Positions 1-64,000 of a DNA stretch of 64,000 nucleotides are shown one piece after another (positions within the stretch are counted from its first letter, which is position 1; each line of letters begins with the position of its first letter). The stretch is from Candidatus Firestoneibacteriota bacterium (GTDB lineage Bacteria > Oederibacteriota > D2-FULL-39-29 > JBBTED01), in the NCBI GenBank assembly GCA_038042445.1, contig JBBTED010000067.1, positions 5,310-69,309 of the forward strand, written 5' to 3'. The notes under the pieces were generated by a model that worked only from the letters and a program-made list of their open reading frames with translations, ran no database searches and was not told the origin of the DNA. Position numbers and translations under genes: made by a program.

Positions 1-1
1 T

Positions 2-457
2 AATATAGAAACAGTTTTTCTGGATCCTAAAAGGTTTTTATCTCGCGAAGAATATGATAAAGAGATGTCAAGAATAATTGAGGAAAAAAAAGTAGATATT
101 ATATGTCTTGCAGGTTTTATGAGAATATTGTCATCTTGTTTTGTGAATAAATATAGAGGTAAATTGATAAATATTCATCCTTCGCTTTTGCCTTCATTTC
201 CAGGTGCACATGGCCAAAGAGATGCTTTGGAATATGGAGTTAAAATCTCAGGTGTTACTGTGCATTTTGTGGAAGAAGGGATGGATACGGGGCAAATAAT
301 AATGCAACTTGTAGTGCCTGTTATGGAAGATGATACAGAAGAACTTTTAGCAAAACGAATACTTGCCCAAGAGCATAAAATATATCCTGCTGCAATTAAG
401 TTATTTATTGAAGGTAAGCTTGAGATTTGTGGTCGACGTGTAAAAATCAAAAAATAA
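2..457 (+). CDS. purN: Phosphoribosylglycinamide formyltransferase PurN, 5'-truncated by the window edge
   Basis: The frame is open from nt 2. The C-terminal PurN motifs NIHPSLLPSFPG, HG and GVTVHFV..G.DTGQII are present. The listed M at 65 is internal. Confidence 0.8.
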   Translation, partial: NIETVFLDPKRFLSREEYDKEMSRIIEEKKVDIICLAGFMRILSSCFVNKYRGKLINIHPSLLPSFPGAHGQRDALEYGVKISGVTVHFVEEGMDTGQIIMQLVVPVMEDDTEELLAKRILAQEHKIYPAAIKLFIEGKLEICGRRVKIKK

Positions 458-501
458 TATTACCCACGCATCAGTTCGTTTTAGATGGACGGTGAGGGGT
501 T

Positions 502-1671
502 TCATTTACGGACAAAAAATAATAATATTAACCCTAATGCTCCAAATACAATATTTCCCATCCATGTTGAAAGCAAGGGGTTCATTGTGCTTTTACCTAA
601 TGCAAGTCCTATTGCAATGCTTCCCCAATATGCAAATCCAATAGCAATACTTAATGCAAAACTTAAAATCAATCCACCTCTTGAGCCTGTCCATAGGGCA
701 AGTGGTATTCCAAGTAGGACTAAAATAAAGTTTGCGAATGGAAAAGATGTTTTTAAAAATAAATTAGCTAATTCTTCTTTGAAAGTTTTTCCGCTACCCT
801 TTAACTTTTTTATACGTTCAAGTAGTTGTATCATAGTTAATTCTTCCGGTTTTTTTGATATTGTGCAAAAATCTTCTGGTTTTTCGTAAATAGGAAATGT
901 TGTTTCTTTTAAATAGGTGACGTTTTCACTTAGTTCATTTGCAGTTGTGGTTACAGTTATTTCATTTTTAGATCCTTCGTCCGCCAAGGCGGACTCAGGA
1001 TGACCCTTCGGGTCATTTTGTGTTACATAAGTAAAATTTCGGACGTAGACTTCTTTGAATATCCAGTTGTTTTCATTGTAAATGGCTTCTTTTGCATCTA
1101 TCCGTTCAATTAAATCATTATTTTTGTTAAATGTATAAATTGATACATTATTCATTCTACCGGCTTCTCCGTCAAATCGCTTAATATAGAAAAACCAATT
1201 ACTTGAATTTATATATGCAAGATTATCTCTTGTTCCAATAAAATATGTTTGGGATTTAAGTATTTCGACTTGTTTTATTTCCTTAGCTTTAGTATTACTG
1301 AAAGGAATAACAGTTTCACCTAAAAGTATAGCCACAATGCTAATTATGAAAGCGCTTACTAAAATAGGTGCTACAATTTGGTATGTATTCATTCCACCAA
1401 CTTTCATAGCGGTTAGTTCATTGTGTTTTGATAATATACTTAAAAGAAATATTGTAGAAAGTAATACAGAAACAGGCATTACCTGTATTATGATGTAAGG
1501 TGTCTTATATAAAAAATATTCAAGCGCAATTAAATAGTTTACTTTATGTTCAATTAGCATTCTTAAGCTTTCAAATATATCAGTTGAAAGTATTATTATT
1601 GTAAAACTTGCAATGGCAAATATGAGCAGTTTATGAAACTCCTTTGCTATGTAGCGGGTTATAACTTTCAT
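502..1671 (-). CDS. LptF/LptG (YjgP/YjgQ) family LPS export permease. The start is probably MKVITRY, overlapping the upstream stop as ATGA.
   Basis: Six-TM permease pattern with a large periplasmic insert, homologous to the neighbouring gene. The ATGA overlap at 1668-1671 was checked in the DNA. Confidence 0.75.
   Translation of the reverse strand: MKVITRYIAKEFHKLLIFAIASFTIIILSTDIFESLRMLIEHKVNYLIALEYFLYKTPYIIIQVMPVSVLLSTIFLLSILSKHNELTAMKVGGMNTYQIVAPILVSAFIISIVAILLGETVIPFSNTKAKEIKQVEILKSQTYFIGTRDNLAYINSSNWFFYIKRFDGEAGRMNNVSIYTFNKNNDLIERIDAKEAIYNENNWIFKEVYVRNFTYVTQNDPKGHPESALADEGSKNEITVTTTANELSENVTYLKETTFPIYEKPEDFCTISKKPEELTMIQLLERIKKLKGSGKTFKEELANLFLKTSFPFANFILVLLGIPLALWTGSRGGLILSFALSIAIGFAYWGSIAIGLALGKSTMNPLLSTWMGNIVFGALGLILLFFVRK
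968..1012. repeat. 45-bp palindromic repeat unit embedded in-frame in the permease periplasmic domain. It encodes DPKGHPESALADEGS.
   Basis: The - strand reads gacccgaagggtcatcctgagtccgccttggcggacgaaggatct. It holds two hairpins (tgacccgaagggtca and gtccgccttggcggac). It shares GTCATCCTGAG...CGAAGGATC with the intergenic repeat at 11948-11986. Confidence 0.6.
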
Positions 1672-2816
1672 AGGATTTTTATCTGTAATATTTGTGAAAA
1701 TGGACGCTCTAAATACATATGTAATAATAGAACAATTCCGACTATTCCTAATGTAATATTGGGCAGCCACATTCCAAGCCACGGAGCAATTTCTCCCTTA
1801 TCTCCCATTGTTTCACCTAATATTAGTACAAGATAATAAATAAAAATTAATAACAAGCTTATGCCGAAACTTACCCCTTTACTTCCTTTTTTTAATCTGC
1901 TGGCAAGAGGTATGCCTATTAATGTGAAAGTCATACATGCAAATGGGATAGATATTTTTTTATGAAATTCCAATAGTAGATAATTTGTATTTAATCTGTT
2001 CTGTTTGGATTGGTGTATGCGTTTGTTTAAATCAGTAAGTCCCATTTCTCTGGGACTTATTGATTCACTTGATATATATCCGGGATTTAATGTTTTGTTT
2101 ATATCTAAATCTATATTATAAGAATCAAAAAATATACGTGTGTATTTATTGGAATCTTTACTGTTTATATAATGTATTATTCCATTATTTAGTTTGAGCA
2201 TGACTTGTTTGCCTACTGTGTCAGACATTAAAACAGCGTTTTGTGCAGTTATAGTATGGAATGGTTGGCCATTTTTTTCAAAGCAAAATATAAGGGGGTT
2301 TTTTAGTTCACCTGTCAAGTCATTCTTTTTTTCAACATAAAGTATATAGCCATCAAATTCTGTAATAAACAGTCTTTCTTGCATTGCAATTGAAGCTTTT
2401 TTTTGAACTATTTCATAATATAAATTTTTGAATGATGAATTTGCAGATGGTAGAACTGTTTCATTAAAATATATCATTAATAGACTTAAAATTAAGCTGA
2501 GTGCAATAGCAGGATTTGCTATTTTTAGTGGATTAATGCCACTGCTTTTTATTGCAGTTAGTTCGTTGTCTGTAGATAATCTTCCATACGCCATAAGTAT
2601 TGCCATAAGTAATCCCATAGGTACAGTTATTGCCAGAAAAGATGGCAGTATATAAATGAATAGCCGCGATACCGTAAAAAAAGGCACACCTTTATTTATG
2701 ATTAAATCTACTAAGTCAAAAATTTTGTCCATAAGAAGTACGAATGTAAAAATAAAAAGTCCCAGGAAAAAAGGTTCCGATATTTCTCGTATTATATAAT
2801 TTTTTAATATTTTCAT
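1668..2816 (-). CDS. LptF/LptG family LPS export permease
   Basis: Typical N-terminus MKILKNYIIREISEPFFLGLFIFTFVLLM, a periplasmic beta-jellyroll-like insert and C-terminal TM helices. It is paired with the second permease. Confidence 0.8.
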   Translation of the reverse strand: MKILKNYIIREISEPFFLGLFIFTFVLLMDKIFDLVDLIINKGVPFFTVSRLFIYILPSFLAITVPMGLLMAILMAYGRLSTDNELTAIKSSGINPLKIANPAIALSLILSLLMIYFNETVLPSANSSFKNLYYEIVQKKASIAMQERLFITEFDGYILYVEKKNDLTGELKNPLIFCFEKNGQPFHTITAQNAVLMSDTVGKQVMLKLNNGIIHYINSKDSNKYTRIFFDSYNIDLDINKTLNPGYISSESISPREMGLTDLNKRIHQSKQNRLNTNYLLLEFHKKISIPFACMTFTLIGIPLASRLKKGSKGVSFGISLLLIFIYYLVLILGETMGDKGEIAPWLGMWLPNITLGIVGIVLLLHMYLERPFSQILQIKIL

Positions 2817-2834
2817 ATTTCGTAGTCCCTTTTA

Positions 2835-2862
2835 CTCCCCTTTAATAAAGGGGGGAGGGGGG
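2835..2862. repeat. Hairpin CTCCCCTTTAATAAAGGGGGGAG in the divergent promoter region. It belongs to the same family as 51071-51101.
   Basis: An inverted repeat is visible. A similar CCCCTTTAATAAAGGGGG hairpin sits after the gene ending at 51064. Confidence 0.5.
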
Positions 2863-2941
2863 ATTTTTAATTATATAATTAAAATAGTTGTTTATCAAGC
2901 AATGTTTGACAAAAAAATAAGTATATAATAATATATATCTT

Positions 2942-3880
2942 ATGAATATACTTGGCATAGAGACATCTTGTGATGAAACTGCAGCATCAGTGGTTAAAGA
3001 TGGAAAATTTATACTTTCAAACGTTATAGCTTCCCAAATTGATTTGCACAGTATGTATGGCGGAGTTGTTCCTGAGTTAGCATCTAGAAAACATATAGAA
3101 GCTATTTTGCCGGTTGTCCGATCTGCATTAAAAATTGCAAAATTAACTCTTGATGACATACACGGTATTGCTGTTACTGGAAAGCCTGGGTTAATAGGTT
3201 CATTACTTGTTGGAGTAGAATTTGCAAAAGGTCTTGCTTGGGCAAAAAATTTGCCTTTTGTTGAAATAGATCATATTGAAGGCCATATTTACAGTTGTTT
3301 GCTTAGTCATTCTGATATTAGATTTCCTGCTTTAGCACTTGTAGTTTCAGGTGGGCATACAGATTTAATATTAGTAAAAAAAAGAGGTGTATATCAGATT
3401 CTTGGGAGAACCAGAGATGATGCAGTTGGTGAAGCATATGATAAAGTGGCGAAGTTTATGAATTTGGGTTATCCTGGTGGTCCTAAAATAGAGAAATTAG
3501 CAAAAGAGGGTAAAGTAATACATAAATTTCCAAGAGCAAAGATGAAAAATGATAGCCTTGATTTTAGTTTTAGCGGGTTAAAAACAGCCGTAGTGAATTT
3601 TCTACAGGAAAATAAAAAAGTTAACATTAAAGATTTGGCGTGTAGTTTTCAGGATGCTGCAAATCAGGCGTTAATTGAAAGAGTGATTGAAGCTTCAAAG
3701 AAGACAGGTGTTCAACGTGTTCTGTTGTGCGGAGGCGTATCAGCAAATATGACATTAAGGAAAACTTTAGAAGATATATGTGGAAAGCATAGTATTAAAG
3801 TATTTTACCCTTCATTAGAATTGTGCACCGATAATGCAGCAATGATAGCTGCAGTTGGGTATGATAAATTTAAGAAGTGA
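2942..3880 (+). CDS. tsaD: tRNA N6-adenosine threonylcarbamoyltransferase TsaD (Kae1/Gcp family)
   Basis: MNILGIETSCDETAASVV, GGVVPELASRKH, HIEGH and GGVSAN motifs are present. Confidence 0.9.
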   Translation: MNILGIETSCDETAASVVKDGKFILSNVIASQIDLHSMYGGVVPELASRKHIEAILPVVRSALKIAKLTLDDIHGIAVTGKPGLIGSLLVGVEFAKGLAWAKNLPFVEIDHIEGHIYSCLLSHSDIRFPALALVVSGGHTDLILVKKRGVYQILGRTRDDAVGEAYDKVAKFMNLGYPGGPKIEKLAKEGKVIHKFPRAKMKNDSLDFSFSGLKTAVVNFLQENKKVNIKDLACSFQDAANQALIERVIEASKKTGVQRVLLCGGVSANMTLRKTLEDICGKHSIKVFYPSLELCTDNAAMIAAVGYDKFKK

Positions 3881-3999
3881 TAAAAATTACATAGACAAAT
3901 ATGTAAAAATGTAGTATATTTATAAAAGATGATATTGTAGTTGCCCATTTATGGGCATTGCTGATAAATCAGCAACTACATAAATAGGGGGGTGGGATA

Positions 4000-4935
4000 G
4001 TGGTAAAAGTTAAAATGATTTTAGGGTTGTTTGCAGCAAGTTTTTTGGTTTGTACGCAAGTAGTTTGTGCAGAAGAATCTACAATGCAGACTACAAATGT
4101 GCAAAAAGAAGGGCAAGCAGAACAAGGTGTTGTAGTTCCTGCACAAATAAATAGTGCAGAGCCTTTAACACTTGAACAGGTTGCAAATGTGGAAAAAGAA
4201 GGCCAGATGGAACTTGGGATAACAGATATTAGTTATGGTTATCAGAAATATACTACATCAGGAGTTACAGGTGAAAATACCTTTACAGATATTAGAGTTC
4301 CGCTATTTGTCCGATATGGAATTATGTCTGATTTAGAGATAAAATTACTTGTTCCATATAGAAGTACAAAGTTTACGACTACACAGATAGGGGTGTCGGA
4401 AAGTAGTAATAGTGGGTTAGGTCAGGTATCAATAGGATTAAAATATAATCTTATTCCTGAATCCGATGATGTTCCCGGTATTTCAATTTCTGCAAGTTCT
4501 GAACTTCCAACTGCTGATGCAAAAAAATATCTTGGTACTGGCACAAATGTTTATGGAACTTTAATTATAGGAAAAGCAATAGAAGGTATTAATGTTAATT
4601 TGAATGCAGGTTATGGTTATACAGGAGAATTTACAAATGCTTCTGATGCAAAACAGAATAATGGAGATGTTATTTACGGTGGATTAGCAATAGGTTGTTC
4701 TATAGATGAATTTACTCCAATAATAGAAATTTCTGGAACCACAATCGGTAAAGCAAAAGTATCTGGAACTGAATATGCTACAAATGGAAATACTTTTGAT
4801 GCTATTGCTGGTTTGCGGTACAAAATGGATGATTTAAAACTAAAATTAGGTTTTGTATATGCGCTTGGAGATGCTACTTATACAAGTTATACATGGAAAG
4901 CTATTGGTGGAGCAACATATTTATTTAATTTGTAA
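4000..4935 (+). CDS. Secreted outer-membrane beta-barrel protein, MetA-pathway/Phenol_MetA_deg-like
   Basis: Signal peptide MILGLFAASFLVCTQVVCA, a G/T/Y-rich alternating pattern, an LPTADAKK motif and a C-terminal YLFNL. It is a paralog-like match to 12005-12940. Confidence 0.5.
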   Translation: MVKVKMILGLFAASFLVCTQVVCAEESTMQTTNVQKEGQAEQGVVVPAQINSAEPLTLEQVANVEKEGQMELGITDISYGYQKYTTSGVTGENTFTDIRVPLFVRYGIMSDLEIKLLVPYRSTKFTTTQIGVSESSNSGLGQVSIGLKYNLIPESDDVPGISISASSELPTADAKKYLGTGTNVYGTLIIGKAIEGINVNLNAGYGYTGEFTNASDAKQNNGDVIYGGLAIGCSIDEFTPIIEISGTTIGKAKVSGTEYATNGNTFDAIAGLRYKMDDLKLKLGFVYALGDATYTSYTWKAIGGATYLFNL

Positions 4936-4993
4936 ATAATAATTTTGTCATGCTGAATTTATTTCAGCATTTATAACAGGAGGTGGGTAAAAT

Positions 4994-5263
4994 ATGATTA
5001 GAAAATATGAAGCATTGGCGATATTAGGATGTTTTGTTATTTTCGCAGGTGTATTGATTGGTTGTGGAGCTAAAGAAAAGAAAAATCTTACAGGTTCTAC
5101 AGCTAGCAGTATTACTACGACTGGTGGTGGCGGTGGTACAACTGGTGGTACAGCTACATCACAAACTACAAGTCAGGCTGCTGCGTCTGCTACAAATACA
5201 GGTGTTGACAGTTTGACGAGTGTTAAAACTGCGTTATCACAGCTTAGTGGTTCAAGTCCGTGA
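4994..5263 (+). CDS. Lipoprotein N-terminal fragment: a lipobox (LIGC) followed by a G/T/S-rich linker. It ends at an in-frame TGA.
   Basis: The signal is MIRKYEALAILGCFVIFAGVLIGCGA and the low-complexity linker is TTTGGGGGTTGGTATSQTTSQ. It is in the same frame as 5294-6217. Confidence 0.5.
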   Translation: MIRKYEALAILGCFVIFAGVLIGCGAKEKKNLTGSTASSITTTGGGGGTTGGTATSQTTSQAAASATNTGVDSLTSVKTALSQLSGSSP

Positions 5264-5293
5264 CAAGCTCCAAGATATGCTTTTGCACCTATA

Positions 5294-6217
5294 TTGAAAA
5301 ATGGTGCACCATTTTTAGCTACAGCAGAGTGGGTAAAGCCAACAAAAGATGCAGATGGATACTATGTGTTACCTTCTTATACAGCTCCTGATGGAACTGT
5401 GTTTCAACAGTTAGTTAAGCCAGATCCAGATTGGTGGGCAATGTGGGATAATGTTGATGCTACAAGTAAGCCAACTATGCCTTGGGATCTTTTAAATGAG
5501 AATGATGATTTTACATCAACATTTAGTATGAAAGGTAGTTTTGATGGTCCGGATGCAATTGGAGCAATGACAATGGTAAACAAAGAAATTAAAAAAGTAA
5601 AAGTGTATTCTTTTACTTTTACATATTCATATCCTAGCTGGAATGAAGAAACACAAAAGATGGTAATGGTAGAAACAACAAGTGTTTCTACATGGAAAGG
5701 TCTTGATTGGGACAACTTTACATCAAGTATAACTGGAAGCGGTAAAACAACGAATAAGAAAGATAGTTCATGGATGGAATTTACTATGACAGGCACAGGA
5801 ACACATACAGGGGTTCCGGTAAAAGATGCAAATGGATTTCAAACAGGTGGTACATTTACAGAAAAGCAGACAGAAACAATGAATTTTACAATGTCTTCCG
5901 GGTATTCCGGAAAATTTGATATGTCTGTTGAGGCTTCTGGTAGTTGGAATCAGGCTACTGGTGGTTCAGGTATAGGCAAAGGAACAATTACAGGTTCTAT
6001 CTATTATCAGGGGACCGAGATCTGCAGAATATATGCAACAGGTCAGGGTGAGAGCAAGGAAACTGCCACAGTTGAAGGATATTACACTTTAGCGGATGAT
6101 GGCTTTGTAACTAAATATCCAATGGAAGAAGATGATATAAAGGCTATCATTATTGGACCAGGTGGTGGAAAAAGCAAAGCAAGTATAAAAATGAGTGTGA
6201 TTAAACCCCAAAATTAA
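5294..6217 (+). CDS. Hypothetical G/T/S-rich protein, probably the C-terminal body of the lipoprotein interrupted at 5261-5263
   Basis: It has no signal peptide of its own. The frame stays open back to the TGA at 5261. A terminator follows at 6241-6278. Confidence 0.5.
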   Translation: MKNGAPFLATAEWVKPTKDADGYYVLPSYTAPDGTVFQQLVKPDPDWWAMWDNVDATSKPTMPWDLLNENDDFTSTFSMKGSFDGPDAIGAMTMVNKEIKKVKVYSFTFTYSYPSWNEETQKMVMVETTSVSTWKGLDWDNFTSSITGSGKTTNKKDSSWMEFTMTGTGTHTGVPVKDANGFQTGGTFTEKQTETMNFTMSSGYSGKFDMSVEASGSWNQATGGSGIGKGTITGSIYYQGTEICRIYATGQGESKETATVEGYYTLADDGFVTKYPMEEDDIKAIIIGPGGGKSKASIKMSVIKPQN

Positions 6218-6240
6218 TTACATTGAATTAGAGTTTCAAA

Positions 6241-6278
6241 AGAGAGTAGGGTTAGGAATAACCTACTCTCTTTTTTTT
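6241..6278 (+). terminator. Rho-independent terminator
   Basis: Stem agagagtagg, loop gttaggaataa, stem cctactctct, then a T8 run. Confidence 0.75.
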
Positions 6279-6428
6279 GTAATCATTAAGTCACTCTATT
6301 GTGTATAAGCCTGTTTTTGAATTTTAGTAATAGGTTACCTATTATAGTGAATTGTGTAAAATTTTCTTGTAGGGGCCTAATTTATCAAGCCCATGTATCA
6401 GGTTGGATAAATCCAATTCCTGCAAAAT

Positions 6429-7436
6429 TCATTTTAGAACGTTTCCGATTTTCCTTGCCCTTATGGTTTTGTCAAGATTGACGCCTATTGTGATGCCTAC
6501 TTCTACAAGTATATTCCAGCCAAGGCAAAGCTCAAGGTAATTCGTGAAATCTTCGTATTCGGGTATTTTTATCGTGGTGAATGAAGTACTGTCTGTTGAA
6601 ATGGCAAAAATATCCAACCCCACTCCTTTTATTAAAACATCTTTAAACTTTTCCTCTTCGTGCTTAAACGGATCAATTATTATCATTGCATCTTGGCTGT
6701 CCATAACTTCTTCAATCCCATGCACTGCGTATGTGCCTTCGAGGAAGTCGGATTTCTTTCTTGTAATTTCATTAGTTTTAAGGACTATTTCTTCAGTAAC
6801 ACCGTTATTCCTGCCTGCATAGTAAATCATTTTTGCTTTTGCAAGTCTGTCAATTATTTCCTTGGGTATTTTCATTTCCATAACTTCCGTAGCAAGCTCA
6901 CCCAGTTTTTTTAAATTCGGCATTTTCATATTATTCGTTTTCCTGAATATAATATCATAGAATAATGCCTGTTCAACTACGGATTTTGTGGCAGCAACAG
7001 CATCCTCTTTACCGCATGACAGCAAATAACTGTAATTTGATTCTTCCATCACTGGCGTTTTGTCATTTGCAACAACTCCGATTATTGCTTTATGCCCTTT
7101 TTTTTTCAATTTTCTGATAAGCATGATAACTTCTTTTGTTTTTCCTGAATTTGAAGCTGCAAAAACCGTGTTGTCCTTTAGATCATATTCCATTGATTGC
7201 GTGGAATTTTCCGTTGAACATTCTTCCTTGTAATTGTGGATCTTAGACTTGTAAATCACGTTTTTTGCTGGGAAAATACGCGAAGACCCTTCCCCTGCAA
7301 AAAACGCTTTTTTTGTTTTTACATACTTCGCATAACTTGTAATTTTATCAATGTCCAGGTTCTTTATTATATCTCCTGTTTGAAGCATCTCTTTTACTAG
7401 GACAAAATTTTTATACTTACTGTCTTTTAGATTCAT
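6429..7436 (-). CDS. Double SIS-domain sugar-phosphate isomerase/aminotransferase-like protein (AgaS / GlmS isomerase-domain type)
   Basis: Two SIS cores are visible: FFAGEGSSRI...AASNSGKTKEVI and IYYAGRNNG...IIDP. Confidence 0.6.
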   Translation of the reverse strand: MNLKDSKYKNFVLVKEMLQTGDIIKNLDIDKITSYAKYVKTKKAFFAGEGSSRIFPAKNVIYKSKIHNYKEECSTENSTQSMEYDLKDNTVFAASNSGKTKEVIMLIRKLKKKGHKAIIGVVANDKTPVMEESNYSYLLSCGKEDAVAATKSVVEQALFYDIIFRKTNNMKMPNLKKLGELATEVMEMKIPKEIIDRLAKAKMIYYAGRNNGVTEEIVLKTNEITRKKSDFLEGTYAVHGIEEVMDSQDAMIIIDPFKHEEEKFKDVLIKGVGLDIFAISTDSTSFTTIKIPEYEDFTNYLELCLGWNILVEVGITIGVNLDKTIRARKIGNVLK

Positions 7437-7450
7437 TTGATCCCCCTTAT

Positions 7451-8683
7451 TTATTTGTTTTTTGTGATTTTTTCTTTTTGTGCACTTTGTGGTTTTAATC
7501 TTTTTAAATCAATGTATTCGTTTATTTCGCCGATTATTGGCGCGGCATATTTAATAAATTCTTTTGTCACAAAATTTCCTTCTTTGTTTATATATTTGTC
7601 GTCCATAGGTTTTGCTTTCACAGCAACTTCTTTTAAAGGGACAGTTTCGTATTTAACCTTATAGGGGTTTGAGCTAACTCGTTTTATTGAAACCATTACT
7701 CCTGTTTTTCCCTGAATGGCTAATTCAACGGCTTTTACTCCGCATTCATAAGCTTCTTTTAAATCAACTTTCGATGCCCGATCTATTGCGCACATAGACA
7801 ATGATTCGGTTATCTGAAACTCTCCCCTAAATCCTGTGTCGCTTGAAATGATCTTGTGCAAATTTATGGCAGCTGAAGTGCCGCCCATTGCGCCGAATTC
7901 AATATTGGAAAATTTGTCCTTTGTTAATGAAGCTGAAACTGGTGTGCCGTCTTCAAGAAGAATGCCTTCTCCACAAACAATTGAAACCCATCCGTAATTT
8001 TTAATGCAGGTTTTTACATCAAAAAGAAATTTGTCTATATTTAATCTTCTTTCTGGTATGTAAATAAGATGCGGAGCATCCTGTTCTTCTTTTTTTGCCA
8101 AGGCTGATGCTGCAGGAAGCCAGCCGGATTCCCTGCCTATTGTTTGGAAGATTACGAATTTATCCACTCTTTGCATGTCGCGCGTAAGCCTGCCTGCCTG
8201 TTGTACTGACAATGCCACATACCTTGCAGCAGAAGGGTAACCCGGAGTATGGTCAGTTCCAAAAAGGTCATTATCAACGGTTTTAGGTAATCCTATGCCT
8301 ACAAATTCATAACCAGATTTTCTGCAATACTCTTCAACTCTGTGGATCGTATCCATAGTATCGTTTCCGCCTATAAGGAATAAATAACGGATATTATGTT
8401 TTTTGATCTGGCGGAATATCTTTGGAAAATCTTCGTCTTTGACTTTGTGCCTGCAGGAACCTAATGCGGACGATGGTGTTTTTCTTAAATCCTTAATAAT
8501 AGCAGGGCTTTCTTTCCCAAGGTCTATAATCTCATCATTCATAAAACCTTCTATGCCGTATTGCATTCCAAGGATTTTACCGAATTTATTGGATTTTAAC
8601 GTAGTCTGAATAACTCCGCATAAAGTGGAGTTTATTACCGAAGTTGGCCCTCCTGATTGTCCTATAATTATATTTGATTTCAT
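7451..8683 (-). CDS. pfk: 6-phosphofructokinase (PFK family, ATP- or PPi-dependent)
   Basis: IIGQSGGPTSVIN, LIGGNDT, GLPKTVDNDL and MGG motifs are present. Confidence 0.8.
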   Translation of the reverse strand: MKSNIIIGQSGGPTSVINSTLCGVIQTTLKSNKFGKILGMQYGIEGFMNDEIIDLGKESPAIIKDLRKTPSSALGSCRHKVKDEDFPKIFRQIKKHNIRYLFLIGGNDTMDTIHRVEEYCRKSGYEFVGIGLPKTVDNDLFGTDHTPGYPSAARYVALSVQQAGRLTRDMQRVDKFVIFQTIGRESGWLPAASALAKKEEQDAPHLIYIPERRLNIDKFLFDVKTCIKNYGWVSIVCGEGILLEDGTPVSASLTKDKFSNIEFGAMGGTSAAINLHKIISSDTGFRGEFQITESLSMCAIDRASKVDLKEAYECGVKAVELAIQGKTGVMVSIKRVSSNPYKVKYETVPLKEVAVKAKPMDDKYINKEGNFVTKEFIKYAAPIIGEINEYIDLKRLKPQSAQKEKITKNK

Positions 8684-8839
8684 ATGCCTCCCTGTTTGCT
8701 TTATCTGTATAAGCTCTCTTATTTATTCGTTCTAATAAATATTATATAATTTCTATCATATAGTATCAATTAAAATTTTTTCCAGTCTATAGTTTTATTC
8801 ATTTGACAAATATATTGTTGTTTTAGTATAGTAATTTTT

Positions 8840-9253
8840 GTGGGAGCCAGACGTAAAGCCAGAGAATTAGCATTGCAAATATTGTTTCAAATAGATGTAG
8901 GTGAATTGTCATTAGAAGAGGTATATTCAAATTTTATTGAAACCCAGAAATTGCAAAATGAAGTTAAAATATTTGCATTAGAGCTTGCAGAAGGGACACT
9001 TAAAGACATTAAAAATATTGATAGTGTTATTGAGAAAAGAATGGATAATTGGCAAGTTTCCAGATTAGCTGCTGTTGATAGAAGTATTTTGCGTTTAGCA
9101 ACTTATGAATTGCTTAATAGAAATGATATTCCAATAAGTGTTACAATAAATGAAGCTATAGAATTGGCAAAAGAATATTCTACGTCAGAATCAGGAAAAT
9201 TTGTAAATGGTATTTTGGATGGAATAAAAGAAGAGCACAAATTGTCTAAATGA
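8840..9253 (+). CDS. nusB: Transcription antitermination factor NusB
   Basis: GTG start, MGARRKARELALQILFQ, and the ArgRRAAR-like N-terminus. About 137 aa. Confidence 0.85.
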   Translation: MGARRKARELALQILFQIDVGELSLEEVYSNFIETQKLQNEVKIFALELAEGTLKDIKNIDSVIEKRMDNWQVSRLAAVDRSILRLATYELLNRNDIPISVTINEAIELAKEYSTSESGKFVNGILDGIKEEHKLSK

Positions 9254-9257
9254 GAAA

Positions 9258-10358
9258 GTGTATATGAAACTCAAGACTAAGGATTTAAGACTAAAGACTC
9301 AAAAAGTAAAAATAAAAGGTTCTGTAGTAAGAAAAAAAACTACAAAAAGAGCAAATATGCAGAAAATGAGTAGAGAGCAAAAAATTTTGGTTCCTATTAA
9401 AAAGAGAATTACTAATGTAAGAATTAAAAAAATAAAAATTAAAAAACCCAATAAATCTAAAAATGAAATTAAAAGTTCTATATTAAACAAAGATATAAAC
9501 GTAGAGAACAAAAATTTTTCTTCCTTACAAGGGGAAATTAATAATACTGTAGTTGTTCATCAGCATAAGCCATTAGAATTACCTAATGAATATAATGAGA
9601 CAAGAATAATGATAATACCAAGAGATCCATATTGTATATTTGCATATTGGGAAATACCACAATGGAAAACAGATGAAGCAAAAAGGCAATTAGGAGAAGA
9701 GAGATATCAAAATTCAAAATATATATTACGAACATATGATGTTACAGATATAAATTTTACTGGAAGCAATGCACATAGGGTTTTTGATATTGTCCTTACA
9801 GGTTTAATAAATAACTGGTATATAGATGTTGGTATTGCTGATAGAAATTATTGTGTGGATATAGGAATACTTACTAAAGACGGATATTTTTATTTGCTTG
9901 CACGTTCAAATGTAGTGCGTACACCAAGAGCAGGAATTTCAGATGTAGTTGATGAAGAATGGGCTCTATCTTTTGAAGAATTAGAAAAAATCAGTGAGTT
10001 AGGTGATGAATTTAAGTCGAGTATTGGTTCTGAAATGTTGCTGAGAAAACTTGGCAAACAATTACAATTTGATATTTCATCTGGAGGTGTAAGTTCTATA
10101 TATAGTTTTTCAGGTGTACAGGCTCAAAAACAAGATTTTTTTCTGGAAGTAAATACTGAGCTTATTTTATATGGTAAAACTATACCTGATGCTCAGGTTA
10201 CAATACAAAGTAAAAAAATAAAACTTAATCCTGATGGTACTTTTAGTATGAGATTTATACTTCCTGATGGAGAACAATTTATTCCTGTTAAGGCAATTTC
10301 ATTTGATAGAAAAGATGTCCGTGAAATTGTGCCAGTTGTAAAAAAGAAGACAAAATAA
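9258..10358 (+). CDS. DUF4912-domain protein with a highly Lys-rich N-terminal extension
   Basis: IMIIPRDPYCIFAYWEI is a DUF4912-type core. It lies immediately upstream of the GH57 gene. The first 100 aa are K/R-rich. Confidence 0.55.
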   Translation: MYMKLKTKDLRLKTQKVKIKGSVVRKKTTKRANMQKMSREQKILVPIKKRITNVRIKKIKIKKPNKSKNEIKSSILNKDINVENKNFSSLQGEINNTVVVHQHKPLELPNEYNETRIMIIPRDPYCIFAYWEIPQWKTDEAKRQLGEERYQNSKYILRTYDVTDINFTGSNAHRVFDIVLTGLINNWYIDVGIADRNYCVDIGILTKDGYFYLLARSNVVRTPRAGISDVVDEEWALSFEELEKISELGDEFKSSIGSEMLLRKLGKQLQFDISSGGVSSIYSFSGVQAQKQDFFLEVNTELILYGKTIPDAQVTIQSKKIKLNPDGTFSMRFILPDGEQFIPVKAISFDRKDVREIVPVVKKKTK

Positions 10359-11941
10359 TGGAAAAAGGTTATCTTTCTTTGGTATTACACGCTCATTTGC
10401 CCTATGTTCGGCATCCTGAGTATGAGAGTTTTTTGGAAGAAGACTGGTTTTATGAAGCAATTATAGAGACATATATCCCATTTATCAATTTATTTGATAA
10501 ACTTGCTTTAGATGGTGTAGATTGGCGTCTTACAATGTCTATAACTCCACCTCTTGCTAATATGTTAATTGATCCATTATTGCAAGAGCGAACAGTTAAA
10601 CACATTGAAAGACTTATTGAGCTTGCTGAAAAGGAGGTAATAAGAACTCAGTGGCAAAGTGAATTTAATACTACTGCAAAAATGTATCTGGATAAATTCA
10701 AGAATGCGCGTTATGTATTTGTGGAAACATACGGAAAGAATTTAATAAATGCTTTTAAAAAGCATCAGGATTCGGGAAAACTTGAGATAATAACTTGTGC
10801 AGCAACTCATGGGTATTTGCCTTTAATGGAGGTAATACCGAATGCAGTAAGAGCTCAAATTAGTATTGCTGTTACTTCTTATACGAGATTATTTGGAAGA
10901 AAACCACGTGGTATATGGTTGCCTGAATGTGCATATTATCCTGGTCTTGATGCAATTTTAAAAGAATTTGGTATAAAATTTTTTATACTGGATACACATG
11001 GAATACTTTATGGATCACCGCGTCCTAAATATGGAATATTTGCTCCTGTTTATTGTCCTACAAAAGTTGCAGCTTTTGGACGTGATTTAGAATCTTCCAA
11101 GCAAGTTTGGAGTTCCAAAGAAGGTTATCCTGGTGATTACTATTATAGAGATTTCTACAGAGATATAGGTTTTGACATGGATTATGAATATATCAAGCCA
11201 TATATACATAAAGATGGAATAAGAGTATATACTGGGATTAAATATTATCGCATAACCGGGAATACAGATTATAAAGAGCCGTATAATCCTCATATAGCTT
11301 TTGAAAAAGCTGCGAGTCATGCAGGTAATTTTCTATTTAATCGTGAAAAACAAGTAGAATATTTAGCAGGTATAATGGATAGAAAACCAATGATACTTGC
11401 TCCTTATGATGCAGAGTTGTTTGGGCATTGGTGGTATGAAGGACCTGAATGGTTGAATTTTTTAATAAGAAAAATTTACTATGACCAGAAGACTATAAAA
11501 TTAATAACACCTTATGAATATTTACAGATGTATCCTAAAAATCAGATTTCTATGCCTTCTGCATCAAGTTGGGGATGGAAAGGGTATCATGAAGTCTGGC
11601 TTAATGGAGCTAATGATTGGGTGTATAGGCATTTGCATAAAACTGCCCAGCGTATGGTGGAATTGGCAAATAGCTATAGAAATACATCGGGTGTATTACA
11701 TAGGGCATTAAATCAAGCGGCAAGGGAATTATTATTAGCACAATCTTCGGACTGGGCATTTTTAATGAAAACCGGGACCGCATCTGAATATGCTACAAAG
11801 AGAACTATTGAACATATTGCACGATTTGTCCGATTGTATGAAAATATAAAAAATAATTCAATTGACGAAAGGTGGCTTTCTGATATTGAATATAAAGACA
11901 ATATTTTTCCTGAAATAAGTTATGAAGTATATAGGGGATAA
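10358..11941 (+). CDS. Glycoside hydrolase family 57 protein (1,4-alpha-glucan branching enzyme type)
   Basis: The N-terminus LSLVLHAHLPYVRHPE is the GH57 signature. Length 527 aa. Confidence 0.8.
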   Translation: MEKGYLSLVLHAHLPYVRHPEYESFLEEDWFYEAIIETYIPFINLFDKLALDGVDWRLTMSITPPLANMLIDPLLQERTVKHIERLIELAEKEVIRTQWQSEFNTTAKMYLDKFKNARYVFVETYGKNLINAFKKHQDSGKLEIITCAATHGYLPLMEVIPNAVRAQISIAVTSYTRLFGRKPRGIWLPECAYYPGLDAILKEFGIKFFILDTHGILYGSPRPKYGIFAPVYCPTKVAAFGRDLESSKQVWSSKEGYPGDYYYRDFYRDIGFDMDYEYIKPYIHKDGIRVYTGIKYYRITGNTDYKEPYNPHIAFEKAASHAGNFLFNREKQVEYLAGIMDRKPMILAPYDAELFGHWWYEGPEWLNFLIRKIYYDQKTIKLITPYEYLQMYPKNQISMPSASSWGWKGYHEVWLNGANDWVYRHLHKTAQRMVELANSYRNTSGVLHRALNQAARELLLAQSSDWAFLMKTGTASEYATKRTIEHIARFVRLYENIKNNSIDERWLSDIEYKDNIFPEISYEVYRG

Positions 11942-11947
11942 AACAAA

Positions 11948-11986
11948 GTGACGCGAAGCGTCATCCTGAGCGAAGCGAAGGATCAC
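11948..11986. repeat. Palindromic MITE/REP-like element GTGACGCGAAGCGTCATCCTGAGCGAAGCGAAGGATCAC
   Basis: Nested inverted repeats. It creates a spurious N-terminal ORF extension (MTRSVILSEAKDHK) for the next gene. Related copies are at 968-1012, 26463-26488 and 48795-48876. Confidence 0.7.
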
Positions 11987-12004
11987 AAAAATAAAGGTGG
12001 AAAA

Positions 12005-12940
12005 ATGTATATAGTGTCCATTGTTATATGTTTGTTAGTAACGAATATTAATTTAGTAAATGCATCTCCTGTAATTACTGATACAGGTGGAATAGTTGCT
12101 GGTAATGGTATTGAAATAAGTGCACATAGTTTTTATACAGAGTATAAAAAGAAACATAGTTTGGATGGTAGTTCAGACAATCTTTCTGCAAATGAGTCAC
12201 GGATAGCAACCGATGTTCCTGTATCTTTAAAATTCCTGTTATATGAAAATACAGAAATGGATTTTAAATGGACTTACTTAATGTTAAAACATACAAAAAG
12301 TGATGGAACGCAATTAACTGCAAATGCATTTGGTGATTTAACTGTATGGGCAAAGTCGCAGTTTGTTTCAAATCCTTCGCCACTTGCAAATATGTCTTTA
12401 GGTGTTGGAGTAAAAGTTCCTACAGGAAAAAGTATATTTAATGTAGGCCCGAATGAGCTTTCTGTGGGTTCCGGGACATGGGATCTTCTGTTTGGATGGT
12501 TTTCTACAGAAGCACATGGTCCAATTATGCTTCATGGTAATATAAAATATGCAATTCGTTTTAATCTAAATGCAAATAAAATAAACAATGTTTCATTAGA
12601 CGAAATAAAAGTTGTTCCCGGAAATATTCTTTTCTACGATTTTGCTGCAGAATTACCATTTTCAAGTAAAATTGTGTTACTTGCAGAAGTAAATGGAAGA
12701 ATTATTTATTCTGGGTCTGCAAGTTATACTGGCCATGATGGAGATGCTACCTCTAATGTGGATACAATGGCACAACCGCAGTATTATCTTCAACGCAGCC
12801 ATACTGTATTCTTGACTACTGGTGTTGAATATACATTTTCAGGATTTATAAACATAAACGTTGGCACACAAGTACCAATTTATGTATCTTCTGAGTATTC
12901 GGGTGTTACTTATTTCGCTGGTATAAAACTTAGAATATGA
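12005..12940 (+). CDS. Secreted outer-membrane beta-barrel protein, MetA-pathway/Phenol_MetA_deg-like. The start is at the internal ATG after the repeat.
   Basis: Signal peptide MYIVSIVICLLVTNINLVNA, FGDLTVWAK...GVGVKVPTGK motif, beta-rich with a C-terminal aromatic pattern. Confidence 0.5.
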   Translation: MYIVSIVICLLVTNINLVNASPVITDTGGIVAGNGIEISAHSFYTEYKKKHSLDGSSDNLSANESRIATDVPVSLKFLLYENTEMDFKWTYLMLKHTKSDGTQLTANAFGDLTVWAKSQFVSNPSPLANMSLGVGVKVPTGKSIFNVGPNELSVGSGTWDLLFGWFSTEAHGPIMLHGNIKYAIRFNLNANKINNVSLDEIKVVPGNILFYDFAAELPFSSKIVLLAEVNGRIIYSGSASYTGHDGDATSNVDTMAQPQYYLQRSHTVFLTTGVEYTFSGFININVGTQVPIYVSSEYSGVTYFAGIKLRI

Positions 12941-12983
12941 AGCTTGTTAGGTTTCGTGAGTGAAAAAAACTGTTAAAAAGCTT

Positions 12984-13012
12984 GACAAAAATATAATATT
13001 TAATATAATCTT
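12984..13012 (+). promoter_or_regulatory. Consensus sigma70-type promoter TTGACA-17-TATAAT upstream of rho, giving a leader of about 150 nt
   Basis: cTTGACAaaaatataatatttaaTATAATc was read directly. Confidence 0.5.
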
Positions 13013-13162
13013 AAATTATAAAAGCCTGTCAGTATTTGAAGTCAATCTGAGGATATTTTTCAGTTATCCAATTTAAATGATATGTAAGGGTAGCAAAATT
13101 ATCTTTTTTAATTAGGGGAGATTTCTAATTATTAATTAATTTTATGTGAGGTGATTTATAGA

Positions 13163-14428
13163 ATGGCAAATTTAAATGTAGAAGAGTTAAAAAAGAAGAA
13201 AATGACAGAGTTAGCACAGATGGCAAAGAGCTTGAATTTAGATGATATAAACGGATTGAAGAAACAAGAACTTATATTTAAAATACTCCAAACCCAAAGC
13301 CAGGCAGATCGTGATGGATTGGTTTTTGTTGAAGGAGTATTAGAAGTTTTGCCAGATGGGTTTGGATTTTTAAGGTCTCCAAACTATAATTATCTTCCAG
13401 GCCCTGATGATATTTATATATCTCCTTCTCAGATAAAAAAGTTTTTTTTGAGAACAGGTGATTTTATTCAGGGTCAGGCAAGGCCTCCTAAAGAGCAAGA
13501 AAGATATTTTGCACTTTTAAGGATAGAAGCTGTTAATCGTGAAAATCCTGAGTTGACACGTGGTAAAATACTGTTCGATAATTTAATACCACTTTATCCA
13601 TCTAAAAAGATTAACCTTGAACGTGATTACAAGGATATTTCTACACGAATTATTGATTTGTTTGTGCCTATAGGAAAAGGTCAACGTGGATTAATAGTTT
13701 CACCGCCGCGAGCAGGTAAAACAATATTGCTTCAGAAAATTGCAAATAGCATTACTGTAAATCATCCGGAAATAGTTCCGATTATACTGCTTATTGATGA
13801 AAGGCCAGAGGAAGTTACAGATATGGAACGTTCTGTAAAAGCAGAAGTTATAAGTTCTACTTTTGATGAGCCACCAGATAGGCATGTACAGGTTGCAGAA
13901 GTTGTTTTGGAAAAGGCAAAAAGATTGGTTGAATCTAAAAAAGATGTTGTAATTTTATTGGATAGTTTAACCAGATTAGCTAGAGCACATAATTCTATAA
14001 TTCCTCCAAGTGGAAAAGTTCTTTCAGGCGGAGTTGATTCTAATGCTTTACAAAGACCAAAGAGATTTTTTGGTGCAGCTAGAGATACAGAAGAAGGAGG
14101 GAGTTTAACCATAATTGCTACTGCTTTAATTGATACAGGTAGTAGAATGGATGATGTAATATTTGAAGAATTTAAAGGGACAGGAAATTTAGAAATGGTG
14201 TTGGACAGGGATATGGTTCACAGAAGAATTTTTCCTGCTATAGATATTAACAAGTCAGGTACACGCAAAGAAGAACTTTTACTTAGCGAGGAAGAATTGC
14301 AAAAAATATGGATATTGCGTAAACTATGGAATACAATGAGTCAGATAGAAGCTATGGAACTTCTTATTGATAGAATGAAAAAAACCAAAACCAATAAGGA
14401 ATTTCTTGCTTCAATGAATCAATTGTAA
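13163..14428 (+). CDS. rho: Transcription termination factor Rho
   Basis: [26 protein letters not shown], a P-loop GKT and the RNA-binding domain. An RBS GAGGTGA precedes the ATG at 13163. Confidence 0.9.
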
Positions 14429-14445
14429 AAGTGAGGTGAAAAAAA

Positions 14446-14649
14446 ATGAGACCTAAAATACATCCTAAATATCAGGAAACAACTATTACCTGTGTGTGTG
14501 GTGAAGTTATAAATGTACGATCCACTAAGCAAAATTTACGTGTTGAAATATGCTCAAAATGTCATCCGTTTTTTACAGGTAAGCAAAGATTTGTTGATAC
14601 AGCAGGAAGAGTAGAGAAATTTAAACGAAGATATGAACAAAAGTCTTGA
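14446..14649 (+). CDS. rpmE: 50S ribosomal protein L31
   Basis: [11 protein letters not shown]...CxC...[10 protein letters not shown]. The TGA stop overlaps the prfA start. Confidence 0.9.
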
Positions 14650-15703
14650 AGATAGACTCGTACAAATAGAGTCAGAGTGTAAAGATTTGGAAAAGAGACT
14701 TTCTGATTCCGCATTATTTTCTGCAAAAGAGGAATTTCAAAAATGCACAAAGCAATATTCCATTCTTATTCCAATACAGAGAAAGTTCAATGCTTATAAA
14801 AAGGTAAAAAATGACATTGAAGTTGTAACGCCATTGCTTTTGGATAGCGATCAGTCTATTCAGGAACTCGCAAAAGCTGAACTGGAAATATTTGAGAACA
14901 GGAAGCGTGAGTTTGAGGAAGAATTGTATAAGGCAGTGTTTCCTGAAGAAAAAAACTCGGACAAAAACATAATTATAGAAATTAGGGCTGGTACTGGTGG
15001 CACAGAAGCTTCGATTTTTGCTGCAGATTTATTTAGAATGTATACAAAATATGCAGAGTCAAAAAATTTAAAAATAGAAGTTATGGATTCTCATCCTTCT
15101 ACTCTTGGTGGGTATAAGGATATTATTTTTTCTATAATAGGTAAGACTGCAGCTGGGTTGTTTAAATATGAGTCAGGAGTGCATAGAGTACAAAGAGTTC
15201 CTGTAACTGAAGCAAGCGGCAGAATACATACTTCAACTGCTACAGTTGTAGTATTGCCTGAACCAGAAGAAGTAGAATTGGTTATAAATGCAGAAGATTT
15301 GAGAGTTGATACTTTTTGTTCTTCAGGACCTGGTGGACAAAGTGTAAATACTACTTATTCAGCAATTAGAATTACACATATTCCAACTGGCGTGGTTGTT
15401 CAGTGTCAGGAAGAAAGATCGCAGATAAAAAACAGGGCAAAAGCAATGCGTGTTTTGCGTGCTAGATTAGTAAAGAAAAATCAGGAAGACCAACAAAAAG
15501 AAATGTCGGCAGAGCGTAAAATTCAGATTGGTACAGGTGATAGGAGCGAAAAAGTCAGAACATATAATTTTCCTCAAAACAGAATTACTGATCATCGTGC
15601 AGGTTTGTCTTTATATAATCTTGAAGTGATAGTTAATGGTGAGCTTGACGAATTAATACAGGGATTAATAGCTGCAGAAAATAAGGAATCAGTTTCAAAT
15701 TAA
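14633..15703 (+). CDS. prfA: Peptide chain release factor 1
   Basis: GGQ motif [11 protein letters not shown] and RF1-type PVT. The gene order rpmE-prfA-prmC supports the call. Confidence 0.9.
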
Positions 15704-15706
15704 AAT

Positions 15707-15752
15707 GTCATTCCCGCATGTATTAATAGGTCAGGCATCTTGCCTGACAAAC
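15707..15752. repeat. Repeat family GTCATTCCCGCATG...AATAGGTCAGGCATCTTGCCTGACAA (hairpin)
   Basis: The same AATAGGTCAGGCATCTTGCCTGAC core occurs at 39370-39395 and twice at 42484-42545. Confidence 0.65.
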
Positions 15753-15765
15753 AACTATAAAATCA

Positions 15766-16617
15766 ATGACAATAAAAGATGCTATTACTTTTGGAACAAA
15801 GGTTTTAGAATCTATTAATATAGAAAATGCCAGATTTGAATCAGAAATAATTTTAGCTCATATTCTAAATATAAAACGGTATAACTTATATTTAAATTTT
15901 GCACAAGAACTTTCAAAACTCCAATCAAAAAATTATTCTTCTTATATAAATAAACGTAAAAAGCATATTCCACTTCAATATTTACTTAAATCTCAGGAAT
16001 TTATGGATGTGAAATTGTATATTGATAAAGGAGTTCTTATACCACGGCCAGAAACAGAGATTTTAGTAGAAAAATTTATAGAACTTGTTAAGAATAAATC
16101 AAAAAAAATAAAAATTTTAGATATAGGAACAGGTAGTGGAAATATTGCAATTATGTTAGCGTTGAACTTAAACTGTGTTGTGTATGCAGCAGATATTTCT
16201 GTTGATGCTTTGAAAATAGCTAAATATAATGCAAAACAATATAAAGTTAGCGATAAAATTAAGTTTATACAAGCAGATATTTTGAATTTATTACCAACAT
16301 TTTGTGATTTTGACGCTGTTATTTCAAATCCTCCATACATAAAATCAGATGATATTGATAAATTGTCTGATGAGGTTTCAAAATACGAACCAAGAATTGC
16401 TTTAGATGGTGGTAAAGATGGATTATTATTTTATAAAAGTATTTTAAGTAAAATAAAAAAAATACTTAAGCCAAATGGTATTATTGCATTTGAAATAGGA
16501 ATGGGACAAAAAAAACATCTTTTGCAAATATTAAATCAATTAGGCAATTTTACGGATATAAAGTTTATAAAAGATTATCAGAGCATAGACCGTGTAGTAT
16601 TTGCAAGGATGATTTGA
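15766..16617 (+). CDS. prmC: Release factor glutamine N5-methyltransferase PrmC (HemK)
   Basis: NPPY motif (ISNPPYIKSDDI) and a SAM-binding DIGTGSG motif. Confidence 0.85.
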   Translation: MTIKDAITFGTKVLESINIENARFESEIILAHILNIKRYNLYLNFAQELSKLQSKNYSSYINKRKKHIPLQYLLKSQEFMDVKLYIDKGVLIPRPETEILVEKFIELVKNKSKKIKILDIGTGSGNIAIMLALNLNCVVYAADISVDALKIAKYNAKQYKVSDKIKFIQADILNLLPTFCDFDAVISNPPYIKSDDIDKLSDEVSKYEPRIALDGGKDGLLFYKSILSKIKKILKPNGIIAFEIGMGQKKHLLQILNQLGNFTDIKFIKDYQSIDRVVFARMI

Positions 16618-16673
16618 ATTGTATCTTGACAAAATCTTTTGGTTTTTATATCATTATAATAGGGGTGATATAT

Positions 16674-16871
16674 ATGTCGTCAAGTACACTTTCATTATTA
16701 GATGTTGAACGAGCAATCAAAAAATTTGAACCGGAAAAGCAAAGAAAATTACTTGTAAAACTTCCTTCACTTTTAAAAATAAAAGTAGAAAATTTAGAGC
16801 TTTTAAAACTTGCAGAAGAATCTTTTGAATTTTGGAAAAATCCCGAAGATAAAATCTATGACACTCTTTAA
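16674..16871 (+). CDS. Putative antitoxin of a MazEF/PemIK-like type II toxin-antitoxin pair
   Basis: A small 65-aa ORF (MSSSTLSLLDVERAIKKF...) with an RBS. It overlaps the toxin start by 14 nt. Confidence 0.5.
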   Translation: MSSSTLSLLDVERAIKKFEPEKQRKLLVKLPSLLKIKVENLELLKLAEESFEFWKNPEDKIYDTL

Positions 16872-17205
16872 TAGCGGGGATGTTGTATTAATAGGTTTTC
16901 CATTTACTGATTTGTCAGGTTCAAAGCAAAGGCCTGGTGTAATAATTTCATCAAAATTATATAATGAAAAAGGAATAGATGTTATTATTGCTGCTATTAC
17001 TTCACAGATTCAGGACAAAATAGAAAATGATGAATATTGTCTTACAGAAAAAGAGCAAAAGATTGCAGGATTACCAAAAAAGTCTATTATAAAAGTTGGC
17101 AAGATAATAACTATTGATCAACGATTAATTAGAAAGAAGCTGGGATATTTAACATCAGAAACATTAGCAAATATTAGAAATATCCTACTAAAAATTCATA
17201 TATAA
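16858..17205 (+). CDS. MazF/PemK family endoribonuclease toxin
   Basis: GDVVLIGFPFTDLSGSKQRPGVIIS...VIIAAITSQ...KLGYL is a typical PemK fold signature. Confidence 0.7.
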   Translation: MTLFNSGDVVLIGFPFTDLSGSKQRPGVIISSKLYNEKGIDVIIAAITSQIQDKIENDEYCLTEKEQKIAGLPKKSIIKVGKIITIDQRLIRKKLGYLTSETLANIRNILLKIHI

Positions 17206-17245
17206 AATAACGTAATAGACTTAGCTGTAACAATCATTTCTGTCA

Positions 17246-17596
17246 TCAATATTTGGATTTTTTCTTGAATACTTGTGAAAGAATATTAAAAGCCACTTTT
17301 TTATCTTCTACACTTTTTGCTCTGATGATATTGCTGATTTTATTTATATATGGGTCTACTTTGTAAATTACTACTGGCTTGTGAAATGCAAATAAATTAC
17401 TTAAAGAAATAGTCAGTGCTTCACAAATTCTTACCAGTGTTTCTATAGATGGAACATTTTTGCCTCTTTCAATCTGGGACAAATAACTCCAGTCTCTTTG
17501 TGTTTTCTCTGCAAGCTGTTCTAATGTCATACCCCTTTTATTTCTTTCGTTTCTGATGATTTTACCAATATATTTATAGATTTCAGTTGTTTCCAT
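17246..17596 (-). CDS. XRE-family HTH transcriptional regulator
   Basis: The HTH_3 core is GMTLEQLAEKTQRDWSYLSQIERGKNVPSIETLVRICEAL. Confidence 0.75.
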   Translation of the reverse strand: METTEIYKYIGKIIRNERNKRGMTLEQLAEKTQRDWSYLSQIERGKNVPSIETLVRICEALTISLSNLFAFHKPVVIYKVDPYINKISNIIRAKSVEDKKVAFNILSQVFKKKSKY

Positions 17597-17776
17597 TGTT
17601 TCTCCTTTGGATTTTCAATATACCGTTAATACGACCAAAAGTGTATAATCTATAAGCACACCATTAGCAAAATACACATTGACTATATACCCAAAATATG
17701 GCATACTATAATATAGAAAGATAAAGTTCAATTGTAACGAAATAGGTTATTGGTTCTATGTAAGGTTTTATGTAGG

Positions 17777-17865
17777 GCAAGGCTTTAGCCTTGCGGATGC
17801 AGGCGGATGCAAACTTTGCTTAAACACGTGTCATTCCCGCGTGTAATAAGCGGGAATCCAGTGTC
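17777..17865. repeat. Two repeat hairpins: GCAAGGCTTTAGCCTTGC, and a GTCATTCCCGCgtgtaataaGCGGGAATCCAGTGTC half-element
   Basis: Inverted repeats are visible. The second unit matches the MITE halves at 18801-18893 and 57331-57422. Confidence 0.65.
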
Positions 17866-17935
17866 TATTGTTGTATTACAAGTGAAACTGGGTTTAATGG
17901 TGGCTACTAAAAATGAAAGAAAATATGCAGAAATT

Positions 17936-18268
17936 TTATGTGAAAATTATTTTTGCAATTTTTATTAGTATGTCAATTTGTTTTGATGTTCTATTTTTGA
18001 TAACATTGAAAAGCTCTCTGTGTTTTCTATCTTTACTTTTCCATTTGCTTTCTTCAACGAACAAGTCAACAAGTGAAACATTTAAAGCATCTGCAATTTT
18101 CTGTAAAGTCTCCAAGGAGGGACCTTTTGCACCTCTTTCAATGAGGCCAATATAACTGTTATGCAAATTACTTTTTTCAGAAAGCTTTTCTTGTGTCAAA
18201 TTTTGTTCAGTTCTCAAGCATTTTATTCTATTCCCAAGCAATTTATAAAGCTCATTAAATTCGTTCAT
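17936..18268 (-). CDS. XRE-family HTH transcriptional regulator, paralogous to 17246-17596
   Basis: NLTQEKLSEKSNLHNSYIGLIERGAKGPSLETLQKIADAL. It is divergent from the + strand gene string starting at 18429. Confidence 0.75.
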   Translation of the reverse strand: MNEFNELYKLLGNRIKCLRTEQNLTQEKLSEKSNLHNSYIGLIERGAKGPSLETLQKIADALNVSLVDLFVEESKWKSKDRKHRELFNVIKNRTSKQIDILIKIAKIIFT

Positions 18269-18380
18269 TTAGAGAATAAGTCTACATCAAAACCCACTAA
18301 AAGTGAAGTAACCCACAGTATTATTTTTATTGACTGTAGGTATTGTTTTATGTAATTATATTTATGGTAACACTGGTAGC

Positions 18381-18398
18381 CGCAGGCTTTAGCCTGCG
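18381..18398. repeat. Hairpin repeat CGCAGGCTTTAGCCTGCG (family also at 23534, 43600, 53199 and 53230)
   Basis: A perfect 7-bp stem with a TTTA loop. It is preceded by GGTAGC in several copies. Confidence 0.65.
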
Positions 18399-18428
18399 TA
18401 TCTAGTAGAAACAAGGATGTGAAAATTT

Positions 18429-18776
18429 ATGAACTTGAGGCAAGGTGAAATTAAACAAATTGAAAGTGATATTAATCTCCAAAAAAGTAACGGTTGGAGT
18501 TCATTAGCGAGTTTTATGTATGCAGCAAGTAAATATCTGAATCGTATTGGTATGCAGATTAATAAGGATAATTTATATGACTTAAATATTGCTTGCCATA
18601 GACAGTTAGGAATAACACAATATGCTAAAAATTCTATAATGCCATCAGATTATGCTTTTCCTAAATATGGTTTAGGAAAAGGTAAAACAGGCAAGAACAC
18701 AAAAAAATACCCAAAATTTTTGGAGAAAATTGATGGCAAAAAAGGTAAGAATTTTGAACTTGACTATTCCCTATAG
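18429..18776 (+). CDS. Hypothetical protein (115 aa)
   Basis: ORF only; no family recognised. Confidence 0.35.
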   Translation: MNLRQGEIKQIESDINLQKSNGWSSLASFMYAASKYLNRIGMQINKDNLYDLNIACHRQLGITQYAKNSIMPSDYAFPKYGLGKGKTGKNTKKYPKFLEKIDGKKGKNFELDYSL

Positions 18777-18800
18777 CTTGCTACAGGGTTACAATATTTT

Positions 18801-18893
18801 GTCATGCCCGAATGTAGTAATCGGGCATCCAGAGTCTTGTTTTATCAATGTTTTAAAGACACTGGATTCCCGATAGAAACATTCGGGAATGAC
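18801..18893. repeat. MITE-like element of about 93 bp with terminal inverted repeats GTCATGCCCGAATG...CATTCGGGAATGAC
   Basis: Two hairpin subunits sit in inverted orientation around an AT-rich core. A near-identical architecture is at 57331-57422. It is flanked by CCCYRTAGCTTGCTACRGGG hairpins at about 18766 and 18926. Confidence 0.7.
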
Positions 18894-19053
18894 GGTATTA
18901 CTTAAGTATTTTTTAGTTTTTGGATACCCCGTAGCTTGCTACGGGGAGGTTCATTTTATATGATAATAAAACAAAATGTTATTTTAAAATTCGGGGTAAG
19001 TTCAGTGTCCCACGAATTATAAATGTAAAGATGCAACATTTGAAGCAAGTGAT

Positions 19054-19692
19054 ATGGCAGAACAATTAAAAAGTGAAATAGGAAAAGGTTTTGAAGATGT
19101 ATTTATGAAAAAAAGTCTAAAAATTTTTGGGTTTATTCTTGGTGGCATTGTAGGTATTATATTTACCAAACTTTTTTTATTGAAGTCCTATGAAGATGAA
19201 AAAAAGAATGAGAAATTGACAGAGAAAGAAGAAGAAAAAAAGTTACATCAATTAGATGATTACTATGATGATTATATTCGAAGAAGAGATGAATTTAATA
19301 AAATTAGATCAGATACTATGGATTCGGTTGATAAAATAATATTGACTTTATCAACTGGTACATTAGTTCTATCAATTACATTTTTAGATAAAATTGGAAA
19401 ACCTATCAATTATTCTTTTATTTTAGTATGTTCATGGTGTTTTTTAATGGTTTCTCTCTTACTAAATATTCTTAGTTTTATATTTGCAAGAATAAATATA
19501 GAAAACAAAATTCAGGATTTGGATGATAAATACGAAGAACGTAAAGAAGATAAGAAATATTTTGTTGAAAAAAACTTTATTTGGGAAAAGTGGACTGATT
19601 TTTGTAATTATTTTGCTTTATTTTCATTTCTTATAGGTATTATTAGTTTTTTTATTTATGCATTAATAATTATATTTGATAATTGTAAATAG
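19054..19692 (+). CDS. Hypothetical membrane protein (212 aa)
   Basis: An N-terminal TM helix, a charged coiled region and about three C-terminal TM helices. Confidence 0.4.
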   Translation: MAEQLKSEIGKGFEDVFMKKSLKIFGFILGGIVGIIFTKLFLLKSYEDEKKNEKLTEKEEEKKLHQLDDYYDDYIRRRDEFNKIRSDTMDSVDKIILTLSTGTLVLSITFLDKIGKPINYSFILVCSWCFLMVSLLLNILSFIFARINIENKIQDLDDKYEERKEDKKYFVEKNFIWEKWTDFCNYFALFSFLIGIISFFIYALIIIFDNCK

Positions 19693-19706
19693 AATGGAGG
19701 TGCATT

Positions 19707-19763
19707 ATGGCCAGTAAAAAAACAGGTGGGAAAACACCATCTAAACCACCTAAAAAGAAATAA
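19707..19763 (+). CDS. Small 18-aa Lys-rich peptide MASKKTGGKTPSKPPKKK with a strong RBS
   Basis: GGAGGTG lies 5 nt upstream of the ATG. It sits immediately after the preceding stop. The ORF is below the 60-aa track cutoff. Confidence 0.3.
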   Translation: MASKKTGGKTPSKPPKKK

Positions 19764-19800
19764 AATTTTTATATGTTTATGAATTAGGAGATATAAAATT

Positions 19801-20037
19801 ATGGAAATAGAAATTAGTGATAATTTTGGAGTAAATGGTGGACTGCATTATGGAACACCTGTAAATGTTGTAAGAGAACTTAAAGCAATATGGAATATTA
19901 CAGCACGAGTATCTGAAGAGATAAGGAATAAAAGTGTTGATGATTGGGCAAAAGATATAAGGGAACATATGCCGTTTTTAAATTGTTGGTATGAAAAATT
20001 ATTAAAAGAGAAAAACATCCTTTTTCAAATGAATTAA
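19801..20037 (+). CDS. Hypothetical protein (78 aa)
   Basis: An RBS AGGAG precedes it. The stop overlaps the next start (TAATG). Confidence 0.4.
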   Translation: MEIEISDNFGVNGGLHYGTPVNVVRELKAIWNITARVSEEIRNKSVDDWAKDIREHMPFLNCWYEKLLKEKNILFQMN

Positions 20038-20198
20038 TGACTATTTTTGCACTTGCTTATGGCGAGCCAAACTATCAATGGGTAAGTATTCAGAATATTA
20101 TATGGGATGATGGTTCCACTACTACAAGGGATGATTTACTTAGAATGCAATTGGATGAAGAAAAATTCAATAATTTACAGAGATTAGGTTTAATATAG
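20037..20198 (+). CDS. Hypothetical small protein (53 aa, MTIFALAYGEPNYQWVS...). It is translationally coupled to the previous ORF.
   Basis: The TAATG overlap was found manually. It is not in the ORF track. Confidence 0.3.
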   Translation: MTIFALAYGEPNYQWVSIQNIIWDDGSTTTRDDLLRMQLDEEKFNNLQRLGLI

Positions 20199-20200
20199 TT

Positions 20201-20788
20201 TTGAAATTTAAAAAGAATAAAGAAATGGATAATTTAAAAGATATTTATATTAGTTATTTCAATCAGATGAGAGATGGTGAATCAAATATTTTCAAATTTC
20301 TCACTACACTTTTTACTGCTATTGGAGGATTTTATATTGTTGTTAAAAATAATGTTGTTGAAAATAATTTAGATTGGTTATTGTTTTCAGCAATTGGATC
20401 TACTATTGTACTTATATGGGGAATTCTTTATGTTTTATCAATAGGTTATACGCATAGATATTTGCAGGTAATAATGTGGTATTATGAAAATAAATTAAAA
20501 TTACCCAATTTCAAATCTTGGGATCCAAAAAAATTTAAAAAGTTGAAAGTATGCCAAAGCTTATTATTAGAACCTACTCCGGGAATTTATAAAATCCATC
20601 TTATAGGATTTATTATGGGAATTATGTTAGTTTGGTATTGGTACGGATTTTTAAAAAATAACAACCATATTGGTTGTGTGATTATACTATTTCTTATTGT
20701 GTGGTTGCTTACTGCTTGTTTAAATTATTACTATATGAACAAACTAAAAAAAATAATTGAAAAAGGAATTAATAATGATAAAACTTAA
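20201..20788 (+). CDS. Hypothetical membrane protein (about 4-5 TM helices). It is the first gene of the tight surface-protein operon.
   Basis: Hydrophobic helices throughout. It overlaps the next ORF. Confidence 0.4.
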   Translation: MKFKKNKEMDNLKDIYISYFNQMRDGESNIFKFLTTLFTAIGGFYIVVKNNVVENNLDWLLFSAIGSTIVLIWGILYVLSIGYTHRYLQVIMWYYENKLKLPNFKSWDPKKFKKLKVCQSLLLEPTPGIYKIHLIGFIMGIMLVWYWYGFLKNNNHIGCVIILFLIVWLLTACLNYYYMNKLKKIIEKGINNDKT

Positions 20789-23480
20789 TAAATTTTTTAA
20801 AATTATTTTTATAGTAATAGTTTATAGTATAATTAACGATTTTACATATACTTATGCTGTAACTTATACATTAGACAGCACAGGAAATGTTGGAGGGTAT
20901 AACTCTATAGCCATAGACAGTAATAACAAAGTTCATATTGGTTATTATGATGTTACAAATGGAGATTTAAAATACGCAACGAATATATCTGGTTCATGGG
21001 TAACATCTACTTTGGATAGTTCAGGAACTGTTGGATGGTGGAGCTCTATAGCCATAGACAGTAATAACAAAGTTCATATTGGTTATTATGATGCTACAAA
21101 TGGAGATTTAAAATACGCAACGAATATATCTGGTTCTTGGGTAACATCTACTTTGGATAGTTCAGGAACTGTTGGATGGTATAACTCTATAGCCATAGAC
21201 AGTAATAACAAAGTTCATATTAGTTATATGGATTATACAAATGCAGATTTAAAATACGCAACAAATACATCTGGTTCTTGGGTATATACAACATTAGATG
21301 ATATTGGAAGTAGTTTAGATGGTTCTCAAAACCGTACTTCAATCACAATAGATAGTAATAATAAAGTCCATATTAGTTATGCTATGGGTTTTGGTGGTAA
21401 TTTAAAATATGCAACAAATACATCAGGTAGTTGGGTGTGTATATCATTAGGTATAGGATTTACTTCTTCAATAGCCATAGACAATAATAATAAAGTTTAT
21501 ATAAGTTATAATGGGACAGATTTAAGATATGGTACAAACGCATCTGGTAGTTGGGTGACATCAACATTAGATAGTGCGTTCTCAAATTCTTTCATAGCGA
21601 TAGATAACAATAACAAGATTCATATAAGTTGTTTTGATAGTACAAATGCAGATTTAAAATATGTTACAAATGCTGGTAATACAGCACCAACATTATCATG
21701 GACAGGCGAGGCAAATTATACTTCAGATGGAATAAATCCAGAAATAGGAAACACAAGTTCAACATTTATATACAGGATTAAATATACCGATACTGATAAT
21801 GATGCACCGGCGAGTGGGTATCCAAAGGTGCATATTAAGAAAGCAGGAGTTGAAATAAGCGGTAGTCCATTTACAATGAGTTATGTAAGTGGAAGTTATA
21901 GCACAGGAGCAATTTATACATATTCTAAAACATTAAGTTCTTTGGGAACTGACTACACATATTATTTTGAAGCGCAGGATGTGTGGAATGAAGTAGCAAC
22001 AGGCACGCCAACAATCGCTGTTGATTCTCCTGATGTCAATAATGCTCCTGCATTATCTTGGACCGGTGAGACAAATTATGTATCTGACGGGTTAGATCCG
22101 CATACAGGAAATACAGCAATAACATTTACATACAGAGTGAAGTATACGGATGCTGATGCTTTAGCAAGTGGATATCCAAAAGTTCATATTAAAAAAGCAG
22201 GAAGTGAAATATCTGGTAGTCCATTCACAATGACTTATGTAAGTGGAACATATTCAGGCGGAGCGATTTACACTTATTCTAAAATACTTTCTACCGTTGG
22301 AATTGACTATACATATTATTTTGAGGCACAGGATGTATATAACGAAGTAGCAACTGGAATACCAACAACATCAGTAGATGCTCCTGATGTTTCTGCTATT
22401 CCTCTTATTTCTCCAAATACAGCACCCATTTTTTCCTGGACAGGTGAAACAAATTATACGGCTAATGGGATTTATCCTACTTTAGGAAATGCGAGTACTA
22501 CTTTTGTTTTTAGGGTGAAATATACGGATGCAGATAATGATGCTCCTGCATCAGGATATCCTAAATTGTATATTAAAAAAGGTGGTGTAGAAATTTCTGG
22601 TAGTCCGTTTGCTATGGTGACAGTAGATAGTAGTTTGTATTCAGCAGGTCCAATTTATACTTATTCTACGGTTTTAACTAAATCAGGTGCTGATTATACT
22701 TATTATTTTGAGGCGAAAGATGTATTAAATGGTCTTGCAACAGGAATACCTACAAATCCTTTTGATGCACCTGATGTTAATGTAATTCAGGCAAATCAAG
22801 ATACCAATATAGTAAGTGAAGACGGAACCAGTATTGATATTCCAAAGGATACACTAAATCCAGGAGTTGCAATTAACATCACTATTCCTTCTGTTATTCC
22901 TGAAGGAGAAGTCCAAAATGCAGGATATTCAGTTAAGCAGACAAATATAACAAGAGAAATAACTACATCAGATGGGAGTAAAAATTTTAATAAGGAAATA
23001 AAAATATCTATTCCATTTAAAGATTCTGATGTTGCTGGAATAAATAAACAAAACCTGAAATTATTCTATTATTCTGAAGAAAGGAAAATGTGGATTTTAA
23101 TTCCATCTGCTGTAGTTGATACTAATAAAAATACAATTTCTATATTAGTTACACATTTGACAATTTTTAGGATAATGGCACTTGAGCCAACATCAGCAGT
23201 ATTAGTTTTATATAACAATTTGTTTGACCCTGCAAATAATGAAAAATTATATGTTCGTTATGATATTGTGCAAGAAGTAGATGTTACAGTTACTGTGTAT
23301 AGCATCAAGGGGCAAAAGATAAAAGAATTATTTAATGGTAGAAAAACTGCTGGTAGTTACACTGATTTAACCTGGGATGGCAAGAATGAAGATGGAGAGG
23401 TTGTAGCAAGTGGTATTTATGTTGTGTATATTTCTGCAGGGGATTTTAGAGATAAGAAAAAAGTGGTGGTGGTGAAATGA
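20757..23480 (+). CDS. Large secreted repeat protein: signal peptide, 7 beta-propeller-like 45-aa repeats, 3 repeats of about 120 aa, and a C-terminal FlgD-Ig/T9SS-CTD-like domain
   Basis: The signal is IIFIVIVYSIINDFTYTYA. The propeller repeat is SIAIDSNNKVHIxYxDxTNxDLKYATNxSGSWV, present 7 times. The 120-aa repeat is SWTGExNY...YTDxDxDAPASGYPKVHIKKAG, present 3 times. The tail is VYSIKGQKIKELF...WDGKNEDGEVVASGIYVV...KKVVVVK. Confidence 0.7.
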   Translation: MKKELIMIKLNKFFKIIFIVIVYSIINDFTYTYAVTYTLDSTGNVGGYNSIAIDSNNKVHIGYYDVTNGDLKYATNISGSWVTSTLDSSGTVGWWSSIAIDSNNKVHIGYYDATNGDLKYATNISGSWVTSTLDSSGTVGWYNSIAIDSNNKVHISYMDYTNADLKYATNTSGSWVYTTLDDIGSSLDGSQNRTSITIDSNNKVHISYAMGFGGNLKYATNTSGSWVCISLGIGFTSSIAIDNNNKVYISYNGTDLRYGTNASGSWVTSTLDSAFSNSFIAIDNNNKIHISCFDSTNADLKYVTNAGNTAPTLSWTGEANYTSDGINPEIGNTSSTFIYRIKYTDTDNDAPASGYPKVHIKKAGVEISGSPFTMSYVSGSYSTGAIYTYSKTLSSLGTDYTYYFEAQDVWNEVATGTPTIAVDSPDVNNAPALSWTGETNYVSDGLDPHTGNTAITFTYRVKYTDADALASGYPKVHIKKAGSEISGSPFTMTYVSGTYSGGAIYTYSKILSTVGIDYTYYFEAQDVYNEVATGIPTTSVDAPDVSAIPLISPNTAPIFSWTGETNYTANGIYPTLGNASTTFVFRVKYTDADNDAPASGYPKLYIKKGGVEISGSPFAMVTVDSSLYSAGPIYTYSTVLTKSGADYTYYFEAKDVLNGLATGIPTNPFDAPDVNVIQANQDTNIVSEDGTSIDIPKDTLNPGVAINITIPSVIPEGEVQNAGYSVKQTNITREITTSDGSKNFNKEIKISIPFKDSDVAGINKQNLKLFYYSEERKMWILIPSAVVDTNKNTISILVTHLTIFRIMALEPTSAVLVLYNNLFDPANNEKLYVRYDIVQEVDVTVTVYSIKGQKIKELFNGRKTAGSYTDLTWDGKNEDGEVVASGIYVVYISAGDFRDKKKVVVVK

Positions 23481-23490
23481 GAGAAAAATG

Positions 23491-23551
23491 GATTCCCGCT
23501 TTCGCGGGAATGACAGAATGTAGTGGAAATTCTCGCAGGCTAAAGCCTGCG
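23491..23551. repeat. Two repeat units between the operon genes: GATTCCCGCTTTCGCGGGAATGAC and CGCAGGCTAAAGCCTGCG
   Basis: These are inverted-orientation copies of the families at 17830 and 18381. They create the artefactual N-terminus IPAFAGMT...RRLKPAA on the next ORF. Confidence 0.7.
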
Positions 23552-23572
23552 GCTACAACTACATTGTTTGTA

Positions 23573-26446
23573 ATGATGATTTTTATTTTGCCTGTTTTGT
23601 GTAATGCAGGGGTGGGAACAACTGGGGGTGTGTTTCTTGAGGATTCTGTAGGTGCAAGACCTTATGGTATGGGTTCTGCATTTTCTGCTATTGCTGATGA
23701 TGCAAATAGTATCTATTCAAATCCTGCTGGTTTTCATTATCTTGCCTATCCTGAAATAACAACAATGTATAATAAAGCATTGATGGATACTTCATTAAGT
23801 TATATTGGGTATATTCATCCTTATGAAAATATCGGAACTTTTTCCGGGTCATTTTTATTATTTGATGGTGGAGATATAGAGCTGAATTATTTAGATAGCA
23901 CAAGTGAAAAAGTGAAGGCAGGCCAGGATTGGGCCGTAACTTTAGGATATGGCAGATCTATAGGGAATTCAGAAATATTTTTTGGTGGGGCTAATATAAA
24001 ATTGGTACGTAGCACATTGGTAAATAAATATTCTGCAATAGCAATAGCGATGGATGCAGGATTGTTGTATCGCACAATTGATAATAAGCTTTCAATTAGT
24101 TTAGCATTTCAAAATTTAGGTACGAAGTTGAAATATAAAAATATAGGTGATTCTCTTCCTTTTACTTCTAAATTTGGAGTTGCCTATAGAATTTTAGAGC
24201 TTGAAGGACATTCAGTATTACTTGCAGGAGATTTTTCTCTTAATTTTGTAAAGAAAAATATTGGAGTTGAATATTGGGTAATGCAAATGTTCGCATTAAG
24301 ACTTGGTGCAAAATTGGGATATAATCCAAATAGCTATACTATGGGTTTCGGGATAAATGTTTTTTCTGATACAAAATTGGATTATGGATATTCTCCAATG
24401 ATAGATGAAACAACGCATAGGATTTCGTTATCATTTAAGTTTGGTTCACAGGATAAAATTACACTTGCTGATAAATACGAAGAAAAAGGAATGTATGCAC
24501 GTGCGCAATATATCCGCAATCCAGATGATTATATGTACGCAAAGGCAAATACAATAAAAGAAAAAGATGGATTTATACCTATTATAACATCAATAGAGCC
24601 AAAGAAAGCAGGTCCGGGAACGGAAATTAAAATATTCGGAGAAAAATTTGGGAAATATAGCAATGTAACAATAGGAGATGTTTTTGCAGAGGTTATAAAA
24701 TCAGAAGAAAAAAGAATAATAGCGAAAGTGCCGAATATAAAAGCTGGAGAATCAGAAGTAGTTGTGCAGACAGACAAAGGGGTTTCACTTTCAAAAACAT
24801 TATCAGTGATGCCATCAAAACCAGCAATGCTTGAAGTTTCAGAAATAACATTTAAAGATGAGAATCAAGATAATATTTTGGGAGCAGAGGAAACCGGAAA
24901 CATAATAATAACAGTTAAAAATCAGAAGGGTGCTGGAGAGTCGTTTGGAGTGAAGGTTAAACCAGTGTGTACTTCAGCAAAGAATGATCTGTTTTTTGAT
25001 AATGAAATAAATATAGGAAATATTGGTTCTGGAGAAGAGAGAAAAGTTGAAATTCCAGTTAAAGCTGGATTAGATTTAACAACAGGCAAAGCGAGTTTTA
25101 AATTGAGTTTTACTGAAGCGAATGAATATAATCCAGATCCAGTGAACATAACATTTGATACACATAAATTAGAGCCGCCTGATATAGAATTAGCGAAATT
25201 TGAGATAGACGATGGAATGTATCCATACAATCCGGAAAAATTAGCATCAGGAAATAACAATGGAATACTTGAACCCGGAGAACAAGTTGAAATAAACGCA
25301 GTTATTGTAAACAAGGGAACAGGTCCAACAAAGAATGGAGTTGTAAAAGTTATTTGTTCTGATCCTAAAATCAATATTTCAAGTTTAAGTCAGAGTTTAG
25401 AGTTTGATTTAGGTAGTATAGAGCCGGAAAAATGGAAAGAAATAAAGTTTGCGATAGAAGTTAAAAAACAATATAAGGGTGAACAGAATCTGCCTGTAAA
25501 ACTACAGTTCAGTGAAGCAAGAAAAATGTTTAACAAGGATTTGGCAATGAACATAGGATTAGGCAGGGTGTATGCAAAAACACAAGATGTTGTTATAAAA
25601 GGAAAATCGTTTGATATTGCTATTCCAACAATTACTTCTTTCGGAGATGATTTAATTAACATACCTGCTTATGCAACAACAGAAAAGAAGAATGCTTATG
25701 CAGTAGTGGTCGGAATAGAAAAATACAGGGATGTGGTGTCAGCGGAATATGCGGCAAAGGACGCACAGTCAATAAGAGATTATTTAATTAGCGCAATGAA
25801 ATTTAAAGAAGAGAATATTAGATTTGCTCTAAACGAAAGAGCAAGCAGGAATGATTTAATCAGATATTTCAATGTGGAGTTAAAGAACAATGTTGAAAAG
25901 GATTCTTTGGTGTTTGTATATTATTCCGGGCATGGTGCCCCGGATGCAACAACAGGCGATACATACATCGTTCCTTATGACGGAGACCCGAATACAATAA
26001 AAGACAGCGGGTATTCGTTAAAGCAGTTGTATGAGGTATTAAGCAAACTACCAACTAATAAAATATTGGTTGTGATAGACGCGTGTTTCAGCGGTGCAGG
26101 CGGAACAAGAACGCTTTTAGCAAAAGGAGCAAGACCATTAGTAGTGAGTAAGGATACAGATACCGGGAATGCGATAGCAATCACAGCAACAGGAGCAGGA
26201 CAAATAAGCGGGACTTATGACGAGAAACAACACGGGTTATTTACATATTATTTTTTGAAAGGTATTCAGGGTGAAGCGGATATAAACAAAGACAAGGAAA
26301 TAATGTTAAGCGAGTTGTATGGATATTTAAAGCCAGAGGTTATAAGGAAAGCAAGAAAAGACAACAGGGACCAGGAACCGCAGATATTGCCATCAGTTAA
26401 TCAGATAGGTGAGTTTGAAAAATTACCATTAGCAATATTAAAATGA
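23573..26446 (+). CDS. Multidomain surface protein: signal peptide, PorV/FadL-like beta-barrel-like domain, IPT/TIG, 2 CARDB-like Ig domains, and a C-terminal caspase-like Peptidase C14 domain
   Basis: The signal is MMIFILPVLCNA. The N-terminal domain has GARPYGMGSAFSAIADDANSIYSNPAG and ends ...SLSFKF. The IPT domain is IITSIEPKKAGPGTEIKIFGEKFG. The CARDB-like units are ILEPGEQVEINAVIVNKGTG. The caspase dyad is FVYYSGHG...VVIDACFSG. The ORF-track start at 23477 lies inside the repeat elements. Confidence 0.7.
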   Translation: MMIFILPVLCNAGVGTTGGVFLEDSVGARPYGMGSAFSAIADDANSIYSNPAGFHYLAYPEITTMYNKALMDTSLSYIGYIHPYENIGTFSGSFLLFDGGDIELNYLDSTSEKVKAGQDWAVTLGYGRSIGNSEIFFGGANIKLVRSTLVNKYSAIAIAMDAGLLYRTIDNKLSISLAFQNLGTKLKYKNIGDSLPFTSKFGVAYRILELEGHSVLLAGDFSLNFVKKNIGVEYWVMQMFALRLGAKLGYNPNSYTMGFGINVFSDTKLDYGYSPMIDETTHRISLSFKFGSQDKITLADKYEEKGMYARAQYIRNPDDYMYAKANTIKEKDGFIPIITSIEPKKAGPGTEIKIFGEKFGKYSNVTIGDVFAEVIKSEEKRIIAKVPNIKAGESEVVVQTDKGVSLSKTLSVMPSKPAMLEVSEITFKDENQDNILGAEETGNIIITVKNQKGAGESFGVKVKPVCTSAKNDLFFDNEINIGNIGSGEERKVEIPVKAGLDLTTGKASFKLSFTEANEYNPDPVNITFDTHKLEPPDIELAKFEIDDGMYPYNPEKLASGNNNGILEPGEQVEINAVIVNKGTGPTKNGVVKVICSDPKINISSLSQSLEFDLGSIEPEKWKEIKFAIEVKKQYKGEQNLPVKLQFSEARKMFNKDLAMNIGLGRVYAKTQDVVIKGKSFDIAIPTITSFGDDLINIPAYATTEKKNAYAVVVGIEKYRDVVSAEYAAKDAQSIRDYLISAMKFKEENIRFALNERASRNDLIRYFNVELKNNVEKDSLVFVYYSGHGAPDATTGDTYIVPYDGDPNTIKDSGYSLKQLYEVLSKLPTNKILVVIDACFSGAGGTRTLLAKGARPLVVSKDTDTGNAIAITATGAGQISGTYDEKQHGLFTYYFLKGIQGEADINKDKEIMLSELYGYLKPEVIRKARKDNRDQEPQILPSVNQIGEFEKLPLAILK

Positions 26447-27540
26447 GAAATAAAACGGTTTTGTCATTGCGAGTGAAACGAAGTAATCTTGGGATTTATC
26501 TAGTATTTTTTCTTGTTGTTGTTTTTTGTGGGTGTGCTACGACACCAAAGTCAAAACCGGATTTAAAAGATAAATCCGATAAACTTTTTCAGGAACTTGG
26601 AAAAGAAGAAACTCCGGATATTCAACAGAATAAAGAAATGAAACAGATGGAAAAGGAGTTGGATAAAACGCCCAATAAATCAGACCAAACAGTAGAACAA
26701 GCGTCTCGCTTGTCAGAACAACAGCCATCAATGGTAGGACAGCCGTCTCGGCTGTCAGAAGAAATTTCTTTTGAAGAAACAGGTGAAGGGTTCGCGTCAA
26801 AATACGAACGGAGAATAGAAGCAGAAAAACGTGCAGAGGAGAATGCTTTATCAAAAGCGCTAAAGAAAATAGGCACAGATGTTTTTGACAGTTTCAGCGA
26901 TGCAATGGCTCAATCCGGAAAAACACAGTATCAGTTCGTTGCGAAATGTCTTTATATCGGCACAAGCGGATTAGTGTCTTATGAAAGAACTGGAGAGCCG
27001 ATTTTTACAGAAGAGACAAATGGAACAAAGTGCGTTCTTAAAATAAAAGGCACGGTTTATTCAAAAGGTAAGCCAGACCCTTCTTATGGGGTTAAAATAG
27101 ATAAGAATTCCGGGATGGATAAACTGATTTATAATTCCGGGGATGAAGTCCAACTAAAATTTTCTGTTACAAAGGATTCACATATAACTATTTTAAATAT
27201 TGATGAGGAAAAGAACGTTTATCTGATTTATCCAAATAAGTTTGTTAAGGGAAATATACTGAAAGCAGGAGAAAGTTTTGAAATACCGGGTAACTTGGGA
27301 ATAAAAATGCAGGCAGTATTACAGGAAGGAAAGAGCGAAACAGTTGAATTACTATACATAATCGCAACAAAAACCAATTCGTTGTTTTTATCTGAGGATA
27401 GCAAAGAGATTCTTTTATCAACAGATTACACATTGTTTTCAATCGGAGAATTTAAAAGGGCTATGGAACGGATTGGAAAACTTAATCGTGATGAGTGGAC
27501 AATGATTGTTTTGCCATATACGATAGTAAAAGGTAAATAG
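26443..27540 (+). CDS. Lipoprotein with a C-terminal DUF4384-like domain (a domain family often found with caspase domains)
   Basis: The lipobox is VVVFCGC. The C-terminal YNSGDEVQLKFSVTKDSHITILNIDEEKNVYLIYPN...AGESFEIPG fits the DUF4384 pattern. The N-terminal n-region is partly encoded by a GTCATTGCGAG repeat. Confidence 0.55.
   Translation: MRNKTVLSLRVKRSNLGIYLVFFLVVVFCGCATTPKSKPDLKDKSDKLFQELGKEETPDIQQNKEMKQMEKELDKTPNKSDQTVEQASRLSEQQPSMVGQPSRLSEEISFEETGEGFASKYERRIEAEKRAEENALSKALKKIGTDVFDSFSDAMAQSGKTQYQFVAKCLYIGTSGLVSYERTGEPIFTEETNGTKCVLKIKGTVYSKGKPDPSYGVKIDKNSGMDKLIYNSGDEVQLKFSVTKDSHITILNIDEEKNVYLIYPNKFVKGNILKAGESFEIPGNLGIKMQAVLQEGKSETVELLYIIATKTNSLFLSEDSKEILLSTDYTLFSIGEFKRAMERIGKLNRDEWTMIVLPYTIVKGK
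26463..26488. repeat. GTCATTGCGAGTGAAACGAAGTAATC half-element inside the 5' coding end of the lipoprotein gene
   Basis: It matches the TIR of the 48795-48876 element. Confidence 0.6.
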
Positions 27541-27656
27541 TTTATAGAATATGTTATGCTGAATTCATTTCAGCATCTGTAGGGGTGGATTTATCCGACC
27601 AGATATTGTAGTTGTTTTGTAGTTGCCGACTTTGGTTGGCAAAGGAGGAAAAGAAA

Positions 27657-28214
27657 ATGGGAAAAGGTAATGTAGTCGCTCAATTTATTGAGCATAAGGT
27701 AGTTGCAAAGATTGGTTTGCTGATTGTTTTAGCAGTATTTGTTATAGTTGGTTGTGCATCAATGAAACCAATGTGGGTGGATAAAGGAAGTGCTGCGTTT
27801 GAGAAAGGCAAAGAAAAGGTGTTTTATGGTGTTGGCACAGCGAGTGCTGAAATTAAAGACAAAGCATTAAGAATAGAAACAGCGGATAACAGAGCAAGAG
27901 CGAGTTTACAGAAGATATTTGACACATATACAGCGTATTTAATGAAGGATTATCAGGGACAGGACGGAGTAGTTGTTGAAAGGGCTGTAAAAACATTTGC
28001 TGCTGGGAATTTATCTGGAGTTGAAATAACAGACCATTTTACTGAAAGCGATGGCACAATATATTCTTTAGCGAAACTTGATTTAGAGACATTCAAGCAG
28101 GCAATGGAAATGGCAAAGGAAGTTAGTACTATAGCAAAGGAACATTTGCAAAAGAAAGCAGATGTTATGTTCTCTGAATTAGAAAAAGAAGAAGAAAAAA
28201 GAGGAGCAAAGTAA
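27657..28214 (+). CDS. LPP20-like lipoprotein
   Basis: RBS AGGAGG, lipobox FVIVGCAS, and KVFYGVGTASAEIKDKALRIETADNRARASL, which is typical of the LPP20 family. Confidence 0.55.
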   Translation: MGKGNVVAQFIEHKVVAKIGLLIVLAVFVIVGCASMKPMWVDKGSAAFEKGKEKVFYGVGTASAEIKDKALRIETADNRARASLQKIFDTYTAYLMKDYQGQDGVVVERAVKTFAAGNLSGVEITDHFTESDGTIYSLAKLDLETFKQAMEMAKEVSTIAKEHLQKKADVMFSELEKEEEKRGAK

Positions 28215-28256
28215 ACAAAAATTTAACTACTGAATATTCCCAAATTCTTAACAAAA

Positions 28257-28284
28257 GTAGGGAACAGGATTATCTGTTCCCTAC
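28257..28284. terminator. Strong 11-bp hairpin GTAGGGAACAG-gattat-CTGTTCCCTAC at the operon end. It may act as a bidirectional terminator.
   Basis: A perfect inverted repeat with A/T-rich flanks. Confidence 0.5.
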
Positions 28285-28468
28285 AAACCAAAATGTAACA
28301 AATCAGTATTCCGTCATTCACTGACCCATTGCAAGGTTGATTTGAATTGTATTTCACTTAAATTTTTTGTAATATGTTTTATAATATATGGTCTGGTGGA
28401 AAAAATATCAACTATAAGGGAAAGAATTATGCTGTGTCTTTAAAACATACAGCATAAGGGAAAAAATT

Positions 28469-29722
28469 ATGGATAAAATAATAATAAAGGGTGGCAGAAG
28501 ATTAAAAGGGGTAGTTACAATAAGTGGTTCTAAAAATGCAAGTTTGCCAATAATTGCAGCTAGTCTTTTGGCTAATTCAAATGTAACATTAGAAAATATT
28601 CCTCAGTTAAGAGATGTTACTACTATGATTAAGGTGATTACTGCATTGGGTGCGAGGGTGGAAATAAAAAGGCAGGTATTAAATATAAATCCTGAAGGGT
28701 TTAAATGTAAGGAAGCTCCATATCAGTTAGTAAGAACAATGAGGGCTTCTATATATGTGATGGGTCCTCTACTTGCAAAATTTGGATATGCAAAGGTATC
28801 TTTGCCAGGAGGTTGTGTGATTGGAGTAAGGCCTATAAATTTACATCTTAAAGGGTTTGAAAAATTAGGTGCAAAAGTTAAAATTGAGCATGGATATGTT
28901 GAGGCAAAAGCTAAAAAACTTAAAGGTGCTGAAATTGATTTGGATTGTCCAAGTGTTGGTGCTACAGCAAATTTAATGATGGCAGCTACTTTAGCCCAAG
29001 GAAAAACTGTAATAAGAAATGCTGCAAAAGAACCGCATATAGTTGATTTGGGAAATTTTCTAAAAAAAATGGGAGCTAAAATTAAAGGATATGGGACGGA
29101 TTGCATAAGCATAACAGGTGTCCGGGAACTTTCCGGATGTATTCATGAAATAATTCCAGATTACATAGAAGCCGGAACTTTTATTACTTGTGCAGCAATA
29201 ACAAAAGGTAATGTGATTTTAAATAAAGTACCTGTATCTGATTTGGAAACTGTAATATCAAAGTTTAAAGAAGCAGGTGTTAGTATAATAGAAGAGAGTC
29301 CGAATTCCTTACGTATTAAAATGTCAAAAAATATAAAGGCAATAGATATAAATACATCGCCACATCCTGGGTTTCCTACAGATATGCAGGCACAGTGGAT
29401 GGCGGTTATGAGTGTTGCAAATGGCACAAGTGTAATAACAGAAAGTATATGGGAAAATAGGTTTATGCATGTTGCTGAATTAAGAAGAATGGGAGCTGAT
29501 ATAACACTTGATGGAAACACTGCTATAATAAAAGGAGTGAAATCTTTAAGTAGTGCGCAAGTTATGGTTTCAGATTTAAGAGCCGGTGCTGCACTTGTAA
29601 TAGCTGGCCTTACAGCAAAAGGAGAAACTGAAATTTCAAGAATCTATCATCTTGATAGAGGTTATGAAAAAATAGAGGAAAAGTTAGTAAGATTAGGTGC
29701 AGATATTAAAAGGATAAAATAA
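28469..29722 (+). CDS. murA: UDP-N-acetylglucosamine 1-carboxyvinyltransferase MurA
   Basis: MDKIIIKGGRRLKGVVTISGSKNASLPI, the active-site Cys region LPGGCVIG, and length 417 aa. Confidence 0.9.
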   Translation: MDKIIIKGGRRLKGVVTISGSKNASLPIIAASLLANSNVTLENIPQLRDVTTMIKVITALGARVEIKRQVLNINPEGFKCKEAPYQLVRTMRASIYVMGPLLAKFGYAKVSLPGGCVIGVRPINLHLKGFEKLGAKVKIEHGYVEAKAKKLKGAEIDLDCPSVGATANLMMAATLAQGKTVIRNAAKEPHIVDLGNFLKKMGAKIKGYGTDCISITGVRELSGCIHEIIPDYIEAGTFITCAAITKGNVILNKVPVSDLETVISKFKEAGVSIIEESPNSLRIKMSKNIKAIDINTSPHPGFPTDMQAQWMAVMSVANGTSVITESIWENRFMHVAELRRMGADITLDGNTAIIKGVKSLSSAQVMVSDLRAGAALVIAGLTAKGETEISRIYHLDRGYEKIEEKLVRLGADIKRIK

Positions 29723-29734
29723 GTAGTTAATAAA

Positions 29735-30103
29735 ATGATGAATCTAACAAAAGGTCAAATAGAAGCTCAGATTAGTGAAGCAATAATTAAGTTTGAGAAA
29801 GAATATATGGGTAGAGGTCCTGTTGAAACCAAAACATATATTATAAAAGATATAGTTTTTGTTCGGCTTAAAGGTGTTCTTACGCCTGCAGAAGAACAGT
29901 TGGCAAAAACTGTTGAAGGCGCAAATTTAATAAAAAGGACACGAGTTCAATTATTAGAGAGTGCCAGGTTTTTTTTAGAAAATATTATTTTGGATATTAC
30001 AGCTTGTACAGTAAAAAGTCTCCATAGTGATATTAGTGTAAAAACTGGTGAGAGAATTATTATCTTTACTCTGGATAAAAATTTAGAAGACAATTTTAAT
30101 TGA
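29735..30103 (+). CDS. DUF2294-family small protein
   Basis: LTKGQIEAQISEAIIKFEKEYMGRGP...TPAE is characteristic of this family. Confidence 0.5.
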   Translation: MMNLTKGQIEAQISEAIIKFEKEYMGRGPVETKTYIIKDIVFVRLKGVLTPAEEQLAKTVEGANLIKRTRVQLLESARFFLENIILDITACTVKSLHSDISVKTGERIIIFTLDKNLEDNFN

Positions 30104-30186
30104 CGACAATTATTTTTTAGTATAAGATTCTTTAGGTTAATAATTGGAAGATTAAGCAAAAACTAGTTAAATAGTAGTTGTTTGAT

Positions 30187-30246
30187 AAGCCAACATTAAA
30201 ACTTTCGAGTTTGTATATGGTGGAAAGTTAATGTTGGCTTTTTTAT
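30187..30246 (+). terminator. Rho-independent terminator
   Basis: A 12-bp stem (AAGCCAACATTAA...TTAATGTTGGCTT) followed by TTTTTTATTT. Confidence 0.75.
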
Positions 30247-30437
30247 TTGCAATGCTATTTAAATTAAGTATGTCAGAAAAACATAGTATATGATTATATT
30301 AAAAATACATTGTCCTGTTTTTAAGCACAAAATTCACTGTTCTCAACTTGAAGATACAGAGGCGTCAGAACTTTCTGAAGAAAAACGTTATGAATTCTGT
30401 TTTAGTAAATGTCCTGTATGGAAAAAAGCACAAGAAA

Positions 30438-30962
30438 ATGTCACAATACAGAGATTACCCACAGATAGATAATACTTCATACATCGATTCTACAGCAGTA
30501 GTAATTGGTAAAGTAAAAATAGGTAGAAATGTTTACATTGGTCCAGGTGTTGTTATTAGAGTTGATGAAGCTAATAGTTCGGTTGTTATTCATTCTAACT
30601 GTAATATTCAGGATAGAGTTGTAATTCATGCTTTAGAAGGAACGCATGTAGAGATAGGGGAGAACACATCTCTTTCTCATGGTTGTATAGTTCATGGTCC
30701 TTGTAAAATTGGTGATAGATGTTTTATTGGTTTTGGTGCGGTTATTTTTAATGCTAACTTAGGTAACGGAGTAATTGTTAAACACTTAGCAGTTGTAGAG
30801 GAAGTTAAAATTCCTTCTAAAAGAATAGTGCCTAATGGGGTTGTTATTGATTTGAAAACTGGAGTTAAAAATTTAGAAAATGTAAGTAGAAAATTAAAAA
30901 TATTCGCTCAAAAAGTAGTTACTGCTAATTTGAAATTAGTAAAAAAATATAAAAATGTATAA
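30438..30962 (+). CDS. Gamma-carbonic-anhydrase-like hexapeptide-repeat (LbH) protein, YrdA/PaaY-like. The start is uncertain and could be as early as 30348.
   Basis: Hexapeptide repeats VVIGKVKIG, VYIGPGVVIR and IGDRCFIGFGAVI. The N-terminus resembles YrdA (MSQYRDYPQID). Confidence 0.6.
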   Translation: MSQYRDYPQIDNTSYIDSTAVVIGKVKIGRNVYIGPGVVIRVDEANSSVVIHSNCNIQDRVVIHALEGTHVEIGENTSLSHGCIVHGPCKIGDRCFIGFGAVIFNANLGNGVIVKHLAVVEEVKIPSKRIVPNGVVIDLKTGVKNLENVSRKLKIFAQKVVTANLKLVKKYKNV

Positions 30963-31533
30963 AGCAGTGTTTTTAGATAGAGATGGGACAATAAATGAAG
31001 ATGTGGGGGATTTTTGTTCTCCAAATAAACTTATTTTTATACCTGGTGCTATTGAGGCATTGAGGATTTTGCAGGAAAAATTTTTACTCTTTATTATTAC
31101 AAATCAATCAGGAATTAGTAAGGGTGTTTTTACTGAAAAAGAATTTATACGATTTAATAAATATTTTAATAAACTTCTTAAAAAAGAAGGTGTTGTAATA
31201 AAAAAAATCTATTACTGTTCGCATATAAAAGAAGAGAAATGTATTTGTCGTAAGCCTAGTTCATATTTTTTAAAGCAGGCAGTACAAAATTACAATATTG
31301 ATTTGAGGAATTCTTATGTTATTGGGGATCATCCTCATGATATAGAAATGGGATATAATGTTGGAGTAAGTTCTATATATCTTTTGACTGGTCACGGTAA
31401 AAAACATAGACAAGATTTAATAATAAAACCGGATTTTATTGCTACTGATCTTTACAAAGCATCAATTTGGATTTTTGCAAAAAACAAGTTAAAAGTTGGG
31501 AAATATTGCAATTTTTTTGAGAATATGATATAA
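30955..31533 (+). CDS. gmhB: D-glycero-D-manno-heptose 1,7-bisphosphate phosphatase-like HAD hydrolase
   Basis: FLDRDGTIN and a Zn-binding C-x-H...C-x-C-R-K-P motif (CSHIKEEKCICRKP). Confidence 0.7.
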   Translation: MYKAVFLDRDGTINEDVGDFCSPNKLIFIPGAIEALRILQEKFLLFIITNQSGISKGVFTEKEFIRFNKYFNKLLKKEGVVIKKIYYCSHIKEEKCICRKPSSYFLKQAVQNYNIDLRNSYVIGDHPHDIEMGYNVGVSSIYLLTGHGKKHRQDLIIKPDFIATDLYKASIWIFAKNKLKVGKYCNFFENMI

Positions 31534-31571
31534 AAATTTTAATAAAGGTAATTAAAAAAGGAGGCAGTATA

Positions 31572-32429
31572 ATGGAAGAAAGAGATATTTATGAGAGTAT
31601 GAAGACAGTGCAGTCTGCAATGAAGAAGCCGGAGGTAAGGATGGCAGTAATTATCGGAGCAATTCTGATAGGTTTTTTGTTTTTTAGACCATGGGTTCAG
31701 GTTGGTCCAGGTGAAAGAGGGGTTGTTCTTAATTTCGGTGCTGTTCAAAAGATTGTGCTTGGAGAAGGAATTCATTTCAGGATACCTGTAGTGCAGAAAG
31801 TTGCTTTTATGGATGTTAAGGTGCAGAAATCTTTAATAAATGCTGCTGCTTCATCGTCTAACCTTCAGGAAGTGAGTTCAGAGGTTGCGATTAACTACCA
31901 CATAATTCCGGATAAAGCAAATATTGTTTATCAATCCATCGGCATATACTTTCAAGAGCGAATCATAGATCCAGCAGTGCAAGAAGTGGTAAAGGCTGTG
32001 TCAGCCAAGTATACAGCAGAAGAGCTTATAACAAAGAGGGCATTGGTAAGCGAGGCAATGAGAGCAAATCTTGCTGAAAGACTTTTCCCGTACAATATAG
32101 CAGTTGATGCATTTTCTATTGTCGGGTTCAGCTTCTCCAAAATATATTTGGAAGCTATTGAGTCAAAGCAGACAGCAGAACAACTTGCACTAAAGGCAAA
32201 TAGAGATCTGGAGAGGATAAAGATAGAAGCAGAACAGAAAATTACGGCAGCCAGGGCAGAAGCTGAATCTCTGAGACTTCAAAGAGCAAATATTTCAACA
32301 GATCTTATAGAGTTGAGAAAAATAGAGGCAAACCTTAAGGCAATAGATAAATGGAACGGAATATTGCCACAGGTTACAGGTAGCGGGGCAATACCATTTA
32401 TTGGAGTAGGTGATATACAGGGAAAATAA
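31572..32429 (+). CDS. SPFH/band-7 (prohibitin/HflC-like) membrane protein
   Basis: An N-terminal TM helix, an SPFH core GERGVVLNFGAVQKIV and a coiled-coil C-terminus. Confidence 0.75.
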   Translation: MEERDIYESMKTVQSAMKKPEVRMAVIIGAILIGFLFFRPWVQVGPGERGVVLNFGAVQKIVLGEGIHFRIPVVQKVAFMDVKVQKSLINAAASSSNLQEVSSEVAINYHIIPDKANIVYQSIGIYFQERIIDPAVQEVVKAVSAKYTAEELITKRALVSEAMRANLAERLFPYNIAVDAFSIVGFSFSKIYLEAIESKQTAEQLALKANRDLERIKIEAEQKITAARAEAESLRLQRANISTDLIELRKIEANLKAIDKWNGILPQVTGSGAIPFIGVGDIQGK

Positions 32430-32459
32430 ACAAATAATCGTGTATGTGGAGAATTTCCT

Positions 32460-32717
32460 ATGATTAGATATGTTAGTTTTCTTATTATTGTGGGTATTGT
32501 TGGCGGTATTATAGCCAGAAGAAAAGGCCGCAATCCTGTAATTTGGTTTACGTTGTGTGCTCTTTTCCCTTTGCTTATTGTTGTTATTGCATTTTTTCCG
32601 CCTCTGGTATCTAAAGGATATACCAAAAAGTGTTTTTATTGCGCAGAAATAATTAAAGAAGACGCAAGATTTTGCAAACACTGTGGCAAGGAGCAACCTA
32701 TAGATATGGTCAGGTGA
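32460..32717 (+). CDS. Small membrane protein with a C-terminal zinc ribbon
   Basis: Two TM helices, then CFYC...CKHCG. Confidence 0.4.
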   Translation: MIRYVSFLIIVGIVGGIIARRKGRNPVIWFTLCALFPLLIVVIAFFPPLVSKGYTKKCFYCAEIIKEDARFCKHCGKEQPIDMVR

Positions 32718-32840
32718 AAGAATACAGACTATAGTTAAAAAATATGGTTAGGGTGTTTTCTAATAGATAATTCTAAATATAAATAATATCTAAAAATACG
32801 ATTTGTGGAAACTTTATTTTTCTTGTGCTGTGAGTATCTT

Positions 32841-32891
32841 GTAGCGGCGAATGTGAATTCGCAAAATTCGCCGGCTTACATCGACCGCTAC
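32841..32891. repeat. Nested palindrome GTAGCGG-(GCGAAT..ATTCGC)-CCGCTAC. A second family member is at 52218-52273.
   Basis: The outer stem is GTAGCGG/CCGCTAC. The inner hairpin is GCGAATgtgaattcgcaaaATTCGC. Confidence 0.55.
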
Positions 32892-32926
32892 TATTTTATT
32901 CGTGTTAATTCTATCTGGAGCAAAAT

Positions 32927-34339
32927 ATGTGTAAAACAAAAATTATTTGTACCATAGGTCCTGCATCAGAAAAATCTGCTACAATAGAGAAAATGATAAA
33001 ATCAGGTATGGATATTGCACGCCTTAATTTTTCACATGGTTCTTATGAACAACACAGGATATATTTCGATAATATACGTAAAATATCAAATAAATTGAAT
33101 AAGAATATAGGGGTCTTACAGGATTTACAAGGACCGAAAATACGTGTTTGCAAATTTGTTTCGGGAATAAAAAGTATAATTTTAAAACAAGGCGGAAAAT
33201 TTATTTTAACTACAGAAAATTATCCTGAAAGTATGAATAAGGCAAGTGTGGATTATAAAAATCTACATAAATATCTTATTAAAGGTGATAGGGTTTTTCT
33301 TGATGATGGCAAAATAGAACTGTTAGTAAGGAAAGTTGTTAAAAGAAATATCGAGTGTGAAGTAATTGTTGGCGGTGAGTTATATGAACGTAAAGGAATT
33401 TCGTTGCCTGGTAAGTTCTTGCCACTGCCTGTAATTACTCGACAGGATATAAATGATTTGAATTTTGGTATAAGTCTTGGTGTGAATTATGTTGCTGTAT
33501 CTTTTACAAGAAAAGCGGAGAATATTCTCCAAATTAAAAAATTACTTAAAAAAAATAACAATATTTTAATAATTGCTAAAATTGAAGATGCGGAGGGTAT
33601 AAGTAATATAAATAGTATAATTGATGTTAGTGATGCTATAATGATTGCTCGTGGAGATATGGGTGTATGCTTAACAAGGGCAGAAGTTCCTATAGTACAA
33701 AAAGAAATAATTAGAAAATGTCGTCTGGCAGGAAAGCCAGTAATAGTGGCAACACAAATGCTTGATTCGATGATAACAAATTTTCATCCTACCCGGGCAG
33801 AAGTGAATGATGTTGCTAATAGTGTGTTTGATGGAGCAGATTGTTTAATGCTTTCAGCTGAAACATCTATAGGGAAATATCCAGTAGAAGTAGTACACGA
33901 AATGAGCATCATCATTAACACAGTAGAAAAGTCTGTCGATTATATAAAAGTTTTAACTTCAGAAGAATTTTATCCTTTAGAAAAAGGATTGATTCAAGGT
34001 GTAGGAATAGCAATTGATAAACTTTCACAGGTTGGTGATGTGAAAGCAATAATTTGCTTAACTGAAACTGGCAATACTGCAAAAATAATTTCCCGGTATC
34101 GTCCGCAATTACCAATAATTGCAATTACAATAAACAGAGCAGTTGCAATGAAACTACTTTTTTATTGGGGATTAAAAGTTTTGGTTGGTAAAAAAGTGAA
34201 AGATGTGGAACAGAATTACAGGATGTTTATAAAGCAAATAAAAAAACAAGGGTTGATTGATAAAGGGGAGCGAGTAATTATAACAAGTGGAATAAGAGAG
34301 AAACCATTTAATGCAGATATTCATATAGTAGAAGTTTGA
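32927..34339 (+). CDS. pyk: Pyruvate kinase
   Basis: KIICTIGPAS, ARLNFSHGS, the active-site region MIARGDMG, and length 470 aa. Confidence 0.9.
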   Translation: MCKTKIICTIGPASEKSATIEKMIKSGMDIARLNFSHGSYEQHRIYFDNIRKISNKLNKNIGVLQDLQGPKIRVCKFVSGIKSIILKQGGKFILTTENYPESMNKASVDYKNLHKYLIKGDRVFLDDGKIELLVRKVVKRNIECEVIVGGELYERKGISLPGKFLPLPVITRQDINDLNFGISLGVNYVAVSFTRKAENILQIKKLLKKNNNILIIAKIEDAEGISNINSIIDVSDAIMIARGDMGVCLTRAEVPIVQKEIIRKCRLAGKPVIVATQMLDSMITNFHPTRAEVNDVANSVFDGADCLMLSAETSIGKYPVEVVHEMSIIINTVEKSVDYIKVLTSEEFYPLEKGLIQGVGIAIDKLSQVGDVKAIICLTETGNTAKIISRYRPQLPIIAITINRAVAMKLLFYWGLKVLVGKKVKDVEQNYRMFIKQIKKQGLIDKGERVIITSGIREKPFNADIHIVEV

Positions 34340-34390
34340 TGGAAAAAGTTGGGGTGTTTCAAAAAAACAAAAGAGAAGGAGGTAATTTAA

Positions 34391-34690
34391 ATGAAACGAA
34401 ATGAAAAAGAAGAAGAGTATTTTGTAAAAATTGAATTTGAAAGGAAAAAAAAGATTGAAGTGGAGAAACATAAAAAAATTGCGGATGAAGAAAAGAAAAG
34501 ATTAAAGGAATTTCATTATATGAGATGCCCCAAATGTGGGATGAAACTGATAGAGATTGATTATAAAGGTATAAAAATTGATGAATGTTCTGAATGTGAT
34601 GGGATTTGGCTTGATACAGGTGAACTCGAAAGTGTGTCAAAACTTAACAAAACAGGATTTGATAAATTGTTTAGTGTTTTTAAGCGATAA
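34391..34690 (+). CDS. Zinc-ribbon domain protein (CPKCG...CSECDGIWLDTGEL motif)
   Basis: A Lys/Glu-rich N-terminus, then a Zn ribbon with a WLD-GEL signature. Confidence 0.45.
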   Translation: MKRNEKEEEYFVKIEFERKKKIEVEKHKKIADEEKKRLKEFHYMRCPKCGMKLIEIDYKGIKIDECSECDGIWLDTGELESVSKLNKTGFDKLFSVFKR

Positions 34691-34913
34691 ATATATATAT
34701 TTAAAAAAATGATTATAAAGCTAAATTCAAAACACATCCTTTGTCATTTTTTGAATTAATGTCCATAATTGCATTGTCATCTGTGATATTTTTTGCAATA
34801 GAGATAGAAAAACTTATTCGAAGAAAATGGTTAAAAACATTTTAGTTGCAATTACTAAATAAAGATATTATATTTAGTAGAAATAAAAATGTATTTTTTT
34901 AAGGAGGATAAAA

Positions 34914-35531
34914 ATGGATTTAAAAACAAAAATGAAATCTCCTTTTGTATTGCTTAGAATGCTTTATGACTGGACTATTTTGTGGTCTCAAAGTAAAAAA
35001 GCGCCTTTTGCTCTTTTTGGTATAGCGTTTAGCGAAAGTTCATTCTTCCCTATACCTCCGGATGTGTTGCTTATTCCTATGGTTGTAGGGCAGAGAAATA
35101 AGTGGTTTAAGTATGCGTTAATATGTACCATTGGTTCTGTGTTGGGAGGATTATTCGGGTATTTAATAGGATGGGGATTATATGAGACTGTTGGTAAAGC
35201 AATTGTTAATTTTTATAATATGCAAGAAGTAGTAAAAATAGTTGGAACAAAATATGCTGAAAACGCTTTTATTACTGTTTTTACTGCTGCTTTTACTCCG
35301 ATACCATATAAGGCAATTACAATTACCGCAGGGGTATTCTTTATTTCACTAAAGACTTTGATTGTAGCATCTATTATTGGGCGGGGAGCAAGATTTTTTC
35401 TTGTTGCTGGTATTCTTAAAATTTATGGTAAGAAACTACAGGACTCAATTGAGAAATACTTTAATATATTTTCTACGATTTTTATTGTATTGTTAATAGG
35501 TGGTATAATTATTTTAAAATATTTTTTTTAA
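34914..35531 (+). CDS. YqaA/DedA (VTT-domain) family membrane protein
   Basis: ESSFFPIPPDVLLIPM motif and multiple TM helices. Confidence 0.65.
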   Translation: MDLKTKMKSPFVLLRMLYDWTILWSQSKKAPFALFGIAFSESSFFPIPPDVLLIPMVVGQRNKWFKYALICTIGSVLGGLFGYLIGWGLYETVGKAIVNFYNMQEVVKIVGTKYAENAFITVFTAAFTPIPYKAITITAGVFFISLKTLIVASIIGRGARFFLVAGILKIYGKKLQDSIEKYFNIFSTIFIVLLIGGIIILKYFF

Positions 35532-35580
35532 AACAGGATGAAGTTTTCCCTATTTCTCTCTTGATAAAGGGGTTTAAGGG

Positions 35581-37164
35581 GTGTATGAAATTTCTATGAA
35601 TATTTTAAGTTTATGTTTTGCATTTACTATAGCATTGATATGGCCTATATTTAGGTTTTATGGTGTTTTGCATAATCCTGTTATTATTTCTTTGCTTTCA
35701 GGTTGTTCTATAATGGGTGCTGGATTTTTACTGTCTTGGGCTTCTGAAGCTGCTGAAAAAGATATTCCGAAATCTCTTGCATTAAGCTTACTTGCGCTTA
35801 TTGCTGTATTACCTGAATACGCTATTGATATATATTTTGCCTGGATGGGTGGAAAAGATCCTACATATATTTCTTATGCAGCAGCTAATATGACTGGTGG
35901 AAATAGACTATTAATAGGGCTTGGCTGGTCACTTGTAGTATTTTTGCACTATTTTAAGTCAAAGAAAACTGAGATTGTGGTGGAAAAATCACATCATATA
36001 GAAATATCCTGTCTTGCTGTTGCAACTTTATATTCATTTATAATACCAATTAAAGGCACGTTGTCTATAGTAGATTCTATATTTCTTATTAGTCTTTTTT
36101 TGTGGTATCTTATAAATATAGCTAAATCAGAAGTTGAAGAACCTCATCTTGTAGGACCTGCCAAAACAATAGCAGATTTAAAAAAACCTATTCGTATAAG
36201 TATAGTAACATTTTTATTTCTTTATTCAGGCCTATGTATTTATCTTGCTGCAGAACCATTTGCCGAAAGTTTGCTTGAAATGGGCAGGCATTACAAAATA
36301 GAAGAATTTTTGTTAGTTCAGTGGTTAGCACCATTAGCGTCTGAAGCTCCGGAAATAATAGTAGTTTGTATTTTTGTTCTCAAAAGTAAACCTACATCTG
36401 CATTAGGGGCTCTTATTTCATCTAAAATAAATCAATGGACTTTATTGGTTGGAATGTTGCCTTTGGCATTTATGATTTCAGCAGGCAAATTTATGCCTAT
36501 GCATCTTGATGCGCGTCAAACTGAAGAAATTTTGCTAACTTCAGCACAGTCATTATTTGCTATTTCTATTCTGTTGAATTCAAAATTTTCTATAAAAGAA
36601 GCGCTTACACTTTTTATTTTGTTTGCTACGCAAATATTTTTTACATCAGAAACAGCGAGATATGTTTATGTTGTTTTATATCTGATTTTAACTGTAGTAA
36701 TGTTGTTTAAATATAGGTCGCATTTGAAAGTTCTAATCAAAGTGTTCATTCCAGTAATATTGATTTTTCTTGTAGGTTGTGGTTCAAATATTCAAGTCAT
36801 TCGTCAGGATGGGATTAATGAATCTGAAGCTCAGATAGTTTCAATAATAGGGACAGGCAAAATTTTATCTGTTAGCGATAAAGAAGTATGGGTGAATGTA
36901 GATAGCAATTCTGATGTTAAAGAAAACGAAATATTACTGGTTTATCGTAAAGTTTCTGATTATAAAGTGTTAACTGCTATTTCTGCAGTAAAAACAGGAA
37001 AAGTAAAATTAATTAAAAAAATTACTAATACAATTTATACAGCGGAAATAATTGAACAAATGTATAGTATTGTGCCCGGAGATTTTGCACTAAGTGAGAC
37101 AATAATGCGCGAAGAAGAAAAAAAGACTCCTCCATTTGAGACATTGCCAACACATATCCATTAA
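35581..37164 (+). CDS. Polytopic membrane protein, possibly a CaCA/CAX-like cation antiporter with an extra C-terminal soluble domain
   Basis: Two acidic motifs, SWASEAAEKD and LASEAPEII, are reminiscent of the CAX GNAAE repeats. There are more than 10 TM helices. It is adjacent to copA. Confidence 0.35.
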   Translation: MYEISMNILSLCFAFTIALIWPIFRFYGVLHNPVIISLLSGCSIMGAGFLLSWASEAAEKDIPKSLALSLLALIAVLPEYAIDIYFAWMGGKDPTYISYAAANMTGGNRLLIGLGWSLVVFLHYFKSKKTEIVVEKSHHIEISCLAVATLYSFIIPIKGTLSIVDSIFLISLFLWYLINIAKSEVEEPHLVGPAKTIADLKKPIRISIVTFLFLYSGLCIYLAAEPFAESLLEMGRHYKIEEFLLVQWLAPLASEAPEIIVVCIFVLKSKPTSALGALISSKINQWTLLVGMLPLAFMISAGKFMPMHLDARQTEEILLTSAQSLFAISILLNSKFSIKEALTLFILFATQIFFTSETARYVYVVLYLILTVVMLFKYRSHLKVLIKVFIPVILIFLVGCGSNIQVIRQDGINESEAQIVSIIGTGKILSVSDKEVWVNVDSNSDVKENEILLVYRKVSDYKVLTAISAVKTGKVKLIKKITNTIYTAEIIEQMYSIVPGDFALSETIMREEEKKTPPFETLPTHIH

Positions 37165-37165
37165 G

Positions 37166-39331
37166 ATGTCTAAACTGACTATAAATATTTCAGGAATGTC
37201 CTGTGCATCTTGTGTTTCCAATATTGAAAATACAGTTAAAAAACTTAACGGTATTTTAACGATAAATGTAAGTCTTGCTCTTAAAAAGGGACAAATAGAA
37301 TATAATCCTGATGAAGTTTCAGACAATAAAATAAAACAAACCATAAAAGATTTAGGATATGAAGTTTTTATTTCTGAAGCTGTTGCAGATTTAAAATCCA
37401 AAAAAGAGATAGAAGGTAACTATTATAAACTTATTAGTTGTGCAATTTTATCTGCGATTATTTTCATATTTGGTTTTCTGGAAAAAATTCCGTATGTTAT
37501 TTCGTTTGTTTTGGTTTTGCCAGTGCAATTTTGGGGGGGATGGCAATTCTATAAGGGTTTCTGGAAAAATCTAAAGAATTTTCAATTTGATATGAATACT
37601 TTGATATCTATTGGAACTTCTTCAGCTTTTATATACAGTGTTGTTGCTACTTTCTTTCCACAGTTTATTTCAGAAGCAGGATTAAAAACAGGTATATACT
37701 ATGATACTTCTGCTGTGATAATTACACTTGTTTTGTTTGGCAGGTTTCTGGATGCAAAAGCAAAAAATAGGGCATCATTAGCTTTAGAAAAATTGATTAA
37801 ATTGCATCCTAAATTTGTCCATATAATTAGAGATAGCAAAGAATCGGATATTTTGCTAAATGAATTAAAACATAATGATATAGTGGTTGTAAAGTCCGGT
37901 GAAAGAATACCTGCTGATGGAATAGTTATAGATGGATTTTCTACAGTTGATGAATCTATGCTTACTGGTGAAAGTTTGCCGGTTGAAAAGAAAGCTAATG
38001 ATAAAATTACAGCAGGAACTATAAATTACACAGGAACATTTAAATTTAATGTTTTGAAAACAGGCGGTGAAACTGTACTTGCACAGATGGTTAAAATGGT
38101 GGAAGAGGCATTACTTAGTAAAGCTCCAATTCAAAATTTTGCTGATAAAGTGGCAGGAATTTTTGTTCCATCTGTGATTATAATCGCTATACTTACTTTT
38201 GTTGTATGGATGATATTTGGGAAAGTATTTAATTTGGCTCTTTTAAATTTTGTGTCAGTATTGATAATTGCTTGTCCTTGTGCGTTAGGATTGGCAACTC
38301 CGATGGCAATTATTGTGGGAGTTGGAAAAGCATCAGAAATGGGTATTCTTTTTAAAAGTGCAGGAAGTATTGAGATGTTGCATAAAACCAAAGTGCTTAT
38401 TTTTGATAAAACAGGCACATTGACTTTTGGTAAGCCAGAAATTAAAAATATAATTCCATTTAAAGGTTATTTGGAACATCAAATTTTAGAAGTTGCAGGT
38501 TCAGTTTCGCAAAAATCTGAACATCCATATAGTAAAGCTATTTTGAGTCGTGTGCGTGAGGGAAAAATCAAACTTTTTGAACCTATAGGATTTGAAGAAT
38601 TTCCAGGTAATGGTATAAATGCTAAACTTGGAGAAAAAAATGTATTGCTTGGCAGTTTGAATTTTATGAAAGAAAAGAAAATAGATTTGTCTGATATGAA
38701 TAATATTTCTGAAATAGGATTTGGAAGTTTAACTTATGTTGTAGTTGATAATATGTTAGTTGGTATATTAGTTATGGCAGATGAAGTCAGGCCAGATGCA
38801 AAAATGGCCATTGAATCCTTAAAAAATATTGGAGTTGATACTGTTTTATTGACAGGTGATAATAAAACAACTGCTGATAAAGTAGCTAAAGAGCTTGGAA
38901 TAAATAAAGTTTTTGCAGAGGTTTTGCCACAGGATAAAGCTTTTTATGTCCAACAATTTCAGAGTGATGGCAAGATAGTTGCAATGGTTGGTGATGGAAT
39001 TAATGATGCATTGGCTTTAGCTAATGCGAATGTAGGGATTGCAGTTGCGACCGGTTCAGATATAGCAATTGAAGCAGCTGATGTTACATTGATGAAAAAT
39101 GATTTGCTATTGCTTGCTACCACAATAAATTTAAGCAAAAAAATGATGCGTATAATTAAACAAAATTTATTCTGGGCATTTGCCTATAATGTTTTAGGAA
39201 TACCTATTGCTGCAGGGATTCTTTATCCTTTTTTAGGTGAAAAAGGATTTTTGAATCCAATGTTTGCGTCTTTTGCAATGGCTATGAGTTCTTTATCAGT
39301 TATACTAAATTCTTTGCGATTAAAACGTTAG
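37166..39331 (+). CDS. copA: Copper-translocating P-type ATPase
   Basis: HMA domain GMSCASCVSNIE, a CPC motif (ACPCALGLATP), DKTGTLT, GDGINDAPAL and TGES. Confidence 0.9.
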   Translation: MSKLTINISGMSCASCVSNIENTVKKLNGILTINVSLALKKGQIEYNPDEVSDNKIKQTIKDLGYEVFISEAVADLKSKKEIEGNYYKLISCAILSAIIFIFGFLEKIPYVISFVLVLPVQFWGGWQFYKGFWKNLKNFQFDMNTLISIGTSSAFIYSVVATFFPQFISEAGLKTGIYYDTSAVIITLVLFGRFLDAKAKNRASLALEKLIKLHPKFVHIIRDSKESDILLNELKHNDIVVVKSGERIPADGIVIDGFSTVDESMLTGESLPVEKKANDKITAGTINYTGTFKFNVLKTGGETVLAQMVKMVEEALLSKAPIQNFADKVAGIFVPSVIIIAILTFVVWMIFGKVFNLALLNFVSVLIIACPCALGLATPMAIIVGVGKASEMGILFKSAGSIEMLHKTKVLIFDKTGTLTFGKPEIKNIIPFKGYLEHQILEVAGSVSQKSEHPYSKAILSRVREGKIKLFEPIGFEEFPGNGINAKLGEKNVLLGSLNFMKEKKIDLSDMNNISEIGFGSLTYVVVDNMLVGILVMADEVRPDAKMAIESLKNIGVDTVLLTGDNKTTADKVAKELGINKVFAEVLPQDKAFYVQQFQSDGKIVAMVGDGINDALALANANVGIAVATGSDIAIEAADVTLMKNDLLLLATTINLSKKMMRIIKQNLFWAFAYNVLGIPIAAGILYPFLGEKGFLNPMFASFAMAMSSLSVILNSLRLKR

Positions 39332-39338
39332 AAAATAT

Positions 39339-39396
39339 GCAGGACAGGAATGTTCTGCCTATCGTAGAAAATAGGTCAGGCATCTTGCCTGACAAC
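39339..39396. repeat. Repeat with the AATAGGTCAGGCATCTTGCCTGACAA core
   Basis: The same hairpin core as at 15707-15752 and 42484-42545. Confidence 0.65.
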
Positions 39397-39424
39397 AGAT
39401 GATGTGTGGCGAAAAGTAGTTTTA

Positions 39425-39462
39425 CTCCTCTCCTCTTGTGGGAGAGGGTAGGGTGAGGGGAT
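39425..39462. repeat. Repeat CTCCTCTCCTCTTGTGGGAGAGGGTAGGGTGAGGGGAT. A near-identical copy is at 41538-41572.
   Basis: The hairpin is CCTCTCC...GGAGAGG. The two copies bracket cutA-polX as direct repeats. Confidence 0.65.
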
Positions 39463-39468
39463 GATATT

Positions 39469-39783
39469 ATGACATACGTTGTAATTTTTATAACTGTAGC
39501 AAATGAAAAAGAGGGAAATACAATTACAAAAGCGCTTATTTTAAATAAATTGGCTGCTTGTGTAAATATTGTGCCACAAATAAAATCAATTTATTGGTGG
39601 AAGGGAAAAGTGGAAACCTCAAATGAGAAATTGCTAATTATAAAGACGAGAAAATCATTGGTTGTAAAACTAATAAAGGCAGTTAAAAAACTACACAGTT
39701 ATACTGTTCCTGAAATAATAGCGATTCCTATAGTTGCTGGAAATAAAGATTATCTTAAATGGATAAACGATTCTACAAAATGA
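39469..39783 (+). CDS. cutA: Divalent-cation tolerance protein CutA
   Basis: The CutA1 signature is YTVPEIIAIPIVAGNKDYLKWI. Confidence 0.8.
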   Translation: MTYVVIFITVANEKEGNTITKALILNKLAACVNIVPQIKSIYWWKGKVETSNEKLLIIKTRKSLVVKLIKAVKKLHSYTVPEIIAIPIVAGNKDYLKWINDSTK

Positions 39784-41513
39784 CGAATTTTGAACTTGCA
39801 AATATATTTGGTGAATTGGTAGAACTTCTTGAGGTAAAATCTGAAAATCCTTTTAAAATCCGCGCTTATTATAAAGCTGTTCAAGTAATTGAAAATTATC
39901 CAATTGAATTAGAAAACATATATACCAAAGATGGTATTGCTGGTCTGGAAGAAATTTCAGGAATAGGTAAAGGTATAGCTCAAAAAATAGAAGAACTTAT
40001 AAAAACAGGCAAATTAGTGCAATTGGATGAACTTAAAAAATCTATGCCTTCAGGTATTTTGGAAATTCTTAAAATTCAGGGAATGGGGCCTAAAAAAACT
40101 AAACTTGTATACGACAAATTAAAAGTTAGTGATATACAAGAGCTTGAAAAAGTTGCTAAAGAAGGTAAGTTAAGAAATTTGCCTGGAATGGGAGAAAAAA
40201 CTGAACAGAATATTCTTAAAGGTATAGAATTTAGGAAAAAAGCAAAAGAAAGGATGCCATTAAGTAAGGCATTGCCTATTGCAAATTTGATTATAAATGA
40301 CTTAAAAAAACTTAAAGAAATAGACAAAATTGGTGTTGCAGGAAGTGTCCGTCGTGGAAGAGAAACAATAAAAGATATAGATATATTGGTAACTTCAAAA
40401 TTTTCTGAAAAAGTGATGAAGGCTTTTACAAATTTGACTTATGTGGAGCAAGTTTTGACATTTGGAAATACAAAATCTTCAGTTGTGACGAAGGAAGGAA
40501 TTCAGGTTGATTTAAGAGTAGTAGAAAATGAGTCGTATGGTGCATCTCTTTGTTATTTTACCGGTTCAAAAGAACATAACATAAAATTAAGAGAACTTGC
40601 AATAAAGGCAGGGCTAAAAATAAATGAGTATGGTGTTTTTAAAATTAATATAGATAAAAAAATCGTGGGCAAAACAGAAGAAGAAATTTATGATATACTT
40701 AAGCTAAAATATATACCACCTGAATTAAGAGAGGATAGAGGAGAAATTGAAGCTGCAAGAAATGGTGAATTACCTGTTCTTGTACGAGAAAAAGATATAA
40801 AAGGAGATTTGCAAGTACATAGTGAGTGGAGTGATGGCGCAGATAAAATTGAAGAAATAGTAGAGGTGGCAAAAAAAAGAGGTTACGAGTATATTGCAAT
40901 AACTGATCACTCCAAATCATTGAGAATAGCAAATGGGTTGACTGCAGAAAGGTTGAAAGAACAGATAAAAATAATCAAACGATTAAATGAAAAATTGGCT
41001 CCATTTAAAATACTTACAGGTACAGAAGTTGATATAAAACCAGATGGAACTCTTGATTTTGATGAAAAAATGTTAAAAGAGTTAGATGTAGTAGTTGCTT
41101 CTGTACATACAAAATTTACGCAGGATAAGGATGAAATGACTAAAAGGATAATAAAAGCCATACAAAATAAATATGTGAACATAATAGGTCATTTAAGTGG
41201 TAGAATAATTGGGCAAAGACCTTCTTATCTTATGGATTTTGAAAAAATATTAAATGAGGCAAAAAATACCGGAACTTTTCTTGAGATAAATTCGCATCCT
41301 GACAGACTTGATATTACTGATATTCAGGCGCATTTGGCAAAAGATAATGGTATGTTAATACCTATTAATACTGATGCACATCATAAGCTTTCTCTCGCCG
41401 ATATTTCTTTTGGCATTATAACAGCCAGACGTGGTTGGTTAGAGAAAAAAGATGTTTTGAATGCTTTGCCATATAAAGAATTAATAACGAAATTACATCA
41501 AAAACGAGAATGA
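39780..41513 (+). CDS. polX: Family X DNA polymerase with a C-terminal PHP domain (PolX)
   Basis: MTNFELANIFGELVELLE, HhH motifs, the Pol beta core GSVRRGRETIKDIDIL, and a PHP phosphoesterase HSEWSDG...TDH. The ATGA overlap with cutA was checked. Confidence 0.85.
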   Translation: MTNFELANIFGELVELLEVKSENPFKIRAYYKAVQVIENYPIELENIYTKDGIAGLEEISGIGKGIAQKIEELIKTGKLVQLDELKKSMPSGILEILKIQGMGPKKTKLVYDKLKVSDIQELEKVAKEGKLRNLPGMGEKTEQNILKGIEFRKKAKERMPLSKALPIANLIINDLKKLKEIDKIGVAGSVRRGRETIKDIDILVTSKFSEKVMKAFTNLTYVEQVLTFGNTKSSVVTKEGIQVDLRVVENESYGASLCYFTGSKEHNIKLRELAIKAGLKINEYGVFKINIDKKIVGKTEEEIYDILKLKYIPPELREDRGEIEAARNGELPVLVREKDIKGDLQVHSEWSDGADKIEEIVEVAKKRGYEYIAITDHSKSLRIANGLTAERLKEQIKIIKRLNEKLAPFKILTGTEVDIKPDGTLDFDEKMLKELDVVVASVHTKFTQDKDEMTKRIIKAIQNKYVNIIGHLSGRIIGQRPSYLMDFEKILNEAKNTGTFLEINSHPDRLDITDIQAHLAKDNGMLIPINTDAHHKLSLADISFGIITARRGWLEKKDVLNALPYKELITKLHQKRE

Positions 41514-41537
41514 AGTCATACTTTGCTTTATGGTTTC

Positions 41538-41572
41538 CCTCTCCCCTTGTGGGAGAGGGTAGGTGAGGGGAT
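41538..41572. repeat. Second copy of the CCCTCTCCCCTTGTGGGAGAGGGTAGGTGAGGGGAT repeat
   Basis: A near-identical copy of 39425-39462. Confidence 0.65.
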
Positions 41573-41588
41573 AATTCTTTAAAAATAA

Positions 41589-42464
41589 ATGAAATCTGCA
41601 ATAATTTATAGAATAATAATATACGGTTTTATACTTTTTGTGCTTGTTGTGTGGAGATTTTCCTATATTTTAACACATACAACACGAATGAAAGGAGATT
41701 TTACTCCAGCAGGTTTTAATTTAACTTATGAAAATGTTAAATTTAAAACTTCAGATGGTTTGGAACTTGCAGGCTGGTTTATTCCTGTAAATAAACCTAA
41801 AGGATTGATTATACTTTGTCATGGCATAGGTGCAGATAAAAGTGATTTAGTTAGAATGGCGCCTTTTTTGTATCATGGTGGATACAGTGTTTTTATTTTT
41901 GATTTTAGATCGCATGGAGATAGTAGTGGAAAATATACTTCAATGGGATATTATGAAAGACAGGATTTGAATAGTGCAATAGATTATTTGAAATTACGAA
42001 AAGATTGTTCTAATTTAAATATAGGTGTTTATGGTTTTTCAATGGGTGCAAGTATTGCTTATATTGTTTCTTCAGAAAACAAAGAAATTAAAGCAGTTAT
42101 TGGAGATAGTGGTTTTGTAAGCGCAAAAGATATAATAACCAGATATGCTAATAAATTTTTCCATATTCCTAAATATCCGTTAGTTCCTATTGTTATATGG
42201 GTTGGAGAAAAATGGATTAAATGCAAATATAGTGATATTGATGCGATAAAATACATTGAAAAAATCAGTCCAAGGCCTGTGTTAATTATTCATGGAGAAA
42301 AAGATGAAAATATTCCTGTAGATGATGCAAGAAAATTATTTGAGAAAGCACGTGAACCAAAAGAATTATGGATTATTCCAAATGCAGGACATACTGAAAC
42401 ATATTCAACAATGCAAAGCGTTTATGAACAAAAAATTATAGATTTTTTTAACAAGAATCTATAA
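41589..42464 (+). CDS. Membrane-anchored alpha/beta hydrolase
   Basis: An N-terminal TM helix, nucleophile elbow GFSMGAS, and HG..D...H elements. Confidence 0.65.
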   Translation: MKSAIIYRIIIYGFILFVLVVWRFSYILTHTTRMKGDFTPAGFNLTYENVKFKTSDGLELAGWFIPVNKPKGLIILCHGIGADKSDLVRMAPFLYHGGYSVFIFDFRSHGDSSGKYTSMGYYERQDLNSAIDYLKLRKDCSNLNIGVYGFSMGASIAYIVSSENKEIKAVIGDSGFVSAKDIITRYANKFFHIPKYPLVPIVIWVGEKWIKCKYSDIDAIKYIEKISPRPVLIIHGEKDENIPVDDARKLFEKAREPKELWIIPNAGHTETYSTMQSVYEQKIIDFFNKNL

Positions 42465-42466
42465 AA

Positions 42467-42551
42467 ATGTTATTCCCTCATGTAAGCAATAGGTTAGGCA
42501 TTTTGCCTGACAAATCGGGAAGCAATAGGTCAGACATCTTGTCTGACCTGT
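42467..42551. repeat. Tandem pair of AATAGGTYAGRCATYTTGYCTGAC hairpin repeats
   Basis: Two adjacent copies of the 39370 core. Confidence 0.65.
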
Positions 42552-42557
42552 AAAAAT

Positions 42558-43544
42558 ATGCAAGCAAGCTATATACAACTTTTAAAATTAAAAGAACTTG
42601 AAAGTAGAGTCCAAATAGCTTATGACGTTTTGAAAGATTGTACTCTATGCCCAAGAAATTGTAGAGTAAATAGGGTGGGTGGTGAACTTGGGTTTTGCAA
42701 GTCTGGAAATAAAGTATTCATTTCTGATGCAATACCTCATTTTGGAGAAGAGCCGTTTATAAGTGGTAAAAATGGTTCAGGTACCATATTTTTTTCAAAT
42801 TGCAACCTTAGATGTAAATTTTGTCAGAATTATCAGATAAGCCATGAGGGTTTAGGTAAATATATTTCAGAAGAAGAATTGGCAAAACTAATGATTAGTT
42901 TGCAAAAAAAAGGGTGTCACAATATAAACTTGGTTTCTCCTACTCATTATGTTCCGCAAATATTAAAGTCGTTGTTACTTGCTGCAAATGAAGGATTAAA
43001 TATCCCAATAGTTTATAATACAAATGCTTATGATTCTGTTGAAGTATTGAAGATTTTAAATGGAATAGTTGATATTTATATGCCTGATATAAAATATAGC
43101 AATGATGAGACAGGATTTTTTTTGTCTAATGTTCAAGATTATTTGGAACATAACAGAAATGCAATTCTTGAAATGTATAGGCAGGTTGGAAATTTAAAAG
43201 TGAATAAACAAGGGATAGCAGAAAGAGGAATACTTATCAGGCATTTAGTTCTACCAAACAAACTTGCAGGAAGCATTGATGCCTTACGATTTTTAAAAAA
43301 GAATTTAGGAAAAGAAGTATATATAAGTTTAATGGCACAATATCATCCCTGCTACAAAGCCAAATCTGATGCAAGAATAAACAGATGTATAACTAACGAA
43401 GAATATCAGGAAATATTAGATATAGCTTCAGAATTAGATTTAGAAAATGTTTTAATTCAGGAATTAACCAGTCACAATGTTTTTTTGCCAGATTTCACAG
43501 ATAAAAAACCATTTAAACAAAATCCATCTGCCCATTCTATTTGA
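42558..43544 (+). CDS. Radical SAM protein (PflX-like, pyruvate formate-lyase activase-related)
   Basis: CNLRCKFCQN (CX3CX2C) and the N-terminal CPRNCRVNRVGGELGFC. Confidence 0.65.
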   Translation: MQASYIQLLKLKELESRVQIAYDVLKDCTLCPRNCRVNRVGGELGFCKSGNKVFISDAIPHFGEEPFISGKNGSGTIFFSNCNLRCKFCQNYQISHEGLGKYISEEELAKLMISLQKKGCHNINLVSPTHYVPQILKSLLLAANEGLNIPIVYNTNAYDSVEVLKILNGIVDIYMPDIKYSNDETGFFLSNVQDYLEHNRNAILEMYRQVGNLKVNKQGIAERGILIRHLVLPNKLAGSIDALRFLKKNLGKEVYISLMAQYHPCYKAKSDARINRCITNEEYQEILDIASELDLENVLIQELTSHNVFLPDFTDKKPFKQNPSAHSI

Positions 43545-43599
43545 CAAACCCATATTTATTGCAGTAGAATGGTGTTAAATTATAAATCATCTTTGTAGT

Positions 43600-43617
43600 C
43601 GCAGGCTTTAGCCTGCG
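43600..43617. repeat. Hairpin repeat CGCAGGCTTTAGCCTGCG
   Basis: It belongs to the family at 18381 and 53199. Confidence 0.6.
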
Positions 43618-43676
43618 TATTTTGTTAGGAATAATAATTTGTAGTGTCCAACTTGGTTGGGATAAATAAAATATAC

Positions 43677-43769
43677 GGAGAGGTACCGAAGCGGTCATAA
43701 CGGGCTCGCCTGGAAAGCGATTCGGGAGGGAAACCTTCCACGTGGGTTCGAACCCCACCCTCTCCGCCA
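43677..43769 (+). tRNA. tRNA-Ser (anticodon GGA) with a long variable arm and an encoded CCA
   Basis: Acceptor stem GGAGAGG/CCTCTCC, anticodon loop CTGGAAA, long extra arm, T-arm GTGGG-TTCGAAC-CCCAC, discriminator G, CCA. Confidence 0.8.
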
Positions 43770-43878
43770 AAAAAAATAAATAATAGAGGGGTTCGAAGCC
43801 AACCCGAGTGCCGAGCAAAGCGAGGAATAAACGAGGGTGGCCGGCTTTGAAGGAGCGAACGATAGTGAGCGGATGAAA

Positions 43879-43898
43879 AGGAACCCCACCCTCTCCGC
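43879..43898 (+). repeat. Direct repeat of the tRNA-Ser 3' end (GAACCCCACCCTCTCCGCCA), 109 bp downstream of the tRNA. This is an att-site-like scar.
   Basis: An exact 20-nt copy of tRNA positions 43750-43769. Confidence 0.6.
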
Positions 43899-43914
43899 CA
43901 AGTTTTTACTTATT

Positions 43915-44286
43915 ATGAATATAATAACAATATTACTGGTTTTAATTCCAATAATCACCGCTATAATGAGTTCTTATCTAACTTATTATTTTACAATTAA
44001 ATCTAAGAAGGATGAGTCCGTATTAAAATTTAAAGAGGAAAAATACTCTAATTTGCTAATATTTCTTCAAGGTTTTGTCGGTAGAACTATTTCGGGTGAA
44101 ACCAAAATAAAATTTTTTGAAGAACAATATAAATCTTGGCTGTATAGTTCTGATGGTGTGGTAAATGCCATAAATCAATTGATACGTTTACTTGTAGATG
44201 CAAACGTAAAAGGAAAAAACGTTGATCAAGAAGAAGGTAAAAAAATATCGGAAATATTGTTCTTGAAATGCGTAAAGATTTGCTAG
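43915..44286 (+). CDS. Hypothetical membrane-anchored protein. The ORF-track N-terminus overlapping the att repeat was discarded.
   Basis: Starts MNIITILLVLIPIITAIM (TM helix). Confidence 0.35.
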   Translation: MNIITILLVLIPIITAIMSSYLTYYFTIKSKKDESVLKFKEEKYSNLLIFLQGFVGRTISGETKIKFFEEQYKSWLYSSDGVVNAINQLIRLLVDANVKGKNVDQEEGKKISEILFLKCVKIC

Positions 44287-44358
44287 GTAAAACAGAATTA
44301 ACATTTGAAGATTTTCAATATACTAATGTTAATCCTGATAAGTAGAGTTTAAAGTGAT

Positions 44359-44682
44359 GTGTCAAATATGAATAGAATCATTTTTGGGATAATTTGCGGG
44401 TTGGGTTTTGGTATTATTGATGTGTTGATAATGATACCTTTAAAGTTCGAAAACAATCGTAAAAAAATTGATGCTATGAGTTCTGCTTTTCTGGAAAGGT
44501 TTATGCTTGGATTTTTGATTCCTAATATAGAGTTGGGAATTCATCCTGTTTTTACGGGGATATTCTTGGGTGTTGGTTTGAGTTTGCCTGCGGCAATTAT
44601 TACAAGAGTTTATGCTCCTATAATAGTTATTGGCATAATAGGAGGGGCAATTATAGGTTTCATAACAAAAGCAGTTTTATGA
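44359..44682 (+). CDS. Hypothetical small membrane protein
   Basis: Three or four TM helices; no family recognised. Confidence 0.35.
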   Translation: MSNMNRIIFGIICGLGFGIIDVLIMIPLKFENNRKKIDAMSSAFLERFMLGFLIPNIELGIHPVFTGIFLGVGLSLPAAIITRVYAPIIVIGIIGGAIIGFITKAVL

Positions 44683-44717
44683 TGTGGAATTAATGGAGTT
44701 ATTAAAGAAAGGAATAC

Positions 44718-45308
44718 TTGCAATATATAGTTATTATAGGAGCTGTAGTTCAATTAGTGGGGATAGTTTCTTATATAAAAGAAACGCTCAAGGGTAATAC
44801 CAAGCCAGATAAAGTTACTTGGTTGTTGTGGTCTGTTGCTCCATTAATAGCAGCTTTTGCTGGATTTATAGATGGTGTCCGATGGGCTGTGTTACCTGTT
44901 TTTATCTCTGGGTTTGGACCTTTGCTTGTTTTTATTGCTTCTTTTATAAACAAAAACGCATATTGGAAATTAGAAAAATTTGATTATCTTTGTGGGTTTT
45001 GTTCGGTATTGGCTCTTGTTCTTTGGGGTATAACAAAAGAGCCGGTTGTTGCAATTGTTTTTGCAATAGCAAGTGATGGTTTAGCTGCGGTTCCCACTTT
45101 GATTAAATCGTGGAAATATCCGGAGACAGAAACCGTTGATGTTTATACTACAGGTTTATTTGGTGCTCTTACCAGTTTTACAGTTATTAAAATGTGGAGT
45201 TTTGCTGAAATTGCTTTTCCAATTTATTTAGTTGTCGCTAGTTCGGTTTTTATTGTATCTTTTTATAGGAAAAGGATTTTTAGAAAAGAATTTGTTGGCA
45301 AAGAGTAA
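44718..45308 (+). CDS. Hypothetical membrane protein
   Basis: Five or six TM helices; no family recognised. Confidence 0.35.
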   Translation: MQYIVIIGAVVQLVGIVSYIKETLKGNTKPDKVTWLLWSVAPLIAAFAGFIDGVRWAVLPVFISGFGPLLVFIASFINKNAYWKLEKFDYLCGFCSVLALVLWGITKEPVVAIVFAIASDGLAAVPTLIKSWKYPETETVDVYTTGLFGALTSFTVIKMWSFAEIAFPIYLVVASSVFIVSFYRKRIFRKEFVGKE

Positions 45309-45368
45309 ACAAAGAATTATATTGTGCTTTTTGCACAAATTAAGTAGTATGTAAAGAGGTGTAAAAAA

Positions 45369-45527
45369 TGACGATAAATATAAGCTGGCATATGAAAAAT
45401 AGAATGGTAAAAAATCCTTCTATTGAGACGAGAATTAAATGGCATTTAAAACATTCTAAAAATTGTTCATGCAGACCTATTCCTGTAAAATTACTAAAAG
45501 AAATAAAAAAACGCAAATTGTTGTGAA
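45369..45527 (+). CDS. Small basic ORF (52 aa, MTINISWHMKNRMVKNPSIETRIKWHLKHSKNCSCRPIPVKLLKEIKKRKLL)
   Basis: An RBS AAGAGGTG is 8 nt upstream. The ORF is below the track cutoff. Confidence 0.25.
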
Positions 45528-45602
45528 TTGGAACTTGGTATTTTAAAAATCCTATTGATTTAATATATAATATATACTATTATATATTATGAGGTGATTA
45601 AT

Positions 45603-45899
45603 ATGGCAAAACAAATGTTAATTTATATACAGGAAGAACAAAAAAATATGCTTTCGGATTTTAGTAAGGTAACAAAAAAATCTGTATCTGAACTTGTAAG
45701 GGAAGCAATTGATTCATTTTTAGAGAGGTATAAAAAGAAACCTGTTTCTCTTAGTGATGCTTTAAGAATTTCTTCAGGTGCATGGAAGGGTAGAGAAGAT
45801 ATTAAAGATACAGAAATGTATGTCCGAAAAATTAGAAAAGAATTTACTGAATCATTTGAAAAAAAATCAAATAGATATGCAAAGAAAATTTCTGCTTGA
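45603..45899 (+). CDS. Ribbon-helix-helix antitoxin (VapB/CopG-like)
   Basis: An RBS GAGGTGA, then SELVREAIDSFL, which is an RHH signature. It overlaps the PIN toxin start. Confidence 0.6.
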   Translation: MAKQMLIYIQEEQKNMLSDFSKVTKKSVSELVREAIDSFLERYKKKPVSLSDALRISSGAWKGREDIKDTEMYVRKIRKEFTESFEKKSNRYAKKISA

Positions 45900-46260
45900 T
45901 ACAGATGTTCTTATAAATCACTTAAGGGATATTGATACAAAAACAATATTGGAATTATCTGCTAAAGGAGAAATTTTCATATGTGCTATAACTAATTTTG
46001 AAATATTGCGTGGTATGAGAAAAAATGAAGAAGATGATACACTTCTTTTGCTGCAGACAATAAAATCATTAGAGATTACTAAAGATGTAGCAGCAATAGC
46101 TGCAAAATACTATAATATCTACTTTAAATCACATGATTTGGAATTACCGGATATATTTATTGCTGCTGTTGCCAAGTTTAATCAACTAACCCTAGTTACA
46201 ATGAATAAAAAGCATTTTCCAATGAAAGATATTGGGGTTATATCTCCGAATGTTTCTTGA
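45877..46260 (+). CDS. PIN-domain toxin VapC
   Basis: MQRKFLLDTDVLINHL, acidic residues at PIN positions, and a 23-nt overlap with the antitoxin. Confidence 0.65.
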   Translation: MQRKFLLDTDVLINHLRDIDTKTILELSAKGEIFICAITNFEILRGMRKNEEDDTLLLLQTIKSLEITKDVAAIAAKYYNIYFKSHDLELPDIFIAAVAKFNQLTLVTMNKKHFPMKDIGVISPNVS

Positions 46261-46295
46261 TACTTCAGTTAGAAAATTAGTGAAAGGATAAAATT

Positions 46296-47657
46296 TTGGA
46301 AGTAAAACAAATAGTTCTGCTTTGTACAATTTTAAGTTCTTTTATTGTTCCATTTATGGCATCATCAATTAATATTTCTCTTCCATTAATTGCCAAAGAG
46401 TTTTCAATGGATGCAATATTGTTAGGATGGGTTGCAACATCATATCTTCTATCTGCAGCAATATTTCTTGTTCCTTTTGGTAGGATGGCAGATATATATG
46501 GAAGAAAGAAAAGTTTTTTATATGGCACAATAATTTATACTATAGCATCTACGTTTTTAGTGTTTTCAAACTCTTCTTCTTTACTTATTGCATTTAGGGT
46601 TTTACAAGGTATAGGCGGTGCAATGATATTTGGTGCTGGAACGGCAATTTTAATTTCTGTATTTCCTATTAAAGAAAGAGGTAAGGCATTAGGGATAAAT
46701 GTTGCTTCAGTTTATCTTGGGCTTTCAATGGGGCCATTTTTGGGTGGAATTATTACTCAGCATTTTGGATGGAGAAGTATTTTTTTGATAAATGTTCCTG
46801 TTGGTATAATAATAATTTTACTTGTTCTTTGGAAACTAAAAGGGGAATGGACTGAATGTGAAGGAGAAAAATTTGATTGGATAGGATCTATAATTTTCGT
46901 TATTACGTTTTTTTTTATAATGTATGGATTTTCCAGTTTGCCTGCAAGAACAGGCATATTATTAATTCTAATGGGAGTTTTAGGATTTTTAATGTTTATT
47001 AAGTGGGAGGCAAAAATACAATTTCCAGTTTATAATATTAATCTTTTTAAAAATAACACAGTTTTTGCTTTTTCAAATTTAGCTGCATTGATTAATTATA
47101 GCGCGACATTTTCTGTGACTTTTCTTTTGAGCCTTTATTTGCAGTATATAAAAGCACTTAGTCCTAAAGATGCAGGTTTGATTTTGTTTTCACAGCCAAT
47201 TGTAATGGCTATTTTTTCACCATTAGCAGGTAAACTTTCAGATAAAATTGAACCACGGATAGTTTCTTCTATAGGTATGATATTAGCGACTATAGGACTT
47301 TTTCTTTTTACTTTTTTAGGTGAAAACACTACGATTACTTTTATTGTATTTACTCTGATTTTGCTTGGTTTTGGATTTGCTCTTTTTTCATCTCCGAATA
47401 CAAATGCAGTTATGAGTTCTGTTGATAAAAAATACTATGGTATAGCGAGTGCAACACTTGGAACAATGCGGTTAATAGGCCAGATGCTTAGTATGGGATT
47501 TGCTATGCTTGTATTTTCAATATTTATTGGAAAAGTGCAGATTACACCTTTTTATTATCCACTTTTTATAAAAAGTGTTAAAACATTATTTATGATTTTT
47601 TCAATTATTTGTTTTGGTGGTATATTTGCATCATTTGCAAGAGGCAAATTAAGATGA
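46296..47657 (+). CDS. MFS transporter (DHA2-like drug:H+ antiporter architecture, about 14 TM)
   Basis: SLPLIAKEF, G.MADIYGRKK and an RVLQGIGGA motif. Confidence 0.75.
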   Translation: MEVKQIVLLCTILSSFIVPFMASSINISLPLIAKEFSMDAILLGWVATSYLLSAAIFLVPFGRMADIYGRKKSFLYGTIIYTIASTFLVFSNSSSLLIAFRVLQGIGGAMIFGAGTAILISVFPIKERGKALGINVASVYLGLSMGPFLGGIITQHFGWRSIFLINVPVGIIIILLVLWKLKGEWTECEGEKFDWIGSIIFVITFFFIMYGFSSLPARTGILLILMGVLGFLMFIKWEAKIQFPVYNINLFKNNTVFAFSNLAALINYSATFSVTFLLSLYLQYIKALSPKDAGLILFSQPIVMAIFSPLAGKLSDKIEPRIVSSIGMILATIGLFLFTFLGENTTITFIVFTLILLGFGFALFSSPNTNAVMSSVDKKYYGIASATLGTMRLIGQMLSMGFAMLVFSIFIGKVQITPFYYPLFIKSVKTLFMIFSIICFGGIFASFARGKLR

Positions 47658-48766
47658 ATAAATTGTATTTTTTGTTTTTTATTTTAATATTTTCTTTGGT
47701 GTATCTTGGAATTCATTATTATGTGTATAGTCGTATTGTTGCTGGATTATCTATTTCTGTTTGTGCACGTAGTTACTTAAGAATATTTTTCTTGATAGCA
47801 GCTTTATCATTTGTGCTTGGAGAATTTTTAAGTAGATATATATCTGTATATCCTGTTGTATATTTAGGTAATGTATGGTTTGGTATTATATCAATTGCTC
47901 TTTCAATTTTTATTGTAAAAGACATATTGGGATTGCTTCGTTGTTTTGCAACTCGCAATGACAAGTTATTAACTTACTCTGCAATTATTTTGGTAATTTT
48001 GTTGTCTGGTTATGCGCTTTACAATGCAGCACAAAAACCAAAATTAAGAGAAGTTAAAATTACACATAGAAAAATCACAAAAGAACTTTCAGGGTTTACA
48101 ATTATCCAACTGTCTGATTTGCATTTATCAGTTTTAAAATCAGCACAATGGCTTGGTTCTATTGTGGATAGGGTTAATGGACTTAATCCGGATTTAATAG
48201 TTATTACAGGAGATTTAATGGATTCAGAGTCTAAGGGGACTGGTGAGATCTGTGAAGCACTTAAAAATTTAAAAGCAAAATATGGTGTTTTTGGTATTAC
48301 AGGAAATCACGAGTATTATTTTGGAATTGATAAATTTATGGAAATTGCTAAAAAATCAAATATAAATATTTTACGAAATGATAAAATTACTATTGCTAAT
48401 GATATAGAACTTATTGGAATTGATGATGATACTGGCAAACAATATCAGGAAACAGGCAGTGATTTAAAAAAAATAATGCAAAACTGTGATTTTAAGAAGA
48501 TGATTATACTTTTGGCTCATAGTCCTGTTGGTTTTGGCACTGCAGTGGATTTAGGTATTGATTTACAGTTGTCAGGTCATACGCATAGGGGACAGATTCC
48601 TCCAATGAATTTTTTGGTATATCTCTATTATAAGTATCCTTATGGGTTATACAAGAAAAGTTCTTCTTACATTTATACTACTTCTGGTACAGGAACATGG
48701 GCAATTCCAATGAGGCTTTTCTCTCGGTCTGAAATTGTAAAAATTACTTTGCAAAATGACAAATAG
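47654..48766 (+). CDS. Membrane-anchored calcineurin-like metallophosphoesterase
   Basis: GDLMD, GNHEYY and GHTHRGQ motifs, plus N-terminal TM helices. An ATGA overlap with the MFS gene. Confidence 0.75.
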   Translation: MNKLYFLFFILIFSLVYLGIHYYVYSRIVAGLSISVCARSYLRIFFLIAALSFVLGEFLSRYISVYPVVYLGNVWFGIISIALSIFIVKDILGLLRCFATRNDKLLTYSAIILVILLSGYALYNAAQKPKLREVKITHRKITKELSGFTIIQLSDLHLSVLKSAQWLGSIVDRVNGLNPDLIVITGDLMDSESKGTGEICEALKNLKAKYGVFGITGNHEYYFGIDKFMEIAKKSNINILRNDKITIANDIELIGIDDDTGKQYQETGSDLKKIMQNCDFKKMIILLAHSPVGFGTAVDLGIDLQLSGHTHRGQIPPMNFLVYLYYKYPYGLYKKSSSYIYTTSGTGTWAIPMRLFSRSEIVKITLQNDK

Positions 48767-48794
48767 AGTATAAAATGAGTTATTAGATGAATGC

Positions 48795-48876
48795 GTCATT
48801 GCGAGCGTTAGCGAAGCAATCTCAAATACTTTTTAGAGATTGCCACGACCAAAATAAATTTTGGTCTCGCAATGAC
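48795..48876. repeat. MITE-like element of about 82 bp with terminal inverted repeats GTCATTGCGAG / CTCGCAATGAC and nested internal palindromes
   Basis: TIRs were read directly. The internal palindromes are GCAATCTC..GAGATTGC and GACCAAAAT..ATTTTGGTC. Confidence 0.7.
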
Positions 48877-48886
48877 AATATAGGTT

Positions 48887-51064
48887 ATGTTTGATAAATC
48901 AGAATATACATTTACAGAAAAGCTAAAAGAAAATAAAAATTTCATTATCCATAAAGGGTTTTTCAATTCTGATGAAGATAAAAAAATCTTTCTTTTTGTA
49001 ATTATTAAAACATCAGGAATGAATTCTTTAGATGTTATACAGATTAAATATGAGTGTGATATAGCCAAAAAAATCGAATCAAATAATACTGTAAAAATTT
49101 ATGAAGTAATAGAGTCTCGAGATGAAATTATCTTAGTGGTGGAAAATTTCGAATCAATATTATTTAAAACTTTTCTTTATGAAAGCTCAATTGATATTAA
49201 GAAATTTTTGACATTAAGCATTCAATTAGCTAATGCTTTATGTGATATACATAAACATAATATCATTCACAAAAATATAACCCCATACAGCATTTTTATT
49301 GAGAAAAATGGTGATATAGTTAAAGTAGGTGATTTGGGTATATCATCTTTAATTACAAAGGAAAACGAATTTATTTATGATAGAAGTGTATTAGAAGAAA
49401 GATTGCCATATATTTCGCCAGAGCAAACAGGAAGGATGAATTGTTCTGTGGATTATCGTACAGATTTCTATTCTTTAGGTGTTACCTTATATGAAATGCT
49501 TACAGGTAGACTGCCATTAAAATCAAATGATCCTTTGGAGCTTATTCATTTTCATATAGCTAAAAATCCAATAGCCCCAAGTAAATTAAATGAAGATATA
49601 CCAAAAGCAATTTCTGATATAGTAATGAAACTGCTTTCTAAAATTCCTGAAGAGAGATATCAAAATAGTTATGGATTGAAATATGATTTAGAAAAATGCC
49701 TGAAGCAATTAGTTGAGAAAGGTAAAATTGAAGACATTAGTATTGGTGAAAACGATATTTCTGATAAATTTTATTTGCCTCAAAAACTTTATGGTAGAGA
49801 AAAAGAAATAAATGTTCTTCTGAAAACTTTTGATGAAATAAGTGAAAGTAAAACAAAAATAATGTTTGTATCAGGTTATTCAGGTATAGGAAAAACAACA
49901 CTGATAAATGAAATCCATAAATTAGTGGTAAAAAAGAAAGGGTATTTTGTTGCAGGAAAATTTGAGCAATTTGAAAAAGATATTCCATACAATGCTATAA
50001 TTAATGCTTTTCAAAATTTAGTCAGGAATATATTAACTGAAAACGAGGATAGGATAAAAATATGGAGAAATAAATTATTAGAAGCAGTGGGAATCAATGG
50101 GCAGATAATTGTTGATGTAATTCCTGAAGTGGAGTTAATAATAGGAAAACAATCTTCTGTAGCCCAATTGGAACCTAAGGAAACTCAAAATAGGTTCAAT
50201 ATGATTTTTCAAAAATTCATAGAAGTTTTTTCAAAAGAAGAACATCCATTGGTTTTATTCTTAGATGATTTGCAATGGATAGACATAGCCAGTTTAAATC
50301 TAATAGATAATATTATAACTGATTCTACTATAAAGTTTTTCCTTATTATAGGCGCCTATAGAGATAATGAAGTAAGTATTTCACATCCACTTATATTAAC
50401 AATTGATGGTTTTAAAAAAATAGGTATAGATATATCTAATATAAAATTATTGCCGTTAGAAGTGTTAGATGTAACTAATTTGCTTTAGGATGTTTTTAAT
50501 AAAAAAGGAAAGGAAGTAGAAGAATTAGGACAGTTAATCCAGAAAAAATCAGGAGGTAACCCATTTTTTGTAAAAGAAATTTTGAAATCTCTTTATAAAA
50601 ATAAAATATTAAAGTTTGAAATTGATGAGGGTTGGAAATGGGATATAAGGGAAATAGAAAATATTGAAGCAACCAATAATGTAGTAGAATTCTTAAGTAG
50701 TAAAATCAGCAGATTGTCTTTATATGTGAATAAAAGTCAGATTCAACAAGTGATAATAAACTTATGTAGTAATGCAATAGATGCAATGTCTAATGGCGGA
50801 AAGATTACTGTTAAAATTAGAAAAATAGATAATGAATATGAAAAAAATGTTGAAATTACTGTTTCTGATACAGGCGTAGGTATACTAAAAGAAATACAAA
50901 AAAGGATGTTTGAACAATTTTTTACAACAAAAGAAGTTGGGAAAGGCACTGGGTTGGGATTAAGTTTGTGTTATGAAATAATTCAAAAACATAATGGAAC
51001 CATTAAATTTGAAAGTGAAAGTGGTAAAGGAACAAAGTTTATTATAAACTTACCAATTAATTAG
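48887..51064 (+). pseudogene. Decayed multidomain sensor kinase: a Hanks-type (pseudo)kinase domain, an AAA/P-loop ATPase, and after an in-frame TAG at 50486-50488 a GNPFF..W.WD segment fused directly to HATPase_c
   Basis: ORFs 48887-50488 and 50582-51064 share a frame and are separated by a single TAG. The kinase motifs are altered (HKNITP instead of HRDLKP, DLG instead of DFG). The P-loop GYSGIGKTT is intact. The GAF, HisKA and H-box region expected between VVEFLSSKISRLS and the N-box QVIINLCSNAIDA is absent. Confidence 0.6.
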
Positions 51065-51070
51065 ATAAAT

Positions 51071-51101
51071 CTTACTCCCCCTTTAATAAAGGGGGAGTAA
51101 G
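51071..51101 (+). terminator. Hairpin terminator CTTACTCCCCC-tttaataaa-GGGGGAGTAAG
   Basis: An 11-bp perfect stem after the stop at 51064. It belongs to the same family as 2835-2862. Confidence 0.55.
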
Positions 51102-51129
51102 GGGGTTGTTTCCAAAGGAGATTTAGCAA

Positions 51130-52221
51130 ATGAATGAAAAAACTAAAATTTTAGTTATTGATGATGAAAAAGGAATAAGAGATTTAATTTGTTTTGAACT
51201 TAAAGATCAGGGGTATGCAGTAGATACTGTTTCAAATGGAGAAGAAGGTATTGAAAAAATAAGAAAAGAAAAATTTGATGTAGTTGTTAGTGATATAAAA
51301 ATGTTAGGTATGGATGGTATTGCTGTTCTTGGAGAGATAAAAAAAATTGATTCTACAGTAGAAGTAATTATGGCAACAGGATATGCAACAATAGAAACTG
51401 CGATTGAAAGTTTAAGAAAAGGTGCAACTGATTATATTACAAAGCCATTTGAAATGTCAGAACTTTTAAGTACTGTTGAAAAAGCAGTGGAGCTGAGAAA
51501 TTTAAAATCTCAACTTGTTACTTTAAAGGAAATGGAGAAATTAAAAGAAGAATTTATGTCTATGGTTTCACATGATTTAAAAACACCGCTAACTGCTATA
51601 TCTGGTGCTGTTGATGTGCTTTTTGATGTTACAAATTCTGGAGAGACTAATACAAAAAAGCTTTTAGAAATAATTAAACGGCAGGCGGAAAAAATGAAGA
51701 AGCTTATAAATGATTTACTGGATTTTACAAGAATGGAATCCGGGTTTGTAGAGCTAAAAAAACAGAGTATTTTTGTTGTAGAACTTATAAATGATGCAAT
51801 AAAAGAATTGGGACCATTGGCAGAAAAAAAGAAAGTAGAAATTAAATTTCAGGGTTCTTGTAATTCTGAAACAAGTATTAATTGTGACTATGAATATATT
51901 AAACGTGTTTTTTTGAATCTTTTGGTAAATGCTATAAAATATACTCCGGATGGAGGTATGGTGATTGTCTATTTTAAAGAAGAAGCATCAGGAATAAAAT
52001 TTATAATTGAAGACAATGGTATTGGAATTGCAACAGAAAATTTAAAAAAAGTATTTGAAAAATTTTATAGGGTTGATCAATCACTTGTAAAATCAACAAG
52101 TGGTTTTGGGCTGGGACTTTCTATATGCAGGAAAATTGTGGAGTTTCATGGTGGTAGAATTTGGGTAGAATCAGAAGGCATAAATAAGGGTTCAAAGCTT
52201 ATATTTACACTTCCAAAGTAG
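51130..52221 (+). CDS. Hybrid two-component protein: an N-terminal receiver (REC) domain fused to a HisKA/HATPase_c histidine kinase
   Basis: REC: ILVIDDE...D-box DIKMLGMDG...KPF. H-box SHDLKTPLTAI. N, G1 and G2 boxes (NLLVNAIKYT, DNGIGI, GFGLGLSI). Confidence 0.8.
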   Translation: MNEKTKILVIDDEKGIRDLICFELKDQGYAVDTVSNGEEGIEKIRKEKFDVVVSDIKMLGMDGIAVLGEIKKIDSTVEVIMATGYATIETAIESLRKGATDYITKPFEMSELLSTVEKAVELRNLKSQLVTLKEMEKLKEEFMSMVSHDLKTPLTAISGAVDVLFDVTNSGETNTKKLLEIIKRQAEKMKKLINDLLDFTRMESGFVELKKQSIFVVELINDAIKELGPLAEKKKVEIKFQGSCNSETSINCDYEYIKRVFLNLLVNAIKYTPDGGMVIVYFKEEASGIKFIIEDNGIGIATENLKKVFEKFYRVDQSLVKSTSGFGLGLSICRKIVEFHGGRIWVESEGINKGSKLIFTLPK

Positions 52222-52273
52222 CGGTTGCATTACAATGCAACGAATTATTGTAGAATTGGAATCCTACCGCTAC
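52218..52273. repeat. Nested palindrome GTAGCGG-(TTGCATTacaaTGCAAC)-...-CCGCTAC overlapping the kinase stop codon
   Basis: Shares the outer stem with 32841-32891. Confidence 0.55.
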
Positions 52274-52328
52274 TTTATAATTCGCTAACAAACGTTAAAA
52301 TTAGATAATAATAAATAAAAATACTTGA

Positions 52329-52357
52329 CAAACGATAATATATGTGGTATAATTACA
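52329..52357 (+). promoter_or_regulatory. Consensus sigma70 promoter TTGACA-17-(TG)TATAAT immediately upstream of the deoR-like gene. It predicts a leaderless or near-leaderless transcript.
   Basis: cTTGACAaacgataatatatgtggTATAATtacatat ATG was read directly. Confidence 0.5.
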
Positions 52358-52360
52358 TAT

Positions 52361-53143
52361 ATGATTGATAATAAAATGTTTCCAGAAGAAAGAAGGCAGA
52401 AAATTCTTACCATTGTTAATAATAATGGTAGGGTGGATGTTTTGGAACTCGCTAATGAATTTAAAGCTTCTGTTGCTACAATTCGGACGGATTTAAATTA
52501 TCTTGCAGTTAATGGGGATATTAAACGAACACATGGTGGGGCTATTTTACTAAAACGCAGTAATATTGTTGAAAAGGAAATACCTGTAATTGAGAAAGAA
52601 AATATTGCTATTGAAGGAAAAATAAAAATGGCAAAAGCAGCACTTGAATTTATTGAAAATAAACAAAGTATATTTTTAGATATAGGTAGCACTGTATATC
52701 AATTTGCCAAGTTACTTTCTAATAAACATGGATTAAGTATAATAACGAATTCATTTCGTATTGCCAATGAAGTTAGCAGATATTCGGATAAAGAGCTTAT
52801 TTTTATTGGTGGGGTATTTAGAGAAAAAACACAAGCAACATCTGGTCCATTAGCAATGAAAGTTTTAGAAGAAATCTATGTTCATACTTTTTTTATGTCA
52901 GTAAGTGGCATAGATTTTAAAAATGGTTTAACTACTTCACATATTTCTGAAGCAGAAATAAAAAAGAAAATGATAGAGAAAGCACAAAAAGTAATTGTGT
53001 TAGCAGATAGTTCAAAATTTAATAAAGTTGATTTTGCACGGGTGTGTGCTATTACAGATGTAGATATAATAATTACAGATAATATTTCTAAGGAAAATGA
53101 AGCTTCAATAAAAGATTTAGGTGTGAAATTGATAATAGCATAG
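52361..53143 (+). CDS. DeoR/GlpR-family transcriptional regulator (N-terminal HTH plus sugar-phosphate-binding DeoR-C domain)
   Basis: RRQKILTIVNNNGRVDVLELANEFKASVATIRTDLNYL. The start was moved downstream of the promoter that lies inside the ORF-track call. Confidence 0.7.
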   Translation: MIDNKMFPEERRQKILTIVNNNGRVDVLELANEFKASVATIRTDLNYLAVNGDIKRTHGGAILLKRSNIVEKEIPVIEKENIAIEGKIKMAKAALEFIENKQSIFLDIGSTVYQFAKLLSNKHGLSIITNSFRIANEVSRYSDKELIFIGGVFREKTQATSGPLAMKVLEEIYVHTFFMSVSGIDFKNGLTTSHISEAEIKKKMIEKAQKVIVLADSSKFNKVDFARVCAITDVDIIITDNISKENEASIKDLGVKLIIA

Positions 53144-53198
53144 AGAATTAAGAAAAATAACCAATTAGATAAGGTAATGTCAAAAGCAGTATGAAAGG

Positions 53199-53252
53199 TA
53201 GTCGCAGGCTTTAGCCTGCGGTTTTTCTTCGCAAGCTAAAGCTTGCGGCTAC
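53199..53252. repeat. Two hairpin repeats, GTAGTCGCAGGCTTTAGCCTGCG followed by GTTTTT and CGCAAGCTAAAGCTTGCGGCTACC. The first is terminator-like.
   Basis: Same family as 18381 and 43600. Confidence 0.6.
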
Positions 53253-53304
53253 CAAGGCATTAAAAACTTTTGACAATACGTTAGATAAAAGGGGGGATTT
53301 CCAA

Positions 53305-53817
53305 GTGAAAAAAGAAGCAATAACTGTTATAAAAGCAAGGCGTTCTGTTAGAGCATTTAAAAAGGAAATAATAGCTAAAGATATTATAGAAGATATTATA
53401 GATTGTGGGAGATTAGCTCCTACAGCTAATAATATACAGCCTTGGCAATTTGTTGTGGTGACAGATGTAGGAAAACGCGAGCATATTGCAGAAATGACTG
53501 ATTACGGCGGGTTTATTGCTGATGCTCCTGTATGTATTGTAGTATTTTGTGAAAATACCAAGTATTTTTTAGAAGATGGTTGTGCTGCTGTTGAAAACAT
53601 ATTGTTAGCTGTAGAATCTTATGGATTAGGAGCATGTTGGGTAGCTGGAGATAAAAAGAGTTATGCAGAGGAAATAAAACGATTTTTGAAGGTGCCAGAT
53701 AATTATAAATTAGTAGCGTTAATACCAATAGGTTATCCAGCACATATTTCTTCCTATGCTGGTTTCAAGAAGCCATTAGACAAAGTGTTACACTGGGAGG
53801 AATTTGGAAACAAATAG
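53305..53817 (+). CDS. Nitroreductase-family protein
   Basis: RRSVRAF, the FMN-binding pattern, and length 170 aa. Confidence 0.75.
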   Translation: MKKEAITVIKARRSVRAFKKEIIAKDIIEDIIDCGRLAPTANNIQPWQFVVVTDVGKREHIAEMTDYGGFIADAPVCIVVFCENTKYFLEDGCAAVENILLAVESYGLGACWVAGDKKSYAEEIKRFLKVPDNYKLVALIPIGYPAHISSYAGFKKPLDKVLHWEEFGNK

Positions 53818-54796
53818 TGATATGAAAAAAAATAAAGAACAATTTTTAGGATTAGATTGTGGAGGAACCAATATTAAAATTGCTCTTGTAGATTCAGAAG
53901 GTGAAATACTTAAAAGTGCTATTGAACCTATTAGTTACAAACAATCGCCACAGAAAGTGCTTAAAAATATTACAAGCTGTGTTCAACATTTTATGGACAA
54001 GAATTGCACAAGTAAAATTAAAGGTTTAGGTATTGGAGTTGCAGCAGAAGTAGACCAGAAAAATGGAATTATACTCAATGCAACTAATTTGGGATGGAGA
54101 AATGTTCCCATCGCTGATTTTTTTACAAAAGAACTGGGTATTCCCATAAATGTAGAAAATGATTCGCATTGTGCAGCATGGGGATCTTATTGCCTTGATG
54201 CTAAAAAAAAATGCAGCACTTTAATTTGTTTGACATTAGGAACAGGTGTAGGCGGTGGTATTATTATAGGTGGTAAATTATACAGAGGGCCAAATGGATT
54301 AGCTGGATACATTGGACATATGTCTATTTCATATTCCGGGCGTGTTTGCAGATGTGGTAGTATAGGTTGTTTGGAATCTATGGTTGGTGCATGGGCATTA
54401 AGCCAGACAGTAAAAGAAAGATGTTCAAAAAACTCCTTTCCAATTTTAAGAAAATTATTACGTATAGACAAACAATTTAAGATAACACCTGAATTGATTG
54501 CTGAAGCTGCAATAAATGGAGACTGTGATTGTCAGAAATTGTGGAATGAAACAGGTAAATATTTAGGTATTGCCTTAGGAAGTCTTGCCAACATTTTTAA
54601 TCCGGAGAAAATAATTCTTTGTGGTGGTATATCTAAAGCAGGTGTGCTTTTCTTAAAACCTATGCTGGATACTTTTAAAAAACAAGTATTTAAAACTATA
54701 TTTCAATATACTGAAGTTTCTATTTCAAAATATACTGATAAAATTGGTGTTGTTGGTGCTGCTCTATTATTTATGGATGTTATATATGAAAGATAA
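53804..54796 (+). CDS. ROK-family sugar kinase (glucokinase/N-acetylhexosamine kinase-like)
   Basis: LGLDCGGTNIKIALVD and the zinc motif CRCGSIGCLES. Confidence 0.8.
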   Translation: METNSDMKKNKEQFLGLDCGGTNIKIALVDSEGEILKSAIEPISYKQSPQKVLKNITSCVQHFMDKNCTSKIKGLGIGVAAEVDQKNGIILNATNLGWRNVPIADFFTKELGIPINVENDSHCAAWGSYCLDAKKKCSTLICLTLGTGVGGGIIIGGKLYRGPNGLAGYIGHMSISYSGRVCRCGSIGCLESMVGAWALSQTVKERCSKNSFPILRKLLRIDKQFKITPELIAEAAINGDCDCQKLWNETGKYLGIALGSLANIFNPEKIILCGGISKAGVLFLKPMLDTFKKQVFKTIFQYTEVSISKYTDKIGVVGAALLFMDVIYER

Positions 54797-55748
54797 AATT
54801 TTGCAGGCAAATTTAGTATCTCCAGAAAAAATATTTTATTTTATTGGTGTTACTACAGAGAAATCTTCTATTATGAAAATTTTTCCAAAATGGATTGAAT
54901 TTTTAAAATTAGACAATTGTATAATCAAAGGAGTAAATTTTAAACCACATGATGAAGCTGGGGCATATAGAAAAATTGTAGAATATATTAAGAATGACAA
55001 ACATTCTTTTGGTGCTCTTGTTACAACACATAAAATAGATTTGCTTAAAAGTTGTTATGACCTTTTTGAAGAATTAGATTATTATGCACAAGTTATGGGA
55101 GAAATTAGTTGCATTTCTAAATGTGATGGGAAACTGATTGGGCACGCTAAAGATCCTATAACCAGTGGTTTGGCTTTAGAAAAATTTTTACCTAAAGACT
55201 ATTGGTTGAAAAACAAAAGCGAAGTTTTTGTTATAGGAGCAGGTGGGTCATCAATAGCAATTACTTCATATCTAATGAATAAAGAGAGAGGTATAAATAA
55301 ACCATCAAAAATTATTATATCAAATAGAAGCAGTGGGAGATTAGAAGAAATACAAAAAATACATAAAAAACTTATGTCAGATGTTTCTTGCGAATATTAT
55401 TTAACTCCAATACCGCAAGACAATGATAAAATTCTCAATAGTTTGAAACCGTATTCACTTGTAATTAATGCTACAGGTCTTGGAAAAGATGCTGCAGGTT
55501 CACCAATTACAGATAATGCTATTTTTCCGGAAAATGGAATAGCATGGGATTTTAATTATAGGGGAAACCTTATTTTTTTAGATAAGGCACGTGCGCAACA
55601 AGAAGAAAAAAAATTGCATATTGAAGATGGCTGGGTGTATTTCATATATGGCTGGACTAAAGTAATAGCAGAAGTTTTTCACATTGAAATTCCATCAGCA
55701 GGTGAAAAATTCAATAAAATCTGTGAAATTGCAGAAAAGTTCAGATAA
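54786..55748 (+). CDS. Shikimate/quinate dehydrogenase-family oxidoreductase
   Basis: GALVTTHKIDL (the G..VT.P.K motif), the Rossmann motif VFVIGAGGSSIA, and about 320 aa. Confidence 0.55.
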   Translation: MKDKILQANLVSPEKIFYFIGVTTEKSSIMKIFPKWIEFLKLDNCIIKGVNFKPHDEAGAYRKIVEYIKNDKHSFGALVTTHKIDLLKSCYDLFEELDYYAQVMGEISCISKCDGKLIGHAKDPITSGLALEKFLPKDYWLKNKSEVFVIGAGGSSIAITSYLMNKERGINKPSKIIISNRSSGRLEEIQKIHKKLMSDVSCEYYLTPIPQDNDKILNSLKPYSLVINATGLGKDAAGSPITDNAIFPENGIAWDFNYRGNLIFLDKARAQQEEKKLHIEDGWVYFIYGWTKVIAEVFHIEIPSAGEKFNKICEIAEKFR

Positions 55749-55763
55749 TTAATAGGAGATAAT

Positions 55764-56330
55764 ATGATAAAAAAATCGATTAGACCATTTGGTATGGATT
55801 TTGATTTGGAAAAAGGTATAATGAAAAATCCGGAGAAAATTATAGTTAGAAAAGCATCAGATATGCGTGGGTATTATACTGATGAAAAGGCATTGGAAAA
55901 AATTATCAAAAAGCAGGCGGATCCGATCCATTATGAGGTTTTTGAAAAACCTGTGCCTGAAGAAGATGGGCATTTATATTTTTGTATTAGTAAGCTTTGG
56001 CCTGGTTTAGTAGGGAATGAATATTTTATGACTAAAGGGCATTATCATAAAGTTGAAAAGACTGCTGAAATTTATCTTTGCCTTCGGGGAGAAGGATATA
56101 TGTTAATGAAAACTGAAGAGGGAAAATGTGTTGCAGAACCTATGAAAAAAAACAAAATGATTTATGTTCCGCCTTATTGGGCACATCGTTCAGTAAATAT
56201 TGGAAATACGCCATTAATATCTTTATGTGTTTATCCTGCCCAAGCAGGACATAATTATAAAGATATAGAAAAAAAGGGATTTCCAAAAAGAATCTATAAT
56301 AGAAAAGGAAAAATTTGCATAGATGAATAA
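55764..56330 (+). CDS. Cupin-type (archaeal-type) glucose-6-phosphate isomerase
   Basis: TKGHYHKVEKTAEIY matches the cPGI T.GH.H...E.Y signature. The cupin fold is consistent with a length of about 188 aa. Confidence 0.6.
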   Translation: MIKKSIRPFGMDFDLEKGIMKNPEKIIVRKASDMRGYYTDEKALEKIIKKQADPIHYEVFEKPVPEEDGHLYFCISKLWPGLVGNEYFMTKGHYHKVEKTAEIYLCLRGEGYMLMKTEEGKCVAEPMKKNKMIYVPPYWAHRSVNIGNTPLISLCVYPAQAGHNYKDIEKKGFPKRIYNRKGKICIDE

Positions 56331-57255
56331 GAATGGGAAAATTTTGATTACTCCGAGGTCTTTAACCAAATCAGGACATCCAGCTCTTGATACACTTAAA
56401 AAAGCAGGATATGAGTTAGTATTTTCTACTCCTGGAAAACAACCTGACGAGAAAGAATTAATAGAATTACTTTCTGATTGTGTTGGGTATCTTGCCGGTG
56501 TTGAGAAAATAAGTGCAGAAGTATTAAAAGGTGCAGGAAAGTTAAAAGTGATAAGTAGAAATGGAACAGGTATAGATAATATTGATTTAAAAACTGCTAA
56601 GGAATTAAACATTAAAATATGTCGTGCAGAAGAAGCAAATACTAGAGGGGTTGCTGAATTAACTATTGGATTGATTTTTAGCCTGGTTCGGTATATTCCT
56701 TTTAGTGATAGAAAGATGAAAGAGGAAAAATGGGAAAGAAAAGAAGGTATTGAGTTGCAGAATCGTACACTTGGCATTATTGGTTGTGGTAAAATTGGCA
56801 GACAAGTTGCGATGATGGCACTTAGTTTAGGAATGAAAGTTGTAGCGTATGATGTTATAAGAGATAGTTCTTTTTTGCCCGCTGGAGATTTTAGTTGGGC
56901 TGATTTAAATACATTATTAAAACAGTCAGATATAATTAGTTTGCATTGTCCACCCTTGAAAAATGGAGAATCTTTAATTAATAAAGATATAATCGAAAAA
57001 ATGAAAAATGGGGTTTATTTAATTAATGCAGCAAGAGCAGATTTAATAGATGAAAAAGCTGTGTTAAAAGCACTTTTTGAAAATAAAATTGCAGGTTTTG
57101 CATTGGATGTTTTTAAAAAAGAACCTCCTGTAGATAATCCATTAGTTTTGCATGAGCGGGTTATTGCAACACCACATATTGGTGGATATACAAATGAAAG
57201 TATTTCAAGAGCTACTCAAATAGCAGTAAATAATTTATTAAAGTATTTAAGTTAA
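56323..57255 (+). CDS. D-isomer-specific 2-hydroxyacid dehydrogenase (SerA/GyaR-like)
   Basis: GIIGCGKIGRQVA, catalytic R/E/H positions and ATPHIGG. Confidence 0.8.
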   Translation: MNKNGKILITPRSLTKSGHPALDTLKKAGYELVFSTPGKQPDEKELIELLSDCVGYLAGVEKISAEVLKGAGKLKVISRNGTGIDNIDLKTAKELNIKICRAEEANTRGVAELTIGLIFSLVRYIPFSDRKMKEEKWERKEGIELQNRTLGIIGCGKIGRQVAMMALSLGMKVVAYDVIRDSSFLPAGDFSWADLNTLLKQSDIISLHCPPLKNGESLINKDIIEKMKNGVYLINAARADLIDEKAVLKALFENKIAGFALDVFKKEPPVDNPLVLHERVIATPHIGGYTNESISRATQIAVNNLLKYLS

Positions 57256-57330
57256 AGAATAATGGTAAAAGCTCACTGAAGTCTGTTATTGCGATTGTGT
57301 TACAATGGTAATTGTAGTTTTTGGCAGTTT

Positions 57331-57422
57331 GTCATTCCCGCAGTAGTAAGCGGGAATCCACTGTTTTTAAAATATTGCTAAAACAAGACTCTGGATTCCC
57401 GATTAAAGAATTCGGGAATGAC
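57331..57422. repeat. MITE-like element of about 92 bp: GTCATTCCCGCagtagtaaGCGGGAATCCA ... TGGATTCCCGAttaaagaaTTCGGGAATGAC
   Basis: Same two-hairpin inverted architecture as 18801-18893. Confidence 0.7.
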
Positions 57423-57459
57423 AAAGAAGTAAACGGTATTCAGTGAATATTTAAAAATA

Positions 57460-58323
57460 ATGATTGAAATTTCCGAACAGAATGTTGATGGAAATCCACT
57501 TGAAGTAATGGCAAGTGTTACTAAAGGGACAGATAAACTCGCGTTATACTGGATAGGACAGGCGGGTTTTGCTTTTTGTTTCAAAAACAAATTAGGATTA
57601 ATTGATCCCTATCTTTCTGATTATTTAGCTAAAAAATATAAAGATACAAAAGTGTCACATATTCGTATGATGTCTGCGCCTTTAAATTCTGTGAATATTA
57701 GAAATTTGGATTTAGTATTTTGCAGCCATTCACATTCTGACCATATGGATCCAGAAACATTGCGAATTTTGGCTAAACATAATACCAATTGTAAATTTGT
57801 AATTCCAAAAGCAGTAATGGATTTAGCTATAAAAATAGGTTTGGACGAGGCGAACATTCAGGCTGTAAATGCAGGAGAAAAAATTTCTTATAATTCTGAT
57901 ATTAAGATAGAAGTCATACCTGCTTCTCACGAAGAAATAAAATTTAATAAAAAAAAAGAGCATTATTTTCTTGGATTTATACTCAAATTTGGTAATATAA
58001 CTATATATCATTCCGGGGATTGTGTTTTATATGATGGGCTTAAAGATATTCTAAAGACAAAAAATATTGATATCGCTTTATTGCCAATAAATGGACGGGA
58101 TTTATATAGGAAAAAATTAAATATTCTTGGAAACTTTACATTTGAAGAAGCGTTGGATTTATGTAGTTATTGTAAAATTCCAACTATGTTTTCTCACCAT
58201 TTCGGTATGTTTGCTTTTAATACTGTGAATGTAAAAGAAATAAATAAAAAAATAAAAAATCTAAAAAATGGCATAAAATGTTTTTTGCCTGACATAAAGA
58301 AAACATATATTATTTCAAAATGA
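57460..58323 (+). CDS. MBL-fold metallo-hydrolase (possible lactonase)
   Basis: The HSHSDHMD (HxHxDH) motif. Confidence 0.7.
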   Translation: MIEISEQNVDGNPLEVMASVTKGTDKLALYWIGQAGFAFCFKNKLGLIDPYLSDYLAKKYKDTKVSHIRMMSAPLNSVNIRNLDLVFCSHSHSDHMDPETLRILAKHNTNCKFVIPKAVMDLAIKIGLDEANIQAVNAGEKISYNSDIKIEVIPASHEEIKFNKKKEHYFLGFILKFGNITIYHSGDCVLYDGLKDILKTKNIDIALLPINGRDLYRKKLNILGNFTFEEALDLCSYCKIPTMFSHHFGMFAFNTVNVKEINKKIKNLKNGIKCFLPDIKKTYIISK

Positions 58324-59252
58324 AAACAATAGCGACTATAGGCAGTATTATTGCAGATTTGGCAGTAAAAACTCCGAGAGTGCCAGTTTCTGGTGAAAAT
58401 GTATTAGCTCATAGTTTTAAAATTGGGCCAGGTGGAAAAGGTGCAAATGCAAGTGTCGGAGTGGCACGGATGGGTGCATCTTCAATTTTAGTCGGATGTA
58501 TAGGAAATGACGATTTTGGAAAAATGGAATTATCTGCTCTTAAATCTGAAGGTGTTAATATTAAAGGAGTTAAAGTTGATTCAAATGCGTCAACTGGGGT
58601 AGCTATAATTATGGTGGATGACAATAGTGAAAATACTATTTTAGTAGTACTTGGTGCTAATGCTAATTTGTATCCTGAAGATGTCCAAAAGGCATTACAA
58701 CCTCACTGGAAAAAATTAGATGCTATACTGGTAAATTTTGAAATTCCAGAAGATGTTGTAGCAAAAGTTTGTGAAGAAGGATATAACCATAATGTTCCTG
58801 TGATAGTGGATGCAGGTCCACCGCGTAATTATAGTCCTAAGACCTGGAGAAAAGCTAAAATTATATCACCTAATAGATTAGAAATTGAAACATTAGTTGG
58901 ATATAAGATAAAAAATGATTCTATGTTATTAAAAGCTGCAAAGCAGATTTTAAGTTATGGTCCAGAAGTTGTAGTTATTAAACGTGGTAAGAATGGAATA
59001 CTTTTATGTAGTGCAAATGAGACTATAGTCATTCCAGCATATAAAGTTAAACCTGTAGATACAACAGGTGCTGGTGATGCTTTTACTTCAGCTTTTACTG
59101 TAGCTGTTGCTGAAGGTTGTTCATTGCAGGAAGCAGTGCGTTTTGGCAATGTTGCTGGTGCAATTGCAGTAACACGTTTTGGAACTTTACCTGCTATGCC
59201 AACACGTGCAGAAATAGAAAAATTTAAACAGAAAATCAAATGGAAAAAATAA
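58320..59252 (+). CDS. PfkB-family carbohydrate kinase, ribokinase-like
   Basis: GGKGANASV and DTTGAGDAF motifs. Confidence 0.8.
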   Translation: MKTIATIGSIIADLAVKTPRVPVSGENVLAHSFKIGPGGKGANASVGVARMGASSILVGCIGNDDFGKMELSALKSEGVNIKGVKVDSNASTGVAIIMVDDNSENTILVVLGANANLYPEDVQKALQPHWKKLDAILVNFEIPEDVVAKVCEEGYNHNVPVIVDAGPPRNYSPKTWRKAKIISPNRLEIETLVGYKIKNDSMLLKAAKQILSYGPEVVVIKRGKNGILLCSANETIVIPAYKVKPVDTTGAGDAFTSAFTVAVAEGCSLQEAVRFGNVAGAIAVTRFGTLPAMPTRAEIEKFKQKIKWKK

Positions 59253-59956
59253 AAATTTCACCATCACTTATGTGTGTAAATTATTTACATTTAGAAAGAA
59301 TTATTAAAGAATTGGAATCTGCAGGTGTAGATATGTTGCATTTTGATATTATGGATGGCCATTTTGTACCTAATTTTACAATGGGCCCTGATATTTTGAA
59401 ATCAGTACGTGAGATAACATCACTTCCATTTGATATACATCTGATGATATCAGAACCAGATAAATACATACAACAGTTTGTAGAAGTAAGCAATTTAGCA
59501 CAAGGAAATACAGAAAATATAATTTCTGTTCATATAGAAAGTTGTATTCATTTGCATAGAGTAATTCAGGTAATAAAAAATTGCGGAGCCAAAGCTTCAG
59601 TGGCATTAAATCCTACTACTTCTTTAAGTACTTTGGATTATATTTTAGAGGACATATCAATGGTTTTACTTATGATGGTTGAACCAGGTTTTGCCGGCCA
59701 GAAATTAATATCGGGTGTTATTACAAAAATTAAGGATCTAAAAAAAATAATTGATACAAAAAAAGTAAATATTGACATAGAAGTAGATGGAAATGTAAGT
59801 TATGAAAATATTCCAATAATGGTAGAAGCAGGCGCTAATGTATTAGTAGCAGGCACATCCAGTCTTTTTAAAAAAGATATTAAAATAAAAGATGGAATTA
59901 AAAGAATTCAAGAATTGGTAGCTTCATACATAAAGGACAATGAAGAAAATGTGTAA
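59240..59956 (+). CDS. Ribulose-phosphate 3-epimerase-family protein (RPE/AlsE-like)
   Basis: SLMCVNYLHLERIIKELESAGVDMLHFDIMDGHFVPNFTMGP. Confidence 0.8.
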   Translation: MEKIKISPSLMCVNYLHLERIIKELESAGVDMLHFDIMDGHFVPNFTMGPDILKSVREITSLPFDIHLMISEPDKYIQQFVEVSNLAQGNTENIISVHIESCIHLHRVIQVIKNCGAKASVALNPTTSLSTLDYILEDISMVLLMMVEPGFAGQKLISGVITKIKDLKKIIDTKKVNIDIEVDGNVSYENIPIMVEAGANVLVAGTSSLFKKDIKIKDGIKRIQELVASYIKDNEENV

Positions 59957-60030
59957 AAATATAGATAATAAGAAATTCAAATGTTTCCTGAATTTACCGA
60001 TTAGTGTAATAAAAATGAAGGAGGGAGTAT

Positions 60031-60702
60031 ATGGCAAAGCATAGCAGGGTAAAAGTCATTAATACAATATTAGAAATAGGACTAATCCCTGTTTTTAATA
60101 ATGATAATTTAGAAACGTCAAAAAAAATTGTTAGTGCTTGTGTTGATGGTGGAGCTAAAGTGGTTGAATTTACAAATAGGGGTGATTTTGGATGGAAAGT
60201 ATTTGGTGGATTAGTTGAATATTTTTCCAAAGAAAAACCAGAAGTTATTCTTGGAGTTGGTTCAATTGTTGATGCACCTACAGCTGCTCTTTATATTGCA
60301 AATGGCGCTAATTTTATAGTAGGACCTGTTTTAAATGAAGAAGTGGCGAGATTGTGCAATCGCAGAAAAATACTTTACAGTCCTGGTTGTGGAACTGCTA
60401 CAGAGATATCAAAAGCTGAGGAATGGGGTGTTGAAATATGTAAAGTATTTCCCGGAGATTCAGTTGGTGGACCTGAGTTTGTAAAAAGTATATTGGGTCC
60501 TTCTCCTTGGACAAGAATTATGCCAACAGGTGGTGTGGATGTGACAAAAGAAAATATTGAAAAATGGTTTAAAGCAGGTGTTTCCTGTGTTGGAATTGGT
60601 TCAAAATTGATTACAAAAGAAATTGTTAAAGAAGGAAAATTTAAAGAATTAACAAATAAAGTAATAGAAACTTTGAAATTGATAAAAGAAGCAAAAGTAT
60701 AA
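60031..60702 (+). CDS. eda: KDPG/KHG aldolase (Eda family)
   Basis: The Schiff-base Lys context CKVFPG and the TGGV motif. Confidence 0.8.
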   Translation: MAKHSRVKVINTILEIGLIPVFNNDNLETSKKIVSACVDGGAKVVEFTNRGDFGWKVFGGLVEYFSKEKPEVILGVGSIVDAPTAALYIANGANFIVGPVLNEEVARLCNRRKILYSPGCGTATEISKAEEWGVEICKVFPGDSVGGPEFVKSILGPSPWTRIMPTGGVDVTKENIEKWFKAGVSCVGIGSKLITKEIVKEGKFKELTNKVIETLKLIKEAKV

Positions 60703-60710
60703 AAAGATAA

Positions 60711-60765
60711 ATTCCCCCTTAATCCCATTTTAATAAAGGTGGATAAGAGGGTTTTTACTATAGAT
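60711..60765 (+). terminator. Imperfect CCCCTTAAT...ATAAGAGGG hairpin followed by TTTTT
   Basis: A degenerate member of the CCCC-TTTAATAAA-GGGG hairpin family with a T-run. Confidence 0.4.
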
Positions 60766-60850
60766 TTTCTAAAAATTATTTGATATATTTAAAACGTTCG
60801 CCTATGCGGGCGTTTTTTTATTAACAGAACATTTTAAAACCAATAAAAAA

Positions 60851-62065
60851 ATGGAACAGTGGAAGAAGAATTTATATGCATTATGGGGAATGCAGTTTGT
60901 TAGTGTGCTTGGTATGAGTATGATTTTGCCATTTATACCATTTTACATACGAACTTTAGGAATTACAAATTTAAATGATGTGTCTTTGTGGAGTGGTATA
61001 ACTATGGGTATAGGATTTATTTTTTCTGCGATTTTTTCACCTATATGGGGTGATTTTAGTGATAGATATGGCAGAAAAGTGATGATAATTCGTGCTGTTT
61101 TTGCAATAGCAATACTGAATTTATTGATGGCGTTTGCTCGCAATGTATATGATTTATTGATACTGAGGATATTGCAGGGATGTTTTGGTGGGTTTGTGGG
61201 TGCATCAGCAGCTTTAGTTTCAACATCTGTTCCACAACAAAAAATGGGTTATGCATTTGGTATACTTCAAACATCTATGATTGCAGGTAGTATTGGTGGC
61301 CCATTTATTGGTGGTGTCCTTGCAGATTTAGTTGGGTATCGCTTTGTATTTATTTTAACAGCAACTTTTATTTTTATAGGTGGATTGATTGTGACAATAA
61401 TGGTTAAAGAGGAAAAACATCTTTTAAGTAAAGAAAAAGGCGGAGGAATTATTGAAAATATAAAATCTGTTTTTGCATCTAAACAATTATTCGTAATAAT
61501 GTTAGTGCAATGTGTTATACAGATAGCTGTAATGGTTTTACAGCCAATACTACCTTTATTTATATCAAGTTTTCAAAAGGATGTTAAATATGTAGCAACT
61601 ATAACAGGTTTAGTATTTAGTTCAACTGCAATTACAACTTTATTTGCATCTTCTTTTTGGGGAAAAAAAGGAGATGTTTTAGGTCATAAAAAATCACTTT
61701 CTGTTTGTTTGCTTGGTTCTGCAATTTTAATGGCTCCACATTTTTTCATAAAAAATATCGGACAGCTTTTATTACTAAGAATGGGGCTTGGAGTTTTTGT
61801 TGCTGGAATTTCTCCATCAACTCAAACAATGATTACTGCATATATTCCAAGAAAAAAAAGAGGTGGAATGATGGGTATTGCTAATAGTTTTTCAATGATA
61901 GGTATGGCAATGGGCCCTTTATTAGGAGGTTTTCTTGGAGCTAAATTTGGATTAAGAATTCCATTTCTTGTTACGAGCGCATTATTATTTATTACATTCT
62001 GGCTTGTCTATAAACTTGTTAAAGAACCAGTTAATACTGAGTTTATAGCTACAGGAATTGAATGA
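60851..62065 (+). CDS. MFS transporter (12 TM)
   Basis: The GDFSDRYGRK motif between TM2 and TM3. Confidence 0.75.
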   Translation: MEQWKKNLYALWGMQFVSVLGMSMILPFIPFYIRTLGITNLNDVSLWSGITMGIGFIFSAIFSPIWGDFSDRYGRKVMIIRAVFAIAILNLLMAFARNVYDLLILRILQGCFGGFVGASAALVSTSVPQQKMGYAFGILQTSMIAGSIGGPFIGGVLADLVGYRFVFILTATFIFIGGLIVTIMVKEEKHLLSKEKGGGIIENIKSVFASKQLFVIMLVQCVIQIAVMVLQPILPLFISSFQKDVKYVATITGLVFSSTAITTLFASSFWGKKGDVLGHKKSLSVCLLGSAILMAPHFFIKNIGQLLLLRMGLGVFVAGISPSTQTMITAYIPRKKRGGMMGIANSFSMIGMAMGPLLGGFLGAKFGLRIPFLVTSALLFITFWLVYKLVKEPVNTEFIATGIE

Positions 62066-62100
62066 AAAAAGACAAAGCAATAAAAAAATTGGAGGTAAAA

Positions 62101-63693
62101 ATGTATAAAATTATTTTAATACTTGTGTGTTTTTATGTGATTGTTTGTTCACGAGAGGGATTTGCTCAGAAAAATGTTGATTCTGAAAAATGTTTTAGTT
62201 GTCATGCTGAAGTTAAGGAATTGTGGAGTTTAGGGAGACATAAACAACTTAATTGCACACAATGCCATAGTTTTTTAAATGAACATAATGAAGATTTTGA
62301 GAAAAAACCTGTTACAAATTTTGATCCTATGGTTTGTGGTAAATGCCACAAGAATCAATTTGAAACATTTTTTGAGGTTAATCTTAAAAAGCCAGCAAGA
62401 ATTGAAAAATCTTTGTTGACAGAGCGTTCTCCAAATCCATTTTGGGACAAATTGATGATGGGGCATGGTTTTACAAAAGAGCACAATGTTCCAAGAAGTC
62501 ATGCTTATATGCTTTTGGATCATTTGGTTGTAGATAGAGCTTATGGTGGCAGATTCCAGCCTAAAAACGGATGGGCATATACTATTACAAATACTCCTGT
62601 TAAAGTATGGGATGTTCTTGAAGATAAATATCCTGATACAAAAGAACACAAATCATTTATTCCTGAAAGTGCTGCTGCAGCAAATCCTGTATGTTTGCAA
62701 TGTAAAACTAATGATAGTATTTTGAAATGGAAATATATGGGAGAAAAAGATAAAAGTGCAAAATGGGATAGAACATCTAATCCTGTAGAATATGTAAAAG
62801 ATTTGCAAAATATTATAAGTTGTGTTCATTGTCATGACCCTCATGCTACAAAACCAAGAATTGTCCGAGATGGTTTAATTCATGCACTAACCCGTGATGA
62901 AAAAGATACATTATGGCATAATGATACTAAACAAACTCCAATTAAAGTTGTTGATTTCAGGGATTTCAGAAAAATAGCGATTCTTGATAAATATGATGCA
63001 AAACTTATGTGTGGACAATGTCATGTGGAGTATAACTGTAATCCAGGAGTAAATCCTGTTACAGGCGAAAAGGTTGGGTTCAATGACATAAGGACAAATC
63101 ATTTTCCGCTTAAAAATGTTTTTCAGATTTATGAGCATTATAACAAGCTTGAGTTTCGTGATTTCAAACATAGTTTGACTGGTGGGTTGCTTTTTAAGGC
63201 TCAGCATCCTGAGACTGAAGTATTCTGGAATTCAAAGCATGATAAAGCCGGGGTAAGCTGTAATAATTGCCATATGCCAAAAATAAAAGACAAAGATGGA
63301 AAAATTTTCACATCACATTGGCAGACAAGCCCAAAAAATTACATAAAAGAAACGTGTTTGAAATGTCATCCGCAATGGACGAATGAGCAGGCAGTGTATG
63401 CAATTGATTCAATTAAAAATCATATTAAAGGTAAGATGAGAAAGGCAGAATTTTGGCTGAGCAATTTAATTGATAAAATTGTAGAATCCAAAAAAACTGG
63501 AATAGATGAAAAAATTATTAAAGAAGCACAGGAACAACATCAAAAAGCCCATATTCTATGGGAATGGTGGACTGCAGAAAATTCAGATGGCTTCCACAAT
63601 CCAGACCAAGCAAGAGAGTCTTTAACTAAATCCGTAGAAGAATCCAAAAAAGGCATAGACCTATTAACAAAAGCTATATCAGAGAAAAAATAA
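62101..63693 (+). CDS. nrfA: NrfA-type cytochrome c nitrite reductase homolog with an N-terminal triheme extension: 7 CXXCH plus 1 CXXCK motif
   Basis: RBS GGAGGT. An N-terminal TM/signal helix. The motifs are CFSCH, CTQCH, CGKCH, CLQCK (aligning to E. coli CWSCK after the PRSHAY block), CVHCH, CGQCHVEY, CNNCHMP and CLKCH. KAQHPE and the Ca-site residues are conserved. Confidence 0.75.
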   Translation: MYKIILILVCFYVIVCSREGFAQKNVDSEKCFSCHAEVKELWSLGRHKQLNCTQCHSFLNEHNEDFEKKPVTNFDPMVCGKCHKNQFETFFEVNLKKPARIEKSLLTERSPNPFWDKLMMGHGFTKEHNVPRSHAYMLLDHLVVDRAYGGRFQPKNGWAYTITNTPVKVWDVLEDKYPDTKEHKSFIPESAAAANPVCLQCKTNDSILKWKYMGEKDKSAKWDRTSNPVEYVKDLQNIISCVHCHDPHATKPRIVRDGLIHALTRDEKDTLWHNDTKQTPIKVVDFRDFRKIAILDKYDAKLMCGQCHVEYNCNPGVNPVTGEKVGFNDIRTNHFPLKNVFQIYEHYNKLEFRDFKHSLTGGLLFKAQHPETEVFWNSKHDKAGVSCNNCHMPKIKDKDGKIFTSHWQTSPKNYIKETCLKCHPQWTNEQAVYAIDSIKNHIKGKMRKAEFWLSNLIDKIVESKKTGIDEKIIKEAQEQHQKAHILWEWWTAENSDGFHNPDQARESLTKSVEESKKGIDLLTKAISEKK

Positions 63694-63713
63694 TGAGGAG
63701 ATAAATTCTACTT

Positions 63714-64000
63714 GTGTTAAAACTTTTACTAAAGATATTTTCGACGCCAAAAAATATAATTTTTATAAATCCAGATTACTATAATCAAATAGAAATTATC
63801 ACTATTGGAGAAAAGATACAAGACAAGGTAAAACGATTATTTCGAGGATCTCTTGCTATCAGACAGGTAGATGCTGGTTCTGATAATGCATGTGAACAGG
63901 AGCTTGTTGCTCTATCTAATGCTTTTTATGATATTGAGCGTTTTGGTATTCATTTCGTTGCTTCTCCAAAACATGCGGATATGCTTATGGTGACTGGTCC
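63714..64000 (+). CDS. NuoB/HycG-like (NADH dehydrogenase 20 kDa / group-4 hydrogenase small subunit) protein, 3'-truncated, lacking two of the first three conserved FeS-cluster cysteines. The start is uncertain (GTG at 63714?).
   Basis: GSLAIRQVDAGSDNACEQELVALSNAFYDIERFGIHFVASPKHADMLMVTG aligns with HycG RVDCGGCNGCEIEI...DAERFGI..VPSPRHADILLFTG. The first and second Cys are replaced by A and D. Confidence 0.5.
   Translation, partial: MLKLLLKIFSTPKNIIFINPDYYNQIEIITIGEKIQDKVKRLFRGSLAIRQVDAGSDNACEQELVALSNAFYDIERFGIHFVASPKHADMLMVTG

Follow-up and report, generated by a model that had tools for sequence, protein, structure and literature searches.

The window, a stretch of 64,000 nucleotides from a MAG of Candidatus Firestonebacteria with relatives in Elusimicrobiota, lies outside Bacteroidota, as the preliminary description of this DNA had supposed. 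It contains four genes that read in one direction and encode a cargo protein with a C-terminal sorting domain (CTD), a barrel-caspase fusion, a DUF4384 lipoprotein, and an LPP20-fold lipoprotein. All coordinates given here are on the + strand, except for one hairpin with no strand assigned. According to ORF coordinates, the cargo/fusion and fusion/DUF4384 junctions both have a 4-bp overlap. An operon of six genes on the + strand had been proposed; the tight packing and overlaps are present, but the conserved unit comprises four genes rather than six because no related locus has a counterpart of the 195-aa ORF (20201-20788, ORF call) or of the ORFs located 5' of it. The GC-rich hairpin (28257..28284; 11-bp stem, pattern match only), which is 43 bp 3' of the last gene, may mark the end of the operon. 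A MazF toxin gene and XRE regulators adjoin the module, and the region forms a variable islet between prmC and murA. The barrel-caspase fusion is real, as independent assemblies from NCBI, JGI, ENA, and Logan contain it too. The gene adjacency, which had been singled out for checking, is kept in related loci, though the gene order shuffles.

The cargo gene (20757..23480, ORF call) encodes a 907-aa Sec-exported protein that consists of six blade-like repeats (41-51 aa; anchors at aa 51, 98, 145, 196, 239, and 280), three longer repeats (120-126 aa; anchors at aa 310, 430, and 556), a stalk, and the CTD. The three longer repeats agree with the earlier count, whereas only six clear blade-like repeats were found in place of the seven beta-propeller-like ones reported before. 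The CTD (aa 813-907; 23193..23477) is T9SS type A-like and of the FlgD_ig type. Its previous assignment as a FlgD-Ig/T9SS tail holds for FlgD_ig (PF13860; 35.2 bits, GA 27) and for TIGR04183 (27.2 bits for the tail alone; 24.2 bits for the whole cargo, barely over the cutoff of 23), but not for Pfam Por_Secre_tail, which is under its cutoff (15.1 vs 27 bits). The domain aligns to the CTD ends of PorU and PorZ models, and the retained CTDs of these two proteins give the best alignment to the cargo tails. CTD identity is 37-53% across cargos with differing passengers. The window cargo shares 51% passenger identity with the cargo of another barrel type (locus L065), and the cargos at other fusion loci are of the fn3 type; passengers are exchanged between cargos, whereas the CTD stays the same. 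At the passenger-CTD junction, the cargos share no conserved Arg or Lys, the window cargo lacks both residues there, and a conserved basic cleavage site was looked for in the cargos and not found.

The second gene (23477..26446; ORF call, HMMs, and AF2) encodes a protein of 989 aa (MEK6646312.1, named "PorV/PorQ family protein" in NCBI) in which an N-terminal barrel is followed by a helical tail, a TIG domain, two Ig-like domains, and a C14 caspase. The signal-peptide region of this ORF carries an in-frame insertion with two palindromes rich in GC (23492-23511 and 23535-23552, within 23492..23552; sequence pattern), just 3' of the cargo stop codon, and the homolog P0005 lacks the approximately 23 codons that match this insertion in the alignment. 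The barrel (aa 44-324; 23606..24448) had been described as PorV-type, and this is borne out by three approaches. NF033709 (PorV_fam) scores 154.4 bits (cutoff 90) with the whole model covered at aa 48-322, a PDB profile matches PorV (6h3i_F, E 1e-7) with motifs in common that include the terminal strand, and Foldseek finds PorV as the best solved match to the AF2 barrel (8gl6_F and 6h3i_F; E 5e-13, TM 0.64-0.67), with FadL as a poorer one (TM 0.53). The models for the PorV and PorQ equivalogs fall short (52.5 vs 250 and 85.6 vs 220, respectively). The AF2 model of the fusion has a pLDDT of 76 and a pTM of 0.43, at which the inter-domain arrangement is uncertain. DSSP assigned 14 long and two short strands to the modeled barrel; this even count was taken as favoring a periplasmic arm. 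The helical tail (aa 327-363; 24455..24565; motif KYEEKGMY..AQY), modeled as helices by AF2, is the most conserved segment of the fusion (43% invariant columns, 67% mean identity), and is retained on barrel-only relatives (L008 and L009).

Behind the tail, HMMs and AF2 strands place a TIG domain (aa 368-439; 37.3 bits) and two Ig-like beta-sandwiches (aa 452-563 and 570-690), together at 24578..25546. These had been called TIG plus two CARDB-like Ig domains. TIG stands, and the model has the two beta-sandwiches, but the profile search for CARDB was not significant in the fusion sequence; CARDB is significant over the same region in 45 of the 59 relatives sampled, and TIGR03900 matches the fusion at aa 452-680. 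The C-terminal Peptidase C14 domain (aa 741-970; 25697..26386) passes PF00656 with 55.4 bits (GA 21.4), and the His/Cys dyad noted earlier is confirmed by alignment. His819 (25931-25933) and Cys870 (26084-26086) are invariant in the six-member family and in 127 wider relatives, and the Asp of the D-x-C motif (Asp868; 26078-26080) is conserved in at least 90% of these 127; all three codons were checked. YYSGHG and DACFSG of the fusion align with HYSGHG and DSCHSG of metacaspase-4, and the AF2 protease domain matches MALT1 (TM 0.70) and metacaspases. NF033707 (PorU) gives no match to the protease, which also lacks a C25 signal, and the NCBIfam model for EACC1-type caspases is under cutoff (75 vs 140). 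Because of the dyad and the Asp two residues before the Cys, the caspase is predicted to be an active enzyme that cuts after Arg or Lys (P1).

The two downstream genes encode lipoproteins. The first (26443..27540; 365 aa, lipobox FCGC; MEK6646313.1) carries a DUF4384 domain at 27130-27375 (PF14326; 54.8 bits, GA 27), as had been stated. Every caspase locus examined has an ortholog of it, whereas PorV-like loci otherwise have none. The second (27612..28214; 200 aa, likely start 27657, lipobox IVGC) had been called an LPP20 lipoprotein. Although its Pfam LPP20 score is under cutoff (16.3 vs 25.9), many of its 1866 homologs have PF02169, and the fold of the AF2 model (pLDDT 84.5) is matched best by H. 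pylori Lpp20 (HP1456; 5ok8, TM 0.65) and next by HP1454, the operon partner of Lpp20. No other protein of the cluster is as conserved as this lipoprotein, whose orthologs have a mean column identity of 76%. In other phyla, its orthologs are found in operons of LPP20, a trypsin-like protease, an LpoB-like protein, and a protein of about 450 aa; the LPP20 family thus recurs beside secreted proteases. Taken together, every domain identification of the preliminary description is confirmed.

The cargo and its barrel form a unit that is widespread without the caspase. Among 8885 ORFs, 39 end in this CTD, and 33 of these are directly upstream of a PorV-like barrel gene on the same strand. From the side of the barrels, the cargo-then-barrel gene pair is found for 33 of 76 genes from several phyla, mostly without a protease. 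These pairs come from Elusimicrobiota, Poribacteria, KSB1, Zixibacteria, Ignavibacteria, Eisenbacteria, and other MAGs. The protease-free pairs of L008 and L009 have barrels that are 46-47% identical to the window barrel and share the same CTD subtype. Related barrels have other C-terminal extensions, including OmpA, SLH, TPR, and CARDB+OmpA or LpoB/CsgG-like domains; L012, L014, L017, L026, and L051 have PorV-like barrels fused to TPR, propeller, Ig-like, and OmpA_C domains, the kinds of domain that also make up PorE.

The caspase arm likewise has a distribution of its own. Over 130 representative clusters have the same Ig-Ig-caspase arrangement, preceded by a lipobox, a plain signal peptide, WD40, or another N-terminus. 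DUF4384 adjoins the caspase in L004, L069, L071, L072, and L073, and LPP20 does so in L004, L069, L071, and L073; the caspase and lipoprotein set also occurs with neither barrel nor CTD cargo, and L069, L072, and L073 have it with no CTD cargo nearby. Some 55 PorV-like loci without the caspase have neither lipoprotein (A3 or A4). The barrel-caspase fusion is rare (12 clusters at 50% identity), and no description of such fusions was found in the literature, in agreement with the earlier remark that the domain combination is not a described one. The CTD cargo is kept at every fusion locus inspected on both sides. Together with the persistence of the fusion in 12 independent clusters, this retention argues for a real functional coupling of the caspase to the cargo or the barrel, beyond anchoring.

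We consider it moderately probable that this four-gene envelope module is a merger of two conserved units, in which a carrier barrel holds the cargo and tethers a periplasmic caspase. One unit would pair a surface protein, exported by Sec and ending in a type A-like CTD, with a PorV/PorQ-family barrel of its own. The carrier/anchor role is well founded because the barrel is a genuine PorV relative beside a CTD cargo. Homology to PorV-PorU, PorQ-PorZ, and PorP/SprF with type B cargo suggests that the extracellular loops of the barrel bind the cargo CTD and that the cargo is thereby kept on the cell, with the CTD most likely retained rather than cut off; PorV is known to bind substrate CTDs via extracellular loops (PMC10994853), and PorP and SprF hold type B cargo (PMC9143113). 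The other unit would be a secreted Ig-Ig-caspase, always with the DUF4384 lipoprotein and usually with the LPP20 lipoprotein. In this lineage, the carrier barrel may have acquired the caspase arm at its periplasmic C-terminus, and the barrel would take the place of the lipid or other N-terminal anchors used by relatives of the caspase. The arm is probably periplasmic, unlike the surface protein PorU, because related barrels carry OmpA, SLH, TPR, and LpoB-like domains at the same C-terminal position. The C-tail of SprF is periplasmic (PMC12635249), and PorE, the periplasmic partner of PorP, has TPR, propeller, Ig-like, and OmpA_C domains (PMC5053529). The caspase would then be suspended under the outer membrane at a distance of about three Ig domains, beside both partner lipoproteins. 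As a working guess, it may cleave, in a regulated manner, proteins that are periplasmic or associated with the outer membrane, perhaps cargo in transit among them. Several points count against this explanation: the functional coupling indicated by the 12 fusion clusters and their cargos, the surface exposure that lipoproteins and Ig arms can have in some phyla, the uncertain inter-domain arrangement of the model, and the marginal TIGR04183 and failing Por_Secre_tail scores of the CTD.

The preliminary description had suggested that the fusion and its CTD cargo could be a compact CTD-processing and anchoring module. In such a model, the caspase would be a PorU-like C-terminal signal peptidase or sortase that is joined to its PorV partner, removes the CTD of its neighbor, and may link the cargo to an anchor on the surface. 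PorU and caspases both belong to clan CD, other enzymes of which act as transpeptidases, and porU adjoins porV in Bacteroidota. The PorV relationship of the barrel, the type A-like CTD, and the adjacency of fusion and cargo in divergent members are also consistent with such a role. However, it appears unlikely: most cargo-barrel pairs are protease-free, the caspase trio exists away from barrels and CTD cargos, and the probable site of the arm is the periplasm, not the cell surface where PorU works. Moreover, the protease is a C14 enzyme with a metacaspase-type D-x-C and neither a PorU nor a C25 signal, the passenger-CTD junction has no conserved Arg/Lys, and the tails resemble CTDs that PorU and PorZ retain. 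A PorU-like role would be suited by surface display akin to inverse autotransporters, with the segment behind the barrel threading back through the pore to expose the Ig arm and caspase. In layout, with Ig-like domains in series behind an N-terminal barrel, the fusion resembles intimin and invasin. Nevertheless, such display is very improbable, given that the barrel is PorV/FadL-type rather than the 12-strand intimin type, homologous barrels bear peptidoglycan-binding OmpA/SLH domains at the end of similar arms, and the conserved helical tail is also present on barrel-only relatives.

With the arm on the periplasmic side, the caspase might instead mature cargo that is docked under the barrel or destroy copies that failed export. 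The coupling implied by the fusion and the retained cargo, together with the translational coupling of the cargo, fusion, and DUF4384 genes through their overlaps, would fit. Yet the cargo cannot be the general substrate of the caspase because the trio occurs without CTD cargo (L069, L072, and L073), and the cargos have no conserved basic cleavage site, which makes such periplasmic cargo processing unlikely. Envelope defense or suicide, in which envelope damage or phage triggers the caspase, DUF4384, and LPP20 proteins while the barrel and variable cargo serve as anchor or bait, seems quite doubtful. It draws on the variable passengers, a generic PADLOC "caspase" match, and defense or mobile genes near the window module and at L069 (type I RM, Abi_2, and TIR_2), L004 (a HEPN/NT pair inside), and L001 (HsdR and integrase). 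On the other hand, PADLOC matched nothing else in the cluster, the EACC1-type model stays under cutoff, a sensor or NTPase component is absent from the cluster, and the context is inconsistent, with housekeeping or other neighbors at L068 and L073.

Compared with known systems, the module resembles the T9SS attachment complex (PorV-PorU and PorQ-PorZ) in having a PorV/PorQ-family barrel by HMM and fold, a directly upstream gene for a type A-like CTD similar to the retained PorU/PorZ ones, and a cysteine protease of clan CD that is physically linked to the barrel. It differs in that the protease is C14 metacaspase-like instead of PorU/C25 type and is fused to the C-terminus of the barrel, probably in the periplasm, whereas PorU is held on the surface by its own CTD. 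In addition, the barrel misses the PorV/PorQ equivalog cutoffs, and Firestonebacteria are outside the FCB group, to which T9SS is confined in the literature (PMC11285876). The PorP/SprF systems (PorE-PorP-PG1035 and SprB-SprF) similarly have a dedicated barrel gene that adjoins its own CTD cargo for surface hold (PMC9143113), a barrel with a functional periplasmic C-tail (PMC12635249), and cooperation with the outer-membrane-tethered periplasmic PorE of TPR, propeller, Ig-like, and OmpA_C domains (PMC5053529). In the window, however, a PorV/PorQ-type barrel goes with a type A-like CTD, and the place of a peptidoglycan-binding scaffold is taken by a probably periplasmic protease that has two lipoproteins as partners. 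The LPP20-fold protein resembles the H. pylori Lpp20 family in its lipobox, its fold match, and the PF02169 of its homologs, but scores under the Pfam cutoff. With orthocaspases and metacaspases, the protease shares the Pfam C14 assignment, the His/Cys dyad, D-x-C, and the MALT1/metacaspase fold. The DUF4384 association is already seen there as fusions such as P0018, and orthocaspase surveys mention DUF4384 (PMC7475262; PMC8283722). Unlike orthocaspases, this caspase family is secreted with two CARDB-like Ig domains before the protease, DUF4384 is a separate lipoprotein accompanied by an LPP20 partner, and a PorV-like barrel acts as anchor in 12 clusters. The parts of the module are real, their barrel-caspase combination is rare and undescribed, and the protease is most likely located under the outer membrane and not engaged in trimming the cargo tail.

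The window is chromosomal DNA (about 32% GC) of a Candidatus Firestonebacteria MAG, and the ORFs named in the preliminary description are present as described. By exact-sequence look-up, the 989-aa fusion protein (23477–26446, plus strand) corresponds to MEK6646312.1 of NCBI, a "PorV/PorQ family protein". It matches the PorV_fam model NF033709 from end to end (154.4 bits against a cutoff of 90; model positions 1–326 of 326, residues 48–322) and misses the equivalog cutoffs of PorV (52.5 against 250), PorQ (85.6 against 220), and PorV2 (31.6 against 325), the equivalog models for PorV and PorQ proper being NF033710 and NF033711. A TIG domain (37.3 bits) is also present. The AlphaFold2 (AF2) model, based on an alignment of 19 sequences (mean pLDDT 76), predicts 14 long strands for the barrel; three helices, three beta-sandwich domains, and lastly an alpha/beta protease domain come after it. 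The barrel that had been proposed for the N-terminal domain is borne out, with solved PorV structures as the top Foldseek matches of the model (8gl6_F and 6h3i_F, E 5e-13) and TM values of 0.64–0.67 compared with 0.53 for FadL. The last barrel strand, THRISLSFKF, is the counterpart of the C-terminus of solved PorV. Conservation in the fusion is highest in the helical tail, the 37 residues that follow the barrel (43% invariant). This tail is kept in barrel-only relatives, and a docking function is suggested for it. The CARDB-like domains reported previously are significant in 45 of 59 relatives but not in the window protein.

Two GC-rich perfect palindromes, ATTCCCGC-TTTC-GCGGGAAT and CGCAGGC-TAAA-GCCTGCG, are located at 23492–23552, directly 3' of the stop codon of the upstream gene; they are part of the signal peptide-coding region of the fusion ORF and keep its frame. 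These palindromes translate as ...IPAFAGMT...RRLKPAA..., and the first has no second copy in the window. The homolog P0005 lacks these approximately 23 codons. They may represent a short repeat that was inserted here, or a stem-loop between the cistrons by which the ratio of cargo to barrel expression is set. In the fusion-family alignment A1, the barrel half of P0005 groups with the window protein when compared with other members, and its caspase half (columns ~780–1029) groups with P0006 and the homolog in locus L007, with common insertions and C-terminal end. This split grouping suggests that domain-level recombination may have occurred within the family.

The gene upstream of the fusion encodes a 907-aa cargo (20757–23480, plus strand) with a putative C-terminal sorting domain (CTD; residues 813–907). 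The tail had been described as matching the FlgD-Ig/T9SS sorting-domain pattern. FlgD_ig (PF13860) scores 35.2 bits against 27, and Pfam Por_Secre_tail (PF18962) 15.1 against 27. TIGR04183, the model of the T9SS type A sorting domain, is matched up to the last residues of the cargo (24.2 bits for the full protein and 27.2 for the tail only, against 23) and is reached by seven of 10 related cargo tails. In the PorU and PorZ models, the alignment of these tails is specific to the final ~90 positions, and the tail from L011 (an Elusimicrobiota locus) scores 65 bits on PorZ. The CTDs of PorU and PorZ are retained and used for binding PorV and PorQ (PMC11285876), and substrate CTDs are bound by the extracellular loops of PorV (PMC10994853). 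The window passenger, consisting of a propeller and repeats, shares 51% identity with the cargo that accompanies a barrel-LpoB fusion, and other caspase-fusion loci have fn3 cargos. This constancy of the CTD while passengers differ fits a tail that would act as a permanent handle for the cognate barrel and not as a cleaved signal. Within the window passenger, the three long repeats were recovered (120–126 aa), whereas six blade-like repeats were found instead of the seven reported.

An HMM derived from the cargo tails was run over all 8885 ORFs of the window and the fetched related loci. Of these, 39 end in this CTD, and in 33 cases the next gene downstream, in the same orientation, encodes a PorV-like barrel. 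Among the 76 barrel genes, 33 have a CTD cargo directly upstream. The MAG labels of these loci include Elusimicrobiota, Poribacteria, KSB1, Zixibacteria, Ignavibacteria, Eisenbacteria, "Clostridia", and others. Most paired barrels have no protease; in the Elusimicrobiota loci L008 and L009, the barrels are 46–47% identical to that of the window, the CTD subtype is identical, and the proteins end right after the helical tail. Given that the pair occurs without a protease in most loci, a CTD cargo followed by its cognate PorV-like barrel forms an independent pair that is widespread. From the pairing of 33 of the 39 CTD genes, we infer that the barrel binds the cargo CTD. A tandem array on an Elusimicrobiota contig (L011, 383–10933), ordered as cargo-barrel, cargo, and cargo-barrel, comprises three CTD proteins with two PorV-like barrels and shows paralogous expansion of the pair.

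For the protease domain, Peptidase_C14 (PF00656) scores 55.4 bits against a gathering score of 21.4. The domain is of the C14 and not the C25 class: the fusion has no match to NF033707 (PorU), the PDB profile search likewise gave no C25-type match, and the only PDB profile matches are metacaspases 4, 1, and 9 and MALT1. Metacaspases and MALT1 are also the Foldseek matches of this domain in the AF2 model; as a single sequence against PDB, it had no match. The catalytic dyad recognized in the preliminary description was confirmed as H819 and C870, located in SGHG and DxCxSG motifs that align with HYSGHG and DSCHSG of Arabidopsis metacaspase-4. Both residues are invariant in six full-length family members and in 127 wider relatives. 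Moreover, the Asp two residues ahead of the catalytic Cys (D868-A-C870) is at least 90% conserved in these 127 relatives. Because Asp868 occupies the position of the acidic S1 residue of metacaspases and MALT1, cleavage after Arg or Lys is predicted. A caspase site at the passenger-CTD junction was considered and dropped, as no basic residue is conserved at this junction among the cargos and the window cargo has none there at all.

When 1.84 billion representative proteins were searched exhaustively with a profile, 7,567 matches at E ≤ 1e-30 were obtained. Among the best 150 of these 7,567, the caspase is present in 143, about 131 clusters share the two-Ig-plus-caspase region (profile ~450–979, 375–740 bits), and only 12 clusters (at 50% identity) combine a PorV-like barrel with the caspase. 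The N-termini ahead of the Ig-Ig-caspase region include lipoboxes, plain signal peptides, WD40 propellers, and unrecognized sequences. In Pfam statistics on 59 sequences of the caspase family, WD40 models dominate; the barrel-looking N-termini of other members are not recognized by Pfam. PADLOC reported the generic caspase model only.

Two lipoprotein genes follow on the plus strand. The 365-aa product of the first (26443–27540) is MEK6646313.1, a "DUF4384 domain-containing protein" by exact-sequence look-up, and the domain named earlier was verified at residues 230–311 (PF14326; 54.8 bits against a gathering score of 27). An LPP20-like N-domain was considered for this protein and rejected, as profile-profile comparison matched signal peptides only. 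The second gene (27612–28214) encodes a 200-aa protein that had been called LPP20-like. Its own score for LPP20 (PF02169) is below the cutoff (16.3 bits against 25.9), whereas its AF2 model (pLDDT 84.5) has H. pylori Lpp20 as the best fold match (5ok8; TM 0.65, probability 1.0), followed by HP1454. Many of its 1866 homologs have PF02169, and those with 43–50% identity carry this domain and are named LPP20 family lipoproteins. By predicted fold and by homology, the small lipoprotein is a genuine LPP20-fold protein. PDB profile searches with both lipoproteins gave no match. The HMMs of the two lipoproteins match only loci that contain a caspase and none of the approximately 55 other PorV-like loci. 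Distant LPP20 orthologs (43–50% identity) of Deltaproteobacteria, Nitrospirota, and another lineage are found in a conserved operon (L066 483–4439, L067 7652–10231, and L068 8001–11619) that comprises LPP20, an optional trypsin-like serine protease, an LpoB-like protein, and an uncharacterized protein of ~450 aa. With orthologs in such protease-bearing operons, the family therefore recurs beside secreted proteases.

A word-indexed search identified six full-length fusion homologs (45–100% identity), and a word-indexed profile search with the fusion alignment gained little. The neighborhoods of these homologs contain the same four components in shuffled order. L001 has DUF4384, the small lipoprotein, two small genes, the FlgD_ig protein, and the fusion; L004 has the FlgD_ig protein, an inserted HEPN/NT pair, the fusion, a second C14 protein, DUF4384, and the small lipoprotein; and L006 has cargo, fusion, small lipoprotein, and DUF4384. 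In L007 (an Elusimicrobiota MAG; 37% identity), the order is exactly that of the window. In addition, P0150 (locus L071), a more divergent barrel-TPR-TIG-Ig-caspase protein, is preceded by the gene for a CTD protein and followed by LPP20-like and DUF4384 genes. The gene adjacency is thus conserved in relatives despite the shuffled order, and linkage that outlasts rearrangement is good evidence of a functional unit. Repeated occurrence in NCBI, JGI, ENA, and Logan assemblies rules out an assembly artefact as the source of the fusion. However, the six-gene operon of the preliminary description does not hold, because the upstream ORFs of 195, 212, and 115 aa have no homolog in any related locus and were rejected as members.

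Two small genes are also present between the DUF4384 and caspase/cargo genes of two otherwise different loci, L001 (7471–7977; 72 and 87 aa) and L069 (1130–1700; 87 and 95 aa). In the window, the stretch that separates prfA-prmC from the module is an islet of low GC (~0.29). It contains a MazF/PemK-like toxin gene (16810–17205; 63.7 bits) for which no obvious antitoxin ORF was called, two minus-strand HTH genes of the XRE family (17246–17596 and 17936–18268), and orphan membrane-protein ORFs (18429–20788). The gene after the module is murA, its product being identified just downstream by exact-sequence look-up. A GC-rich hairpin with an 11-bp stem is located at 28257–28284, at a distance of 43 bp from the end of the LPP20 gene. 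This hairpin is scored as a minus-strand terminator, and its symmetric stem could end the plus-strand operon. No Rfam family was found in the window.

Each additional caspase locus inspected has an adjoining DUF4384 gene and usually an LPP20-like gene. The caspase is lipoprotein-anchored in L069 and L070, where both barrel and CTD cargo are absent, and has only a signal peptide in L072; DUF4384 adjoins in all three, as it does for the caspases of L073 and the second C14 gene of L004. With barrel-free caspase trios on one side and protease-free cargo-barrel pairs on the other, the locus is therefore a merger of two modules, namely a cargo/carrier pair and a caspase/DUF4384/LPP20 trio.

The placement of the caspase arm is indicated by the barrel. 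The strand count in the AF2 model is even and the last strand corresponds to the PorV C-terminus, so the extension should start in the periplasm according to this model. In other phyla, homologous barrels carry C-terminal CARDB and OmpA domains (L014 and L017) or CARDB (L012). The C-terminal domains on homologous barrels also include TPR (L026, L051, and P0010–P0019), SLH (L045, L057, and L062), and an LpoB/CsgG-like domain (P0008). OmpA_C and SLH are peptidoglycan-binding domains, and thus the arms that carry them are periplasmic. By analogy, the TIG-Ig-Ig-caspase arm is probably located in the periplasm as well. The SLH-barrels of Saganbacteria and an unclassified MAG (L045 2017–3729, L062 6385–8034, and L057 3205–4986) would be an outer-membrane-to-cell-wall tether on a T9SS-type barrel. 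In Latescibacterota and Gemmatimonadota MAGs (L024, L028, L029, L030, L039, and L052, ~8600–9900 in each), the gene upstream of the barrel has a YkuD (L,D-transpeptidase) motif, HGCIRLND, and is not a CTD cargo, a possible sign that these barrels are connected with peptidoglycan attachment.

Taken together, the reading that we favor, with somewhat better than even confidence, is that the barrel displays the cargo via its CTD and anchors a putatively active periplasmic caspase with two lipoproteins. The barrel would hold the CTD of its neighbor, such that the variable repeat protein is displayed, and would also be the outer-membrane anchor of the predicted-active caspase, with which the DUF4384 and LPP20 lipoproteins may cooperate. 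Since this fusion is present in 12 clusters and has not lost its cargo, the caspase is likely to be coupled in some way to the cargo or the barrel. The preliminary description had proposed a CTD-processing and anchoring module, and this functional claim is the weakest part of its reading. A PorU-like CTD peptidase or sortase is unlikely for a C14 domain that has no NF033707 match and sits on a probably periplasmic arm. With such an arm, the caspase might instead serve in periplasmic maturation or quality control of the cargo, which we regard as quite unlikely.

An envelope defense or suicide system would agree with the RM, Abi, TIR, and toxin-antitoxin neighbors in some loci and with the position of the module here in a variable islet between prmC and murA, and is judged very unlikely overall. 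Display similar to that of intimin/invasin-type inverse autotransporters is the least credible, as the barrel is of the PorV/FadL type and had no intimin-family match. A more speculative view, which taken as a whole is a long shot, is that the fusion is an outer-membrane-spanning device by which a surface protein is linked to a periplasmic executioner. On the outer loops of the barrel, the variable CTD cargo would be a receptor or bait, its occupancy or disturbance would be passed via barrel and helical tail to the caspase, and the caspase with DUF4384/LPP20 would cut targets in the envelope, for instance during abortive infection or regulated shedding. A related and equally speculative version is self-contained CTD sorting without T9SS in phyla thought to be T9SS-free.

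Some elements are already known: the PorV/PorQ family name of the protein is that given by NCBI, and surveys include associations of DUF4384 with caspases. In the literature searched, no description was found of a PorV-caspase fusion, of a cargo/PorV-like gene pair outside FCB phyla, or of a secreted Ig-Ig-caspase/DUF4384/LPP20 trio. The latter represents a large uncharacterized secreted Ig-Ig-caspase family with fixed DUF4384 and LPP20 partners, whereby DUF4384 and an LPP20 subfamily gain a concrete genomic context. The fusion physically joins both systems and provides a handle on what extracytoplasmic bacterial caspases do. The finding thus bears on the biology of these caspases and on T9SS evolution.

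T9SS genes and CTD proteins have been considered confined to the FCB group and absent outside (PMC11285876). Among the ten largest other ORFs of the window scanned, none is a T9SS core gene. Firestonebacteria, Elusimicrobiota, Poribacteria, and further phyla have dedicated gene pairs of a PorV-type carrier and a type A-like CTD cargo. Either sorting of the T9SS kind extends further than assumed, or the pair of carrier and CTD is older than the full machine or can do without it. PorU resides on the cell surface, where its own retained CTD keeps it on PorV (PMC11285876). In contrast, the cargo-tail HMM search found no CTD on the fusion itself, whose protease comes after the last barrel strand on an arm placed in the periplasm, and homologous arms end in OmpA or SLH domains. 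The PorP/SprF carrier of Bacteroidota has a periplasmic C-tail (PMC12635249), and its partner PorE is an outer-membrane-tethered periplasmic protein with TPR, propeller, Ig-like, and OmpA_C domains (PMC5053529, PMC9143113). In L014 (9926–14041) and L017 (3445–6342), barrels are fused to CARDB and OmpA domains, with Reg_prop propeller repeats also in L014, and the L017 barrel scores on PorP_SprF and not on PorV. These fusions have the same kinds of domains as the separate PorP and PorE of P. gingivalis and look like a single-chain PorP/PorV-PorE equivalent. More generally, the arms on PorV-like barrels mirror the combination of PorP/SprF C-tail and PorE in Bacteroidota.

Follow-up and report, generated by a model that had tools for sequence, protein, structure and literature searches.

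A probable octaheme nitrite reductase of the TvNiR/TaNiR family in a Candidatus Firestonebacteria genome from groundwater

Octaheme cytochrome c nitrite reductases (ONRs) are the eight-heme sisters of the pentaheme NrfA and reduce nitrite to ammonium. TvNiR is a hexamer, and in both NrfA and ONR the long C-terminal helices act as interfaces; the TvNiR structure reportedly dates from 2008/2009 and that of TaNiR from 2024. An ONR has been defined by three CXXCH motifs, one CXXCK and four further CXXCH, with a histidine between sites 6 and 7, and Ca dependence has been reported for all members (PMC10716430), while a covalent Tyr-Cys bond has been described as a further feature (PMC12285233). ONRs typically have no neighbouring nrfH (PMC6606698), and whether they in general serve respiration or detoxification is unclear (PMC10949509); according to PMC12142623, TaNiR has a proven role in Trichlorobacter ammonificans in vivo, where it forms ammonium from nitrite. 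The family is already well described, and the arrangement reported below is not new.

The DNA analysed here, a 64 kb stretch referred to as the window, comes from a groundwater MAG of Candidatus Firestonebacteria and contains a single gene, onr, for a multiheme protein (Table 1). An alternative in-frame ATG at 62062 would give a product of 543 aa, but the spacing of the GGAGG ahead of the ATG at 62101, together with the NCBI annotation of the identical sequence as a protein of 530 aa (MEK6646352.1, named ammonia-forming cytochrome c nitrite reductase), led us to take 62101 as the start. The GC content of onr (33%) and its GC3 (0.23) are the same as in the remainder of the window; nothing points to a recently acquired island, and a recent horizontal gain of the gene was rejected. 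The eight heme sites follow one another as three CXXCH, CLQCK and four CXXCH, exactly as listed, with the same start of the frame, in a preliminary description of this DNA; their order is that of the published ONR definition (PMC10716430), and when 32 ONR homologues were aligned none of the eight motifs varied. Elsewhere in the window, among all six-frame segments between stop codons that are 50 aa or longer, only two have any CXXCH, and the set of heme motifs in onr is far above chance. The preliminary description had noted that no nrfH or nrfBCD is adjacent, and this holds for the whole 64 kb, in which neither these genes nor any other multiheme ORF was found.

Table 1. Features of the onr locus; positions are those of the window.
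Feature	Positions	Strand	Remarks
Intrinsic-terminator-like hairpin	60791..60816	+	11-bp stem and T run, after KDPG-aldolase gene; consensus scan only
MFS transporter, MdtG/DHA1 efflux type	60851..62065	+	404 aa; NF007372 MdtG E 5e-83, below cutoff
Shine-Dalgarno GGAGG	62091..62095	+	5 nt before ATG 62101; direct sequence reading
onr, octaheme cytochrome c nitrite reductase precursor	62101..63693	+	530 aa plus stop
Predicted Sec signal peptide	62101..62166	+	aa 1-22 (MYK / IILILVCFYVIVC / SREGFA↓Q)
N-terminal triheme domain	62167..62460	+	aa 23-120, hemes 1-3
Heme 1, CFSCH	62191..62205	+	aa 31
Heme 2, CTQCH	62254..62268	+	aa 52
Heme 3, CGKCH	62335..62349	+	aa 79
NrfA-like catalytic domain	62461..63690	+	aa 121-530, hemes 4-8; three long C-terminal helices at end
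Arg146	62536..62538	+	in VVDRAYGG; catalytic Arg131 of TvNiR; PDB alignment; invariant in 32 ONRs
Heme 4, CLQCK	62692..62706	+	aa 198; catalytic, Lys-ligated
Heme 5, CVHCH	62821..62835	+	aa 241
Heme 6, CGQCH	63010..63024	+	aa 304
Glu310-Tyr311-Asn312-Cys313	63028..63039	+	PDB alignment; invariant in 32 ONRs
Lys366-Ala-Gln368-His369 (KxQH)	63196..63207	+	PDB alignment; invariant in 32 ONRs
Heme 7, CNNCH	63259..63273	+	aa 387
Heme 8, CLKCH	63355..63369	+	aa 419
NuoB/MbhJ-like gene, 5' part	63714..64000	+	window end cuts gene; heads six-gene Ehr-type cassette

Sequence searches of the PDB aligned the onr product with the solved ONRs from end to end, both with the T. ammonificans enzyme (8rv0, E 2.7e-173, query residues 29-527) and with TvNiR (2ot4, E 1.1e-167, residues 23-527), whereas the pentaheme NrfAs matched only at about residues 197-527, with E values from 1e-32 at best to 1e-15. 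The first 124 aa by themselves matched the N-terminal domains of solved ONRs (E 7e-21 to 1.5e-14). The NCBIfam models for NrfA gave scores far below their cutoffs (TIGR03152, 107.6 bits vs 692.5; NF008339, 126 vs 595), and the product is a homologue of NrfA and not an NrfA equivalog. The C-terminal homology to NrfA claimed in the preliminary description stands, although its extent was put too high at 420 aa, the NrfA and Pfam Cytochrom_C552 alignments running from about aa 188 to 527. An AlphaFold model of the product (pLDDT 77.5, pTM 0.78) had only moderate confidence in the N-terminal heme-binding domain (pLDDT 50-75), which is to be expected when cofactors are left out of the modelling, and it included three long C-terminal helices (residues 428-465, 470-488 and 501-529). 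Foldseek placed this model on TvNiR and TaNiR over its whole length (TMq 0.83-0.85, TMt 0.84-0.89, 504-525 columns), and on NrfA with a TMq of only 0.44-0.58. A search for relatives produced 2848 proteins at E <= 1e-10, and 417 relatives were found in species-representative genomes; the best 120 of the 2848 are at least 59% identical to the query, and 119 of these 120 cover at least 88% of it. The onr product is very probably a periplasmic octaheme nitrite reductase of the TvNiR/TaNiR family, and the suggestion that it might be an octaheme variant of NrfA was correct in that this variant is the known ONR family.

The residues of the active site could be read from the same PDB alignment. Tyr311 is at the position of the catalytic Tyr303 of TvNiR and His369 at that of the catalytic His361, the latter located between heme sites 6 and 7 as in the ONR definition. 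Glu310 corresponds to TvNiR Glu302, and Lys366 and Gln368 to Lys358 and Gln360, positions that we take to be the Ca2+ ligands; the site is of the Ca2+-dependent type, with Glu310 and the K366-A-Q368-H369 motif, and not of the Ca-independent type with an xxRH motif. A Y-x-C is also present, Y311-N-C313 within VEYNCNPG, which aligns with Tyr303 and Cys305 of TvNiR and makes Cys313 the putative cross-link partner of the catalytic tyrosine. No feature of the sequence contradicting ONR membership was seen.

The neighbourhood of onr has no gene of the nitrogen cycle. Upstream, as the preliminary description had it, is a gene for an MFS transporter with an MdtG-type match (NF007372), and a role for it as a nitrite/nitrate transporter of the NarK type was considered and rejected, its best matches being MdtG/Tet-type efflux pumps; nothing evident connects this neighbour with nitrite. 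The hairpin ahead of it, from a terminator consensus scan that returned 5 sites where 1.6 were expected, is the likely upstream boundary of a predicted MFS and ONR transcription unit. At other loci the surroundings of ONR genes vary, from Nap with NapGH, small multiheme cytochromes, or heme-copper-oxidase-like genes with a diheme cytochrome c, to nothing relevant, and in Nitrospira moscoviensis a Rieske/cytochrome b adjoins the ONR (PMC6606698). Within 10 kb on either side of 80 ONR loci there were only 22 multiheme ORFs other than the ONRs, counts that are approximate because ORF calling is crude in the high-GC loci, and four of the 22 had weak similarity to NrfH (best E 5e-8). So few NrfH-like ORFs imply that an adjacent nrfH is the exception among ONRs. 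The three extra hemes and the missing nrfH are traits of the ONR family and not marks of a new fusion.

The gene that follows onr raised the possibility of a partner other than NrfH for electron entry or energy coupling, namely that the ONR is co-transcribed and coupled with the Ehr-type membrane cassette, related to complex I and group 4 hydrogenases, that the NuoB-like gene heads. The two genes are on the same strand and separated by only 20 bp, with a GAGGAG at 63695-63700 ahead of the NuoB-like start, and a good terminator was predicted before the MFS gene and none between onr and the NuoB-like gene. In three other lineages the cassette has an upstream spacer of 170-285 bp, compared with 20 bp here, and the copy downstream of onr may therefore need read-through from that gene. 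Against this, in tblastn searches a NuoB-like or HyfB-like gene was present within 10 kb of none of 80 other ONR loci, the closest relative (78% identity) included, and in the three lineages the cassette is a self-contained unit of six genes, situated behind unrelated genes for SRP54, ATP synthase or hypothetical proteins and with no cytochrome nearby, so a conserved synteny of onr with NuoB-like/HyfB-like genes was rejected from both sides. In addition, the NuoB-like subunit has lost three of its four [4Fe-4S] cysteines, the large subunit is without the NiFe cysteines, and the cassette has no heme or other redox subunit; no route for electrons is therefore visible, and one into the periplasm least of all. 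Cofactor-less Ehr complexes of this kind have already been described in CPR bacteria (PMC7304191). It is very improbable that the cassette replaces NrfH, and highly improbable that onr and the cofactor-less cassette are co-expressed and functionally linked, e.g., with the Ehr complex tying the reduction of nitrite in the periplasm to ion translocation or quinone chemistry. Were it true, a multiheme nitrite reductase would have a partner of a kind without precedent, and Ehr complexes would have their first functional clue. The NuoB-like neighbour is probably not a functional partner of the ONR.

The preliminary description had favoured an NrfH/NapC-like quinol dehydrogenase module fused to NrfA. 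In such a protein the N-terminal helix would be a membrane anchor, the three extra hemes would draw electrons straight from menaquinol, and NrfH would be unneeded. A fusion is an older view that is still cited in a review (PMC12285233), and the hydrophobic N-terminal helix with CXXCH motifs soon after it, the weak NrfH matches over residues 5-57 (TIGR03153, E 0.0022; 2j7a_C, E 0.017) and a window without nrfH are all consistent with it. However, the NCBIfam NrfH match scored 18.1 bits vs a cutoff of 134.2 and covered the helix and one heme motif, while the first 124 residues matched crystallised ONRs in their soluble N-terminal domain (E 7e-21); this domain has three hemes and not the four of NrfH, and no NrfH chain was returned by the Foldseek search of the PDB. 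The helix itself, which had been described as a transmembrane or signal helix, has the n-h-c organisation of a signal peptide when read by eye, and its hydrophobic segment closes with a site of the signal-peptidase type, SREGFA↓QK; in crystallised homologues the mature chain begins directly beyond, at the equivalent of aa 18-27 in the PDB alignment, and the AlphaFold model has a lone helix at residues 2-17 with a linker of low confidence (16-22) behind it. Because of this site and the mature homologue starts, the N-terminal segment is probably a Sec signal peptide that would be cleaved off, and not an anchor. On a broader scale, published work groups the ONR N-terminal module with a module of cytochrome c554 type that occurs in the octaheme superfamily, and regards NrfA as a truncated octaheme protein, the reverse of a fusion history (PMC9250108). 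A fusion with NrfH is extremely improbable, and the triheme domain, as judged from these comparisons, would instead be a soluble part that lengthens the electron wire of an ONR, and not a quinol-oxidising membrane module.

Membership in some other octaheme family, whether HAO/epsilon-Hao, OTR, the MccA sulfite reductase or IhOCC, has next to no probability, since beyond the shared number of hemes and a very weak superfamily match to OcwA (6i5b, E 1.6e-6) there was no match to HAO, epsilon-Hao, OTR or MccA at E <= 0.01 in the PDB search (MccA and an HAO-like protein appeared only at E > 1 with the first 124 aa), the catalytic heme of onr is a CXXCK at position 4 whereas in proteins of the HAO type a His ligates the catalytic heme (PMC8042395) and in OTR all eight motifs are CXXCH and the Lys is a remote one (PMC12285233), and the Foldseek TMq was 0.31 for OcwA and 0.18 for MccA vs 0.83-0.85 for ONR, so that an HAO/OTR/MccA-type identity is excluded at the level of sequence and fold.

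As an ONR, the onr product can be expected to work much as its relatives do. Its precursor would be exported via Sec and cleaved after GFA22, eight hemes c would be bound covalently in the periplasm, and an oligomer would be built through the long C-terminal helices. Electrons would enter at bis-His hemes and run along a closely packed chain, in which the three N-terminal hemes presumably lengthen the NrfA-type core of five, to heme 4, where nitrite would undergo a six-electron reduction to ammonium with no intermediates released. Neither an electron donor nor a heme lyase for CXXCK was seen in the 64 kb window or the approximately 7.8 kb downstream of it. In its host the enzyme may serve to respire nitrite to ammonium, to detoxify nitrite or to assimilate it. 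The host is apparently fermentative or acetogenic, and a CODH/ACS gene is located close by.

The importance of the locus is limited and extends little beyond annotation. In public pipelines the label given to the onr product, as to its relatives, is pentaheme "NrfA / c552" where the true identity is ONR, and with the correct annotation Candidatus Firestonebacteria joins the list of phyla bearing onr. The presence of onr suggests a capacity to convert nitrite to ammonium in this groundwater anaerobe. How an ONR receives its electrons without NrfH is a general question, for which this locus offers no candidate donor nearby.

Of the systems with which the onr product may be compared, the likeness to NrfH, NapC and CymA is superficial, consisting of a hydrophobic N-terminal helix and closely spaced CXXCH motifs; those proteins are membrane-anchored quinol oxidases with four hemes, whereas the onr domain has three, a soluble ONR fold and a probable signal peptide. 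The pentaheme NrfAs are homologous over the C-terminal 340 aa or so (PF02335, E 8e-57), and have in common with it a CXXCK motif at the catalytic heme, a Ca2+ site, an active-site Arg, Tyr and His and the six-electron reaction, but they have neither the three hemes at the N-terminus nor a Tyr-Cys link, and are usually encoded with nrfH or nrfBCD. TvNiR, from Thioalkalivibrio nitratireducens and T. paradoxus (2ot4, 3f29, 3sxq and others; TMq 0.83-0.85), has in common with the onr product the N-terminal triheme domain, the five-heme NrfA-like domain and the long C-terminal helices, and its Arg131, Glu302, Tyr303, Cys305, Gln360 and His361 are all conserved; it differs in short insertions, e.g., after heme 2 and at approximately residues 262-277 (TvNiR numbering), and in its host, a haloalkaliphilic sulfur oxidiser. 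TaNiR (8rv0, 8rvm, 8rxu) differs at about half of its residues, its host is an isolate of the Geobacterales and not a Firestonebacteria MAG, and its genomic context is unlike that of onr, which has no nitrogen-cycle genes near it. It is nevertheless the best match, nearly gapless over residues 29-527 with 50% identity and a Foldseek TMt of 0.89, and it has the same heme motifs, the same catalytic residues and the same Tyr/Cys pair.

The preliminary description of the locus, with eight heme motifs, a hydrophobic N-terminus ahead of them (MYKIILILVCFYVIVCSREGFAQK), an MFS gene upstream and no adjacent nrfH, was correct, and the ORF on the forward strand ending at 63693 is real. When the 64 kb window was read in six frames, just two open segments of 50 aa or longer, apart from this gene (onr), had so much as one CXXCH. 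The cluster in onr is therefore no product of chance, and the open segments included no further multiheme gene of the nrfH or nrfB kind. Two in-frame ATG codons are present: 62062, which overlaps the MFS stop (ATGA), is the start in some gene callers and gives 543 aa, and 62101, with a GGAGG upstream at a spacing of 5 nt, gives 530 aa. The latter was adopted because NCBI annotates the identical sequence as the 530-aa form; the mature protein is identical from either start. The GC and GC3 of onr were in line with the remainder of the window.

Coordinates of features at the onr locus and at related loci
Feature	Sequence	Position	Remarks
Sugar-metabolism run	window	52300-60702	same strand; ROK kinases, glucose-6-phosphate isomerase-like cupin, 2-hydroxyacid dehydrogenase, PfkB kinase, ribulose-phosphate 3-epimerase, KDPG/KHG aldolase; same genes at L084 91-6989
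Terminator-like hairpin	window	60791-60816	ahead of MFS gene
MFS gene	window	60851-62065 (+)	MdtG/efflux-type transporter
GGAGG	window	62091-62095	
onr	window	62101-63693 (+)	
Heme motifs	ONR protein	aa 31, 52, 79, 198, 241, 304, 387, 419	CFSCH, CTQCH, CGKCH, CLQCK, CVHCH, CGQCH, CNNCH, CLKCH
Intergenic gap	window	63694-63713	20 bp; no predicted terminator
NuoB/MbhJ-like gene	window	63714-64000	cut by window end
Ehr cassette, complete	L084	10001-17200	six genes, directly downstream of onr
CODH/ACS group	L084	17256-20543 (-)	about 3.5 kb past window end
Spacer upstream of Ehr cassette	L087	7717-8000	
Spacer upstream of Ehr cassette	L089	7830-8000	
Spacer upstream of Ehr cassette	L091	7802-8000	
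Nap-like cluster after onr	L030 (Nitrospirota)	5761-11255	
Diheme cytochrome c/oxidase-like pair	L003	2853-4894	
Diheme cytochrome c/oxidase-like pair	L076	11764 onward	
Diheme cytochrome c/oxidase-like pair	L034, L037		upstream of onr

Protein Data Bank sequence searches matched residues 29-527 to the octaheme nitrite reductase (ONR) of Trichlorobacter ammonificans (TaNiR, 8rv0; E 2.7e-173) and residues 23-527 to that of Thioalkalivibrio (TvNiR; E about 1e-167 for 2ot4 and some 20 more entries), whereas matches to pentaheme NrfA (E 1e-32 to 1e-15) were confined to about residues 197-527; the Pfam domain PF02335 (Cytochrom_C552) spans residues 188-527. The NCBIfam NrfA models scored so far below their cutoffs (108-126 bits vs. 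595-692) that the protein is homologous to NrfA, yet is no NrfA. The residues of the TvNiR active site (Arg131, Glu302, Tyr303, Cys305, Lys358, Gln360 and His361) aligned as Arg131 with Arg146, Glu302-Tyr303-x-Cys305 with Glu310-Tyr311-Asn-Cys313 and Lys358-x-Gln360-His361 with Lys366-Ala-Gln368-His369, and all of them, like the eight heme motifs, were invariant across 32 aligned homologues. Judged by its sequence, the protein fits exactly the published definition of an ONR, i.e., three CXXCH, one CXXCK and four CXXCH, Ca-dependence and a His between sites 6 and 7 (PMC10716430). An AlphaFold2 model (pLDDT 77.5, pTM 0.78) superposed along the whole chain on TvNiR and TaNiR (TMq 0.83-0.85, TMt up to 0.89) and partially on NrfA (TMq 0.44-0.58), and the fold search with it retrieved no NrfH chain. 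The earlier suggestion of an "octaheme NrfA variant" was thereby borne out, the variant being, by sequence, motif order and modelled fold, the ONR family.

The other suggestion, an NrfH-like module fused to NrfA, was rejected. Similarity to NrfH (2j7a_C; E 0.017) extended over residues 5-57 only, that is, the hydrophobic helix and first heme motif, and the NrfH model TIGR03153 fell short of its cutoff (18.1 vs. 134.2 bits), whereas the N-terminal 124 residues alone matched ONR N-terminal domains in the Protein Data Bank at E 7e-21 to 1.5e-14. The hydrophobic segment is laid out like a Sec signal peptide, with n, h and c regions and a GFA|Q site, and the mature chains of crystallised homologues start at the equivalents of residues 18-27. 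Given the strong ONR matches, the weak NrfH matches and the signal-peptide layout, the triheme domain is thus most probably a soluble extension of the ONR heme chain and no quinol-oxidising membrane module. This architecture has been known since 2006-2009, under either of the evolutionary scenarios proposed for it. In one, drawn from published phylogenetic and structural analyses, the N-terminal module groups with its cytochrome c554-type counterpart in the octaheme superfamily, and NrfA would derive from an ONR-like protein by loss of the three N-terminal hemes (PMC9250108); the older fusion scenario is still cited in a review (PMC12285233).

That the protein belongs to the ONR family and retains each of the catalytic and cofactor-binding residues was shown at the level of sequence comparison, and characterised family members suggest how the enzyme would work. 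The precursor would be exported by Sec and its signal peptide then cleaved, eight hemes would be attached covalently, and the long C-terminal helices would mediate oligomerisation. Electrons would pass along the heme chain, the three N-terminal hemes included, to the Lys-ligated heme 4, where nitrite would undergo six-electron reduction to ammonium with the help of Arg146, His369, Ca2+ and a Tyr311 cross-linked to Cys313. This activity may serve respiration, detoxification or assimilation.

A protein database search returned 2848 homologues at E <= 1e-10. Among the best 120, identity was never under 59%, coverage of the query reached 88% or more in nearly every case, and NrfA/c552 was the annotation of most. 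The 417 relatives in species-representative genomes belong to Omnitrophota (including the best, at 78% identity), Planctomycetota, Nitrospirota, Elusimicrobiota, Desulfobacterota, Wallbacteria and others. Within 10 kb on either side of onr at the best 80 of these 417 loci there were just 22 non-ONR multiheme ORFs, four of them weakly similar to NrfH (best E 5e-8). At loci with informative neighbours, these are typically NapA-like proteins accompanied by NapG and NapH, a small tetraheme cytochrome with NapA, a diheme cytochrome c with a heme-copper-oxidase-like (NOR-like) subunit, or an HAO-like octaheme protein. The absence of an adjacent nrfH, which the preliminary description had singled out, is therefore a trait of the ONR family and no local oddity. 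In Nitrospira moscoviensis, a Rieske/cytochrome b complex precedes the ONR gene (PMC6606698).

At the Nitrospirota locus L030, the genes after onr encode, in order, a small one-heme protein with a "choice-of-anchor V" domain, a NapA-like molybdoenzyme with large insertions that scored well under the NapA cutoff, and NapG- and NapH-like subunits. Genes of L030 alone were scanned against family models; comparison by gene size and order found similar arrangements in L031, L033 and L047, partially in L055, and L051 also has a NapA-like gene. These Nitrospirota molybdoenzymes are unusually long (about 1109-1164 aa). The cluster resembles a compact module for turning nitrate into ammonium, which electrons would enter through a quinol dehydrogenase. 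Several other ONR genes adjoin a membrane-anchored diheme cytochrome c and a heme-copper-oxidase-like subunit of 443-460 aa, possibly a nitric-oxide-reductase-like enzyme, its match to CcoN being weak.

Downstream, a NuoB/MbhJ-like gene begins 20 bp past the onr stop, and on L084, a longer contig sharing the window genes, it is followed by HyfB-like, NuoH-like, small membrane, HyfF-like and fused NuoC/NuoD-like large subunits; no HycF/NuoI-like subunit occurs in this cassette. Three of the four [4Fe-4S] cysteines of the NuoB/MbhJ-like protein are Asp, and Asp/Asn variants at these sites recur in essentially all of the best 120 homologues listed, many of them from Patescibacteria. The NiFe motifs of the large subunit are degenerate (ISGDSSFSH and SYSGNDL), and both NiFe CxxC are absent. 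The cassette is Ehr-type (energy-converting hydrogenase-related, complex-I-like), a kind with published examples in CPR bacteria (PMC7304191). In three other lineages it stands alone behind unrelated genes, with upstream spacers of 170-285 bp, and it was absent from the 80 other ONR loci compared (best 80 of 417); with no conserved linkage in either set, we conclude that its adjacency to onr is incidental. Co-transcription of the two here is possible, as a small oddity: no terminator was predicted from the MFS gene through onr to the next gene, and the cassette may be transcribed by read-through from MFS-onr in this organism.

The sugar-metabolism run upstream has no tie to nitrogen metabolism. 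On L084, convergent with the cassette, lie genes for a CODH/ACS subunit (CdhC/AcsB-type, 729 aa), a ferredoxin-like protein and a NuoF-like flavoprotein, which suggest a Wood-Ljungdahl-type anaerobic metabolism in the host; the contigs sharing the window genes come from Hainich groundwater metagenomes. ONR is a well-known, widespread and structurally solved family, and the window protein is a further member: it is like TvNiR and TaNiR over its full length, in sequence and in predicted fold, whereas its likeness to pentaheme NrfA lies in the C-terminal part alone.

Follow-up and report, generated by a model that had tools for sequence, protein, structure and literature searches.

To our knowledge, the Ehr complexes, which are widespread and related to complex I and to the energy-converting hydrogenases, have no demonstrated function. 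They have been described as group-4-related complexes devoid of the NiFe ligands (PMC6349859), a concept that goes back to Coppi 2005 and Marreiros 2013, as summarised in PMC6349859 and PMC4758237. A monophyletic Ehr clade from CPR bacteria, also without metal ligands in the large subunit, has been published (Jaffe et al. 2020, PMC7304191). That work describes the large subunit only, and an Asp-for-Cys pattern of the small subunit was not found in it. The searchable literature, which left out the founding Ehr paper (Marreiros et al. 2013), likewise yielded no Asp/Asn-for-Cys signature of the small subunit. Nor was an Ehr complex devoid of all cofactor sites found in it, and we claim neither feature as new, nor the ATP synthase neighbourhood described below.

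Here, we describe an Ehr operon that begins at the 3' edge of the window, that is, the whole stretch of 64,000 nucleotides that was analysed. The Ehr family and its CPR-type clade being already known, the locus is a further member, with a non-CPR host and an unusual neighbourhood. Taken as a whole, the evidence leads us to lean, by a little, towards an Ehr operon that has lost every redox-cofactor site, that would encode a redox-independent ion translocator and whose pairing with a nitrite reductase gene is not conserved.

On the forward strand, an unbroken frame of 95 codons extends from a GTG start at position 63714 to the end of the window (63714..64000). A ribosome-binding site, GAGGAG, is read directly at 63695-63700 (+), 13 nt 5' of the GTG. 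The two peptides quoted in the first-pass annotation, DIERFGIHFVASPKHADMLMVTG and A-G-S-D-N-A-C, are exact and correspond to residues 73-95 and 54-60 of the translation. The rest of the gene, a further 256 nt past the window end, was taken from public contigs identical to the window (L001 and L002, from Hainich groundwater metagenomes; the longest is 82 kb). Window positions equal L002 positions plus 53713, so that window position 64000 is L002 position 10287. Translation and the full gene on these contigs show that the window carries codons 1-95 of a gene of 180 codons, ehrS.

By itself, the fragment is sub-threshold for Pfam Oxidored_q6 (E=0.0028, 17.8 bits versus a cut-off of 27). The complete EhrS protein, 180 residues long, carries a precomputed PF01058 (Oxidored_q6) assignment. 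It matches Pyrococcus furiosus MbhJ with E=3e-29 over 126 ungapped residues, Escherichia coli HycG with E=6e-27 and NuoB/PSST of complex I with about 1e-22. The membership of the NuoB/HycG family that had been proposed from the partial frame is thus far beyond chance. At NCBI, the protein is named 'MAG: hydrogenase [Candidatus Firestonebacteria bacterium]'. Its homologues number in the thousands, the best 120 listed being 70-100% identical to it. It had been considered that a corrected start might restore a CxxC motif. Such a start is rejected because the homologues share the N-terminus M-x-K-L-(F/L)-L-K-I and no cysteine occurs in residues 1-59; moreover, the GTG at 63714 is the first start after an in-frame stop. 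An AlphaFold2 model of EhrS calculated with a 25-sequence alignment was poor (mean pLDDT 55.7) and no structural conclusion was drawn from it. The former cluster-binding loops, residues 58-75 and 124-155, are exactly where its pLDDT drops under 50.

Residue alignment with MbhJ and HycG shows that the N-terminal ligand pair of the family is C-N-G-C, within a segment G-S/G-C-N-G-C; NuoB has a tandem CC. At this place, EhrS has D57-N58-A59-C60 (codons 63882..63893, + strand) instead of the pair that binds the proximal [4Fe-4S] cluster. According to these alignments, the C-G-x-C-x-x-C motif to which the frame had been compared is not that of the family. The segment holds two ligand positions rather than three, the first being lost (Asp57) and the second kept (Cys60). 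The loss of cluster ligands is nevertheless real, and it was understated. The third ligand (G-x-C) becomes D124 in the segment GDDAING and the fourth (P-G-C-P-P) becomes D154 in the segment LGDPPSP, both beyond the window. The ligand pattern of EhrS is therefore D-C-D-D versus C-C-C-C, with three of the four ligands lost, and the four cysteines of a proximal or N2 [4Fe-4S] cluster are not found together in this protein. Among the best 120 homologues, the patterns are DCDD (82), DCDN (30), DADD (5), DADN (2) and DVDD (1). D57 (120/120) and D124 are invariant in this set. C60 is kept in 112 of the 120 and gives way to Ala or Val in the rest, an observation that speaks against a cluster held by cysteines. 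As judged from this alignment, the one cysteine left among the ligands is dispensable.

Extension of the contig shows that five genes follow ehrS on the same strand, with intergenic gaps of -4 to +8 nt. The frame is therefore not an isolated fragment, an alternative that had been kept in mind, but encodes the small subunit at the head of an Ehr operon of six genes. All six ORFs are intact and their order is S (NuoB-like), A (NuoL/HyfB-like), B (NuoH/HycD-like), C (HyfE/NuoK-like), D (HyfF/NuoM-N-like) and L (fused NuoC-NuoD). EhrA (683 residues) matches HycC with E=7e-79 and MbhH with E=9e-62, and EhrB (309 residues) matches HycD with E=8e-40. EhrC (217 residues) matches hydrogenase-4 membrane subunit/Oxidored_q2, EhrD has 480 residues and the large subunit EhrL (522 residues) matches HycE with E=2e-65. 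On the 3' side, the unit is limited by convergent acetyl-CoA synthase (Wood-Ljungdahl-type) genes. Of the partners sought downstream after the first-pass annotation, the NuoC/D-like, NuoH-like and NuoL-like genes are present. No gene for a NuoI/HycF/MbhN-type 2x[4Fe-4S] ferredoxin is found in the cassette. The six proteins contain 12 cysteines in total and no CxxC motif, and no hyp maturation gene is found within the 20 kb examined around the locus.

Alignment of EhrL with HycE shows that the NiFe-binding motifs CGIC and DPCYSC are replaced by SGDS and NLSYSG. The four NiFe cysteines are thus Ser, Ser, Ser and Gly, and with the extended contig this bears out the earlier proposal of an Ehr-type complex. 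The C-terminus of EhrL lies at ...SGNDL, without maturation extension. The quinone ligands of complex I are also missing, since His38 and Tyr87 of Nqo4 (Thermus thermophilus numbering) align to Ile and Gly. NiFe cysteines are absent from every large subunit recovered in 80 related genome loci. Three motifs of L are near-invariant across all Ehr: GP(V/I)HAGIIEPGHFRF, SGD(S/T) and NKSFN(L/C)SYSG(N/H)DL. Together with the invariant D57 and D124 of the small subunit, the conservation of this pocket suggests a specific chemistry or a ligand or cation site, beyond a structural cap.

The membrane arm keeps residues of the ion path. EhrA has AWE (TM5 Glu), GTKAG (TM7 Lys), MIKTG (TM8 Lys) and FFSEW (TM12 Glu), and EhrD has the Glu of SIE, the Lys of GTKVG and the Lys of FLTKI. 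The motifs are assigned to helices after the known pattern of NuoL, NuoM and NuoN, with the help of the HycC and MbhH alignments.

Related Ehr loci were gathered through the small subunit, 80 from genomes and 80 from metagenomes; gene calling on the fetched loci was crude and the taxonomic labels of the MAGs may be unreliable. The 80 genome loci, to which the grouping is restricted, form four groups. In group 1, which includes the window locus, the S gene is first and the ligands are lost (DCDD, TCDD, SEGD, TEGN and similar); its members are mostly CPR/Patescibacteria. It also takes in a few MAGs that carry the labels Syntrophus, Thermoleophilia and Bdellovibrionales. Group 2 has S first and CCCC in one Rokubacteria and one Chloroflexi locus, and PCCC in a second Rokubacteria locus. 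Group 3, the majority of the genome loci, has S last with all four cysteines kept, in Proteobacteria, Acidobacteria and Nitrospirota. Group 4 has S last with DTDN or DPDN, in Methanosarcina and others. Small subunits without cysteines, which had been put forward as a trait of such complexes, are therefore not general in Ehr, as most sampled loci retain all four. Mbx/MBS, as far as is known, also retains its cluster. Of the 150 nearest representatives in a library with clustering at 50% identity, some three quarters keep at least the first three cysteines, and two or more are lost in roughly 25 clusters.

In a neighbour-joining tree of the large subunit, built without bootstrap from Ehr-like sequences only, with bona fide hydrogenases left out as outgroup, the window sequence lies inside a CPR-dominated cluster-less clade, beside Magasanikiibacteriota and Kaiserbacteria. 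The Methanosarcina-type clade is placed elsewhere in this tree, which points to an independent loss of the cluster with similar Asp/Asn replacements. The same phylogeny suggests that Ehr was transferred between phyla at some time. The Ehr subunits of the window locus are 59-77% identical to those of Magasanikiibacteriota, and the S-A-B-C-D-L order is kept in the related S-first loci sampled. Identity is 70-79% across phyla and 66 columns are invariant in the 25-sequence alignment of the small subunit. These values indicate a strong purifying selection, which argues against decay.

Upstream of ehrS, and separated from it by 20 nt after the stop codon, lies a gene for a nitrite reductase of 543 residues (62062..63693, + strand). 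The first-pass annotation had placed the frame directly downstream of nrfA. The adjacency to a nitrite reductase is correct, but the enzyme belongs to the octaheme ONR/TvNiR family and is not a pentahaem NrfA. Its matches have E=3e-173 with PDB 8rv0 and E=1e-167 with TvNiR (PDB 2ot4), as compared with 3.5e-32 for the best pentahaem NrfA, and NCBIfam NrfA scores are far below cut-off. Eight haem motifs are found, seven CxxCH and a CLQCK at residue 211. The protein has an N-terminal hydrophobic signal or anchor, and the octaheme family acts in the periplasm (PMC11972089).

The nitrite reductase gene is preceded by an MFS transporter gene (60851..62065, + strand; Pfam MFS_1, E=7e-62) that overlaps its start by 4 nt. 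The best NCBIfam match of this MdtG-like transporter is MdtG, under its cut-off. Further upstream, 3' of an aldolase gene, an intrinsic-terminator-like hairpin with an 11-bp stem and a T-run is found at 60791..60816 (+; L002 7078-7103). This hairpin is likely to be the upstream boundary of an MFS-ONR-ehrSABCDL unit, of which the MFS gene is the probable first gene. No terminator-like site was found between the MFS, nitrite reductase and ehrS genes. In view of the tight spacing, of the strong terminator-like site upstream and of the lack of one between the genes, the unit is probably co-transcribed in this genome. A promoter scan was uninformative, with 47 sites versus 47 expected from shuffled sequences.

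The pairing of the two systems is not found in the relatives examined. A homologue of the nitrite reductase is missing from the available flanks (up to 10 kb) of all 160 related Ehr loci. Conversely, none of the three close homologues of the nitrite reductase examined (78, 74 and 72% identity) lies beside Ehr; they adjoin pyrimidine biosynthesis, NapAB-like and haem biosynthesis genes. The pairing is thus peculiar to this genome and is no conserved functional pairing, although the tight packing seen here could reflect a functional link. It was also considered whether the junction arose by recent horizontal transfer. Base composition gives no support for this, as GC is uniform (0.31-0.35) over the genes for the MFS transporter, the nitrite reductase and Ehr and over the sequence around them.

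The neighbourhood of the cluster-less relatives is different. Of the 25 loci whose upstream sequence reaches 3 kb or more, seven have a complete F1Fo ATP synthase operon directly upstream of the cassette on the same strand, and the operon is placed likewise in two further loci that have shorter flanks. In six loci, the cassette adjoins a Na+/H+ exchanger and/or a DedA-family gene: both are upstream in L018, L019 and L022, DedA alone is upstream in L021 and L118, and the exchanger is downstream in L006. These counts take no account of the kinship of the loci. An ATP synthase is absent from the 10-kb flanks of the ehr genes in the genome studied here. The literature was searched and returned nothing relevant on an Ehr structure or on a link between Ehr and ATP synthase operons.

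Because the Glu and Lys residues of the ion path are kept in the membrane arm, a translocator or antiporter is the most likely function, and the complex probably moves ions rather than electrons. On the basis of anatomy and gene neighbourhood, the most likely mechanism would be that of a secondary, redox-independent translocator or antiporter of H+ or another cation, working in an Mrp-like manner. Ions would pass through the membrane arm along the same Glu and Lys residues as in complex I, MBH and Mrp. The cytoplasmic S-L cap, placed on the NuoH-like subunit, may have been retained for a structural or gating role, and the conserved carboxylates may fill the former cluster pocket or bind a cation in it. 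A pure antiporter would not explain the retention of NuoB-, NuoC/D- and NuoH-like subunits, since Mrp works without NuoB-, NuoD- and NuoH-like subunits. A more elaborate version of the ion translocator can be put forward as a tentative idea. The complex would be a redox-free machine of the complex I/MBH type in which D57, D124 and D154, together with the SGD and NKS..SYSG motifs of L, form a new cation or ligand site that drives or gates translocation. It would be a partner of ATP synthase in CPR bacteria lacking electron transport chains, and would have been recruited here into a nitrite-ammonification operon.

The retention of the cap also speaks for another reading, to which, though rather unlikely, we give substantial weight. 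By analogy with Cup/NDH-1 and DabAB, the S-L cap might catalyse or sense a non-redox reaction or a ligand that drives or gates ion translocation, with a metal or substrate bound at the Asp triad or in the SGD/NKS...SYSG pocket. Cup/NDH-1 is a CO2-hydrating system, and both the Cup/NDH-1 and DabAB modules are built on antiporter-like subunits. The invariance of the L pocket motifs throughout Ehr and of D57 and D124 in S would fit such a cap chemistry, as would the similar D..D..N replacement gained independently by the Methanosarcina-type clade and the presence of subunits that a plain antiporter does not need. Against it, no candidate substrate was identified and a catalytic domain is neither fused nor adjacent. 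In addition, the residues at the former ligand positions differ among more distant relatives without the cluster (TCDD, SEGD, TEGN), so that no single metal site is universal. The respiratory module of nitrite reductase and Ehr that the first-pass annotation had suggested is very unlikely. It would require a redox enzyme that exchanges electrons or energy with nitrite reduction, for example by means of a membrane carrier reduced in the S-L-B cavity. The apparent single transcription unit of the MFS, nitrite reductase and ehr genes (4-nt overlap, 20-nt gap) and the high conservation of the S and L pocket residues speak for it, and Ehr complexes have been speculated to dock oxidoreductases (PMC6349859). 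But S and L are without cofactor ligands, a NuoI-like subunit and the quinone His and Tyr are missing, and the pairing recurs neither in the 160 Ehr loci nor beside the three nitrite reductase homologues. The topology is also opposed. The nitrite reductase, with its signal or anchor, belongs to a periplasmic family, whereas arms of the NuoB/D type are cytoplasmic. An electron-transfer module is disfavoured because the two partners lie on opposite sides of the membrane and the complex has no electron-carrying cofactor.

The same cofactor ligands bear on two further readings. Their complete loss could be that of a decaying, non-functional remnant of a hydrogenase operon. This is hardly credible for six intact and tightly spaced ORFs that are 60-79% identical across phyla, with invariant replacement residues and a gene order conserved in dozens of genomes. 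The database names 'hydrogenase', 'formate hydrogenlyase' and 'Ni,Fe-hydrogenase III small subunit' would make EhrS a genuine small subunit of a group 4 [NiFe] hydrogenase or formate hydrogenlyase, and its best structural relatives are indeed MbhJ and HycG. We give this reading practically no credence. All four NiFe cysteines and three of the four cluster cysteines are missing, no HycF-like subunit is encoded and EhrL has no C-terminal maturation extension. At the sequence level, the missing NiFe and cluster cysteines refute it.

The locus has several implications. The window locus belongs to the Ehr branch that has gone furthest, with the NiFe ligands, the Fe-S ligands, the ferredoxin subunit and the quinone ligands all gone. 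It therefore offers a natural test of the role of the NuoB/NuoD/NuoH 'coupling' module once electron transfer is removed. The adjacency of ATP synthase and Na+/H+ exchanger genes may explain how ion gradients are handled in CPR bacteria without respiratory chains. In metabolic reconstructions, the names 'hydrogenase', 'formate hydrogenlyase' and 'NuoB' would wrongly imply H2 or NADH metabolism.

Assignment of the locus to Ehr rests on a group-4-like large subunit without NiFe ligands, on the accompanying small, NuoH-like, HyfE-like and antiporter-like subunits and on the placement in the tree. With the published CPR clade (PMC7304191), it shares the NiFe-less large subunit and the S-A-B-C-D-L order. 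It differs from this clade by its host, labelled as a Candidatus Firestonebacteria MAG, by the acetyl-CoA synthase genes borne by the contig and by the position of the cassette, which follows an octaheme nitrite reductase gene instead of an ATP synthase or a Na+/H+ exchanger. The Ehr complex of Geobacter sulfurreducens (GSU0739-0745; EhrA-D, EhrL and EhrS; PMC7894505), compared by description, has the same six kinds of subunit and a NiFe-less large subunit. The S-last Ehr loci sampled mostly keep the four cluster cysteines, unlike the window locus.

The closest solved structures for S, A, B and L are MBH (PDB 6CFW) and E. coli formate hydrogenlyase/Hyf (PDB 7Z0S), with S corresponding to MbhJ/HycG, A to HycC/MbhH, B to HycD/MbhM and L to HycE/MbhL. 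The architecture, a peripheral arm plus antiporter-like subunits, is shared. MBH and formate hydrogenlyase own a NiFe site, a proximal [4Fe-4S] cluster and a 2x[4Fe-4S] subunit (MbhN/HycF), whereas the window Ehr lacks all three. The likeness to complex I extends to homologues of NuoB, C, D, H, K, L and M/N; NuoA, E, F, G, I and J, the N2 ligands and the equivalents of His38 and Tyr87 are absent. Membership of respiratory complex I was considered and rejected, the N2 and quinone ligands being absent and the NCBIfam NuoB and NuoD scores being under their cut-offs. Mrp resembles the window complex in its two antiporter-like subunits with TM5 Glu, TM7 Lys and TM12 Lys/Glu, in its NuoK-like subunit and in having no redox cofactors. 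It has no homologues of NuoB, NuoC/D and NuoH and possesses MrpB/E/F/G, which are absent from the window complex. Membership of the Mrp family is ruled out by these differences in both directions. In its working, the Mrp Na+/H+ antiporter is most plausibly the known system that the window complex is like.

The large subunit of the window genome's Ehr complex (energy-converting-hydrogenase-related; nucleotides 15632-17200 of L002, the public contig that is identical to the window and extends past its end) was aligned with large subunits from the genome loci. Around the former NiFe site, the Ehr large subunits share three motifs, GP(V/I)HAGIIEPGHFRF, SGD(S/T) and NKSFN(L/C)SYSG(N/H)DL, the last of which forms their extreme C-terminus. 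Because these motifs are near-invariant, the alignment points to a conserved putative site in the former NiFe pocket rather than to a decayed one.

The proximal cluster ligands of the small subunit are also missing in a separate Ehr clade, whose operon ends with the small subunit. Its members are Methanosarcina, Methanosarcinales, Dehalococcoidales and Moduliflexus MAGs (L058, L076, L078, L049 and L070, all five with the small subunit near position 10001). Their ligand segments, GSDN(S/A)(T/P)E, GDDAC and PGNPP, resemble the replacements found in the window clade. The large-subunit tree, computed with no bootstrap, indicates that ligand loss in this Methanosarcina-type clade was an independent event. 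In the databases, proteins of the window's cofactor-less small-subunit family are named "hydrogenase", "formate hydrogenlyase", "Ni,Fe-hydrogenase III small subunit" or "NADH-quinone oxidoreductase subunit NuoB". All four names are misleading, since the ligands are missing.

In CPR relatives, an F1Fo ATP synthase operon with its full gene set (a, c, b, delta, alpha, gamma, beta, epsilon) lies immediately 5' of the cluster-less Ehr cassette, on the same strand, at 7 of the 25 loci with at least 3 kb of upstream sequence. Two further loci with shorter flanks show the same arrangement. It is seen in L006 (1728-8891, same strand as Ehr) and also in L008, L011, L088, L089, L093, L104, L014 and L101. 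In L006, a Na+/H+ exchanger directly follows the Ehr cassette (17341-18645). Three loci carry Na+/H+ exchanger (PF00999) and DedA/VTT-domain genes directly 5' of the cassette (L019, 7070-9867; L018, 4198-6970; L022, 7172-9887), and DedA is found upstream without the exchanger in L021 and L118. One Kaiserbacteria locus (L010, about 17238) has an additional antiporter-like gene 3' of the large subunit, beyond the standard two.

Beyond the window, the Ehr operon ends against convergent minus-strand genes (L002 17256-20543) that encode an acetyl-CoA synthase (CdhC/ACS), a Fer2/Fer4 protein and a NuoF-like protein (Complex1_51K); Wood-Ljungdahl-type genes are thus present on this Firestonebacteria-labelled contig. 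Elsewhere in the window, a prmC/RF-1 housekeeping block is followed by genes for a PemK-type toxin and two HTH (Xre-type) regulators, together with a series of small ORFs that gave no match in Pfam. This PemK/HTH/small-ORF stretch (about 16810-20800, equivalent to L169 9798-13776) may represent a mobile element or toxin-antitoxin island of small size.

The gene at 62062-63693, called nrfA in the first-pass annotation, instead encodes a TvNiR-family octaheme nitrite reductase with 8 haem motifs. At the locus of one close homologue (L167), NapA/NapB-like genes come after the TvNiR-family enzyme, an arrangement like that reported in Trichlorobacter ammonificans.
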